A stretch of DNA of 64,000 bases, taken from assembly GCA_963575745.1 (NCBI GenBank), contig CAUYUJ010000336.1, forward strand, positions 124,001-188,000. The letters are read 5' to 3'. The stretch is from Prorocentrum cordatum (Eukaryota). Made by a program: the position numbers and the translations under genes. Under the pieces are notes generated by a model, which searched no databases, was not told where the DNA came from, and was given only the letters and a program-made list of their open reading frames with translations. Position 1 is the stretch's first letter. Every line of letters begins with the position of its first letter. Of this stretch, positions 1 through 64,000 are shown piece by piece.

Positions 1-179
1 AGGAGGAGGTTGGGAAGAGGGTGGGAGGGAGGGAAAGCGGGAGGGATGGAGACAGGGAAGGAGGGAGGGAGGGAGGGATGGAGGAGGAGGAGGAGGAGGG
101 AAGAGGTGAGGAAAGATGAGGAGGAATCACCCAGCTGTTGCCCGCCCCCGCTTCCGCCCGTCGGCGTTCTGACGCGAAG

Positions 180-267
180 GTCCAGAAGGACGTCCAGAAA
201 TGCCAGACCAACAGTTACGCCCTGTTCAAAGAGAGATTCGCCCCCGCGAGGCTTCTCAACAGAACAG
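180..267 (+). CDS. Candidate isolated internal exon of an unknown gene (VQKDVQKCQTNSYALFKERFAPARLLNRT)
   Basis: Open, non-repetitive 88-nt block in low-complexity DNA. Preceded by ctgacgcgaag| (branch-like CTGAC plus AG) and ending at cag|gc, a dinoflagellate-type GC donor. No family recognised. Confidence 0.35.
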
Positions 268-691
268 GCGTCCCTCCTATTCGTCCATTATCATCTTCCT
301 CTCCGTCCCTCAGCCTCTCTTCGTCCCTGTCCCTCTGCGGTGATCTCTATCTCAGGCTGCCCGTCCAACTGCTTGTCGGCCTACCTACCGGCCAGCCAAC
401 CTTGAACGCTAACCAATTCCCTTGCGCGTGCTGATCGGAATTCGCATATAAATGTCGAATGTTTTCAATATGTTTGTACGCTCTACGCCTCATCATCCAC
501 CCCTCTTCTTTACTGTGAAGAACTCGTCGTCGCTACACCAGCCATGTCGGTTGGGCGGATCGTGCGTTTCGTTTTAGCCTTCCCCACCATTCACGACCCT
601 GGGAATTTTGCAGTAAGGATAGTCTGCGGACGGTGTTAAACTGTGGCTGTAGCCATTGGAGGGAGAGAGCGATCTATCGTCGCATGGTTGC

Positions 692-1002
692 TCCCCCCCC
701 TCTGGGAACCCTGGGGTGGGGGGAAGGTCCAGGAGTAGGAGAAATCACAACCAAGTAGGACGGATTCCAACCATTTTGTTCCCAATCCCAACCAATTGGT
801 ACCAAGTACAGCTCGCTAGAAGCTCTTCAATGTGTAATTGGGTTTTAGATGCTGCGTACAAGGGATCCTATTGTAGACCCAATGGCTTAATGTAAGTGGT
901 AGCAGTTGCTTTTCTGGCCGGTTGAGAAGTGGCCAGATCGGTTGGGATTGGTCCGACATGCGGGACGGTCCCCTCCCTCCCAGGAAACCCAGGGGGGGGG
1001 AA
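692..1002. mobile_element. MITE-like element with ~30-bp imperfect TIRs
   Basis: Left end tcccccccctctgggaaccctgggg is roughly the reverse complement of right end cccaggaaacccagggggggggaa. Interior non-coding. Confidence 0.4.
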
Positions 1003-1370
1003 AGGGGAGTTGAGCTTTCCCCCGACCCAGAAACCGGGGTTGGGCAGGGGTGCAGAACCCCCCCCCCGTTCGAGCCGAATGGCGGTGGTGGTGGTGGTTG
1101 AGACACTCCCCTCCCTTTCCGGAATTCGAGCAGGAATTCAAACAGGAAGGGGCGGCGGGAGGAGGAGGGCGGGGGCTGCTCCCGACGACGCGGATGACGA
1201 CGACGACGCCGTCGCCGACGAGCAGCGGGTAAACCCACGATAGGACCGAGGAATGTTCATGACACCGACGATGCGGATCGGTCGGGCAGGACACTAAATG
1301 GAACATGACAGCTCCGACGCCGACAGCAACAGCAACAACACCAACACAAACGACGACGACGACGAGCGTT

Positions 1371-1920
1371 CTAGGGCTGGATCAGCTCTATTGGAATCCT
1401 GAAGGATTGGGTCCAGGATTGATAGAATCCTACACGTGCTCGATCCAGGTCTACTAGAGCCCTGATAGGGCTGGGGTCATCTGTAATGGGATCTTACGTA
1501 GAGCTCGATCCAGCTCTAATCGAATCCTGCTATCGCGGCTGGGTCCAGCTCTAATAGAATCTCACTCGGGCCGGATCAAACTCTCATGGGCTCATACAAC
1601 GGCTCAGCCCAGTTCTCATAGAATCCTACTAGGGCTGGGTCCACCTACACTGGAATCCCAGAAAGGGTTCGGTCCAGGTCTAGTCGGTGCCTGATAGGAA
1701 GGCTGGGTCCAGCAATAATGCAAACCTACGGGGGCGCTGTCCAATCTTGATGGAATCCTACGAGCGTCTGAATCGAGCTCCAATAGAATTTCGCCTTGGC
1801 TCGATCCAAGTCTAGGATCCTACTATGGTTCGGCTGCAGCTCTTGTAGAATCCCATGATGGCTCGATCCAGATTAAGACCAGCTTACTGAGGCTCGGTCC
1901 ATCTTAGAATGCACCCGACT
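1371..1920. repeat. Degenerate ~33-bp tandem minisatellite (consensus ~gggctcgatccagctctaatagaatcctac)
   Basis: Recurrent gggtccag/gatccag ... gaatcc motifs at regular spacing. Confidence 0.75.
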
Positions 1921-1928
1921 AGCGCTCA

Positions 1929-2190
1929 GTCGTCGTAGTCGTCGTCGTAGTCGTCGTCATCATCGTCTTCGTGATCGTCGTCGTCGGCGTCGTGATCGTC
2001 GTGGTCGTCGCCAAAGTGGATTCCAGTGGCGCTCAGTTGTCGTCGTCGTCAACGTAGACGTCGACGTCGACGTCGATGTCGTGGTCGTCGTCGTCTTCGT
2101 CGTCGTCGTCGCCGTGGTGGCCGTGATCGTGGTCGTGGTGGTTGTCGTCCTCGTCGCCGTCGCTGTTGTCGTCGTCGCAGTCGTCGTCGC
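1929..2190. repeat. (GTC)n microsatellite
   Basis: Direct reading. Confidence 0.9.
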
Positions 2191-2197
2191 CCTTGGC

Positions 2198-2380
2198 GCC
2201 CCCACCCCTCCTTGGGTTCGAAGCAGGGGGCCCGCGCTGGTCTGAACCCCCGGGGGCCGGGGGGGGGGATGCATCTGACCCCCCCCGTTCGAACCCGGGG
2301 GTGTGCATCCCCCCCCAGTTCGGAATCGGAGGCTGTTTTACACCCCCGCGCCGGTTCGAACCGTGGTGTGGGGGGGGGCT
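2198..2380. mobile_element. Foldback/MITE-like element rich in gttcgaa palindromes
   Basis: Ends ccccacccc...ggttcgaagc and ccggttcgaaccgtggtgtggggg are loosely inverted. A related fragment lies near 1035-1076. Confidence 0.4.
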
Positions 2381-3029
2381 CGCCAGTAGCGGCAGAAAAC
2401 GCTGTTTCCCCCATTTCGTCTCGCCCACCAGTCCCAAAAGTTTTAAGACGTTACAAGGATGGACGGGTGGTATTCAATATGTGGTTCTCTGTTTCGCGCC
2501 GTGCATCTCTGTTTCAACCACTCCCGACAGCGACTATGATGGAAGTTGGGTGGTTCGGAGCATGTGGTTCTCGCTTTGCTACGCGCACGTACGTTCTCTC
2601 GCCTTGGCGCCGCGCGCATCCGTTTCGAAGTCTTCACGCTTCGCGTACCACCACAGTATGGGTGCCTACGCCCCTGCACTTAATTCACTCACAGCTCGCA
2701 GACTCTGGCCGTCGACCACCCTGGCAGCAAGCCGCGTTGCATGCGTGCACCCTGGCAGTGCAGCTTCCCAGCAGTTGCCGTCAGCCCCCTTCCACTCGCC
2801 GGCCTGGCCGCCGAGGTGCCGCGTGAGGCTTCGGCCCACCGCTTTAGGTTAATTCGTCTTTGCGCGGCCCGCTCTGACTGGACTCGCCGCTGGCGCTCTC
2901 GCCTTCGGCCGCTGACTAAAAGTACCACCACAGTATCACCATTGGCCCATCCAGGAATAATGCCCAGGGGAGTGGCATACTCGCGTTGCGTCGGAGGGTT
3001 CCATAGGGCCAGAGGCCCTATTAGATGCC

Positions 3030-5500
3030 TCCATGGGTCATTTGGGGTGTCCCTTGGAAGCCTCTTAGAGACCTCTGGGGTGTCTTGGGGGGCTCTTGGG
3101 GCGTCTTGTGGGCCGAGGGTCTCTTGGGCGCCTCGTGGGGACCTCTTGGGCTGGGGGCCATCCTCGGCTTGGATGTTCTTTTTGTTGGCAGTTTTGGGCG
3201 CGCCTTGGAGAATATCGATCAGAAACGAGGTCCCCCCGCCCGGAAGCAGCCTACCCCCGGAGGCTTCGAGGAGAAGTTCCTGCGGCTGGCGCCGCACCTG
3301 CGGAAGTGAGCCGCGAGCCGATGCGGCGCCGTGCCGTCGGCGCGCTCGCCCATGGGGCGCATTCCTCCGCTGGCGGGGCATCGGGCTTGGAGGCTTGTCG
3401 CGGCGCGCGCCTGGTGGCGAGGCGGGAGCGGCCATCTCGAGAAAAGATCGAAGGAGAAGCAACAGTAGTTACAGGCGGCCCGGATTAGTAGGTCGACCTT
3501 GCCAACTCAAGGGTACCTTTGTGTCCTGTGCCTCGCGACACGTGCCTTCTCACACTCCTATGGCGATGTGGCCCTCGGAAGGGTCTTGTGTCCTCTCGCG
3601 TGTCCTGTCCAATCAATGCCGACTGTATGCACTTCCGACGGTTCGTGAGGATTTCTTGGATCTGCGCTGGGGTTCCCTGGCGTCGCCGCTTCTGGCGCAC
3701 TCCGCGCGCCAGGGAGGGGGGTCCGAGTCCAGCGCAGATGCGAGATTGTAGAGGCCTCCAGCCGGTGCTGCCGATCCGGGACGATCCCGCTGTCAGAAGG
3801 ACGCTTTCGCCCCAGCGCGCTTGTTCAAACGTAAGTGGTTTGGAAACAGCTTGGAGGCATTGCGTGGGCTTCTTGAGGGGCCTCTACGACGCATCTTCGA
3901 GGCCTCCCCGGGGGCGTCTTGGAGGTGATTGTTGAGCCTCTTGGGGGCCTTTTGGCTTCTTGGGGGCATGCAGGAGGCATCCTGGAGGCCTCCTGGGGGT
4001 GTGTAGGAGGTAATATTTAAGTCTTCGGGAGCGCTTTTGGGCGCCTTTTGGGGGCCTCTTGAGGGCCACTTGGAACCTCTCGGGGTTTCTTGGGGACTCC
4101 TAGGGCCATTTTGGTGCCTCCTGGGCGCCTCTTGGGCCCGTCCTGGGGCCCGCTTGGGCTGTCTTGGGGGCCTCCCGAGCCGTCTTGGGCCCTTCTTGGG
4201 CCGACTTGGGGCCCTCTTGAGAGCCTCTGTGCCTGTTTTGGGGGTCTCTTGAGCCGTGTTGGACACTGCGACGGCCGAAGAAGCGAAAGTGCAAAACAAA
4301 CAACGTTTTCCTAAGGGAATGGGGCAGATTTTCCGTCTTTGGGCACTCTTAGGAGGTGTCGGGGAGGGTACGTTGGAGGCTTCTGGAGCCGTCTGAGGAT
4401 CAAATTGAATGTCTTGGAGCGATGTTTCGGCCACTCAGGGCCCTCTTGGGCCGTCTGGGCGGCCGCTGAGTTTTTATATGAGCCCGCGTTCGAGCTCTCC
4501 AGGGCGAGGGCGCGCCAGGGACGGGGGTCCGGGTCCAGCGCAGATGCGAGATATTCGCACGGGCCGTCGAAAGTTTAGGTTTCTGTTGTCTTCTTCCTCC
4601 AAGAGGGGGGCTCCGGGCCAGGGCCCCGGGTGGCGCCCTCGGGCCCCAAGGGGCGGGGGGCCCCAGGCGGTGCGGCGACCATGCCGCGTGGGCAGTCCGG
4701 GGGGGTCACCTATCAAGCGACGTGAAAGGCTTCAAGCGGTCTGTGCGCGATGTGTGTTTGTGATTGCCATTATCTTTCCCTGCTAAACCCTCTGATGCGC
4801 TTAGTTTGTCATGTTGCGTGTCCTCCTCTCCTTGAGTCAAGAGTCTTCCTCATTGCTTTCCTCGTTTCCTCCGTGATACCAACCCCGATGAGGTATCCTT
4901 TGTCTTCCACATCTTTCTCCACTCCCAGAGTGCGCTTTCGCATTTCCCTTCACGTCGCTCGCCCTTTCTGGTCTCTTCTTTCCTTACTCCATGGTCCCTC
5001 GTGTGTTCGAATTTGTTGGTGATCATCGCTGCGCTCTCTGTCGCTGACCCCCCGTGCTGAGCCATCTTGTGGCTAAATTGTAGCGGCTTGCTTTGGGGCC
5101 ATTATGGGGTTTCTCTTAGGGCATCTTGGCGCAATTTTACGGGCCATTAGTTCAGGGACTGTCTTGGAACTTCTGGGGCCTATCCTGCGGGGCCTTGTTG
5201 GGCTATCCTGGGCGAAATGGGTGACATCTTGGGGCCTTTGGGGGCCGCTGGGCATTGTCGGGGGCTATGGGGAACGTCTTGAAGCGATCTTTGGACGTCT
5301 TGGGAGCAACACATGGGACAGGCGCAACACACTGAAGGCACAGTGGAATTTCAATGTGTGCTGCATTCTCCTCGTGGGCTATCTTGGAGAGATATTGGGG
5401 CCATCTTCGGCCGTTTTAGGCTCTTGAAGCCCTCTTCGGAGCCTCCTGAAGCCACCCTCGAGGCCTCTTGGGCCCTACTGGCCGCGCGGTGGCGCCCAAT
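3030..5500 (+). repeat. Blocks of a strand-skewed degenerate tcttggggcc (~10-11 bp) repeat family (approx. 3030-3210, 3840-4480, 5060-5500)
   Basis: Pervasive cttggg/ggcctc motifs. The same family recurs at 7165-8340 (minus), 24060-24450, 28785-29480, 56780-57850 and 60440-60650 (minus). Confidence 0.7.
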
Positions 5501-5599
5501 GAGAATCCCCGGGTAACCTCTCCCGCCCGGGTGTTCTTTTTTGAGCGGGTGGGCCTTCAGTAGACGGTGTGAATTTGGCGCGACCCAAATCAGGGGACA

Positions 5600-5895
5600 G
5601 GTTGCTATCGCATGGGCGCATTGTATGGCGCTGCTTTGCGTTGTTCGGCATTGCTTGGCATTGTTTGTTGTTGTTCGAGATTGCCCGGCGTTGCTTGGCG
5701 TTCTCCGGCATTGCCTGGCATTGTTTGCCGTTGTTCTGGATTGCCTGGCGACTGCTTTGCGTTGTTCGGCATTGCCTGGCATTGTTTCATGTTGTTTTGG
5801 ATTGCCTGGCGTTGCTTGGCGTTGCTTGGCATTGCTTGGCTTTGCCTTGCTGTTGCTTACTATTGCTTGGCCTGCTTGGCGCTGCTTGGCGCTGC
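5600..5895. repeat. 10-bp minisatellite (gcattgcttg/gcgttgcttg)
   Basis: Direct reading. Confidence 0.85.
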
Positions 5896-6257
5896 ATGGA
5901 AACAAGACCGAGTAACCCCATGACGGTCATTGTAACGAAACAAATCCAAGTAACCCCAGGAAGCGCCACAGAAAAGAACCAAGACCAAACCATTGCAAGG
6001 GAACACGACAAGCTCAGATAACGCGTCTTCAAGGAAACAAGACCAAGCAACCCTGGGCAATCGATGACCGATTGCGTCCAGTACAAAACGGTTTCTTCCA
6101 TTACAGCCTAATGGGCGAACACAGCAGGCAACCCTGGCAATTGGGCAACGCTTTCTAAGGGGACCCTGGCGACGACAGTATCCGGCACCCACCAGTTCTT
6201 TCCAATCAAATATGAATGTGTGTGGCAGGTTCTGCTTGGGGGGGGAGTAAATATCAC

Positions 6258-6720
6258 GGCCAAGACCAAGGAACCCAAACCAACGGAACCAACAAGGAAC
6301 CCACAAGGAACCCGCAGGGAACTAATGTGAGGGAACCCACAAAGAACCAAGACCAAGGAACCATGGAACCAAGACCAACCCACCAAGAAGTTAGTTCAAA
6401 CCAGCCAATATCAATTCCGAGGAACCAAGACCTTGGAACCAAGGAACCAAGACCAAGGAACTAAGACCAATGAAACGAGGAACCAAGGCCAAAGAACCAA
6501 GGACAGGGAACCAGTGAACCATGGCTAAGGAACTAAGACACCAAGATCGACGAACTGCGAAACTACGACCAAAGAATCCACGAACCAAAATCAAGGAACC
6601 AAGGCGTCAAGGCCGAGGAACCAAGTGAAACCGGGCAACGCTTTGAAGTGACCAAGACAGGGACTCCACCAATATCTCTTATTACGGAAACAAGGCCAAG
6701 GAACCACGAGGAACCTTGTG
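6258..6720. repeat. Degenerate ggaaccaaga/accaag satellite
   Basis: Direct reading. Confidence 0.8.
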
Positions 6721-6898
6721 ACGACCGCGCCTCGCTCACACCAGTTCTTCAAAAACAAGTAAGGCAAACGTGGAGAAGGGGTTTGGGAGGCAAGAGACAA
6801 CAGTTTTAAGGTGGCACACATAAGACAATACAGCAGTATGATACCAGAGGAAAAACCCAATCAGATTTTTTGAATCTTCCAATTGCTCCCTTTGTAAT

Positions 6899-7087
6899 CG
6901 GGCTATAGGGCGGGCTATAGGGCTATGAGGCTATCGGGCTATAGGGCTATAGGGCTATCGGGCTATAGGGCTACAGGGCTATCGGGCTATAGGGCTATAG
7001 GGCTATAGGACTGTGACCTATAGGGCCAGAGGGCTATAGGGCTATGGGGCTGTAGAGCTATATGGGCTATGTGGCTATAGGGATATA
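6899..7087. repeat. 9-bp (gggctatag)n array, left part
   Basis: Direct reading. The array resumes at 8383. Confidence 0.9.
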
Positions 7088-7164
7088 TACATATATGGGA
7101 GATCCCGGGCCCCGGGCCCCGGGCCGGAACCTCCCTTGTATATAGGGTGCGGCCCTCTCCCGGG

Positions 7165-8010
7165 GCGCCCTTCCGGCGGCCCCCGCGCGTTCCAGCCCGC
7201 CCAAGAGGGCTCCAGGAGCGCCGAGAGAACCCCAGGATCGCTTCAAGACCGCCAAAGATCGCTTCCAGAAGGGTCAAGAGGCGCTCAAACCGCCCCAAGA
7301 GGCCTTCAAGAGGCCCCCCACGAGCGCCCCGGGAGACCAAAATAGCCCCATTCCCTTCGTAAAACGTACATTTTTACGATATCAGCTCCCTTAGCTGTCG
7401 GAGCGGCCAGAAAGCCCCACGAGGCGCCCAAGGACGCTCCAGGACGACTGAGGACAGCCCCAAGACGGCCCAGGAGGGCCTCCCGGGACGCTCCTCCGGC
7501 GGCCCCCGGGCTGCCCAGTCCGCCCAAGAAGGCTCCAAGAGCGCCGAGAGAACCCCAGGATCGCTTCAAGACCGCAAAAGATCGCTTCCAGAAGGGCCAA
7601 GAGGCCATCAAACCGCCCCAAGAGGCCTCCAAGAGGCCCCCCAAGAGCGCCCCGGGAGACCAAAATGGCCCCATTCCCTTCGTAAAACGTACATTTTTAG
7701 GATATCAGCTCCCTTGGCTGTCGGAGCGGTCCGAAAGCCCCACGAGGCGCCCTAGGATAGCCCGAAGACAGCCCAGGAAGGCCTCCCGGGACGCTCCTCG
7801 GGCGGCCCCCGGGCCTCCCAGTCCGCCAAAGAAGGCTCCAAGAGCGCCGAGAGAAGCCCAGGATCGCTTCAAGACCGCCAAAGATCGCTTCCAGAAGGGA
7901 CAAGAGGCCATCAAACCGCCCCAAGAGGCCTCCAAGAGGCCCCCCAAGAGCGCCCCGGGAAACCAAAATGGCCCCATTCCCTTCGTAAAACGTACATTTT
8001 TAGGATATCT
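7165..8010 (-). repeat. Three diverged tandem units of ~300-320 bp
   Basis: ccccattcccttcgtaaaacgtacatttttasgatatc recurs near 7346, 7669 and 7972 with aligned upstream sequence. Confidence 0.85.
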
Positions 8011-8341
8011 CATCCCTTGGCTGTCCGAGTTGTCAGACAGCCCCAGGAGGCGCCCAAGGACGCCCCAGGACGCCTGAGGACAGCGCTAAGAGGGCCTAGG
8101 AGGGCTTCCTGGGACGCTCCTCGGGCGGCCCCCGGGCCTCCCAGTCCGCCCAAGATGGCCCAAGAGACTTCCCGGTCGCCCCGAGAGGGCCCCCGGAGCG
8201 CTCCGATACGGCCCAACATGGCCTCCAGAAGGGCCACGAGGCCGTCAAGACGCCCCAAGAAGGCTCCAAGAGGCCTTCCAAAAGGGCCCCGGAATCGCCA
8301 CGGAATCGGACCCGTGCTTGCGAACACCGTTTTCGGAGCAA

Positions 8342-8383
8342 ACTAGAACCTAAGCGCGCGCGAAGCGCGCGCGTGGTTCTAGT
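8342..8383 (+). mobile_element. 42-bp hairpin mini-element actagaacc-taagc-stem/GAA/stem-ggttctagt (Helitron-terminus-like)
   Basis: Outer inverted repeat actagaacc/ggttctagt encloses gcgcgcgc-gaa-gcgcgcgc. Homologous copies at 62752 and 63021. Confidence 0.6.
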
Positions 8384-8520
8384 AGGGATATAAGGATATT
8401 AGGGCTATAGGGCTACTGGGCTATAGGGCTACAGGGCTATAGGGCTATAGGGCTATACGGCTACAGGGCTATAGAGCTATAGGGCTACTGGGCTATTGGG
8501 CTATTGGGTGGGCTATTGGG
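8383..8520. repeat. 9-bp (gggctatag)n array, right part, followed by (gggcacccc)n to ~8660
   Basis: Direct reading. Confidence 0.9.
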
Positions 8521-8969
8521 CACCCCCGGGCACCCCTGGGCACCCTGGCACCCGGGCACCCGGGCCCAGCCACCGAAATCGGCCACGCACTTCACCGGCC
8601 ACCCGGGCACCCGGGCACCCGGGCACCCGGGCACCGCCGGGCACCCTGGCACCCAGGCACCTTGGGCCTCACCTAACCCTTTAATCCGCTATAGGACCCC
8701 TACAGAGGCAAGCTCTGATTGGGGAAAACACGGCAGTAATAGGGCCGGCGGATTTGCACACCGCTCGCATTACCCTTGACATTGATCCTGATCATGCCTC
8801 CAGCTACGAGCTCGTTGGCTCCGAAGCTGCGTTCCCCGATCTGCCCGCCATGGCCTCTCTTGGACGCTGCACGCGAGACTCCAAGACGGGAAGACCCGGA
8901 GCACGCGCGAAGCGCGCGCGATGGTGCCCGTATGAGAAGAGACCTGCTGAGGTGTTGAAGGCCAGAATT

Positions 8970-9144
8970 GACGAACGAACAACACACACACACCCGTACC
9001 CATAGGTTGGACGGATGGGGGTCCCTGCTCGAACGGAAGACTCCCCCGGGGTCCGACAACCCGCACCCATACCCATAGCAAGTCTTCCCCCTTCCGACCC
9101 CGTAATGGGTATGGGTGTGTGTGTGTGTGTGCTGCTCCTTCGTC
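8970..9144. mobile_element. MITE with (CA)n-containing TIRs and a ~7-bp TSD
   Basis: Left gacgaacgaacaacacacacacacccgtacccat mirrors right atgggtatgggtgtgtgtg...ccttcgtc. Flanks are cagaatt (8963-8969) and cagaatg (9145-9151). Confidence 0.65.
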
Positions 9145-9355
9145 CAGAATGAGCGGCCCCGCTCCCGACACAAGGGGTAGGAGCAGCAGCTTGTGCTGTG
9201 CCCGAGCGGGAGGGCCGGCTTCACAGGGGTGGTCGGCGCGGCGCCACAGGCAAGGGCGGTGTCTCGCTCGCTCTCGGGCGCGGCCCTGCTTCCGACGGCC
9301 TCTGGGCCAGCGCGCAGAGCATGCGCCGTGCCCAGCCCAAAGCTCAGAGGGGGGC

Positions 9356-9472
9356 ATTGGTACTGATACCGCTACCCTGGGAGGCCCTCGCCGGAACGGC
9401 TGGATTCGCTTCGAAATTCTTGTCAGAACGCGCCCCAGGAGAGGTCCAGGGAGTGGAAGTATCGGTACCTAT
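9356..9472. mobile_element. Short MITE with ggtac TIRs; second copy at 55211-55356
   Basis: Ends ggtactgatacc...gtatcggtacc. The core gctggattcgc..gaattct.gtcagaacgc.ccccaggagaggtccagggagt is shared with the 55.2-kb copy. Confidence 0.7.
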
Positions 9473-10099
9473 TAGTTCCCCCAAGAGCGCAACATTTGGG
9501 AGCAAAAAGCACGGCGCTGAGGCAACAACTACATTTTGCTTGCTGGTTCGCTGGTGCGGTGTCCTCCGCGAAGCATTCCTGTTGCATGTTTTTTGGGGGA
9601 CGTCGGCGACGAAGCGTCCATGCTGAGTGATTTTGTGTTGCTTGTGATAGGTGTAGGGGACCTCCCCCTGTAGGTGTGGAAGCGAGTAGAGCCCGAGCGC
9701 TCGCCAATAATGGATACGCGTAGGCGTGGCTCGAGGAACGGCCGAGCCGTTGCCAGCCCACGCCCTCCTCTCCTCCCCCCGTCCCCCCCCCGTCTCCCCT
9801 CCCCGCCCTCCCTCGAGGTGCACATGATGACATAAACATAGCTTTCGGAGGCCCGCGCGGATGTCTTGGATCGGCGCTGGACCCCCTCCTTGGCGCGTGG
9901 AGCGCGCCAGGGGCGGCGCTGGAGGCGCCGACGGGTGGCTCCAGCGCTGATCCGACAAATCCGCGCGGCTCTTCTTCCCTACCTAGGCTCTGCCTAGAAG
10001 GGTTCTTACTCTCTTTGCTTAAAGGGGCTGGACAGTGTTCCCCGCCCCGGGCGGTTCCCCCGGTCCCCGCCCCGTGGTTCCCCCAGTTGCGCCCCCTTT

Positions 10100-10660
10100 A
10101 CCTTAGCTTTGCGTATCTCAGCTTAGCTTAGTTTTGTTTAGCTGAGCTTAGTTTAACTTCGTCTTAGCTTCGCGTAGCTGTAGCCTAGCTTAGCTTAGCC
10201 TAGGATATCATATCATAGCCCAACATAGCATAGCACAGCGCAGCATAACATAGCATGTCATAGCATAGCATAGCATAGCACAGCATAGCACCTCATAGCA
10301 TAGCATAGCGCAGCTCAGCATAACATACCATAGCCTAGCATAGCGCAGCCTAGCGTAGCATAGCATAACGCAGCATAGCGCAGCATAGCATAGCATAGCA
10401 TAGCATATCATATCATATCAGCAAAGCAAAGCAAAGCAAAGGCACATCAACAGCAGCAACAGCAAAGCAAAGCACAAGCAACGCAAAGCAAAGCAAAGCA
10501 AAGCAACGCAAAAGCAAACGCAAAGCAAAGGAAAGGCAACGCAAAAGCAATGTGCGACAGTACGATCAGAGAGCCCACCCGGTGAGCGAATGCAGAAACA
10601 TGCGTGTGTGTGTGCGAAGGCAAAGCAAAAGCAACATTAAGCAAAAGCAAAAACAAGCAG
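10100..10660. repeat. Compound pentamer satellite (ttagc)n-(tagca)n-(aaagc)n
   Basis: Direct reading. Confidence 0.9.
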
Positions 10661-10821
10661 AATCAAAGGCAACTACGACGATGAGGAGAAGGAGGAGGAC
10701 GGCGTTTACCGTTACTACTAATGCCCATTTCCTAGGGGCTCCACATCCTAGGTAGGGTCGCACTGGGGTAATTTATGTTTATGCCACTACTTGCTCCCCG
10801 ACTCTTCCCCACCCCGTCGCC

Positions 10822-11034
10822 ATGGCCGCGCACGCTGGCAGCCTTGCAGGGTCCACCCGGGCCGCCTCTCTTTGGGGGCGCCTGTTGCCGCTGCTCGCAG
10901 GGCCAGCGGGCACTGCCGGCTGGGTGTCCAGCCCGGTGGCGCGGCACGTGTCTTGCCCGGTGCAGGCCAGCACGCCCACAGCGTGCACATTGGCTGGGTA
11001 CGATGAGGACGGGCTCGAGATGTCCTTCTACATC
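10822..11034 (+). CDS. Coding segment 1 of a putative secreted laminin-B-domain protein (signal-peptide-like stretch and start of Ig/cadherin-like domain)
   Basis: gccATGg context; hydrophobic LWGRLLPLLAG; PVARHVSCPV...TLAGYDEDGLEMSFYI joins in frame to segment 2 when 11035-11258 is removed. Confidence 0.7.
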
Positions 11035-11258
11035 CTATGAGGAAAATCCTGGGGCCCGCTGCGCGCAGTAGTTCTCTTATCTAGCTCACACGTCCGCCCC
11101 ATGATTCTCGCGGCGATGTTCCAACGTACGTCCCACGTGAATCCGACGTAAATCCGACGCAAGCCGACGGGAACCCTACGTAGATTTGACTTTGATCCGA
11201 CGTAAGTATGATCTTGAGTTGCCGCGCGAGGCCTCCAGGATTGTTCTCATAACCCATC
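11035..11258. mobile_element. 224-bp TIR element (MITE or Introner-like) interrupting the gene
   Basis: tatgaggaaaatcctggggccc vs reverse complement of ggcctccaggattgttctcata; catc direct repeat at 11031-11034 and 11255-11258; in-frame stops at both ends. Confidence 0.75.
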
Positions 11259-12176
11259 ACGAGACTGCCTACGCTGGGCCACCTCTACGAAACATCGTCC
11301 AACTTCCGCATCGACGGCACGGACCCCAAGAACGCGCCAGACCCGATAGGCGAGCACTTGCTGCCATTCCTGGTTACCGACCCTCTGCACCGCGTCGTAT
11401 ACGTGCCGCCGTGGAATGCGTGGCCGCCCGAGGGCTCGTGGGCTTCCATTTCCTACACCACAGTCTCCACGCCGCTGCCAGTCGACACTGGGGACCCGTC
11501 CCCCACGCCTGCACCAACACCGGTCACATCTGAGCAGGGCCTGGCGGTCTTCGCAAACCCGAGTGGCGTCGTCGCTGGCTCCACCTTCGACGCCGCGGAG
11601 GACGGAGGTGGCTGGGCCGTCTCTGGCAACTTTGCGGCCGCTGGCAGCGATGACGGGGTGAGGCACCAGGCCTTTGCCTGGGGCGCCCTGAGCCACTACA
11701 TCTACGGGGTGGACGAGGTCCAGCACCTCGACTTCGCAACAGGCTTCGATAGGGCCAGGTGGTACTTCGAGGCGCCCCCCGCCATGTTCCACAGGGCCGA
11801 GCTGGCTGGGGCCTACGGCGGGACGCTACGCTTTACGGTGCGGTCCCTGTACGGCAACTTCTCCGAGCTGAACAGCCCTCTCGACTGGGTGACGCTAGAG
11901 TGCGCCGCCTGTAACAGCGGGAGGGGTCTACGCCTGGTGAAGTTCGGGGGCGTCGACGACTTCGCCCCATGGGACGGCCGGGAGCGCCAGGTGGAGCTGC
12001 GTCTGCTCGTGTCGGAGCTCTGGCAGCGGGACCCGCTCAACTCGGCGCTGAACTTCAGCTACGCCACCGAGTGCGACATCGCTGCCGTGCTCCTCAACGT
12101 CACCCGCGTGGCGATACTGGGGGACTTTACTCGAGGAGGCGAGGGTGTGGCCATCGACGATGTGGCGGTGTTGCAG
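11259..12176 (+). CDS. Coding segment 2: rest of Ig-like domain, Pro/Thr linker and laminin B (domain IV)-like domain
   Basis: Long ORF with GC3-biased codons. TRLPTLGHLYETS...HRVVYVPP, then WYFEAPPAMF...AYGGTLRFTV...IAAVLLNVTRVAILGDF...VAIDDVAV, which resembles the laminin-B pattern. Ends at cag|gc, a candidate GC donor. 3' end not located. Confidence 0.8.
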
Positions 12177-12339
12177 GCCCCGGGAGCCGTCATCACCCTC
12201 CTTGTCCTCCCCGCCCTCCGCCGCCTGGTCGTCATCGTTCTCCTTCGGGGAACGCCAACTCTACAACAGCATCGCTCCTCACCGGGCCAATCCTGGGCCC
12301 AGGATTGGTTTAGACGCCCTCCTGGCTGAGCCAACCGGC

Positions 12340-12379
12340 TTCCTCCTCCTCCTCCTCCTCCTCCTCCTCCTCCTCCTCC

Positions 12380-12416
<37 letters not shown>

Positions 12417-12440
12417 ATCATCGTCGTCCTCATCGTCCTA
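12340..12440. repeat. (CTC)n-(ATC)n microsatellite
   Basis: Direct reading. Confidence 0.9.
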
Positions 12441-13553
12441 CCATACCTCCGACGTCGCACCGACCCCAACCTGGGCATGTTTTTTTCCCAGACCATCTGT
12501 GTTGTTGGATCCTCGTTTTGAATCCGCAGCGCCGCGGCCTCAGTGGGGGGGCCGCACGCCGCCACCTGGTCCCATTCTGTCGCGCACACACACACACACC
12601 TCATACGTTTCGTGCCCTTCAGGGAGCTCCACGTACGTCTCATGCGGGTGCGGCAACATGTCGCCACTTCGCTCCATTTCGGTACGCACCTCCCACGTTT
12701 CGTGCCTCTCAGGGAGCTCGACTTACGGCCCCAGTCAGCGCAGGGCTCGCCAAACGTCCGAGAACCTTTTGTTTAACCTCGATCTTCTTTCTGCCACGTT
12801 GAAGCTTGAGGGGCGGATGTAACTATAACAAGCTGCGTGTCCTCACAGGGCGTGCAGTGTGCACGTTTTTTGGCTCCAAGCCAGTCCCTGAGCGTGTATC
12901 CCTTTTTTGGCACTGCTTCACCTCCACATGTGTGTGTCGTCATCTGCGTGACCGTCGTGCATCTCTTGTTCTGCACGCACAAACTGTTTTGGTTGTCCCC
13001 TATCAGCACACGCTCGGTGGTATTCAGGTTAGCGTACCCCGCTAACGACCTCGCTGAGTTGGACCAACCGGCCGCGTAACAGAGTGTGTGTATCGTCGTA
13101 GCAGTTGTCAATGGCGTGGTCGTCCTCCTCCTTTTTCTCTTCCTCCTCGAGGTCTGCCCCCCTTCCCCCCCGCTCTCTCCCTCCCCTGCCCCGCACGGCG
13201 CCGACGACGACGACGTCGATGGCAACGACGACGTTGACAGCGAAGGCGACGTTGACGATGTCGTCGCCGTCGACGCAGTCGCCGTCGCCGTCGCCGACGT
13301 CGACGACGACGTCGACGACGACAACGACGCCATCGCCAGGCAAGCGCCGCGGAGCAGCCGGCCTTCCCCGCCCGGTGCCAGCAGGGCTGCCTCTGCACGC
13401 ACTCGGGGGAGTACTCGCCCCTGTGCTGCTGAGAAGCGCCCGCTCTGCGCGCCCGCGAGCGGCTCCCGCCCTCCTCGCCTCCCAGAGGGTGGAGGCTCGA
13501 TAGAACCGCATGGTCCGGAAGCCGATCTCGGTTTCCAAGAGACCGGCACGAGC

Positions 13554-13743
13554 GAAATGGGCACGGAAAGAGTGGGTACAACGCCTAGCAGCAGTTCCTG
13601 TTCATTTTGAACGGGACTCGCTGTCCGCGCCGCCGCGGCTGTGCCCGTTTGAGACAGAAGGCCGCCTGCCCAACAGCGGCCGCTGTTGGTTTGGGACAAC
13701 ACTTGTTGTTGGGCATTGTACCCATTTTTTCCGTACCCATTCC
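13554..13743. mobile_element. Foldback MITE with ~40-bp TIRs
   Basis: gaaatgggcacggaaagagtgggtacaacgcctagcagca vs reverse complement of ttgttgttgggcattgtacccattttttccgtacccattcc. Confidence 0.7.
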
Positions 13744-14439
13744 GGGCGTCCAAAGAGCTGTGTGTTTTTGATGTCGGGTTCCACGTCCAAGGACACGCAG
13801 TTCTCTGAGGCCGTCTGCGGTTCTTTTGGGAGGTCGAGCTCGACTTGCCCAAACACGCAGTTCTATCAGGCCAGGGAGCCAATGATCTCGTCAAAGGAGT
13901 TCAGTGTGCAGACGCTCTGGTGTCCCATATGCCGTGCAGTTGGGGCGTCTTTACACCGAGTTCTTTGGCCCACCAAACGGCATGGTGTATGCATATGCAT
14001 CGAGCCGCCTCGAGGCTCGAGGTTCCTGGGCTTGCTCGCCGTGTCTGGGCCTGCAGAGGCCTCGTCGTCGCGACGCCTGGGCTCCCCTCGAGATTATGGC
14101 CAGACCGCGCCTCGAGAGAGGTCCAGGGGATGGAGTTCTCAGGGCTCTCATGGAGAAGACACGGGGGTCCTACGGGCAAGGGGTCCTGAGTTTTGCTCTC
14201 CGTTCTCGACCTGTCGGGGCTCCTCCTTGGCTCCGGGACTGTCAAGTCAACGACTCAGAAATCGGGTCGGATGCAGCTGGATTCGGCCTCGCAGTCAGGC
14301 ACTTTTTGGATACTCTGGTGCCTTTCGGCGCTGGGAGGCGCCAGGAAAACCAGTAGTGAGCGGGTTGGCCAATTAACCCACCTTTGCGGTCCCCCCTTTT
14401 GGTCCGACCCGATAGGGCCCGTTTCCTTGAGGACTTCGT

Positions 14440-15460
14440 TCCCTCGTTCTTCGTGTTTCGCCTTCGTCTTCCTCATCCTTCTCTCGCTGGTCCTCGCCGT
14501 CGCTCTCGTCTTCGTCGTCGTCTTCGTCGTCGTTGTCGTCGTCGTCGTCGTCGTCGTCGTCGTCTGCATCCGCCTCCCCGTCTCTTCCTTTTCTTCCGAC
14601 TCCGACTCCTTGTCCTTCTCCTTCCTGGTCCCCTTATACCTCCTCTCTCCCCCCTCATTCCCTGTGGGCAGTGTGGGCGACGGGTCACATGGGAAACGTA
14701 GGAGGCGGAAGGAGGAGCCAGAAGGAAGAGCAGGAATAGCACCCTCCTCCCGCCTTCCGCCCCCCACCCCGCCCGTGCCTCCTCCCCCAGCCCCCGCCCC
14801 TCCTCACCTTGCCTCCCGTTCCTTCCTCGCCCCCGCCTGCTCCCCTCCTTGTCCCCCACCCTCATCCTTCCTTTAACCCGCCACATCCTCCCTTTGCCCC
14901 CCCCCATCCCGTCCCCTTCCTCCTGCTCTCCTCCTCCTCCTCCTCCTCCTCCTCCTCCTCCTCTCCCTCCTTCTCCTCCTCCTCCTCCTCCTTCTCTCCC
15001 TTCCTCCGTTCTCGTTCTCCCTCCTCCCTCCTCGCTCCCCCCTCTTGCTTCCGACATCATGCGCACACCTCCTGCCTTTTCTTTCTTACCTCTCACTTGA
15101 TCCCCGGGGTCCGCGCAGACGAGCCGGCTGCGGCACCCATCCGCGGGCAATGGGCGCACGCCGGGGGCTGGGCCTCGCGCGTGTCGCGCTCGCGGAACCC
15201 GCTGGCCGGCGGCTGGGTCGTGGAGGCCCCCCGAGCGGACACCGAAGAGAGAAGGGGGATTCCTCCACCATCCTCCCCCTCACTCGTCGTCGTCGTCCTC
15301 CTCCTCTTCCTCCTCCTCCTCCTCCTCCTCCTCTCCGCCTCTTCACCTTCACCTTCCACTTCCCTCCTACCTCCTCCGTCCCGTCGCCTCCCCTCCTCCT
15401 CCTCCTCCTCCTCCTCCTCCTCCTCTTCCTCCTGTCCTACCCTCCTCCTTTTTTCTGTCT
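14440..15460. repeat. (GTC)n and (CCT)n low-complexity tracts
   Basis: Direct reading. Confidence 0.85.
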
Positions 15461-15584
15461 CCTGATGGATGATTCCTCCCTGTCGGACCCCGAGGCCAGT
15501 CGGAAGTGCGGGCCTGGAGTTTCGCTTGAGGCTGTCGTGGCTCTTTTGATCCTGACGCTTTAATTGACAGCTGGTTCATAGGTG

Positions 15585-16080
15585 GAGGGCGGCCCGTTTT
15601 CAGATTGTGCCTATCGCATTAGCGCCGCACACATTCGTGGTAAAACCTTGCCAGGGCTTCACGGATTGAGGGCGGCCCTTTTTCAAATGTTGGTTTTTGC
15701 TCTGGCACCTCGCGCAACCATTCTACAAGTTTGCAAGATGTGCACGGACTGAGGGCGGCCTTTTCAAAAGGAGGTTCTCGTTTTATTGTCGCGAATGTGC
15801 TTTAGAATTTGTGAGAGTTTCATTTGTTGAGGGCGGCCCGTAGTCAACACTTGCTCGCGCCGCATCGTCGCGCACATCCGCCAGTACAACTTGCAAACTT
15901 TTCACGTATTGCGGGCGGCCTGTTTTCAAAATGCGGTTCTCGCTGTAGCGCCGCGCACATTCTTTTGCAACGTTTGCAAGAGCTTCACACATGGAGGGCT
16001 GTTTTTTTCAACGTGTGGTTATCGTTTTGGCGCCGCGCACGTTCGTTTGCATCAGTGACAAGATGCTCTAGGGATTTCAT
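15585..16080. repeat. Degenerate ~83-bp tandem repeat, about six units
   Basis: gagggcggc...ttttca...tcgc...gcgccgc.cacatt recurs near 15585, 15668, 15750, 15828, 15911 and 15994. Confidence 0.75.
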
Positions 16081-16334
16081 GGCGAACGTACGAACCATTG
16101 TGTATTGTATATATATATGATCTTCAAAGCGCAACCGTTGCGTGGATTCGTGGTGTTCACGCTGTTGTCTTCCAGTGGGGCATTTGGAAAAGAACCTTGG
16201 AGGGACCGATGAAGAGTGAGCTTGAAGGGGGGATTTGTATTGCAACCCTGTTGATGAGGCTTTGGTTTGCACTGGTTTTCCTCCTCCTCCTCCTTACCTC
16301 CCTTCTCTTCCTTCCCCTCCTCCTTCAGTGGTGG

Positions 16335-16346
16335 TTTTGGCTCAAG
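16335..16346 (+). other. Dinoflagellate spliced-leader relic (3' 12 nt)
   Basis: ttttggctcaag matches the 3' end of DinoSL DCCGTAGCCATTTTGGCTCAAG and sits where low-complexity DNA gives way to unique sequence. Confidence 0.6.
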
Positions 16347-17849
16347 ATGTTTGCTTTGCCACTTGGCACAGCACAGTCTTGCACCCTTCCTGTACGACGT
16401 TGGGTTGTGCGCTGGCGATCGGACGGTAGTCTTTTGTGAGTTTTTCTCGGGACAGTTTGTTGCGCGATGTTTTGGTGGAGGGACGCTCCGTGGCGCGTTG
16501 GGGATGGCGGAGTCCGTGCTCCTCGCCAACGTGGCCGAGCCTGGGTCTGGGAACCAGAGCCGAAACATAATAAGGACCACTCATGATGTGCACAGCGTGC
16601 GCAGGCATGTGGGGATATTTTCGATATGGTCATCGCGACTGCAGCAGGTGTGGCGGCCAATCTGTCTCTGCTGCTGGAGTTCCTGTTCATCCCTGTCCTG
16701 GTGCACATTCTGGGCATGTCGTTCCTGGTGGCGCTGCCGTGCCCATGCCCCCAGATCTTGTCAGGGCCTTGGAGGATTAGGCTGTCCACTATCCTGCTCT
16801 TGCTGGCGTGGCTCGTCAGGCTGCCGCCCGTGTCGCACCAATTCTCGAGGGTGCTGAAGTGGATCTTGATCGCATGGCGGCGAAACAACAGAAGGCCTCT
16901 TGTCAAAAAGGTCGATGTCGCATCGACTCATGGGAAAGTCGCAGCTCAAACAGTTCAGTGGCGTTTGGAAAGGGTACAACGAAGCCTAAGCTACGTTGGA
17001 GTAGATGTAGGTCGACCGTGCCGAGGCTGAGACGGCCTTGGTAGCTGCGCGCGAATGATCGCGTTCAGTTGGCACACAGCCAAGCAACTTCAATCTCGCT
17101 GCGTTCAAGCACGGCAGAATAGGATAGAGGTCCAGGAGAAGATTTGTCAGCGGACAAGGCTGTGGGAGACGCGGCAGGTGCCCGGGCGGTTGCTGGCGCG
17201 CCCCAAGCGCCCGCGGCCGCGGCCCACGCGCCAACCGCCGCAAAGCTGGCGGGCGCCTGCTGGTTATGCCGGCCCTCGCAATGACGCTCGGGATGGTGGC
17301 CCGCGGCGGAGGCGTAGCAGGCTCTTCGGCGTCGTCTACGTTGAGAACCATTTCCATTCGTTGACGACGCCGTCCACGGCCAGCTCGCCCTCCACGCCGG
17401 CATTTGTCTGCCGCGGCGCGAGGTCGCAGGGCGCCGACGTGGGCGACGGTTCGGGCGCGGGAAGCGAGGCTGGTGACAACGACCGGCTTCGTGTTCTCAG
17501 ACGTCGTGATCGGGGGGCCGGGGGCTGGTCTTGGCGGGGCCGCGGCCGGCGAGCATCGACGTCGCTCAAGCCGCAGGTCGCGGCCAAGACAGCGGCCGAA
17601 CGCGCGCGCGACGCAACTGCGACGACCGGCGAAAGGCGCCGCGCCTTCGGCTGCGCCGCCGCGAAACAGATGGCTCCGGCCGCCCCGTCTGCTGCGCCAG
17701 GCAAGGGGGGGTGGGGGGGGGCTGCGGCCAGCGCGGGCTCCGTCGCCCAGCCTGTGGCCATTGCCCGGCAGCCTTCGTCTCAGGTGACCTTGCCTTCGTC
17801 TATTCCCCTGCAGCTACGGCGCCCGAGGTGGGCGGGCGCCGTCTCTGGG

Positions 17850-19660
17850 TTCCTGGGGCTTTTCGCGCAAAGAAGCATTGTTTGCGCGCGCGTTGGCCCG
17901 CGCATTTCCAGGGTGCTCTGAAGGTCACATATGTTTGCGCGCGCGGGGGGGGGGTCGTGGCTGATGTAGTCCAGCCTCGCTTGCGCATTCGTTCGTTCCT
18001 TGTCCACGCCTGAAAAGCAACGGATGTTGGATCGGGCGACTGCCCGTTCTTCCTGGGGGCGCGGGCGAGGAGGTGCACAATCGCTGAATTGGTGGTCTGC
18101 TCCGGCCCATCCGCTGTTGTTTTTGGTGGGAGCTCGTCTCTGCCTCGTGGGCTTGCGAAGGTCATCCGCGGGATTTCGGTTCTCTGGTTCCCCATGGGCC
18201 GTTCCAGCGCGCGTGGGGATGTCAGGGGTGCTTCGGGGATGCTGGACTTCACGTCTGCTTTCGCCATCGCGCCCGCCCCTCGGGCGGGGCCGTGATCGAC
18301 TGCGCGCCCTGGTCACGCGCGATGTATTCATCCCGGTCGGGTTCCGTGGACTTCAGGCATCCCTTTCAATATTCGCGCGCGTTGCGGCATCGCGTTGGAC
18401 TTGGAAGGTCTGGCGGGGCCAGTCCTTTAACGCGTTCGGCCTCGATGGGGCCCATGCGCCCTGGGCCCCGATGGCCGCCGGGCCCCCCCGACGTGGCGGC
18501 GGCCCCTGAACGCCTCGCAGAGTCCCCCGCCGCGATGCTGGCGACGTCTTCGAAGCTATCCCTCCGCGCGCGGTGATGCGGATGCACGGTGGCCCTGAGG
18601 AGCGGCGTCTCACGCGGCATCGCGCCGCGGAGGTGGCGCCGCTGTCTCGCGCGCGCTGGCGGGCGACCCCAGGTGTTGTCTGAAGAGGGCCCGCGCTGCA
18701 GCGGATGGGCGTTTCTACGATGGGTCGCGGCGCGCGGCGCATGGCTTACAGAAGCCAATGCGCCTCTCGTCCTCAGCGGAATTCGCGAGTTGCGCCGGCT
18801 GGCCAGGGACGTCATTTTCTTTTTTTGGTGGTCGGCAGCGCAGCCGCCTTCTTTGCCGGCACGGCCGCCGCGACACATTGTTGGCCTTGCAGAGCGGGGT
18901 GTAGCCCATGCTCAAATTCGAAAGACACGGAGGACTTGGTCGCGGGCGTCACTTCCGGAAGTTGTCAGTTCCGCCCGCCGCCCACTATTGGGCTGCGCAA
19001 GGTGTGGGTTGAGCATTCCCAAGGAATGGCGCCAGCGTGAACGCGCCACAGGCAATGGCGTCGATTGGGGGCGATTGTGGCAATCTTGGTGGGCCCCCGG
19101 CCCCCGGCGCAGCCTCGGGCTCAAGTCCGGCCTGGGTGAGTTGTGTTTGCTGGCAGCTGTCGCCCTCGCGGAGCGCGCGCCGCTGCGCCTCGGGCAAGTT
19201 TCTCGCGCGCGCTCGCGTTTCTCGGCCGGCCTCTGGCGCCGCGAGATTTGACTTGGCGCGCGGCCGCCGCGCTGCGTGCCTTCTGTCCCCGGTTGATTTT
19301 CCATGGGTTTTCAGCCGCCGTGCAACGCCAGCGTCATTGCGACGCTTTCCATCTCGATATCCGATCAGTGGGCCGCGGTCGAGCGTCTGGGCCTTTATCG
19401 GGCATATTGCGCGGAATCAGGGCTTAATGTGCATATTTCTAGTGGAGGGAGCTCTCACTTTGAGATTCTGCCGCGAGAGGGCCGCCCGCGCTGAACTCGG
19501 CTCTTTCCCGCGCGTTGTCGCGCGATGTTAGTCGCGCTTCTGGTTTTTATTGTTTTCATTATCTGCTGATTTCCTGCGCGGGGACCAGGAAGTCTTGATT
19601 CCGGCATCCAAGGTAAGTTCGTGCACTTGGCCTCCAATCGAGGACGATGGGCGCCCAGTG
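17850..19660 (-). pseudogene. Highly decayed Ty3/gypsy-like pol (aspartic protease followed by reverse transcriptase)
   Basis: Minus-strand motifs in the expected order across frameshifts: IGGQVHELTLDAG...PLIGYRD (protease-like), then WPRQTFQVQRD, AKADVKSS..APL, EIPRMTFASPRG and VTFRAPWKC (RT-like). All degenerate. Confidence 0.45.
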
Positions 19661-21552
19661 TGCGCCTGTGCGCCTCTACTGGGCTCCTGGCAGTTTCTGG
19701 GTCTCTGTCGAAGTTTGCGCACGTTTGGGGCCCATTCTGGCGGGCGCAGTCAGAGTGCGCCGCGAGCGAAGTGACGCCCGCGCGGCGTCGCGCAGAGGAG
19801 TCGCAAAGGGACCCGGGGAGATTTGCATGCGTTCCTTTACTAGATCATGCGCCGATGGTGCCGCCCAGTTCTTGCGCGGCAATATTGCCTTAATATTTAG
19901 TTCCCCCCCTGCCGCTCTTGTGGTTCAGAGTGAGATGGTTCTTCTGGGCTGCGCGGTTAGCCCCGAGTCTTTCGCCGCCGCCTCTTCGATGATGTTTCGG
20001 AGGCTCGCGCTGAGTTTTGCGGGCGCGACGCGTCTGTCGGCCCCGCGCCGACCGCGGGGGGGGCGATATTTTCGCGACAGGGCATGAGAAGATATCGGTC
20101 TGAAGATGCAGCAATGTTGCGATGCTTCTTCTCGCCGCTCCAGGAAGTTCGCTCCGCTGGTTAGTCCACGCGGCGCCTCTCGCGATAAGTTCGACTCAGG
20201 CATTCGCCGCGGGGCCCCGGGGCCGCGACGCGCCCGGCCCTCGCAGGACAAATCAGGCCTGTGTTCTCGGCATCTGCGGTCTGGGCTCGGTTGCCCGACG
20301 GACGTCGTGACGGCGCGAGGAATGTTTGGACGGCGAAGCAGATTTCGGGGCCAGTTGCTGCTCTGTCTGGCGCCGACCTGGGCCCATGCTGTGAGCCTCG
20401 CCAAGTTGGCGGATAGCTTCTCCCAGGGCGCGATCCTCTCCGCGTCTCTGCCATCAATGTTCTGTGCCATATCACCTCTTGCGCGCGCGAGTGCTGTTCG
20501 GCCTCCACATTTGCGTCAAGCGACCTCCGCTCTGGGACGGGGGGGCCCTGGAAAGGCGGGGCAACACTTCCTTCCCGCCTTTGCTGGGAGGCCGATCGAT
20601 GGCTTTACACGGATGAGCAAGACTCTCTGTTCATTGCGGCATGGGCGCCGTGCCTGTCAAGATCAAAAACCCTTCGAAGCACCTGGGGCGTGACAGAACA
20701 TTCAGGGCACAAGGGATGCCTGAGGGAGTTGGGAACAAGGCGCCCTGACCAGAGACAGCGCAGAAGAACGCGCTTGACCACAGAGAGAGAACTAACAATC
20801 ACAGAGCTGGCACTCGATGGCCCGCCCACACTGGACAGGCTCGCGGCGCGCTCTTCGCAATCGTTCTCGCTTCCTTCTTCCTTCAGAAAGACGGAAGGCA
20901 AATGGGTCGCGGGGCGGCCGGCCGACCCTGTTGGACACACGACGAAGGTTTGCCTGGGCAGCCTCGCTGTGCACAGCAAGCAACCTACGCAGGCTGGCCC
21001 TAGCGGGGCGGTCGATCGACCCTGTCAAACCATGTTGTTCAAGAGTTGGGGCTGGCCAACTAGCTCAAACACATATTCCTCGCTACCGACGGCGACGCGG
21101 GCCCGGCGGCGGGCGTCCGGATGACACTTTATCCACAAGACCTCCGCCCGACCATAACGACGATCAAATGCCGACCAGATCCGAGACCACAGGTCGAGCA
21201 TCGAACTGGCGGCGACAAGATGATCTCGCGGCAGCCGATCTGCTCTGACAACGTGTAGATCGTCTGAAGAACACAGTCCGCAAGCCGTCGTGTGGCCATC
21301 CAGCTGCGGGGATTAGGCTTGCTGGTCCCTGCTCCAGTTCCAATCGCCAGTCTCCCATGTTATAACCCAAAATCGGTTTGCCTACTGCAATCGGTTGGAA
21401 CCCGTCCGAAGAGAGGATGCCCCCCCCCCCCCCCCCGGCACCACGCACACACACGCACACGCAGACACGCGCACACAAACACACACACACACACAAACAC
21501 ACGCACACGCACGCGCATCTGCACACACATACCACACATACACACACGCACA

Positions 21553-21603
<51 letters not shown>

Positions 21604-24600
21604 TCTCTCTCTCTCACGCTCGCGCACGCAAAAAACAGTAAACGCGATGCTCGCGCCCGGAGGCCGCGATTGTCAGCGAGTTCGACATGCAACGCGAGCC
21701 GTCAGAATTCGACAGGTGGCTATTCGGTCTGCTGCGCAGTAACACGCGATACTGGTAATCGGGCGAGACCAGACCCTGCCACTGCCAGCAGTGAGGATTT
21801 GGTAGATGAAGCTATTACCGCCGACCCCGAAGGCGCATTCTTCACCTGTGGGGCCCCGCCCAGAGCCAACCTACGGGCGCCCTGATCCCCCGCGAGACAT
21901 CATCTGGGATTGGGGCCCTTCCGCGCTCGCAACGCGACGGTGGGCATTCGGGGCCCTGGTGGCTCGGGGGGGAGGCGCGCCGCCGACAGGTCGGCGCAAC
22001 GCGGGCGGTGGACTGCGCGCCTCGGGGAACAAGGTGGTCTTGAGTAGCAGATGGAAGGCGGCGCGTGGAAGTCTTTGTGCTGTTGGGCAGCCCAGTCCAG
22101 GAGATGAGCCGCGCGCATTCCCCATGGCGATCTACCATGCACAAGGCGGTTCATGGCGCCCCCCAGTCTCGGCGCAGGGGAGAGACCGTTAGCGTCGCCA
22201 AACCAGGAGCATCATCCACGCGCCAAGCATCGCACGTCCTTCGATCAACTTTCTGGCCAGCACGCTCGAAAAATAATCGCGCGCAGCGGCGCCGCCCCGT
22301 TGAAGTCGCCGGCGGCCAGCGCCCTTCATTCCGACTCTCCCCAGTCCCGTTTTTCTCACCCTTCCTCCCTCCTCCCCCTCTCTCTTCCTCCTCCTCCCTC
22401 CCCGCCTATTCCCCCGTATCTTTAATTATTCTCTTTATATATGACCTGTCCTGCCGCAGCCCCCGACGGGTTGGTAGGGCTGGCCAGACTTACGTTGATT
22501 GCATACTCATCGCTCATGGTCATGAAGTTTGACATTTGCAGCAGTCATCGGGCTGACGGAGGCTCATTTTCGAAATTGAGGTATCTCTTTAGCGCCGCGC
22601 GTGATCGTTGCGGTTTCGCGCAACAGTTGCGCGCGCGGAGGGCGGTTGTGAACGTGAAGCTCTCGCATTGCCGCCGCTCGCATTCGTCTTGACAGTTTGC
22701 AGCAGTTGCGGAAATAGAGGGTGGCCCCATTTCAAAATTCTTGAGCCCCCCCCTGGGGCCCTTCGGAGCATCCAGAATCCCCCCTGAGCAGGCAACAGGC
22801 CCAGTTCGGCGGCCGAGACGGGCGGCTTCCACGCGGACCAGGGCGGCGGCAACCTGGCCGGAGACCCTCTTGGGGAGAGGCCCGCTGCACCGAACGCGAG
22901 CAACGGGGCGGGGAAAAGTGACGCACGGGGCGCCGAGGACAGAGCCCGGCCTCGCCCCTTCGGAGGGCAACCGGCAGGCCTTGGCGGCGACGCCCACGTG
23001 CAGGAAGGAGCTGCCGCCCCCCCCCCCCCAGTGCGAGTGGGAAGGACACTTCCCCCGCAGGATGCTACGCAAGTTTTGCGGCTGTTGGCTGCTTCCCCGC
23101 GCCCGCCCCCCGCCCGCCTCCTTGCCCCCGCCCCCCGCGCCCCCCCGCCAAAAGACTCCAGTTCTGCGCGACTGTTAGTCGTTTTACTGGCCCTCCCCGA
23201 CCCGTCCCCCCCCGGGCGGCCGGCGCGCGGCTGACTCCCAGCCGGGGGGTGCCCGGTCCCACCCATCGCGTTGCCGTGGCCCGCCGCCCCCCGTCGCCCC
23301 CCGCCTCCGCTGGCGCGCGCGCGCCCCGGTCCGCGGCGCACCCCCAAGGGCGCCTGGGCCGGTGCCAGCGGCGCCGGCGCGGCGCAGGTTGCCAGATTGG
23401 ACTGGCCCCCCCGCGCCGTCACCCTCGACCGACTGAGTGCCGGCAGTTCCAGCCGGGAGCTATCGATCTTTCCGGGCCGCGCCGTTCGCTCTGAGGGTTG
23501 CCGCGCCGACGGGGCGCGCTTTGGCTGGTGGGCGCCTCCCGGAACACTGGGTTTAGCGTTCCCTCTACGCATGGCGATCCTCCCACACGTGAGCTGAGAG
23601 ACGGCTTGCAGCGCCGCGCTCTGCCGCCCACGATGGTTCGCCAGCCTGGCTGTAGACCCCCGTTGCGACGTTCGCTCGCCGTTTCGCTTCATCATGGTCG
23701 ACGAGTACATGCACGACGTCTGACGTTGGGTCCATTATCTGGATTTGGTCACGCTCCAATTCATTCACCATGTTGGTGTGCATCGAGGCCCTCCTCCTGG
23801 TCCTGCTTGGGTTGGCGTGAACTTCCTGTTCTTCTGCGTCGCTTCAGCCGCCTGAGTGGCAGCGTAGCCCGCTCCTGTCGCTTAGGGCCTAATTTAGCCC
23901 GCTGCTCGGTCGCTGCGCGTTCCTGGACGGCGCGCGGCTGGGCCGCGTCGCTCGCGAAAGAACAATTTTCCCCCGCGAGATAAAAGTATCCCCGCCGGCC
24001 CAGTCAGAAACGATGCCCAGGCGAGTTGCTTTGATCAGGAAAGCGGAGGGGTGCGCAGTGGCCTACTGGGGCGTTTTGGGAGCCTCTTGGCGGTCCCGGG
24101 CGCCTCTTGTAATTTCTTGAGTGACCGCTTTGGCGCCTCTCCTTTTGGGGCGTTCTTGGGGGCCTTGGGGCGCTCTTGGAGCCATCTTGGAAGATCGATC
24201 AAACAAGGGGGGGGGGGGGGGATTGAAGTAGCTTTGCTCCTGTAGAGTGCCTAATTTCGTCTCTTGGACCCCTGTTGGGGCGCCCTCGGGCGTTCTTGGG
24301 GCTGCAAGCGAGCAGGCGAGAAGGTAAAAGACATTGACTGTCATTCGTTTTTGGAAAGATTTGTTTTTTTATCGGCCTCCTGAGGAACCTCCGTGGCCAT
24401 GCGGGGCCGTCTTGGAGCGTCCGCGGGGCCTCTTGGAACAGTTTGAAAGCCATTTTAAACCATTCTGACTATCTTAAGCTATCCTGAAGGTCATCTCGGG
24501 CTCCACGGAGGTCTTCTTGGCACCGTCGCGGGCGAGGCTGACAAGTGCCTTCTGACACCTTGCGGGGCGCCCCCATCCAGATCCAGGGTAGGAGGTAGTG

Positions 24601-27600
24601 GGAAGGGCGCGCCCCTCCCCGACGTGGAAAAAAGAGGGTTGGAAGGGGCAACTTTCTAGACCACCCACCACCTACGCCCGGAGGCCTGATTGGATTACGC
24701 TTTTGCCTTCGCACCGCGCATGTTTGTTTTATTCGTGCGCAGCCGCTATAAAAATTGAGGGCGGCTTCTTGTGAAAGTGGGGTTCGTTCGCCTGGGGCTG
24801 CCCCAGGGCGCATGGCCAAGCGCGTAATTCTTACAGCAGCTGCACCATGAGGTCCCTCTTTTTCTGGTGAGTAACGAATTTATGTAGACTTTTCTAAATG
24901 CCAGATTCGCCGCTCGAAAGATGCAGGGCTGTTCTTTTACACGTCGGAAGCCCCGCCTAAATGATCGTCCGGGCGGGCGCAAGTGTTCCAACATGTGTTT
25001 CTAGTGAAGAGGAAGAAGTGGCATCATTGATGCATCTTGGGTTATGTCTGGCCTTCCTCCCTCTTCTCCCGCCCCACTTCCTTCTCCTTTTCCTCTCCTT
25101 GCTCGTCCCTCCTTTTTTTTGTCGGTATCCGTCTTGTCTTGTCGTCGCATCTAAAGTGCTTCGCCCTCTGCCACCGGCCATCCTCATATTGCTTGCGCGG
25201 CCACGTTCTAGGCCTCTTAGATGGGGTCCGAGCATGTGGGGTCGGTGGAATGGAATGCCCCGCATCGCCGATGCATCGCCGATGCGCTGGCGACGCATTC
25301 GCCGCATTGAGGCGCATGGGCGATGCATCAGCAATGCATCATCGATACATGCTCGATGCGCCGAATGCAAGAGTGCCCTGCGTGGAACGATGCCCGTGCT
25401 ATGGGATGGCCGGCCATTCGCATTATTACGAGCCTGCGCCATTCGTTCCGTCTTCGCTTGCGCCCCATTTCTCTGTTGTCTTGAGTTCCCAGTCCTCCAC
25501 TGTTCGCGCGCTGGTATTGTGACGTGGTTTTTGTTTCCCACTGTCCTCAAACGATCGGGGCCATTCCTCTGTTGCTGGGCTTCGCTGTCTCGTGATCAAT
25601 AGTTTTTTCCCCCAACGTTTGTGCCCCCCTCCCCCTCTCCCCCCTGTTCCGCCGATGATTTTGCAGAACTACAGACAAGGCTTGTTGGCGTTGCCTCTTC
25701 CGGTTCCCTGCTGATGCGTCCTCATTCTCGCCTTCCTTCCTGACCTTCGACCCGTCTCGACGTGCCATCAGCGAATGCATCGACATCTCGATCCCCTTGC
25801 TTCCGACGAGGCAGCCACCTGTAGAGCGACGGCCTAGAACGTTCTGCCTTTTCTGATTCGCGACACCAATTTCGCGGGCCCGCGTTCGTGTTGCGAGGGC
25901 GATCGTTGCCGCGCGAGCGAGAGCGCATGTATTTCACGAAGGGCCGTGGCTCTGGGGGGAGATGGCTCAAGTTGTAGCACCGCGCATCAGCAAGGGCCTG
26001 TAACGTCATCGTGGTGCCTATGCTCTGGTTGCGAGGATTCAGGAGATTGCGTTAGTGGCTCTCGCACTGGGGGCGCGGTTTCACGCGCAATTTTAGAATT
26101 GGGGCTTCGTTTGGGGATCAGAAGTTTCAGATCAGCGCTGTGGATCGCGGCCCTCGGAAAGGGCTATCATACTACCCGACGCAGAGTCGACATCGGGGCA
26201 GCACATTCGCGAAACAGTAGCGCGGCAGCTCGCATGGGGCCCCCTGAAGCGGGGTGGCGGATAATGCGGTTCTCCCCGCTCCAGTTTGCAATTCGGCGGC
26301 GCGCGAATGGGAGTGGCGCGAAGGGGGGCCCTCCCAGGAAACATGGGGTTGTGGAAGCCACCTTGCCTTCAACGCGTATTCTCGGTCGCCTGTGATCCCT
26401 TCAAAGAAGACCGCTGCTGTTAGAATGCCGCCCCCTGTGCCCCGCGCCTTCTCGTGCGCAGCCGATGAACGTTGCGGGCCGTTTGGCTCGAGAGGCCTGC
26501 CGTCGAATCTGCCGCGGCATCAAGGCTCGTGGGTCCGACGCTTGGTGGTCCGTGGCCATGTGGCCGAGGCCCGTGCTGCGCGGCCCCTGGCCTCGTGGCT
26601 CTTCGCAGCTGTTCGGGGTATCTGGGCACGGTGCAGTCTGCGTGGTGGCCCTTGTCCCCGTGGCTTCTCGTGGCTGTGCCAGGCCAACGAAGTCAGATCC
26701 CCCTTGCACTGCGCGGCAGGCGCATCGAGTTCCGCACTTGCTCCAGCGCCAAAAACTTCTTTGAGTTCTGACAAGGCTGTAACTATCTCCGAGGCAAAGA
26801 ACAAGTTGGAGGTCGAGAGGGCCAAATTTATGATCTCCGTCTATATGTCTGTTTTCACATTGGGTGATCCAGAGATGAAGCGGTTTGCTCCCACGATGGG
26901 CATGGCTGCTACACCGTTGGCCGAGGCGCACAACACTTGCACGAAAGAGCTGGCAACCCAGAAGGGGGCTGTACGTTATCACGCACGGATGGCAAGCAGG
27001 GCATTTCTGACAGAGTACCTGCAGGATGTCGCACAACTTTTAGGTGACACGCGGAAGTTGGAGCTAATTGGAATCATTATGTGCCTTTCCCCGGCCGGCT
27101 TCGCTCCGATGTCTATCAAGCAGGAGCAGCTTTTGTGTGACACAATGATCGGGCTGATTCGGGGAGTGTTCACGGTCGAGTGGGTGCACATGCAGAGCTA
27201 CGCGCAGCGCCCGCCACTTTTTTTTTGCTGGCTTGTGCAGCTGCGATGGCACGGCAAGGAGGCATGCTTGACCCATTTCTACGACATTTCTGCCGCCCTG
27301 GAAGAGGCCGAACTGTATGCCGCGGGCCCTGGAGCCGACCGCGCCAAAAAGTTCGCGCGCGAGTTCTTAGGTAATCTCTTCTGGCCACGCTCTACCTGGG
27401 TCCGGGAGGTACTAGTGGCGCCTGACGAGTGCGAGTTCAAGAGGGTGCCCGAATACATACGCAATGACATTGAGCTAGTTTTCAAGTCGCATGGGACGTC
27501 CAGGGTCGTGGAGCTGGCGTTCAATGACTTGACGCTTCCTTCCAAGGGGGGTGCGGGAACGTGTCGTAGATCGCGGTGGTCTCACTGTCTATCGGGGCTC

Positions 27601-27899
27601 GCTCTGTCTTATTGTTTGTCTATTGGGGTGATTCCTGGCGCCGGGCGGGCGCCCTTCATCGAGGGGGGTTCGATCGTTTTCACTTGGCGATGCCACCCCG
27701 GCCCCCGTCTTCAGCAACCCGCTTTAGTTGTTCGCTGTTGAGTGATGTCCCACAGCTTCGCGTAACCCACCAGCCCATCCAGAAACGATGCCGACGCGAG
27801 TTGCCCTAAGCAGAGATGTGGAGGAACATGCAAAGGAATGGGAGGCTGGGGAGGACGCCCCACCCCAAGAAGGGGGAGTATGGAGGTGGATTCGGAGGA

Positions 27900-28291
27900 G
27901 CAAGAAGAGGAGGAGGAGGACGAGGAGAAGGTGGACGAGGAGGAGGAGGACGACGAACATGAGGAAAAGCAGGGGGAGGAGGGAGAAGGAGGAGGAGGAG
28001 GAGGAGAAGGAGGAGGAGGAGGAGGACGATGAATGACAGGATCATGAGGAGGCGGATGATGACGATGACGATGACGACGATGATGACGATGATGATGACG
28101 ATGGTGATGATGATGATGATGGTGATGATAACGGTGATGATGGTGATGTTGATGGTGCTGATGATGGTGATGCGGATGATGATGGCGATGATGATGATGA
28201 TTATGATGGTGGTGATGCTGATGATGATGCTGATAATAATAGTAACACTAATGATAATGATGTTACCCATGGTGGTGATGATGATGATGGC

Positions 28292-28327
<36 letters not shown>
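27900..28327. repeat. (GAG)n then (GAT)n microsatellite; counterpart at ~40250-40725
   Basis: Direct reading. Confidence 0.9.
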
Positions 28328-28328
<1 letters not shown>

Positions 28329-28329
28329 A

Positions 28330-28615
28330 ACCCGAGTAAGCGATTAAGGAACCCCCCCCCTCTCCGGTGAAAGGATAACGCACCCGGCACCCGGAAGCGT
28401 TATCCTGGCACCAGGAGGGGGTACACCAGATCACACGGGTCCCATTACAATTCTAATTGGGATGCCACCCGAGGCGGGGCGCTGGAATTATTCATTTTCC
28501 TTCCATTTGCGCGGTGCTAATAATATCGCTCGGCGAAAACCCCCCCAAATAATTATTTAATTACGGCGCGGTGCTAATGATAACGCCGGGGGGTTCCTTA
28601 ATTGCTTCTCCGGGT
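28330..28615. mobile_element. 286-bp MITE with TA TSD (Tc1/mariner-type), present only in duplicate copy 1
   Basis: TA|acccgagtaagcgattaaggaacccccc ... gggggttccttaattgcttctccgggt|TA; empty site gatgat-ta-tgatggtg near 40660. Confidence 0.9.
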
Positions 28616-28638
28616 TATGATGGTGGTGATGATGATGG

Positions 28639-28687
<49 letters not shown>

Positions 28688-31600
28688 CAGCATCACCATG
28701 ATGATGCTGATGATGAGGAGGGGGGTAGGGGGATGAGGGGAGGGAAAACGAGGGCGATGAGGGGGCTGCCGACATGTATCAGGGGTCTCTTGGCATAGCC
28801 CCTGTGGCCTTTTGGGGCGTATTGAGTGCCGTTGAGGGGTTTTGGGTGAGTCTTTCAGGAGCCTCGGGAACGCCGGGGAGGCTTTTTCGGGGCCACCTGG
28901 GGCTTCCTGTTGGGGCACTCTTGGGGGCCTCGGGGGCCGTCTCGGGGCTATAGAACGGTCAAGCGAGAGGGCGTAGCGCACTAGGGCCCCCCCCGCAGGA
29001 GGCCAGCATGTGACCCATGCTTTAATCAAATCAGCGGTGTCATCGGGGCTGTTATGGGGGCTTCTGGGGGCGCCTTGGGCATTTGGGGTGCATCTTGCTG
29101 GCCTTTTTGGGGCCTCCTGGGCGGCCGCCTTGGGGCGCCCTCGGGGGCAATCTTTAAATCATCCTGGAGGTGATCGATCAAAGGAGGAGCGTTTCTTGAT
29201 GAGCCCCCCCCCGCAGGAGGCCAACGTGTGGCCAAACCCGTGTGTAAACTCAATGTGTTTGGCCTTTTCGCCGAGGCTTCCTGGGATGTTAGTCTTGAGT
29301 ACCCCTCGGGGGGCCTCTTTGGGCGTTTCGGGGGTCTCCGGGGGGCCTTTGAGGGGCACCTTGGCCCTTGTGGGGCTTCTTGGGCACCTCGTGAGGCCGC
29401 CTCGGGGTTCCTTGGGCGATTCGGAGGCCATCTTCGGCCATCGTGAAGGAGGTCGATCAAGGGGGGGGGCCCTAGATAGGCCAACGTGCTGCCAAAACCT
29501 TAGTAACATCAGTAATGACGGCTTTTTCGCCGAGGTCGTTTCGGACGCTCCGACGACCCCGCCGCCCCACCCACCCCCGCCCCTCCAGATCCAGGAGCGA
29601 GGGGGGGGGGTAAGGGAGGGGTGAACCCTTCCCGAAAGGAAAAGGGGGGACTGGACGAGAGAACTCGCTAAACCAGACACGCCGTCAGGGGCTGGCGAGG
29701 TTCCCCAGGTCGTCGCATTCGCTGGAGCTCGTCTCGTTCGCAGATGTTCGATGTCATGTTCTGGGGGCTGGCGCGGGGGGTCCTCTTGTTTTGGGCCGCC
29801 GACAGATCAAACGACGGCTCCAGTTTTGTCCACGACGACTCGGACCGAAAACGCATCAACAAAGCCGAGATTGTCTCTGCGAGTGCAAAATCTGGGCCCC
29901 GCATCAATAACGAGTTGTTCGACGCGAAGAAGCATGCGTTCTCTTTGGGCGAGTCGGTACTTGAGGATATCCAGAAGAGCAAGGAGACATTGGGGGCGAC
30001 TGCTTATGCGAATCCAGGCATGGCAACAAGTGTGGTGGCAATCATTCCAATCACCAGCACCTAAGTGTTAACTCGCCCCAGCGAAGAGTTCGGGGCAAGT
30101 TGCTGCCGTTCGCCTGCCGCGAGCTGGCGCGCAATGGGCCCCCGGGCAGACTGTGGCCCGAGTTTTTTTTTGCCGCGGTCGGGAATCGAAGGGGGCCTGC
30201 CGGGGGTTCCGCCGCGCAGCGGTCTGGGAGTAATCAAGTTAATCCTAGGGCGGGGCATCAGGGGCGGAGATGGGGGCGGGGTGTGAGGCGCGTCAAATTC
30301 TGCGTTCCTGTGAGGTTGTTTGCTCTCCCACCAGCGCAATTTCGCTTCGCTTCCAAACCATTTCTCGTCGCTGTTGTGCGTTCCAGGGACGGTGATATGG
30401 CACGCGGATGCACGGCCAATTCCAGAGAATTGGTGGTACGTCATGGGAGCGATTGTAATGGGCGCCGTGGTAGTCCGAATCCGCGACGCAGGCCGCACAT
30501 CATAGACATACATCCGAATGGCTCACTTGCACGGGCCAGACCTGGTCGCGAAACAAATGTGCATCAAAAGCCTGACTGGAAGGACAAGGCATTATAGGCT
30601 CCCGCTACGGACCAACGAGGAGGACTTTGTTACAGACCGCTGCGCGCGAGGGATTCCCAAACTGGACTAAGGAGCTGGGGCTGTGATTTGTGTGCATCCA
30701 CCGCCGAAGGGCCCGATGTTTCAAAGCTTCGGCAGACGCTGGGCATGGATGTTGCCGGGCCCCTGGGGCCCCGCGCATATCCTTATCGGCGGCCTTCTTG
30801 TGCCTTGGGACGCCGACCCCAGGCGGCGGACGCGCAATAATCCGCGCCCCGTGAAGGAGCAGTTTGATTTGCTGTTCGGTTTTTTGGAGATAATGTTTGA
30901 ATCCCGCTGGCCATCCCTGATATGCGACACTCTTTATGCTCTGATCAACCACTCCTTGCCGTCGTTGGACGACGCCGCTGTCTAGGCGATCGTGAACAAG
31001 CGGGGCGGGTGCAAAACGCTGCATTTTGCTTAGACGCTGGGCGCGTGGACGCACTGTTCGAAGGGCTGCGAACATCAAAAACCAAAATGCAACCAAGAAC
31101 CTAGACGCGCCTAAAACAAAGGCGAAGGCGAAGGCGTTGGCTCGGAAGCCTTTGCCCATCAAGCCGGACGTCGAGCATTCAGGGGCTGGTGCCTGGGCGC
31201 TTCATGTCAAGGTCGATCGCCGTTCCTATTTCCGTTCTGTCGCCCGCCATCTCGAACGCATGGGTTGCATGCGTTGCGGTTCGGAGCCTGTGTTCGGACG
31301 CGCTTGCAGGCCCCTGGAACGGGGGCCAGCGGATGCGAGTTAGCAGCGGAGCGCTTATCTTCCAAAGGTCCCTGGGTGCACAATATCAGTCGAACGCGAG
31401 TGGGACCACCGGGTCAAAGTGCAATGCCCTACGGGCGAGCCTCCGTTTAGCGCTTTGAAGAGTGTATCGGGCACGTTTACGTTGTTGCACGCCGTGAGAT
31501 TATGTTTGCGGTGGGCGTCGAGCAAACACCACCTGCCATGCCCTTGGGTGCTGGATGATTGACGTTTGCGTCAATTCGACTTTGCGCGGGTAGGGGCGCA

Positions 31601-33879
31601 AAGTTTCTCGCGCGCGCTCGCGTTTCTCGGCCGGCCTCTGGCGCCGCGAGATTTGACTTGGCGCGCGGCCGCCGCGCTGCATGCCTTCTGTTCCCGGTTG
31701 AGTTTCCATGGGTTTTCAGCCGCCGTGCAACGCCAGCGTCATTGCGACGCTTTCCATCTCGATATCCGATGAGTGGGCCGCGGTCGAGTGTCCGGGCCTT
31801 TATCGTGCATATTGCGCGGAACCAGGGCTTAATGCGCACATTTCTAGTGGAGGGAGCTCTCACTTTGAGATTATGCCGCGAGAGGGCCGCCCGCGCTGAA
31901 CTCGGCTCTTTCCCGCGCGTTGTCGAAGGATGTTGGTCGCGCTTTTGGTTTTTATTGTTTTCATTATCTGCTGATTACCTGCGCGGGGACCGGGGAGTCT
32001 TGATTCCGGCATCCAAGGTAAGTTCGTGCACTTGGCCTCCAATCGAGGACGATGGGCGCCCAGTGTGCGCCTGTGCGCCTCTACTGGGCTCCTGGCAGTT
32101 TCTGGGTCTCTGTCAAAGTTTGCGCGCGTTTGGGGCCCATTCTGACGGGCGCAGTCAGAGCGCGCCGCGAGCGAAGTGATGCCCGCGCGGCGTCGCGCAG
32201 GGGAGTCGCAAAGGGACCCGGGGAGATTTGCATGCGTTCCTTTACTCGATCATGCGCCGATGGTGCCGCCCAGTTCTTGCGCGGCAGTATTGCCTTAATA
32301 TTTAGTTCCCCCCCTGCCGCTCTTGTGGTTCAGAGTGAGATGGTTCTTCTGGGCTGCGCGGTTAGCCCCGAGTCTTTCGCCGCCGCCTCTTCGATGATAT
32401 TTCGGAGGCTCGCGCTGAGTTTTGCGGGCGCGACGCGTCTGTCGGCCCCGCGCCGAACGCGGGGGGGTCGATATTTTCGCGACAGAGCATGAGAAGATAC
32501 CGGTCTGAAGATGCAGCAATGTTGCGATGCTTCTTCTCGCCGCTCCAGGAAGTTCGCTCCGCTGGTTAGTCTACGCGGCGCCTCTCGCGATAAGTTCGAC
32601 TCCGGCATCTTCGCCGCGGGGCCCCGGGGCCGCGACGCGCCCGGCCCTCGCAGGAAAAATCAGGCCTGTGTTCTTGGCATCTGCAGTCTGGGCTCGGTTA
32701 CCCGACGGACGTCGCGACGGCGCGAGGAATGTTTGGACGGCGAAGCAGAGTTCGGGGCCAGTTGCTGCTCTGTCTGGTGCCGACCTGGGCCCGCGCTGTG
32801 AGCCTCGCCAAGTTGGCGGATAGCTTCTCCCAGGGCGCGATCCTCTCCGCGTCTCTGCCATCAATGTTCTGCGCCATATCACCTCTTGCGCGCGCGAGTG
32901 CTGTTCGGCCTCCACATTTGCGCCGAGCGACCTCCGCTCTGGGACGGGGGGCCCTTGGAAAGGCGGGGCAACACTTCCTTCCCACCTTTGCTGGGAGGCC
33001 GATCGATGGCTTTACACGGATGATCAAGACGCTCTGTTCATTGCGGCATGGGCGCCGTGCCTGTCAAGATCAAAAACCCTTCGAAGCACCTGAGGTGTGA
33101 CAGAACATTCAGGGCACAAGGGATGCCTGAGGGAGTTGGGAACAAGGCGCCCTGACCAGAGACAGCGCAGGAGAACGCGCTGACCACAGAGAGAGAACTA
33201 ACAATCGCAGAGCTGGCACTCGATGGCCCGCCCGCACTGGACAGGCTCGTGGCGCGCTCTTCGCAACCGTTCTCGCTTCTTTCTTCCTTCAGAAAGACGG
33301 AAGGCAAATGGGTCGCGGGGCGGCCGGCCGTCCCTGTTGGAAACACGACGAAGGTTTGCCTGGGCAGCCTCGCTGTGCACAGCAAGCAACCTACGCAGGC
33401 TGGCCCAATTTGGGCGGTCGATCGACCCTGTCAAACCATGTTGTTCAAGAGTTGGGGCTGGCCAACTAGCTCAAACGCATATTCCTCACTACCGACGGCG
33501 ACGCGGGCCCGGCGGCGGGCGTCCGGATGACACTTTATCCACAAGACCTCCGCCCGACCATAACGACGATCAAATGCCGACCAGATCCGAGACCACAGGT
33601 CGAGCATCGGACTGGCGGCGACAAGATGATCTCGCGGCAGCCGAACTGCTCTGACAAAGTGTAGATCGTCTGAAGAGCACAGTCCGCAAGCCGTCGTGTG
33701 GCCATCCAGCTGCGGGGATTAGGCTTGCTGGTCCCTGCTCCAGTTCCAATCGCCAGTCTCCCATGTTATAACCCAAATCGGTTTGCCTACTGCAATCGGT
33801 TGGAACCCGCCCGAAGAGAGGATGCCCCCCCCCCCCCCCCCCCCCCCGCACCACGCACACACACGCAGACACACACACG

Positions 33880-33911
<32 letters not shown>

Positions 33912-36698
33912 AACACACACACACACAAACAAACACACGCACACGCACACGCATCTGCACGCACATACCACACATACACACACGCACACGCACACTCTCT
34001 CCGCCCGGAGGCCGCGATTGTCAGCAAGTTCGACATGCAGCGCGAGCCGTCAGAATTCGACAGGTGGCTATTCGGTCTGCTGTGCAGCAACACCCGATAC
34101 TGGTACTCGGGCGAGACCAGACCCTGCCACTGCTAGCAGTGAGGATTTGGTAGATGAAGCTATCACCGCCGACCCCGAAGGCGCATTCTTCACTTGTGGA
34201 GCCCCGCCCAGAGCCAACCTACGGGCGCCCTGATCCCCCGCGAGACATCACCTGGGATTGGGGCCCATCCGCGCTCGCAACGCGACGGTGGGCATTCGGG
34301 GCCCGGGTGGCTCGGGGGGGAGGCGCGCCGCCGACAGGTCGGCGCAGCGCGGGCGGTGGACTGCGCGCCTCGGGGAACAAGGTGGTCTTGAGTAGCAGAT
34401 GGAAGGCGGCGCGTGGAAGTCTTTGTGCTGTTGGGCAGCCCAGTCCAGGAGATGAGCCGCCCGCATTCCCCATGGCGATCTACCGTGCACATGGCGGTTC
34501 ATGGCGCCCCCCAGTCTCGGCGCAGGGGAGAGACCGTTAACATCGCCAAAACAGAAGCATCATCCACGCGCCAAGTATCGCACGTCCTTCGATCACTTTT
34601 CTGGCCAGCACGCTCGAAAAATTATCGCGCGCAGCGGCGCCGCCCGCGGCCGGCGCCCTTCATTCCGACTCTCCCCGGTCCCGTTTTTCTTACTTTTCTC
34701 CCCTCCTCCTCCTCTCTCTTCCTCCTCCTCCCTCCCCGCCTATTCCCCCGTGTCTTTAATTTTCCTCTTTATATATGACCTGTCCTGCCGCAGCCCCCGA
34801 CGGGTTGGTGGGGCTGGCCGGACTCGCGTTGATTGCGCACTCATCCCGCATGGCCATGAAGTTTGACGTTTGCAGCAGTCATCGGGCCGACGGAGGCTCA
34901 TTTTCGAAATTGAGGCATCTCTTTAGCGCCGCGCGTGATCGTTTTGGTTTCGCGCAACAGTTACGCGCACGGAGGGCGGTTGTGAACGTGAAGCTCTCGC
35001 ATTACCGCCGCTCGCATTCGTCTCGACAGTTTGCAGCAGTTGCGGAAATGGATGGTGGCCCCATTTCAAAATTCTTGAGCCCCCCCCTGGGGCCCTTCGG
35101 AGCATCCAGAATCCCCCCTGAGCAGGCAACGGGCCCAGTTCGGCGGCTGAGACGGGCGGCTTCCACGCGGACCAGGGCGGTGGCAACCTGGCCGGAGACC
35201 CTCTTGGGGAGAGGCCCGCTGTACCGAACGCGAGCAACGGGGCGGGGTTCAGTGACGCACGGGACGCCGAGGACAGAGCCCGGCCTCGCCCCTTCGGAGG
35301 GCAACCGGCAGGCCTTGGCGGCGACGCCCACGTGCAGGAAGGAGCTGCCGCCCCCCCCCCAGCGCGAGTGGGAAGGACACTTCCCCCGCAGGATGCTACG
35401 CAAGTTTTGCGGCTGTTGGCTGCTTCCCCACGCCCGCCCCCCGCCCGCCCCCTTGCCCCCGCCCCCCGCGCCCCCCCGCCAAAAGACTCCAGTTCTGCGC
35501 GACTGTTAGTCGTTTTACTGGCCCTCCCCGACCCGTCCCCCCCCAGGCGGCCGGCGCGCGGCTGACTCCCAGCCGGGGGGTGCCCGGGCCCGCCCATCGC
35601 GTCGCCGTGGCCCGCCGCCCCCCGTCGCTCCCCGCCTCCGCTGGCACGCGCACGCCCCGGTCCGCGGCGTGCCCCCCGGCGCCCCCGCGCCGTCGCCCTC
35701 GACCGACTGAGTGCCGGCAGTTCCACCTGGGAGCTATCGATCTTTCCAGGCCGCGCCGTTCGCTCTGAGGGTTGCCGCGCCGACGGGGCGCGCTTTGGCT
35801 GGTGGGCGCCTTCCGGAACATTGGGTTTAGCGTTCCCTCTACGTCTGGCGATCCTCCCGCGCGTGAGCTGAGAGACGGCTTGCAGCGCCGCGCTCTGCCG
35901 CCCACGATGGTTCGCCAGCCTGGCTGTAGACCCCCGCTGCGACGTTCGCTCGCCGTTTCGCTTCATCATGGTCGACGAGTACATGCACGACGTCTGACGT
36001 TGGGTCCATTATCTGGATTTGGTCACGCTCCAATTCATTCACCATGTTGGTGTGCATCGAGGCCCTCCTCCTGGTCCTCCTTGGGTTGGCGTGAACTTCC
36101 TGTTCTTCTGCGTCGTTTCAGCCGCCTGAGTGGCAGCGTAGCCCGCTCCTGTCGCTTAGGGCCTAATTTAGCCCGCTGCTCGGTCGCTGCGCGTTCCTGG
36201 ACGGCGCGCGGCTGGACCGCGTCGCTCGCGAAAGAACAGTTTTCCTCCGCAAGATCAAAGTACCCCCGCCAGCCCAGTCAGAAACGATGCCCAGGCGAGT
36301 TGCCTTGATCAGGAAAGCGGAGGGGTGTGCAGTGGCCTACTGGGGCGTTTTGGGAGCCTCTTGGCGGTCCCGGGCGCCTCTGTAATTTCTTGAGTGCCCG
36401 CTTTGGCGCCTCTCCTTTTGGGGCGTTCTTTGGAGCCTTGGGGCGCTCTTGGAGCCATCTTGGAATATCGATCAAACAAAGGGGGGGGGGGGGGGGGTGA
36501 AGTAGCTTTGCTCCTGTAGAGTGCCTAATTTCGTCTCTTGGACCCCTGTTGGGGCTCCCCTGGGCGTTCTTGGGGCTGCCTTGGAGGCCCCCCGGGCCTT
36601 TCTTGGGGCCCTCTGGGGCCATCTTGAAGCGAGCAGGCGAGAAGGTAAAAGACATTGATTGTCACTCGTTTTTGGAAAGTTTTTTATATGTAAATGTG

Positions 36699-36741
<43 letters not shown>

Positions 36742-39700
36742 GCCTCCAGAGGAAACTCCGTGGCCATGCGGGGCCGTCTTGGAGCGTTCGCGGGGCCTCT
36801 TGGAACAATTTGAAAGCCATTTTTTACATTCTGACTATCTTAAGCTATCCTGAAGGTCATCTCGGGCTCCACTGAGGTCTTATTGCCACCGTCGTGGGCG
36901 AGGCTGACAAGTACCTTCTGACACCTCGCGGGGCGCCCCCGTCCAGATCCAGGGGAGGAGGTAGTGGGAAGGGCACGCCCCTCCCCGACGTGGAAAAAGA
37001 GGGTTGGAAGGGACAACTTTTTAGACCGCCCGCCACCTTCGCCCGGAGGCCTGATTGGATTACGCATTTGCCTTCGCACCGCACATGTTTGTTTTATTCG
37101 TGCGCAGCCGCTCTAAAAATTGAGGGCGGCTTCTTGTGAAAGCGGGGTTTGTTCGCCTGAGGCTGCCTCAGGGCGCATGGCCAAGCGCGTAATTCTTACA
37201 GCAGCTGCACCATGAAGTCCCTCTTGTTCTGGTGAGAAACGATTGAATGTAGACTTTTCTAAATGCCATATTCGCCGCTCGAAAGATGCAGGGCTGTTCT
37301 TTTACACATCGGAACTCCCGCCTAAATGATCGCCCGGGCGGGCGCAAGTGTTCCAACATGTGTTTCTAGTGAAGAGGAAGAAGTGGCATCATTGATGCAT
37401 CCTGGGTTCTTCCTGGCCTTCCTCCCTCTTCTCCCGCCCCGCTCCATTATCCTTTTCCTCTCCTTGCTCGTCCCGCCCTTTTTTTCGATATCCGTATTGT
37501 CTTGTCGTCGTATCTAAAGTGCTTCGCCCTCTGCCACCGGCCATCCTCATATTGCTTGCGCGGCCGCGTTCTAGGCCTCCTAGATGGGGTCCGAGTAGGT
37601 GGGGTCGGTGGAATGCCCCGCATCGCCGATGCATCGCCGATGCGCTGGCGACGCGCTCGCCGCATTGAGGCGCATGGGCGATGCATCAGCAATGCATCAT
37701 CGATACATGCTCGATGCGCCGAATGCAAGAGTGCCCTGCGTGGAACGATGCCCGTTCTATGGGATGGCCGGCCATTCGCATTATCACGAGCCTGCGCCAT
37801 TCGTTCCGTTTTCGCTTGCGCCCCATTTCTCTTTGTTGTCTTGAGTTCCCAGTCCTTCACTGTTCGCGCACTGGTATTGTGACGTGGTTTTTGTTTCCCA
37901 CTGTCCACAAACGATCGGGGCCATTCCTCTGTTGCTGGGCTTCGCTGTCTCGTGATCAATAGATTGCTTCCCCGACGTTTGTGCCCCCCTCCCCCTCTTC
38001 CCCCTGTTCCGCCGATGATTTTGCAGAACTACAGACAAGGCTTGTTGGCGTTGCCTCTTCCGGTTTCCTGCTGATGCGTCCTCATTCTCGCCTTCCTTCT
38101 CGACCTTCGACCCGTCTCGACGTGCCATCAGTGAATGCATCAACATATCGATCCCCTTGCTTCCGACGAGGCAGCCACCTGTAGAGCGACGGCCTAGAAC
38201 GCTCTGCCTTGTCTGATTCGCGACACCAATTTCGCGGGCCCGCGTTCGTGTTGCGAGGGCGATCGTTGCCGCGCGAGCGAGATTGCATGTATTTTACGAA
38301 GGGCCGTGGCTCTGGGGGGAGATGGCTCAAGTTGTAGCACCGCGCATCAGCAAGGGCCTATAACGTCATCGTGGTGCCTATGCTCTGGCTGCGAGGATTC
38401 AGGAGATTGCGTTAGTGGCTCTCGCACTGGGGGCGCGGTTTCACGCGCAATTTTAGAATTGGGGCTTCGTGTGGGGATGAGAAGTTTCAGATCAGCGCTG
38501 TGGATCGCGGCCCTCGGAAAAGGGCTATCATATTACCCGGCGCAGAGTCGACATCGGGGCAGCGCATTCGCGAAACAGTAGTGCGGCAGCTCGCATGGGG
38601 CCCCCTGAAGCGGGGTGGCGGATAATACTGTTCTCCCCGCTCCAGTTTGCAATTCGGCGGCGCGCGAATGGGAGCGGCGCGAAGGGGGGCCCTCCCAGGA
38701 AACATGGGGTTGTGGAAGCCACCTTGCCTTCAACGCGTATTCTAGGTCGCTTGCGATCCCTTCAAAGAAGACCGCTGCTTTTAGAATGCCGCCCCCTGTG
38801 CCCCACGCCTTCTCGTGCGCAGCCGATGAACGTTGCGGGCCGTCTGGCTCGAGAGGCCTGCCGTCGAATCTGCCACGGCATCAAGGCTCGTGGGCCCGAC
38901 GCTCGGTGGTCCGTGGCCTTGTGGCCGAGGCCCGTGCTGTGCGGTCCGTGGCCCCGTGGCTCTTCGTAGCTGTTCGGGGTATCTGGGCACGGCCCTTGTC
39001 CCCGTGGCTTCTCGCGGCTGTGCCAGGCCCAACGAAGTCAGATCCCCCTTGCACTGCGCGGCAGGCGCATCGAGTTCCGCACTTGCTCCAGCGCCAACAC
39101 CTTCTTTGAGTTCTGACAAGGCTGTAACTATCTACGAGGCAAAGAAAAAGTTGGAGGTCGAGAGGGCCAAATTTATGATATCCGTCTATATGTTTGTTTT
39201 CACATTGGGTGATCCAGAGATGAAGCGGGTTGCTCTCATGATGGGCATGGCTGCCACACCGTTGGCCGAGGCGCACAACACTTGCACGAAAGAGCTGGCA
39301 ACCCAGATGGGGGCTGTACATTATCACGCACGGATGGTAAGCAGGGCATTTCTGACAGAGTACTTGCAGGATGTCGTACAGCTTTTAGGTGACACGCGGA
39401 AGTTGGAGCTACTTGGAATCAGTATGTGCCTTTCCCCGGCCGGCCTCGCTCCGATGTCTATCAAGCAGGAGCAGCTTTTGTGTGACACAATGATCGGGCT
39501 GATTCGGGGAGTGTTCACGCTCGAGTGGGTGCACATGCAGAGCTACGCGCAGCGCCCGCCACTCCTTTTTTGCTGGCTTGTGCAGCTGCGATGGTACGGC
39601 AAGGAGGCATGCTTGACCCATTTCTACGACATTTTTGCCGCCCTGGAAGAGGCCGAACTGTATGCCGCGGGCCTGGAGCCGACCGCGCCAAAAAGCTCGC

Positions 39701-42700
39701 GCGCGAGTTCTTAGGTAATCTCCTCTGGCCACGCTCTACGTGGGTCCGGGAGGTATTAGTGGCGCCTGACGAGTGCGAGTTCAAGAGGGTGCCCGAAAAC
39801 ATACGCAATGACATTGAGCTAGTTTTCAAATCGCATGGGACGTCCAGGGTCGTGGAACTGGCGTTCAATGACTTGACGCTTCCTTCCAAGGGGGGTGCGG
39901 GAACGTGTCGTAGATCGCGGTGGTCTCACTGTCTATTGGGGCTCGCTCTGTCTTATTGTTTGTCTATTGGGGTGATTCCTGGCGCCGGACGGGCGCCCTT
40001 CATCGAGGGGGGTTCGATCGTGTTCACTTGGCGATGCCGCCCCAGCCCCCGTCTTCAGCAACCCGCTTTAGTTGTTCGCTGTTGAGTGATGTCCCACAGC
40101 TTCGCGTAACCCACCAGCCCATCAAGAAGCGATGCCGACGCGAGCTGCCCTAAGCAGAGATGTGGAGGAGCATGCAAAGGAATGGGAGGCTGGGGAGGAC
40201 GCCCCACCCCAAGAATGGGGAGTATGGAGGTGGATTCGGAGGAGCAAGAAGAGGGGGAGGAGGACGAGGAGGAGGTGGATGAGGAGGAGGAGGACGAGGA
40301 GCATTGGGAAAAGCAGGGGGAGGAGGGAGAAGGAGGAGGAGGAGGAGGAGGAAAAGGAGGAGGAGGAGGAGGACGATGAATGACAGGATCATGAGGAGGC
40401 GGATGATGACGATGACGATGATGACGATGATGACGATGATGATGACGATGGTGATGATGATGATGATGATGATGCTGATGGTGATGATGATGGTGGTGAT
40501 GGTGATGTTGATGGTGCTGATGATGGTGATGATGATGATGGCGATGGTGATGATGATGATTATGATGGTGGTGATGCTGATGTTGATGCTGATAATAATA
40601 ACAATAATGATAATGATGTTACCCATGGTGGTGATGATGATGGCGATGATGATGATGATTATGATGGTGTTGATGATGCTGATGGTGATGATGATCAGCA
40701 TCACCATGATGATGCTGATGATGAGGAGGGGGGTAGGGGGAGGAGGAGAGGGAAAACGAGGGCGATGAGGGGGCTGCCGACATGTATCAGGGGTCTCTTG
40801 GCATAGCCCCTGTGGCCTTTTGGGGCGTATTGAGTGCCGTTGAGGGGTTTTGCGGGAGTCTTTCAGGAGCCTCGGGAACGCCGGGGAGGTTTTTTCGGGG
40901 CCACCTGGGGCTTCCTGTTGGGACACTCTTGGGTGCCTCGGGGGCCGTCTTGGGGCTATTGAGCGGTCAAGCGAGAGGGCGTAGCGCACTAGGGCCCCCC
41001 CCGCAGGAGGCCAGCCTGTGACCCATGCTTTAATCAAATCAGCGGTGTCATCGGGGCTGTTATGGGGGTTTCTGGGGGCGCCTTGGGCATTTGGGGGGCA
41101 TCTTGCTGGCCTTCTTGGGGCCTCCTGGGCGGCCGCCTTGGGGCGCCCTCGGGGGCAATCTTTAGATCATCTTAGAGGCGATCGATCAAAGGAGGGGCGG
41201 TTCTTGATGAGCCCCCCCCCGCAGGAGGCCAACGCGTGGCCAAACCCGTGTGTAAACTCAATGTGTTTGGCCTTCTCGCCGAGGCTTCCTGGGATGTTAG
41301 TCTTGAGTACCCCTCGGGGGGCCTCTTTGGGCGTTTCGGGTGTCTCCGGGGGGCCTTTGAGGGGCACCTTGGGGCCCTTGTGGGGCTTCTTGGGCACCTC
41401 TTGAGGCCGCCTCGGGGTTCCTTAGGCGATTCGGAGGCCATCTTCGGCCATCGTGAAGGAGGTCGATCAACGGGGGGGGCCCTAGATAGGCCAGCGTGCT
41501 GCCAAAACCATAGTAACATCAGTAATGGCGGCCTTTTTCGCCGAGGTCGTTTCGGACGCTCCGACGACCCCGCCGCCCCACCCACCCCCGCCCCTCCAGA
41601 TTCAGGAGCGAGGGGGGGGGGGTAAGGGAGGGGTAAATCCTTCCCGAAAGGAAAGGGGGGGCTGGACGAGAAAACTCGCTAAACCAGACACGCCGTCAGG
41701 GGCTGGCGAGGTTCCCCAGGTCGTCGCATTCGCTGGAGCTCGTCTCGTTCGCAGATGTTCGATGTCATGTTCTGGGGGCTGGCGCGGGGGGTTCTCTTGT
41801 TTTGGGCCGCCGACAGATCAAACGACGGCTCCAGTTCTGTCCACGACGACTAGGACCGAAAACCCATCAACAAAGCCGAGCTTGTCTCTGCGAGTGCGAA
41901 ATCTGGGCCCCGCATCAATAACGAGTTGTTCGACGCGAAGAAGCATGCGTTCTCTTTGGGCGAGTCGGTACTTGAGGATATCCAGAAGAGCAAGGAGACA
42001 TTGGGGGCGACTGCTTATGCGAATCCAGGCATGGAACAGGTGTGGTGGCAATCTTTCCAATCACCAGCACCTTTGTGTTAACTCGCCCCAGCGAGGAGTT
42101 TGGGGCACGTTGCTGCCGTTCGCCTGCCGCGAGCTGGCGCGCAATGGGCCCCCGGGCAGACTGTGGCCCGAGCTTTCTTTTGCCGCGGTCGGGAATCGAA
42201 GGGGGCCTGCCGGGGGTCCCGCCGCGCAGCGGTCTGGGAGTAATCCAGTTAATCCGAGGGCGGGGCATCAGGGGCGGAGTTGGGGGCGGGGTGTGAGGCG
42301 CGTCAAATTCTGCGTTCCTGTGAGGTTGTTTGCTCTCCCACCAGCGCAATTTCGCTTCGGTTCCAAACCATTTCTTGTCGCTGTTGTGCGTTCCAGGGAC
42401 GGTGATATGGCACGCGGATGCACGGCCAATTCCAGAGAACTGGTGGTACGTTATGGGAGCTATTGTAATGGGCGCCGTGGTAGTCCGAATCCGCGACGCA
42501 GGCCGCACATCATAGACATACATCCGAATGGCTCACTTGCACGGGCCAGACCTGGTCGCGAAACAACTTTGCATCAAAAGTTCAAAAGCCTGACTGGAAG
42601 GACAAGGCATTATAGGCTCCCGCTACGGACCAACGAGGAGGAGTTTGTTACAGACCGCTGCGCGCGAGGGATTCCCAAACTGGACTAAGGAGCTGGGGCT

Positions 42701-43619
42701 GTGATTTGTGTGCATCCACCGCCGAAGGGCCCGATGTTTCAAAGCTTCGGCAGACGCTGGGCATGGATGTTTCCGGGCCCTTGGGGCCTCACGCATATCC
42801 TTATCGGCAGCCTTCTTGTGCCTTGGGACGCCGACCCCAGGCGGCGGACGCGCAATAATCCGCGCCCCGTGAAGGAGCAGTGCGATTTGCTATTCGGTTT
42901 TTTGGCGAATGTTTGGAGCCCACTGGCCATCCCTGGTATGCGACATTCTCTGTGCTTTGATCAAACACTCCTTGCCGTCGTGGGACGACGCCGCTGTCTA
43001 GGCGATCGTGAAAAAGCGGGGCGGGGGCAAAACGCTGCATTTTGCTTAGACGCTGGATACGTAGACGCACTGTTCAAAGGGCGGCGAACATCAAACACCA
43101 AAAGGCAACCAAGAACTTAGACGCGCCTAAAACAAAGGCGAAGGCGAAGGCTTTGGCTCGGAAGTTTTTGCGCATCAAGCCGGACGTCGAGTATTCAGGG
43201 GCTGGTGCCTGGACGCTTCATGTCAATGTCGATCGCCGTTCCTATTTCCGTTTTGTCGCCCGCCATTTGGAACGCATGGGTTACATGCGTTGCGGTTCGG
43301 AGCCTGTGTTCGGACGTGCTTGCAGGTCCCTGGAAAAAGGGGGGGCCAGCGGATACGAGTGAGCAGCGGAGCGCTTATCTTCCAAAGGTCCCTGGGTGCT
43401 TAATATCAGTCGAACGCGAGTGGGACCACCGGGTCAAAGTGCAATACCCTACGGACGAGCTTCCGTGTAGCGCTTTGAAGAGTGTATCGGGCACGTTTAC
43501 GTTTTTGCACGCCGTGAGATTATGTTTGCAGTGGGCGTGGAGCAAGCACCACCTGCCATGCCCTTGGGTGCTGGATGATTGACGTTTGCGTCAATTCGAC
43601 TTTGCGCGGGTAGGGGCGC
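31601..43619 (+). repeat. Segmental tandem duplication, copy 2 (~12.0 kb)
   Basis: Colinear with 19196-31599, with scattered substitutions and indels. Confidence 0.97.
38450..43582 (+). pseudogene. Decayed transposase-like gene, copy 2
   Basis: Paralog of 26090-31562 with an extra frameshift near 39670. Ends REWDHRVKVQYP...HAVRLCLQWAWSKHHLPCPWVLDD*. Confidence 0.6.
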
Positions 43620-44569
43620 GCCTGCGCTCGGGGTGTATTCGGCATCCTGTCGCGCTGGGGGCGCGGCGCGCGTGGGTGCGCATGCATGTTTGCGAATGTG
43701 TGTTCCTTTTATTTCAGCGCCGTTGTTGCCGCGGCGGGGCCGATTGCGAGCTCGTCATCGTTGCTCCGAAGTGCGTCGGGGGAGGCCCGCCCGATGCAAC
43801 TTGATGCAAACGCATCGTTCCTAGTTGTCGACGCGCGCTGGATCGCGCTCGCAGGGTTTGTTTTGCGATCTACGCACGCACTCTTCCCTGAGTTTCTCAT
43901 TCCCGCCCCCCGCGTTGATGGTTTTCTCCGCCTCTGCCTCCCCCGTGCCCCCCCCTGTGCCTCTCCATCTTCTTCGGTGTTGTTTTCGTCGCCCCCCCTC
44001 CCTTCCGCCTTCCTCGCTCTCGCACCCTCTTGCCCTCCCATTCGCTCCCCCGCCCTTCCGAATCCATCCCGCGAAGTTTGCCGGATCTCGTCGAGCCGTC
44101 GGGCGGGCTGCCAGGGAGAAGCCCGCCACTTGCCCCGCGCCCTCCCCGCGCCTCGAATTCCCAAAGGGCGCAAACAATGTTCGGGGGGCATTCTCTGAGG
44201 GCCTTCGGCCGCCGCCGCCAGCCCCGTCGACACATGTCTTGCCCGGGCCCCTCTTCCGTTATCATCCGTATCCTTTTTGCTCTTGTCTCGCTTCTCGTCG
44301 TCCTGTTCGGTGTTCCTGGGGATTATTAGGGCGGCCTGTGACACGCGCGGGCCACCCTTGTGGACCGTACCGAGGCGCCTTTGGGCGTGATTGGCTGTTG
44401 TGGTTCCGTGACTTTGATGCTCAATTACTTCGAGGTTGGTTCGGTGCCGTTGTGGGGCCGCGCAAGGTACCGGGATATTTTGATACCTTGAAGTGGGCCC
44501 GCAGTTCGTTTGCAGCACTGTTAGGCTTCTTGTGGCCGCCGCAGCCATCCCAATGGATAACGTATTGCG

Positions 44570-44840
44570 GCGTGTATGTTTGTTTGTATGTATGTATGCG
44601 TACATGTGTGCATGTATGCACGTAACTGTGTGCGTGCATGTTTGCATGTCTGTCTGTATGCCTGTCTGTTTGTCTGCCAGCTGGTCTGTCTGTATGTATG
44701 TTTGTATGAATACGGGTTCATGCACTTATGTATGTTGCATGCATGCATGCATGTATGTATGTACGTATGTATGTATGTATGTGTGTATGTATGTACGTAT
44801 ACACACGTATAGTTACACGGTGCATATACATATACGAATA
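44570..44840. repeat. (TATG/TGCA/TCTG)n tetramer satellite inside the transposon
   Basis: Direct reading. Confidence 0.85.
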
Positions 44841-46825
44841 TCTGCACATGAGGGTGAGGCTTCTACATTGCAGCATCGCGGCGGAGGGGTCGAACGCGCG
44901 TCGCGCACAATGAAAGATCCCAGCCTTCGGTGCGAGGGCCGATCGGCATTTTACGCAGGATTGTTGCCCTGGGAGCTATGGCCCGGCGTCTCGGGCAATG
45001 GTGGCCGCAGTCGGCCCGTGGCGCCCCGCAGAGCAGCTGCGGGAACAACGTGTCGAGATACGGCCTGTGCGCAAAGCATTCGGGCTGCAGGATCAAGGAG
45101 GCACGCTTTTCAGCTCATGGTTGACACGAGCCTTGCATCGAGGCAGGCGCGCGTGCGCCTCAAGGACAGGCGCTGCACCAAAGCAGGCTGGCGTGGAGGA
45201 TTTAGCCATGGCATCGGCATACTTGGTCGTCTGCGGGCGAACGATCTGGCCTACCACTTGGTCCGCGCATTGCCAATGTATCGATGATGCATCGTTGATG
45301 CATCGCCCATGCGCCGCAATGCGCTGAGCGCAGCGCTGGCGCATCGACGATGTATCGGCGATACGAGGCATTCCACCGGCCCCATCTACTCCGACCCCAT
45401 CTAGGAGGCCTCTACACGCTTGGTTGGCAGATTGGCTGGTTTCTTGACGGTTAGCTGGCTGGCAGTTCGGCTGAGTTGCTCGTTGCCTAAACTGACATTT
45501 GGTAATTGGTTCGGGCCGCTTGCTGGAGGATGTTGGCTTCGGGGGCGCGCGCCCCCAGCTATGTACAAAGACTCGTGGCCTCGAGCCCCGAACCGAGTTT
45601 TCAGGAAACAGCGGGGAAAGCGACAAGCGCACCCAAACGCGATTTCTCTGCTCTGGACTGGGGTTGGCGCGTTCAGGCTGCCTCCGTGGGGTGGGCCCGT
45701 TGCCTCGGAAGCGCCAGCGCGTAGCAAGTTACAAGGAATCGTCGCTTCAACAGTGGAAGTCGACAATAGAACATCACTAACTGTATGTTGGGAGCCTGAC
45801 CCATACGATTGTCGGTACACAGTGTTTACAATGTATTATCTTCTCTTCCCTGCCTCCTCCTCCCCCCATCTCCTCTTGTTGCCGATGCTGCTGCCAGTCC
45901 TCCTCCTGCTCCTTCTCCTCCTCCTCCTCCTCCTCTCCCTCCTCCTCCTCTTCCTCCTCCTCTTCATCCTCCCCCTCCTCCTCCTCTTCCTCCTCCTTCA
46001 TCTCCTCCTCCATCCCCTCATCCCCCTCCGCCTGCCCCTCCCCTCCACCTCCACATCCCTCCCTCCCCCACCCCTCTGCATCTCCCTCAGGCTGCCTCCG
46101 CCGCTCCCCTTCTCGCTCCCAGGCGCAGGCGGCTCCTGCGCGCCGCACCGCAAGCCGCTGGCGCCGCCGCCCGCGGCATGAAGAAGCTGGCTCGGGAGGA
46201 GAGCGGCGACGGGAGCGGAGGGGGGCGGGAGGCTGAGGGAGCAAAAGCGGGAGGAGGGGTGGGCAGAACGAGGTTGACGGCGGTGAGGAGGAGGCGGAGG
46301 AGGAGGAGGAGGAGGTGCAGGAGGAGGAGGAGGAGGGGCGGCAGAAGGAGCGTCGACAGGAGGAGGGTTTGGAGGAGGTTCAAGACGAGGGGCAGCTGCG
46401 CCTCGCAGGCGCGCAGCATGGAACCCGCTGACAAGGGCTCCATGAAGAGGACTGATTGCCGCCAGAAGGGCGCTAGCCCTACGGCCCCGAATGACCGCGA
46501 GGTGGTCTCGACGCGCCGGCGCACATGCAACTGCGACGCCAGGGCGCGTGCCGAGCCGCCCTCGGGCGCCGAGCAGGACGACCGCGAGACCGAGCCCGAC
46601 CACCCGAAGTCCCACGGCCCCGGCAGCAGGCACGGCGCGCAGTGTGGCCGCCAGCCAGACGGTCCCCTGCCGCCTCCGCCGGAGCGGCAGGGCGGCCCAC
46701 GTGGGCCGCCCGCGGGCGCCGCTCACGCTGATGCGGTGCGGTGCACCGCGCCGCGCCAGGCTGCCAAGGTTCCGTGCATTTGCGCGCCAGGGCGAGGGCG
46801 CGTTCTCTCTTTCTCTCTCTCTCTC

Positions 46826-46872
<47 letters not shown>

Positions 46873-47959
46873 ATATACACCGCACTCACATCTATACCCC
46901 TGTGTGGGTGTATGTGCGGCTGTTTTTGCGCTGTCATGTGCGCGGCATGTGCCAATCATGTGCCAGGCCTGTGCGGCCCTTCTTGGATGGACTTCCTACT
47001 GTGCACGTCGTGCCCGGGCATGTGCGGGGGCATGTGCGCTGTGTTTTGGTGTATCCATCATACGCACATGCACGCACAGTCCGGCGCACATGCCTGCACA
47101 TGCGGGAGGTATTCGAGAATCGCAGATCTGTCATCGGCACATGCACGCACATGCCTGTGCAACCTGTCTTCGGGAGGCCGCGCGGGCCCGCACATGCACG
47201 CACAAGCGGTGAGGCGCGCGGGCGCATGCGTGCACATCCCAATGCACATGCACGCTCATGCCCTAGGAGCTGTCTGGGACCCCTGTGCCTCCAATGCCTC
47301 CTGGCCTTCGCAGAGCTAACCTGGGGCGTGCCAGGGCTTCCTGAAAGAATTTGTTGTGCGTTTAGACTCGCCCGCTGCTGGCGGGGGTGGTTCTTCGCCC
47401 GGTTCGTGAGCTGGCGGTGGGGTGCCCTCCTAGTAAAATACTCTCCCGCGCGCCTTCTCAGCTCGGCCGGAGAAGCAGGGGTGGGGTGGGGGAGGTGGAG
47501 GGGGAGGGGGAAGGAGGGGGGGGCGGAGGAGGCGGGCGCCCCCGGCTCGGCCGGTCCGCCCGCCTGTTCGGTTCGGCCGGCGGAGGAGGAGGAGGAGGAG
47601 GAGGAGGAGGAGGAGGAGGAGGAGGAGGAGGAGGAGGAGGAGGAGGAGGAGGAGGAGGAGGAGGTGAGAGTTGTGAGGATGTCTCAGGCGAAAGTGGCTT
47701 GACGGCCCGAGCTCAGGGAATCTCGGAATCGCTGGCCTGGCTCGGCCACTGGCGAGCTCGGCCTGTGCGAATACTGTGCGTACCTGTGCGGGGCACGTGC
47801 GGGACGTGCGAGAATGCCGGGGCCGACGTTCGTCTCCGGGCGCCGGCGCATTCGCGTCCGCGCGCAAGCCGCGCGCGGACGCAGCGTTCGCTTCATTGCG
47901 CGGCCCCGACAGACGGGGCGCCCCGCTCACGCTCCGCACAGGCGCGGCTAGTGTCTCAG

Positions 47960-48372
47960 CCTTTTCCGCCTGAGACCCTCGCAACTATGGGTTCCGAGAA
48001 GCCCTGATCAGGTGGTCAGGCCACTCCTGCCTGAGACATCCTCGCAACTTTGGGTTCCGAGACGCCCTGGGCTGAGGTGGTCAGACCACTCTCGCCAGAG
48101 ACATCCTCGCAACTCTGACGTCAGAGATCTCTTGCCCCATGGTGGTCAGGCCACTTTCGCCTAAGACATCCTCGCAACTCAGACCTCGGAGGTGTCCTGC
48201 CCCGTGGCCCATGGTGGTCTGGTCACCTCGACCAGCGACATCCTCGCCACTCTGGTTTCCAAGATGCCCTGCCCCATGGTGGTCCTGCCACGCTTGCCCG
48301 AGACATCCTCGCAACTCTGGGTTGCGAAATGCCCCGAGCTCAGGTGGTCAGGCCACTATCGCCTGCGACATC
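47960..48372. repeat. ~65-70-bp tandem repeat (ggtggtcaggccact...gagacatcctcgcaact...)
   Basis: About six diverged units, conserved along their whole length. Confidence 0.8.
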
Positions 48373-48622
48373 TCTGCGGCATGTGCGGGCATGTGCGTCT
48401 ACATGTGCGTCTATGCTTTCAGAGGTTTGCTTGGCCGTGCATTCGACTGTGCGTCCGACGGTGTGGCATGTGCGCGCATGCGCGGCAATGTTGTTGAGGC
48501 TTTTGTATATTTGCATGGGCATGTGCATGCGACTGTGCGGCATGTGCCTGCATGTGCGGCCCCTTCCGGACCGCAATTTCAAAGTGAGCACTATAGAAGT
48601 GAGCGCTATAGAAGTGAGTCCG

Positions 48623-48666
<44 letters not shown>

Positions 48667-49199
48667 CCAGGCACCCTCCTGTGCTATGTTCTCCGTTTGG
48701 CTCAGGCGCGAGCTTTTTGTTTGTGTGTGTGTATGGGTGTGCTGACGGTTCTACGTTCCACGTGGTGAGAAAAGTACTGTGTTGATGCACGGCCCTTCTC
48801 GACCCATCTGTCCATATTCTAGAAACAGTGGAGCGAGCGGAGAGGGGCGAAAGTATCGAGAGCTGATCCAGGGCTGCAGCGTGCCCCACTGCGACGGCTA
48901 CGAGCGAGTAGAGGTTTTAGACGCCTGGCACCTGGCATGTGTGGCGCGACGTTGGCACGGAGCCGTGCGGCCCTGATCGTGGAAATCTTCGCCGTCGACG
49001 CTTGCACCTGCGAGAAGGCGCGTCATTTTTGCGTGTTGCGCGCAACGCACGGAGTGCAATGACGCCGGTTACGTACGTCCCAGCCAAACTCCACGGTTTC
49101 CGCTGCGAGCACACGGAGTCTCAGCAATCAACGATCAAGCCCGCGAGCATGCACGGCGAAGCCGAGACCGCGCCGCGGCCCTGCTTGCCCAAGGGCTCG

Positions 49200-51300
49200 A
49201 CTCCTCATCTTGTCTGGCGAGCACAGCATGATTTACGATGCCTGTAGAAGGTGCCTGGTGCCGCTCCCCACCGCGCGCTGGAACCCAAAGACGGAGAGCC
49301 GTTGGACAGATGAGACGCCCATCTACGACAACATGACCAAGCATCCCATTTATAGACGACAACTGCCGCGTGAAGATCGTGCCCCCTTCGTGGGGCAGCC
49401 TCAATGTCAATGGTTCCGTGGAGAGACTGTCATGGGACCCGCGCGGGTGGCCAGACGACGCCATCTGCGGCAAGGGCGGGATTCAGCCTTCGGTCTTGCT
49501 CGACGACCTCGTGGTCGAGCATCTGCACATGGACACCTGCGGCTGCGAGGTGCCAACATCGGCGGGCGGCCTCCGATCCCCACCCAGGGTCGTGTATTCG
49601 GGCTGCATCTCCAAAGCGCAGCGGCGCCCCACCGTGCCCGCGAAGACAATATTCACTTGTTGGGCGCCAGGACTCCGCGCCCAACGGGATGCCCCCACCT
49701 CGCTGGCGCAAGAGCAGGCCGTCCAAACGCCCGACGGCCATGCCGGCGACGCAGGCCAACCGAGCCGGCGCGCGCCCCCGGACCTACAAGATCACTGTGC
49801 GGGAGGCTTTTGCCGCGCAGAGCTGCGGGCGCGCCACCCGTTTTCTGCTTCTCACCTCCGTCGCCCATGCTGCTGTTCACAGTGCCGCTAACAGCAAGCT
49901 CGAAGCTGAGCGCTGCGAGGCGCAGCTAGCCCAAAGGCCCTGCAGCCACGTGTGCTCGCGCTTTCCGCGTGCACGGGGCCCGCGTGCAGCGGGGCCCCCG
50001 CGTTGGAGACTCACGCGGCGCCGTGCCTGACGCAGGTCGCGGCCGATGGCGAGTTCGCCGGCAGTGCCGACGTTTGAGTCTACGTTGTGGACCTAAAGAC
50101 GCGGGGCGGCATCCGCGTGCCCTGCAATAAGCGCCCGGCCTCCCGAGGCCGTCTAGGTTTTCGGGCATCAAAGAGCTCATCCAACTACCGCTCGACGCGC
50201 TACCTCTACAGGGCGTTGGGCAGTGACGTCGACGGGCTCGAGGGCCCCCGTCTTCCGGACCTGCGTCTCCGCCGCTGGGGAGCATTCCGCGGCCGGCGCC
50301 ATTGAGGTGAAGCTCGCGGCGACAGAGTGGGGCAAGCAGCGGCGTCGGGCCCCGCGCTGGACTGCGCGCGATCGCGGCTTCGCGCAGCATGCCGGCGCGG
50401 GGCAGCAGATGTCTGAGACGGATAGGCCATGTCCATCCAGGGCCTGATCGACGACGGCCACTCCAACGATCCAACGAACCATGCCCGTCGACGGGCAGCG
50501 CCTCAACATGGAGTTCGAACTCCAGACGCTGGTGGCCCAGGGGACTGGGTGGTCGTCGACGCGCAGGATCGCCGACAACGCGCGGGATCTGCCGCGGCGG
50601 CCGTGGCCGCGCCAGCGCCCCGTGGTTGCATGGGGGCAGACGAGGCGGTCTCCAACCTCAGGCGTCCCCGACCGCCGCCTCCGACCGCGGCAGTCGAGGG
50701 CCTGCCGCTGGCCGTCGGGCCCGCCGACGTCGGGTGTCACTATGCTCGGCAGACGGGGCGGTGCCGCACAGGGCTCGGCCACCGGACTGCCTCGAGGAGC
50801 GCTGCGCCCAGGATTGGTAGACTCAGCTCCGCGAGCGGCGCCCAACTGTGCCGCGCGCTGCTTCTCGCGTCCCCCGAGTGCCCTGCCGCCCCCCCCCCTG
50901 GCAGTCGTGAGCGAGGGCTTCTCTTTCCGTCGCCGCCTCTCGGAGGGGCGGCTGGGCGGGGCGGCCGCCCCGCAAGGCTGAGCGGGGCCCAGACGCGAGG
51001 CGGTCGCAGCCTTTTTCCCCGCCCCCGCCCCCCCCCCTCGGCCCGCCCCCCCCCCGCCCGCGCCCCTCCGCTGCTCCGCATCCTCCTGTTAAGACGAGGA
51101 GGAGGCGGAGGAGGAGGAGGAGGAGGCCGGTTGAAAAACTTCGTCCCATGCGCCCAGTACATCGACCAGAAGTCATTTCAGGATGCTTACCTGTGCGTTC
51201 TGGTACGAGCTTGCGCTGCGCATGACAGCGGCGCGCCCTTCGACTCCCAGTCGTGGGTCGGCATTGCCATCTTCAATGTATGTGTCAATCCACGGTTTTG
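49200..51300 (+). pseudogene. Decayed unclassified ORF, probably derived from a mobile element
   Basis: GC3-biased protein-like fragments in shifting frames, e.g. RWTDETPIYDNMTKHPIY, IQPSVLLDDLVVEHL, MEFELQTLVAQG, YIDQKSFQDAYL. Confidence 0.35.
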
Positions 51301-52149
51301 CTATTTCTCTTGCAGCACGCGGGGAGGCCGAGATGCATCTTAGCTTGCCCCAGGGGGGGCCCGTTCCCCCGAAGATCCTGGGGCAAAATTCTAACCCAGC
51401 GCGGGCGATAATAAAGTCCCCCCCATTAACCCCTCCTATTTTTTCATCCCCGTCCAACAGGATTTAATTGTGGAGAGGGGCGTGGAGGCCGAACTTTTTA
51501 ATCCACGGGGAAAGTTGCGACTCGAAGTTGCTATCAGATCATGTTGGCTAGCAACAGCATCAAAAACGCTGAGCATGGCCATGGTGGTCTCACCACACCA
51601 GCTTCCGCAATCACGAGCGTGTGGCAGGGCAGGATTCCTCTTCCTCATCTTTCTTCAGCTTTTCTCTCATTCGGTATTGTTATTATGTTCCTCTTCTCTT
51701 ATCTTTCGGGTCGAAATTGCTATCACTTCGTGTTGACTAGCAACAGCTTCAACAATGCTTTGCCGTCTCTTCCTTCTTCTTTTCGTTGTGCTTCTCTTCC
51801 TTCTATTTCTCTTCCTTCCGCCCCCCCCCAGGGGCAGAATTGTTTTACCCCTGTTCTTTTATCCCTTCGGGGTCCCACCATGGACCCCCCCTACATGCGA
51901 GGTCGAAAACGATCAGAAAGAATATGTTTGTACATGAGGCCCCGAATCCCCCCAAAAAGGAAAATCAATCCTGGGCCCATCCTCTTTTTTCTTCCGTCCC
52001 CCAACACTACTATTCCTCTCTTGCTGCTCGTGCTCCTACCAGTAATCTTACAATCAACCCGCGTGGTAAGGAATATCAATCTTGTTACACCCTTGCATTC
52101 TCACAAGTGTCGAGATCTCTCGAGTGAGCCTTGTGCCGAGCGCCCAGGA

Positions 52150-52233
52150 TCACCATCATCATCATCGTCACCGTCATCATCATCATCATCATCATCATCA
52201 GCATCATCATCATCAGCATCATCATCATCATTG

Positions 52234-52291
<58 letters not shown>
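52150..52291. repeat. (CAT)n microsatellite
   Basis: Direct reading. Confidence 0.95.
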
Positions 52292-53199
52292 AACTGGCCT
52301 TCTCTGGGACACATATTTTATTATCCCCGCCAGAATCCCGAACTTCATTATCCCGGGGGGATTATGATCGCCCGCCCAGGGTTATTTGTCCAGTATCTGC
52401 ATTCGGTTATTTGGTGCAGAATTAGGATGTGTTCATGCTCGTGGTTTCGTGATGCGAATTTCCCGCACCGCACTGCGGATCCTGGGCCTTCCGTTGTTGG
52501 CCCGCTTCCCCCTCCGTCCTCCTCGCCCGTTTTCCTCTCCTTGACTCCCTCTTCTACCGCTGCTGCCGCTCTGCTCTCTCGCCCGCTTCGCTCCAGGCCG
52601 CCCCGGCAGGCCCCCCCTGTTGACAACGCCGGTGCTACCGACGCCGACTTCGGCAGTACATCGTTGCACAGGGGGGCAAGGGTCGAAGTTTCGCATTCAA
52701 GGGGAAGCCAGGAGGAGGAAGGAAAAATGGGAGGAGGACGAGGGGGGGGGAGGTGGGACGGAAAAGGAAAGCGACGGCGGAGGAGGAGGAGGAGGAGGAG
52801 GAGGAGGAGGAAGAGGAGGATCGCGAAGCGGGCAGCGGGCAGCGGGGAGGAGGAGGAGGACAAGGTGGAGGAGGGGGACGGGGGAGAGGAGGAGGACGAG
52901 GGGGAAAGGAGGAGAAGGAGCTGGAGGAGGAGGAGGAGCCGTAGGACGAGGAGGAGGAGGAGGAGGAGGGAGCAGGCGTATGCGAGCTCAAGGCTTCAAC
53001 GTGCTGTGCCCTGGCATTGTGCGCGGGCGGGCCCCGTCCGCTGCAAGTGGTCCCGCTTGCGGGCGCGCGAAAGCAACGCAAAACATGGAGAGGAGGTTGG
53101 AGGAGGCTTCGAGCGCATGGAGGACGCATTGAGGCTGCACCCCTTCTAACGCTCAGGCGTCTGCAGGTTTTTGCGCTGACGATGACTCAGGCGTCTACG

Positions 53200-54500
53200 A
53201 ATGGTACCCCCACTAACCGAATGTCATCACGCCGCACGGGGACGGGCCAGATACGGGGGGATCGGGAAGACGCAGCCCCTAATCACCATATCATGGGACA
53301 GGGTAAACAGCGTGGGGGCCCATCCATACTGGCATTTGCCGCGCAACTCAAGGGCCACGAAGAGAGGGAGTGCACCAATCTCAAGCAGATTCGCTGCGCC
53401 CGCACCAAGCAAGCCACCAAGTGCAGAGCCTTCGAGGCAGATCGGCGCAACACACTTCACAGCAACAACGTCGAAGCTGATGGAGGACATTGCGTTGACG
53501 TTGTACATGGGGGCATTGCGCTGGATTGTAACTTGCTGATACCCTCAGAGGAGGGCCGTCTGCATGTACGTCAGGAGCGCGACACAAACCACGGGCGCCA
53601 AGGCCATGCACCCCACCGCCGACGCTTGCATGACCCCCCGACGACACCAGGACATCACGCCACATACCAACGGAGGCCTGCGCAGCTTCCAGGCGACCCG
53701 TTCGGGGGACCAGTTGCCGCTTCACCAACCAGGGCGAGACCAACAGCTTGGACCGCTACAGCGCGTCCTACAAACTGCCGCTGGGGCCAGGGCAGCTACT
53801 GGTGGAGATGGCGCAGGGATCAGGCGCGGGCAACCTAATTACCCGAATGGCGGGCATGATTGGGATAGCCACAGCATACAGGACCGGTCTCTGCGCACAA
53901 GGACGCGGCAACCGACACGCCAGACGAGACTGCCAGCATCATCGCGACCTGGACGATGAATGGCAAGGACAACGTAAGACATGGAGCTCGCGCCGCCGAG
54001 GGAGCCAACGCCTATTGCGAGGTCCAGATCGGGCGCGACCCCGTGGCAGGCACCAGCCAAGGTCAAGATGCACGGCGACCTGTTCGAGATCGACGTGACA
54101 AATTGCAACATGCTCTTCGAAGAGCACAATACAGAAGTGGACAAGCAGCTGCAGGAGCTGCGACAATCCTGCGAACATAGCCAGGACCTCGAGCACGACG
54201 AGAAGCTCAAGCTAAGAGGCCTCACGCAGAGAGCCTGTGCCCCGCGTGGCGATCAATTGGCCCCATCGATCGGAAGCCGCCCACCTTCGCGCTGCCCGAT
54301 GGCGGGGGGCCAGGCCTTCCACCGCAACCAGAAAATTGGGACCACCGTCGTTGCCCCCGTCGCCAAGCCAGCCCCAACTACTGCGCCACGCTGGACGACG
54401 CATCCAATTCCCGCTGCGCCGCCCCATCTCACCGCACCTCCCGACTACATCAACGCTCTCACTCCAGCTGCGGCCAGGAACGCTGGTTTCCTAAATGCCT
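53200..54500 (+). pseudogene. Decayed unclassified ORF, possibly a retroelement RT
   Basis: Frameshifted protein-like fragments including DLFEIDVTNCNMLFEEHNTEVDKQLQEL. Confidence 0.3.
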
Positions 54501-55210
54501 CCTCACGGGTGGATCGGAGAGGCCCTGGGCGGAGTGGGTAAAACCCTCCCCTCCCCGCCACCCTCCTCTTCGACAGCGTCGTCGTCTTCCTCCTCCCCTT
54601 CGCCCCCCAGCCCGCCCCCCCCAACAGCAAGGGCCTTTCTCCTTGGCCACTAGGGCCCTTGAAGGGCCACGCAGGGCCGCGAGGAGGGCATCATCAGGCT
54701 GGAAGCCAGCCTCCGAGGTGGCGTTCGCTACCACATTGTGGGCACTAGCGAATTCCAGCACATTCCCCGCCCTCCCTCCCGTACCCACCCGCCTGGCAAT
54801 GCGCCGTGGCTTGACGCGCGCCCGCCGCCCTGGCAACGCGAAGGCGGCGGGGAGCGATCATTCCAGGTGTGTTTTCCCGTCGGTTTGGTCAGAATCTGCG
54901 GCTCGCACGCCAGAGGGAGATTCTAAGGATGACGCGTGCCTCATTGTTTTATGGCTTCTTACACTATGCTTTGAAAAGAAGCAGTCGAACCGCACCCCAT
55001 CCTTTCCCCCCTCTCCTCTTATCCTCACCCGCCCTCCTTTGCCCTAAACGCTGCCGTCCACGGGCCGGGTTGCCCCACTCGGCCTTGCGGTGGGGAGGGG
55101 CGTGCCGCCGCCGGCAGCGCCGCGCCGTAGCCCTCGTCGTCCTTTCCGTCCGCTTCCTCGCCCTCCTGTTGTTCCTCCTCCTAGGTCATCTTTCATATTC
55201 CTCGGGGGGG

Positions 55211-55356
55211 AAAGGTACTGCTACTGCTGCCCTTGCCTTCTATTCCCCTTTTTGGGCCTCTCGGGATTCCCTCGTCGCCATCGCTGGATTCGCCTTCGAA
55301 TTCTGGTCAGAACGCACCCCAGGAGAGGTCCAGGGAGTAGCAGTATCGGTACCTTT
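55211..55356. mobile_element. MITE, same family as 9356-9472
   Basis: TIRs aaaggtactgctactgct ... agcagtatcggtaccttt, plus shared core. Confidence 0.7.
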
Positions 55357-55809
55357 TTGGGTTTCCCTTATTCCGCATCTTTCTCCTTTTTCTTCCTCCA
55401 TTTTCCCTTCCGCATATTCTTCCCATGCTACTATCCTTGTCCCATGCCTTCCATTCCCCTTCGCCTCAACATTCGCACCCCAGTGGTGCAAGAGGCATGT
55501 CCATGCGCCGCCCGTTTCTCTCTGCATCTGGGAAGTGCGGTGCCGTTGAACGGTTGACCTGGCTCCGCGAGAGGGCCTGGCGCGCATGCGGGAGCGTTGC
55601 TTCGTCGGGAGGCGGGGCATGAGGACGGAGGAGGACGAGGACGAGGCAGGGAGGCAGGGAGGACAGGGGGGGACAGGGGCGAGGCGAGAGCAGGTATCCC
55701 TGCGATTCAGGTAATGCTGGACGCGGAGCAGCCGCGGGGGCTGGGGCCGCGCGCGCGTGGCCCGCGCGCCTGCCGTGCCCGCTGGGGCCACGGTCAGGGA
55801 AGGGAGAGC

Positions 55810-56045
55810 GACCCCGACCCCCATGGTTCGGGGGCCTCCAAACGGGGTGGTGACCACACCGTGTGGTGAGTCGGGGGGAACTCGGGGTCACCGCACGGTT
55901 TTGGGGCTCGAGTCCCTCTCCCAGGATGTCTCGGGCGACAGGGGTCTCCAGGGTCCCAAGACCGTGCGGTGACGGACCGTGCGGTGAGGTCTTGGGGGAT
56001 TTTGAGGTCACCGCACGGTCTGTCACCGCACCGTTCGGGGACTGC
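55810..56045. repeat. Element with gtcaccgcacggt motifs in both orientations
   Basis: gtcaccgcacggt near 55887 and 56007; accgtgcggtga near 55961 and 55976. Confidence 0.55.
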
Positions 56046-56222
56046 AAAATAGTTGGCGTTGGGCGTGTACTAGACAGTCCTGTCCTGTTCTACTTCTTCC
56101 CTAGGTGTGCCCACCGAACGGCTTCGCTCATCGGGGTGCTTCTTACGATGGTGGCAAGTCTGCCCTCTGCACGGGGGCCACGGGTCTATCAGAAGAGCCG
56201 AGTTGGCGCGCGCTGCGTGCAG

Positions 56223-56283
56223 GAGGAGGGCGAGCTGCTCGAGGGCGAGGCCTCCAGCGAGCTGCTGCTCACGAGCAGCGAAG
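56223..56283 (+). CDS. Candidate micro-exon (EEGELLEGEASSELLLTSSE)
   Basis: tgcag| acceptor, almost all codons end in G/C, aag|ga GA-type donor. Confidence 0.35.
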
Positions 56284-56432
56284 GAGGGCGCCGCCCCCCG
56301 TTCGGTGTGAGGGGGATCGCGGCCCGTGGCACGCAGCAGCGCGGCAGCAGCGGGGGACGACAGAAGCGGCATCGGCAGCAAATACAGCCCGTGCCCCCCT
56401 CCCCTCCTTTCAGAACCCGGAGTCCCACTCTG

Positions 56433-56590
56433 GGTCTCCCAGATGGGGTCCGAGTAGGTGGGGTCGGAGGATCGCGCCGCATCGGCGATGCGTCGGGGAT
56501 GCAGCTCGATGTGAAGTCCGATAATCTCCACGGCGACGTCGCCGATGCGAAGAGACCCGCCACCGTGCTAGCGCAGCATCGGCATGCATG
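56433..56590 (+). mobile_element. Orphan left TIR related to the 7.8-kb transposon
   Basis: ggtctcccagatggggtccgagtaggtggggtcgg matches 33 of the first 35 nt at 37574, followed by gcatcg/cgatgc repeats. Confidence 0.75.
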
Positions 56591-58299
56591 AATTGCAGGA
56601 TTAATCTACCGAGCTCTCGCGAGGAGGCTCGGTAGAGCCATGGTTCTAGGCTCTTGGGCCGTCCCAGGCGCGATCGATCTGTCGAGTTCTCCCCAAACGA
56701 CTCGGCAGAGCGATCGAGCGATCTTGGGGCTTGGGGCCATTTTCGTGGCGCATCCGCAACGTATAACGGTTATTGTGTGTCCTCTTGAGGGGTTCTTGCA
56801 GGCGATTCGGGGGTTTCTTCATGCCTTGCTGGCAGTGAGTTGGGGGCTCTCTCGGGGGTCTCTCGGCAGCTCCTCGGGGGCTTCGTGGGGCTTGGTGGAG
56901 GTCTTGGGGCCGTCTTGGACGCAAGGCAAGGGTTCTGCCGAAATCTCCTGAAGAAGCCAGATCGAACCATCTCTGGACCACCCGAACGGTCCTCGAGTTG
57001 ATTTGAAGGCAGTTTTGGCCCAACTCGGTATTTCCTCGTGCCTTCTTACGGGCGTTTTGAGGCTGCGTTGAGGGGTCCTTTGGAGCCGTCCTGGGGCCTT
57101 TGAACATCTACACATCGGTGTATATGCATGTATCGAAGACGCCTACAGTGAATCACCGCCGCCCCCTACCTTGGGATACGCCTATTCGGCCAAACGTGTG
57201 GGTAAAGTTTGGCTACGCTCTTAGACTATGCGTTCCCCCAGCCGTTGTGGAAGCCATCTGGGGAAGGGAACACGTGGGGAAGGAAGAAGAGGATGAGAAG
57301 AGGGAAGAACATGGAGGATCAGGAGACGAATGAGGAGACCCCATCGGGAGCTTCTTGGGTCATTCTTGGGACCTCTTGGGAGCTTCCTGAGGGCCTCTTG
57401 GAGGCCTCCTGGGAGCCTCCTTGGGGCCTTTTGGAGCTTCTTGGGGCCTATTTGGCAGTCTTCCAGCGTTCCTGGTCCGCCTGACGCCGTCGGAATCCGT
57501 CTTGGGAGGCTCTCTGGACACTCATGGGGCCCTCTTGGGGCGCTTCGGGGTCGTCTTCAAGGCCATCGTGCGCGTCTTGGAGGCCTCTTGGACCGTCTTG
57601 GGGCGTTTGGGGGGCCGTCTTGGGAGCCTCTTGGGCCGTCCTGGGGTAATCTTGGAGGCCTCTTCGATCATCTTGGGGCAATAATAGGGCCTCTTGGGCC
57701 GTCTTGGGCCGTCGGAAGGCCATTTTGAAACAAGCGACAGCATTATTCAAACACCTTAGAAATCAATGACTTGGGCCTCTTTGGGTCTTCCTGGAGGACC
57801 CCTTGGAGATCTCGTGGGCCGTTTAGGTGGCATATTGGGGCTACCTTGGCGGTCTTTTTTTCACCAGCGGCGATTTTGCATTTTCCATTGGCTGTGCACG
57901 ATTAGTTCGGTCGTGCCGTTGGAGCAACGCATGGCGCCACACAGTTTTGCACTTTGTGTTTTCTGGCAAAGACAACCGGCTGGATACGGTGCCAGATGAT
58001 CGTACAGTGACCAACGCAGCAGCGTACGGGCGAGGTTCACTCAAGCAGCCAAGCTTGCTACCTCGGCGTGTCTTGTTGCACCGGTGCCCCCGCAGGCTTC
58101 TCCTTGAGCGGGCCCTTCAGCATTTCTCATCGGATTGTGGACCAGTTTCAGGTTCGTGCCGCCCGCGCTTCTGGAACAAAATCAAAGGCAGCATCGTGGA
58201 ACGGGGGTGGGTTCCCCGCTGCAAGGTCCTGGCGGAGAAGCGCAGGTAACGCCCAGAGGCCGCGAGCAGGACATCCATCTCCACGCCCAAATCTTCCTA

Positions 58300-58940
58300 C
58301 ACGTCCTCCTCCTCCTCCTCCTCCTCCTCCTCCTCCTCCTCCTCCAACTCCTCCTCCAACTCCTCCCCATCCTCCTCGTCCTCCTCCTTCTCATTCTGCT
58401 GGCGGTGTGCTGCCACCGCCTCCTGCGCCGCCCGCCTCTACTGTATGTTCCTCCTCATCGGCCTCCTCATGGTTCCTGGCCTACATGTTCCCATCGCGCC
58501 ATTGGTCGTCCTCCACCAGTGGCACTTGCTCCTGCACGTCCTCAAGCAAACCCCCCAACGCATTCCCTTACCCATCGTCCTCCTCCTCTTGGCCAGCATG
58601 CGCGCCCTCCTCCTCCCTTTCCTCGTCGTCGTCGTCGTCCTCCTCCTCCTCCTTCTCGTCCCCCTGCTCTTGCACCACATCATCCTCCACCTTTGCCTGC
58701 TCCCTCTCCTCCTCCTTCAGCTCCTCCTTTTCGTCTTCATGGTTCCCCTCCTCCCCCCTATCGTTCTCGTCCTCCTCCTCCTCCTCCTCCTCCTCCTCCT
58801 CCTCCTCCCCATCCTCCTCCCCCTCCTCGTCCTCCTCCTCCTTTTCCTCCTCCTTCGTCTCCTCCTAATCCTCCTCCTCGTCCTCCACCTCCTCCTCCTC
58901 CCCCCCCCCTGCTCCTGTTCCTCCTCCCCCTCCTACTGTT
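58300..58940. repeat. (CCT)n low-complexity region
   Basis: Direct reading. Confidence 0.9.
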
Positions 58941-59027
58941 GCTCCCCGTCCCTCTCGCAACCCGAGAAAGCCGCAGGGCGGGCGCTTCGGACGCGCGGCG
59001 GGGGCGCCGAGCACGCGCCGGCGACGG

Positions 59028-60090
59028 GCGGTTGCGGTTGCGCGCGCCCGTGGCCGGGCTGTAACGTGTCGTTTGGTTGCGGTTGCGGCTGCGCGGCCAG
59101 GTTGAAATGTGTCGCCTGGCTGCGGGTGGTTGCGCGGGCGGGTTGATTTGTGTCGCCTAGTTGCGTTTGCGGTTTCGCGCGCGGGCGGGTTGATATGTGT
59201 CGCTTGGTTGCGGTTGCGGTTGCGGTTGCGCGCGCATGCGGGTTGAAATGTGTCGTTTGGTTGCGGTTGCGCTTGCGGGTTGATTTGTGTCGCCTGGTTG
59301 CGGTTGCGTTTGCGGTTGCGCGGGCGGGTTGAAATGTGTCGGTTGGTTGCGGTTGCGGTTGCGGTTGCGCGCGCGGTTTGATTGTGTCGCTGAGATGCGG
59401 TTGCGGTTGCGCGCGCGGCCGGGTGAAAATGTGTCGTTTAGTTGCGGTTGCGGTTGCGGCTGAACGGGCGGGTTGACATGTGTCGTTTGTTGGCGGTTGG
59501 GGTTGCGTTTGCGCGGGCGGGATGAAATTGTTCGCCTGGTTGCGGTTTCGGTTTCGCGGGCAGTGGGGATGAAATGTGTCGCCTGGTTGCGGTTGCGCGG
59601 CCAGGTTGACATGTGTCGTTTGGTTGCGGTTGCGGTTTCGGTTGCGCGAACGAGTTGATTTGTGTCGCCTGGTTGCGGTTGCAGTTGCGGTTGCGCGGGC
59701 GGGTCGAAATGTGTCGTTTGGTTGCGGGCGGTTGCGCGGGCGGGTCGAATGCCTCGCTCAGTAACGGTTGCAGTTGCGGTTGCGCGCGGTCGGGTTCACA
59801 TGGTTCGCTTGGTTGCGGTTGCGGTTGCGCGGCCAGGATGAAATGTGTCGCTTGGTTGCGGTTGCGGTTGCGGATGCGCGGGCGGGTTGAGATGTGTCCC
59901 CTGGCTGCGGTTGCGGTTGCGGTTCCGCGGGCAAGTTGGATTGTGTCGTTTGGTTGCGGTTGCGGTTGCGGTTGTGCGGGCGGGTTGATTTGTGTCGTTT
60001 GGTTGCGGTTGCGGTTGCGGTTGCGCGGGCGGGTTGAATTGTGTCGCTTGGTTGCGGTTGCGCGTTCCCGCGGGCGAGTTGAAATGTGTT
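59028..60090. repeat. ~40-55-bp satellite: (ggttgc)n plus gcgggcgggttgaaatgtgtcg
   Basis: About 20 units with variable hexamer number. Confidence 0.9.
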
Positions 60091-60729
60091 GTCAGAGGTG
60101 TTCTCTTGACGTTCAATCAGTCAGTCAGTCACCGGCGCGCACGGAATTTCACCCGGTTCCGCTTGGAAAAAACGCCCGAAAGCATCCTCAGACAGCCCCA
60201 GAGGCACCCGAGATGAGATGGTTCACGAGGACTCCGAAACGGCCCAGATCGGGGGGGGCAGACTCCCCCCCGTGACACGCCGATTAGTGAATTGTCGGTT
60301 TTAGGTTCTCGAGAGGGCGCCGCGGCCGTCATTTTCCAGGCTTCCGCCCGCCAGGTTTGGGCCCGAGGTCGTTTGCACCAAACCACATTTTGCTAAAGGG
60401 TGTTCTTTCCATCCCCGACCATGACCGTGCCCAAACGGCTTAAGAAACCTCTGGACTGCCACCGAAAGTTTCAAGAGGCCCCCAAAAAGGCCCGCAAAGT
60501 GCCGTAGATAAGTCAGGGTTACTTCCAGAAGTCTCTGAAGAGGCCCACCACCCGACAGCGCCACAAGGCTCATGGAGACCTCTAAGTGCTGGAGGTTCCT
60601 CTCAGAACGAGGGGCCCAGAGGCCCAGAGACGCCCCAAGAGGACCTCCAGATAACCCTATATATACGACCACCCTTCGGGTGATAAGGAGGTTGTGTGGG
60701 GGGGGGTAGAGGGGGGGGAACCAACATCT

Positions 60730-61200
60730 GACTCGATCAATCTCACTATCGATCTCACTCAACGGGACACCACGGGGCATTTGTCGATCTCACTATCGAT
60801 CGCACTATTGATCTCACACCACGGGACACCACGGGACTCCGCGGGACACCACATCGATCTCACTATCGATCTCACGGTCGATCTCACTATCGATCTCACC
60901 CAACGGGACACCACGGGACACCTCGGGACTTGTCGATCTCACTATCGAACTCCTTATCGATCTCACTATCGATCTCACTCAGCGGGACACCACGGGACAC
61001 CTCGGGGCACCACATCGATCTCAGTATCGATCTCACTATTGATCTCACGATCGATCTCACCCAACGGGACACCACGGGACACCGCCGGGACACCGCCGGG
61101 ACACCGCCGGGACACCGCGGGCCCAGTCCCAGCCACCGGCGGACGGGACACCACGGGAGACCACGGGACACCACGGGACACCGCTGGGACACCGCGGGCC
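60730..61200. repeat. Alternating arrays of (atcgatctcact)n and (cgggacacca)n
   Basis: Direct reading. Confidence 0.9.
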
Positions 61201-62751
61201 CAGTCCCAGCCACTGGCTGCTGGGCACCCCGACTTTCGCTCCTACTTCGGCCTACCTACAGGAGGATCACGCGCAGCTTCGCCTCGCCCGCACGCACGAC
61301 ACGAACACGAAACCGAAACCGATGTCCCGGTGGGGGGTCTCCGTTTCACTGCGATCTCACCCCCCAACCTCCGACAACCCTACACCGCTCTCCCTTCCCC
61401 CTCATCCGTTTCTCATGAAGACCCCAGAACCCGACCTTTGGACTTGGCGACAGTTTCACGCTTCGCAGCCCCCCCAGAAATGGCGACGTCTAATCGAAGT
61501 CCTTGCAGGCCCCGACTACGCTGCCCCCCCCAGCAGCCCTCGAACGTGGCGACATTTTCACACTTCGCAGCCCCCCAAGGATGGCGAGGTCTAATCTGAA
61601 TCCGCGTAGGCCACGATTCTGCTAGCCCTCCCAGCATGCCTCGAAAGTGGCGACAGCCCTGGGCACCGTTACATGCAGCTAACGAGGGTAACATGTGCGA
61701 CAACGGCTGCGTAAGGCAAATCATTATGACAGAAGTTTACACCCTCTCACCACACGTTCCGGAACGTTCCGGAAGCCCTCTACGTGAGCATTGTCGGACA
61801 AATCTCTTTTGGGTCCCCACCCATTCCTCGCGAGCCCACGCCAGGAAAGCCCCAACAGGGGCCCCTGAGTCCAAGACGAGGGGCCCAGAAGCTTCTGAAG
61901 AGGGTATCCAGACAACTCTAGACCGCACTCCCTTCTTCCTCCTCGTCCACCTCCTCCACGCCCCAAGAACCACACCCAGGAATCCCGACCGCCAAGAGGA
62001 CCCCAAGACAATTTCCACGTGCGAAGGGGGCACGACCTGCCCAACATGTACGACGATGGTTGCGCACAGCAGCGGGATATGCAAGACGCGTTGCGCCATA
62101 CCACCACATGCTCCAGAACGTTCTGGAAGTCCTCCGCCGGAACATTCTCGTCACACGTTTTCGTGGGTCTCCCCACGTTTCTCACCAGCCGTCGCCGAGC
62201 TAGACGAGGCAAATCTATCGGCGGCAGTCGCGAGGGAGCAGAACATGCAGTGAACATGCGGATGGCGATGAAGCGAGAGCGATGTCGTCCGCCCGGCATC
62301 CTTATAATCAAAAGTCTAAGTCAAGTGTCTCGTCGGTTCCATGCGAGCTCCTGTTCCACAAGCTCGTCAATGGGGTTTCCTACGGCGCTCCTCGCGCATG
62401 CGCGCGCAATTGAGGTCCCAAAGGGGCTTCTCTCACACTGTACTCCCCTCCAAGATGTTTTCAAAACCTTCTTCCACGTCCCCAAAAATAGTCATGAACG
62501 CCCCAAGAGGCCCCAAGAGGCGATGGCTGCACACGGCAGCTCCCGAGTACAGTGTCCCTCCCCGTTGCACCGATCACTGTTGCAAGAAGGCGAGAGCAAA
62601 GGGATCATGCAGGGAAGAAGAGATGGACGACCGGGGAGCGGAGGAGGACGAGGGGAAGGATGAGAGAAGAGGAATGGATGAGGGAGTGGTACATGCCCGA
62701 TCAGATCACGCCCCAGAAGTGGTTGCGACATGCACCCATTGTGTTCTGGCG

Positions 62752-62790
62752 CTAGAACCTAAGCACGCGCGAAGCGCGCGGTTCCCTAAG
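62752..62790 (+). mobile_element. Hairpin mini-element, copy 2
   Basis: ctagaacctaagcacgcgcgaagcgcgcggttcc. Confidence 0.6.
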
Positions 62791-63020
62791 GAGAAAAGAG
62801 GTAATGTGATGAGGAAGAGCTGTCGGAGGGAGGAGAAGGGAGAAAACAGATGAGGGAAACGAGGGGGGATCATAGCTGCCCTTCTCTTATCGAGGCCTCC
62901 CTTACCGTATTTTTCACGTGTTCCCACCCGCATGCAGTCGCACCAAGTTGCGAGAGAGGATATGAAGGCATAGCAGAAAAAATACGATGGGAAGTGGGGA
63001 TGCGGACAATCACTCCCGGA

Positions 63021-63059
63021 CTAGATCCTAAGCGTGCGCGAAGCGCACGTGGCTCAAGT
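63021..63059 (+). mobile_element. Hairpin mini-element, copy 3
   Basis: ctagatcctaagcgtgcgcgaagcgcacgtggctcaagt. Confidence 0.6.
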
Positions 63060-64000
63060 GGTGCTATACCTGAAATCACATACGACAGACAAGCGCAAGT
63101 ATGCTTCGTCTGGCGATCCGAACCAACGAGTTCCAGTACATCAAGAGGTATGTTCTTGATGCGTGTTGTCGGCGCCTGTCGCTGATGTTTGTAATCGATG
63201 CATGTTCTCGACATGTGTCCTTGACGTTTAGTCGTTGGGCCTATGTTTGATGTGCGCGGTGCTGATGTGCATAATTGGTGTGTTTTCTTGGTGTATGTTA
63301 TTGGTGATGATGATTGATGTTTGTTTTACACGTCTGTTCGACAAGTTCTCCAATTAGTGCTTGCACTGAAAGGTTCCTAGCGGAGACTGAAAGGCTAGGC
63401 AAAGGTTTCGAGCCTCTTTCGGTGGGCGGCCAGGCTCGCTGGTTCCAGGTTTCGATGCGGGGCCTGCAGGTTAGAGCTCTGGGCAGATGTCGGTAAGCTG
63501 CCGGGTTTCTCGGTTGCGCGGTTTCCTTGTTTTTGGTTTTGTTGGTCCAGCTTCTCGTCGAGATAATAAGCAATATTTCGGTTCTTGCGCCCACGGCCAG
63601 GCTGAGAGTTGAGAGAACATGTCAGAGAGTAAAGGCCAGAAGTGAGCAGAGAGAACAGAGAGTACTGTGAGAGATCAAGGTACTTAATATCGGGATGAGA
63701 GGCCTTATTCGAATAAGCAGGGTAGCATTGTAGAGGAAGGAGGGAGGGATTGATATAGAAAGAAAGAGAGAGATAGAGAGCGAGAGACAGACAGGCAGAC
63801 AGAACGAGAGAGGGGTGAAGTTACACTTGTATGCACATTTAGACACATATGTAGGCTTATCCTGGGGAAGGACCCAGTCATATGCAGCTATGCGTACCGC
63901 AATTGTGAATATCTTTTTCGGTGGAGCTCCCTATGGGACCACGAGGCGCTGCTCTGGGTGGTGGTGGGGGGTGCATGCGGGCGGTAGCACTGGTGCCTGC

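Follow-up and report, generated by a model that had tools for sequence, protein, structure and literature searches.

A dead, shortened relic of an apparently unnamed, hAT-like transposon family with 5-bp target site duplications in the dinoflagellate Prorocentrum cordatum

Transposons of the hAT superfamily have the terminal consensus YARNG and canonically produce 8-bp target site duplications (TSDs), MuDR carries two genes, and Transib elements, which end in CAC...GTG, duplicate 5 bp. A 5-bp TSD by itself is already known from hAT5, a group that is reportedly that of Kapitonov and Jurka, 2007. In PMC12730594, hAT5 (5-bp TSD), hAT6 and hAT7 are described, hAT5 is placed inside the animal Blackjack lineage by sequence similarity, and the EnSpm/Transib motifs are given as C(2)C and H(3-4)H; because of these descriptions, a short TSD alone does not exclude hAT, as the original prediction had taken it to do. 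The role of the C/DxxH and W motifs in transposases is treated in PMC5225508, PMC7780238 and PMC4763223, a TSD of 8-9 bp for a MULE is given in the description of Muta1, and the superfamily criterion of Repbase is non-convergence in PSI-BLAST according to PMC4455052.

The window (the whole stretch of 64,000 nucleotides that was analysed) contains an element that spans 37570-45414 (7,845 bp), four nucleotides more at each end than the 37574-45410 originally assigned to it. This copy is the dead, shortened relic of a large, apparently unnamed transposon family; with good confidence, it is a decayed, likely internally deleted and non-autonomous copy from a cut-and-paste lineage that makes 5-bp TSDs and whose intact members have a transposase of about 1,490 residues with a predicted Hermes-like (hAT) fold, and an accessory gene. 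The features of the locus are:

19196-43619, + strand: tandem segmental duplication of 12.4 kb, in which 19196-31599 matches 31601-43619
25207-31599, + strand: 3'-truncated duplicate of the element in the upstream tandem unit, without a right TIR
37565-37569, + strand: left TSD copy, CGCGT, decayed, its 5-bp length taken from the family
37570-37722, + strand: left TIR, which starts 5'-TCTAGGCC and contains GCATCG/CGATGC subterminal repeats
37723-39045, + strand: 1.3-kb stretch at the place where intact relatives have ORF1 (the accessory ORF), exon 1 of the transposase and the D/DxxH/RW region
39046-39935, + strand: transposase remnant found by profile search, with the helical insertion domain and catalytic E (profile columns 318-614)
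39936-41829, + strand: 1.9-kb interruption of the gene, either an intron or a later insertion, in which GAT/GAG microsatellites and fragments of dispersed repeats occur
41830-43579, + strand: C-terminal transposase remnant (columns 615-1009) with stops and frameshifts, ending in the CPW motif of the family
45262-45414, - strand: right TIR, which ends GGCCTCTA-3' (reverse complement TAGAGGCC)
45415-45419, + strand: right TSD copy, CACGC

The inverted-repeat pair formed by 37573-37722 and 45262-45411 (150 nt, 86% complementary) is the top entry among 1,867 inverted pairs in the window. Its two 153-nt arms contain six and three copies of GCATCG/CGATGC, compared to background densities per kb of 1.2 within the element and 0.95 across the window, an enrichment that confirms the subterminal repeats noticed originally. 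The first 29 nt of the left TIR are those of a young 256-bp MITE, the first 35 nt of the right TIR are those of the right end of the same MITE, and the two ends of the window element mismatch at positions 2-3. The upstream duplicate ("copy 1" of the original prediction) was considered as an independent insertion, and this was ruled out by the 6 kb of upstream flank that it shares as part of the 12.4-kb tandem unit, so it does not count as a second copy. The duplication ends short of the right TIR, and its units diverge by 4.75% substitutions in the flank and 3.6-4.0% in the element. The left and right TSD copies of the window element differ by two mismatches, or by one when the 5-mer on the left flank of the duplicate (CACGT at 25202-25206) is compared.

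The window copy retains the C-terminal ~690 of the ~1,490 transposase residues (profile columns 317-1009), with E values of 8.5e-26 and 6e-22 for the profile matches, one frameshift near 39670 in the first segment, and a jump from column 614 to column 615 across the interruption, parts of which match other loci at 66-78%. This copy keeps the catalytic E (codon 39855-39857), and both aspartates, DxxH and RW are absent from its profile matches. The sequence TSRVVELAFNDL is at 39840 in the window copy and at 27496 in the duplicate. The E of VVELAFN, proposed at the outset as catalytic, is the conserved catalytic E of the family; the identification of a DNA transposon with TIRs and the remains of a hAT-like transposase was correct, and the long C-terminal extension proposed for the transposase is present. 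RGFSW, which occurs at 26659 in the duplicate only (the window copy has RGFSR), is not the RW motif that it had been taken for: it has no adjacent RW, and its distance to the first aligned profile column is 13 codons, against 38 columns for the RW of the family. None of the profiles (core, exon 1, ORF1) found a match in the stretch at 37723-39045, which is the probable site of an internal deletion.

Intact relatives of 9-20 kb, some more than 99% identical to one another, encode transposases of ~1,490 residues with the motifs D-D-DxxH-RW-E; one of them, family A (10.7 kb), has eight full copies that are more than 99% identical. Among 96 aligned proteins, D is conserved in 85 of 85 residues present, the D and H of DxxH in 87/88 and 89/89, the R and W of the adjacent RW in 92/94 and 91/94, and E in 90/92; the first D is aligned in all nine exon-1 sequences. 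The two D residues are 200 residues apart, and RW and E about 339. An accessory ORF (ORF1) is conserved upstream of the transposase, has homologous versions in families A, C, D, G and I, and has profile matches in five further element types; its predicted role is most likely that of a transposition cofactor. Searches for homologues of ORF1 and exon 1 (including the Atlas) gave no match, which is not evidence because the word-based search is insensitive. A tblastn search of plasmids gave no match. In one genome the lineage accounts for at least 57 transposase matches; public data hold 1,568 of its protein clusters, which have no Pfam name. As to the dinoflagellate specificity suggested at the outset, the named protein matches are all dinoflagellate, and most matches are unnamed metagenome proteins. 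Left ends begin 5'-TC in 7/7 families, and most right ends have A or T at position 2 versus the constant C at the left, a pattern in the terminal sequences that likely reflects asymmetric reading of the ends.

Tabulation of the TSDs of TIR-flanked copies, which the original prediction had proposed as a check, gave a consistent short length of 5 bp. Transposase-bearing relatives from six families have an exact 5-bp TSD in 19 of the 20 delimited elements (the ends were placed for 20 of 41 transposase loci examined), and young full-length MITEs that share the ends of the window element have one in 24/29 rows, or in 27/29 with at most one mismatch, one duplicated insertion being counted as two rows; low-scoring candidates from an automated TIR/TSD scan of single-copy loci were left out of these counts. 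An exact TSD of 6-10 bp was found in 0/29 young MITEs and 0/20 transposase-bearing elements. The TSDs are varied 5-mers rather than a fixed target of the TTAA type that characterizes Kolobok and piggyBac. Old MITEs have an exact 5-bp TSD in 3/22 cases and one with at most one mismatch in 8/22 (control, 1.7%), and one of the 22 has an exact 8-bp repeat; older TIR-bounded copies have at most one mismatch in 2/16 cases, and decayed relatives with ~700-bp TIRs keep both ends in 1/16. No empty site was found for the window insertion.

An AlphaFold model of the transposase core, made without the exon that carries the first D, has a pLDDT of 89, with helices in the region from the second D to E. Searched against 48,161 chains, it matches Hermes best (8edg; Z 8.9, rmsd 4.7, 308 residues aligned, 8% identity), a Z that is moderate for a largely helical model by the tool's own note, and the next match is an unrelated protein at 6.5. 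The DDE fold with DxxH that was expected from structure prediction is upheld to the extent that Hermes is the top match and DxxH is present, but the first D lies outside the core model; a second model, of the N-terminal half, has a pLDDT below 50 in the first-D region and no clear fold match. Structures of P element, Transib, RAG1 and IS256 are absent from the best 50 of the 48,161 chains, which does not amount to an exclusion, and Foldseek gave no match at E<=0.001. Domains at the C-terminus resemble Tudor/KOW (688-817) and AP2/dsRBD (950-1030) with Z of 4-6; these modelled resemblances tentatively suggest Tudor-like and AP2/dsRBD-like domains in intact relatives. In accordance with the earlier claim that the lineage fits no Pfam family, a Pfam search of the window frames and relatives was blank for 16/16 lineage proteins, whereas a control hAT of the same genome scored 2e-11; profile searches against the control hAT gave no match (hhalign probabilities of 3.7 and 0.1), PDB sequence searches gave nothing significant, and zf-BED of Pfam was found neither in the three proteins that have an N-terminus nor in the control hAT.

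The best reading of the lineage is a deeply divergent, unnamed hAT-like branch. Intact relatives resemble Hermes in the DDE triad and helical insertion domain (the window copy having only the E), in C/DxxH and an RW before the insertion (W319 in Hermes), and in predicted fold; the imperfect TIRs with subterminal repeats and the non-autonomous MITE derivatives are also hAT-like. The lineage differs from hAT in its TSD of 5 bp instead of the canonical 8 bp, in having no Dimer_Tnp_hAT Pfam match, in its second gene and its tentative Tudor/KOW-like and AP2/dsRBD-like C-terminal domains, and in its termini, of which the left ends (TC) depart from YARNG and the right ends fit it only in family A and the family of the window element; the transposase of about 1,490 residues compares with 612 for Hermes in PMC10368747. 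C/DxxH with a conserved W, and long TIRs, are shared with MULE/MuDR and IS256 (for the motifs, PMC5225508 and PMC7780238), and a second gene with MuDR, but MULE/MuDR TSDs are 8-10 bp and no MULE Pfam match was found; Transib shares the 5-bp TSD and helical insertion domain, but the lineage has TC...A ends rather than CAC...GTG, and DxxH and RW instead of the EnSpm/Transib motifs.

It is possible, though doubtful, that the lineage is a separate superfamily in the hAT/MULE/P (C/DxxH) group and not a branch of hAT. Separation is favoured by the lack of a sequence link to hAT in Pfam, the PDB or the genome's own hATs, by the constancy of the 5-bp TSD and left-end TC across families that are 10-32% identical, and by the lineage's own accessory gene and its N- and C-terminal domains, and non-convergence in PSI-BLAST, the Repbase criterion in PMC4455052, would favour it too; but the adjacent RW and Hermes-like fold favour hAT, TSD lengths within hAT range over 5-8 bp, and dinoflagellate-type proteins may have diverged fast. 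A fuller form of this proposal, advanced tentatively, is an undescribed and recently active superfamily, sister to hAT, of two-gene DDE transposons with a 5-bp TSD, asymmetric TC...A tips, an accessory protein and Tudor-/AP2-like domains that would read chromatin or DNA, which would drive thousands of dinoflagellate MITEs. Membership of an already catalogued group, either hAT5 or a dinoflagellate family in Repbase, is unlikely. No description of the lineage was found in the literature searched, whose coverage excluded Repbase Reports and most subscription papers. The 5-bp TSD with a hAT-type enzyme recalls hAT5 as described in PMC12730594, Hermes is the top fold match, and a Dimer_Tnp_hAT cluster appears among the ESM Atlas rows listed, as the weakest of them (0.78); but hAT5 nests by sequence in the animal Blackjack hATs in that same text, the comparison being with the published description of hAT5, and the Pfam blanks, the hhalign result against the control hAT, the wider motif spacing and the second gene all stand against this assignment.

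It is very improbable that the transposase fragment is cargo captured between two MITE ends. MITEs with the ends of the window element are plentiful (1,936-4,421 candidates in the genome), and a genome search for an autonomous element with exactly these ends, or for a close autonomous relative, gave only the tandem duplicate; but the fragment has the orientation and placement of the gene in intact relatives, its closest grouping (weak support, 0.75) is with family A, a family that has the same subterminal motif in its TIRs, the TIRs of the window element pair over 150 nt, whereas the left one matches the MITE over 75 nt, and outside this pair lies a decayed 5-bp TSD. The initial reading of the termini, as GGCC...GGCC ends with a TCTA duplication or AGG...CCT ends with a 2-bp CT duplication, drew on TCTA that adjoins GGCC at both ends of the window element and is matched by TCTA...TCTA ends in 22/29 young MITEs, but can be set aside almost completely because empty paralogous sites (5-base overlap in 13/13 rows, from four MITE insertions) have a single 5-mer and no TCTA, unrelated insertions with the same ends have a different 5-mer duplicated outside, and related families terminate in other tetramers; TCTA belongs to both element ends.

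For the hAT-like branch, transposition is predicted to begin with binding of transposase to the G-rich subterminal motif and GCATCG repeats and pairing of both ends. Cleavage would be performed by the DDE centre, aided by the DxxH histidine and RW tryptophan, probably leaving hairpins on the flanking DNA by analogy to Hermes and Kat1, and the ends would be joined to target strands 5 bases apart, the TSDs seen having no fixed target sequence. The window copy could be mobile in trans only; the insertion presumably came first, and the element and its 6-kb flank were then tandemly duplicated.

Much repeat DNA in giant genomes of the dinoflagellate type is unclassified, and dinoflagellates are hard to transform. 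The lineage offers simple diagnostics: a 5-bp TSD, a 5'-TC left end, and DxxH/RW/E. With the near-identical intact copies of family A, one could test if a core of the Hermes type depends on a partner protein and what determines a 5-bp versus an 8-bp stagger, and an active native transposon could serve as a tool for gene transfer in dinoflagellates.

The transposon at 37574-45410 in the original prediction, with TCTA or CT as target site duplication (TSD), actually spans 37570-45414, and the terminal inverted repeats (TIRs) ascribed to it are confirmed. In its arms, GCATCG/CGATGC repeats reach 20 to 40 times their density in the window, which contains the following features:

7157-8292, tandem repeat array (unit ~300 bp)
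19196-31599, first tandem unit, stopping short of the right TIR
31601-43619, second tandem unit
37570-45414, transposon with TCTA inside at both ends
37573-37722 and 45262-45411, its inverted repeats (150 nt, 86% pairing)
flanks of the transposon, decayed TSD (left CGCGT or CACGT, right CACGC)
40099-40442, dispersed repeat (~72% identity) present in other fetched loci, among them family C (internally) and the C16726 transposase (3' end)
47967-48372, tandem repeat array (unit ~65 bp)
56429-56520, degenerate end of a MITE (a short gene-less derivative) of the same TIR family (85% over 74 nt)
59028-60092, tandem repeat array (unit ~49 bp)
60726-61231, tandem repeat array (unit ~60 bp)

The related upstream segment, taken earlier for another copy, is not an independent insertion: the two are tandem units with a shared 6-kb flank upstream of the left TIR. 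Divergence is similar in this flank (4.75%) and in the element (3.6-4.0%), and the right TIR is absent from the first unit, which ends before it.

The TSD was determined from relatives in a 4.1-Gb genome (G000), which contains about 1,900-4,400 candidate matches to the ends of the window element, mostly MITEs of 200-256 bp. The young sample consisted of the 30 best matches (29 full-length; rows L104 and L105 are a single duplicated insertion) to one 256-bp MITE, of which the first 29 and last 35 bases are the same as the ends of the window element. Outside TCTA...TCTA, a 5-bp duplication is exact in 24 of the 29 full-length copies and has at most one mismatch in 27, and an exact duplication of 6-10 bp was found in none of the 29. 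Comparison of the flanks of 33 insertions with fetched G000 loci identified paralogous empty sites for seven: those of four MITE insertions overlap by exactly 5 bases in 13 of 13 rows and lack TCTA, those of two transposase-bearing elements overlap by 5 in five of nine rows and by 4 or 7 in the rest (67-86% identity), and one further insertion gave a poor overlap of 10. Thus, the young-MITE 5-mers and the empty sites show that TCTA is DNA of the element, not its target duplication, and place the ends at 37570 and 45414. Evidence against the 5-bp TSD comes from older copies: old MITEs are noisier, with an exact TSD in 3 of 22 and at most one mismatch in 8 of 22 (mismatched-pair controls, 1.7%), and of 16 older TIR-bounded copies just 2 have a TSD within one mismatch. 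One of the 22 old MITEs, the 201-bp L187 (G000:C14749:1038183-1038383), is flanked by an exact 8-bp repeat (TCACAGGA), the sole such case. Three old MITEs (L189, L195, L212) have a common left-flank motif, CCCGRCCTAAY, and different right flanks, which suggests a nested or recombined arrangement.

Pfam yielded no match to the reading frames of the window element, which match longer ORFs at other G000 loci at 22-28%. One of these ORFs as query retrieved 57 genomic matches and 1,568 public protein clusters (E<=0.001), the only named proteins being unnamed products labelled Prorocentrum cordatum and, from one source, Polarella glacialis. D, DxxH, RW and E are conserved almost without exception in an alignment of 96 proteins. 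The first D is encoded by a separate exon; it aligns in nine of nine sequences, and an interruption follows at a common position. This interruption, ~30 codons past the first catalytic D in all families examined (10-32% identity), is probably an ancestral intron. In the full-length model protein of 1,488 residues, the five motifs (D, D, DxxH, RW, E) are at about 343, 543, 567-570, 679-680 and 1018. Stops, frameshifts and a 1.9-kb interruption split the match of the window element, which follows profile columns 318-1009 in order. The element's VVELAFN is, as proposed, the catalytic-E motif of the lineage. RGFSW, proposed as the RW motif, is not that motif: it has R and W apart, is at the wrong position and is not kept in the window copy. 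A profile search of the element detected neither columns 1-316, exon 1 nor the upstream accessory ORF (ORF1); thus both aspartates, DxxH and RW are gone. The window copy is old and non-autonomous, real but dead.

Intact relatives were sought among 41 transposase loci drawn from the 57 matches. For 20, alignment of copies, with slight overshoot (a few bases) trimmed off, placed both ends; the remaining 21 are single, truncated or extend past the fetched stretch. The 20 delimited elements (9.2-20.1 kb) form six families, with a 5-bp TSD that is exact in 19 and has one mismatch in the other. The six families are scattered over the tree (FastTree, 127 sequences) at 10-32% identity, so the 5-bp TSD characterises the lineage as a whole. 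All left ends start 5'-TC; right ends terminate in TA, AA, GA or, in a single copy, AG. In six of seven families, the window's counted, the two ends are therefore mismatched at position 2. Eight full copies of family A are >99% identical, which indicates recent activity. Family A shares the subterminal ATGGGGTC...GTAGATGGGG motif with the window element, and the window protein lies near it in the tree with weak support (0.75). No enzyme mobilising the young MITEs with the window element's ends was found among the G000 relatives; family A is the nearest candidate source, yet its outermost 14 bases differ. ORF1 (~400 residues) is homologous in families A, C, D, G and I and is carried by five further element types; that of family H aligns weakly to the others, and no match to ORF1 was found in Pfam, Atlas or databases. 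The C3537 element has a further ORF of 424 aa (L046:336-1607), C2H2-like at its N-terminus, between its ORF1 and transposase; it may be a third gene or cargo. Beside family D, L052/L053 (G000:C21322:26948-29998, minus strand) encodes a 1,017-aa ORF that by eye resembles a non-LTR reverse transcriptase.

An AlphaFold model of the exon-2 protein has pLDDT 89. Among 48,161 chains compared with it by VIA-align, Hermes ranked top (Z 8.9, rmsd 4.7, 8% identity over 308 residues; model 33-613 on Hermes 216-609) and the next was unrelated (6.5). Foldseek returned no match, and in a model of the N-terminal half confidence was too low to place the first D. The Hermes score is moderate for a helical model, but consistent with the motifs. 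The C-terminal extension may contain Tudor/KOW-like barrels (688-817) and AP2/dsRBD-like domains (950-1030), tentatively assigned at Z 4-6.

Ordinary hATs also occur in G000; the lineage profile did not detect them (hhalign probability 3.7 and 0.1), and Pfam recognised an ordinary G000 hAT and none of 16 family proteins. One ordinary hAT transposase ORF (CxxH, RW, Dimer_Tnp_hAT) is at L181:4433-8167, followed at 9477-10910 of L181+L182 (G000:C21020) by a 478-aa ORF of unknown kind. The lineage resembles hAT in motifs and fold but departs from it in TSD, in termini, in the number of genes and in sequence. TSD length is itself variable within hAT, as hAT5, hAT6 and hAT7 show (PMC12730594). By analogy with Hermes, Kat1 and Muta1 (PMC10368747, PMC4763223, PMC5225508, PMC7780238), the transposase would bind the ends via subterminal repeats, cleave by DDE chemistry in which the tryptophan and the histidine of DxxH assist, probably leave hairpins on the flanks, and insert with a 5-base stagger. 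The lineage works like hAT; its membership of hAT is not established, and superfamily rank is possible but less likely than not. No description of it was found in the literature searched, including PMC12130899; Repbase and supplements, outside the search, may contain it. The window copy leads to a well-defined two-gene hAT-like lineage that was recently active and apparently has no name.
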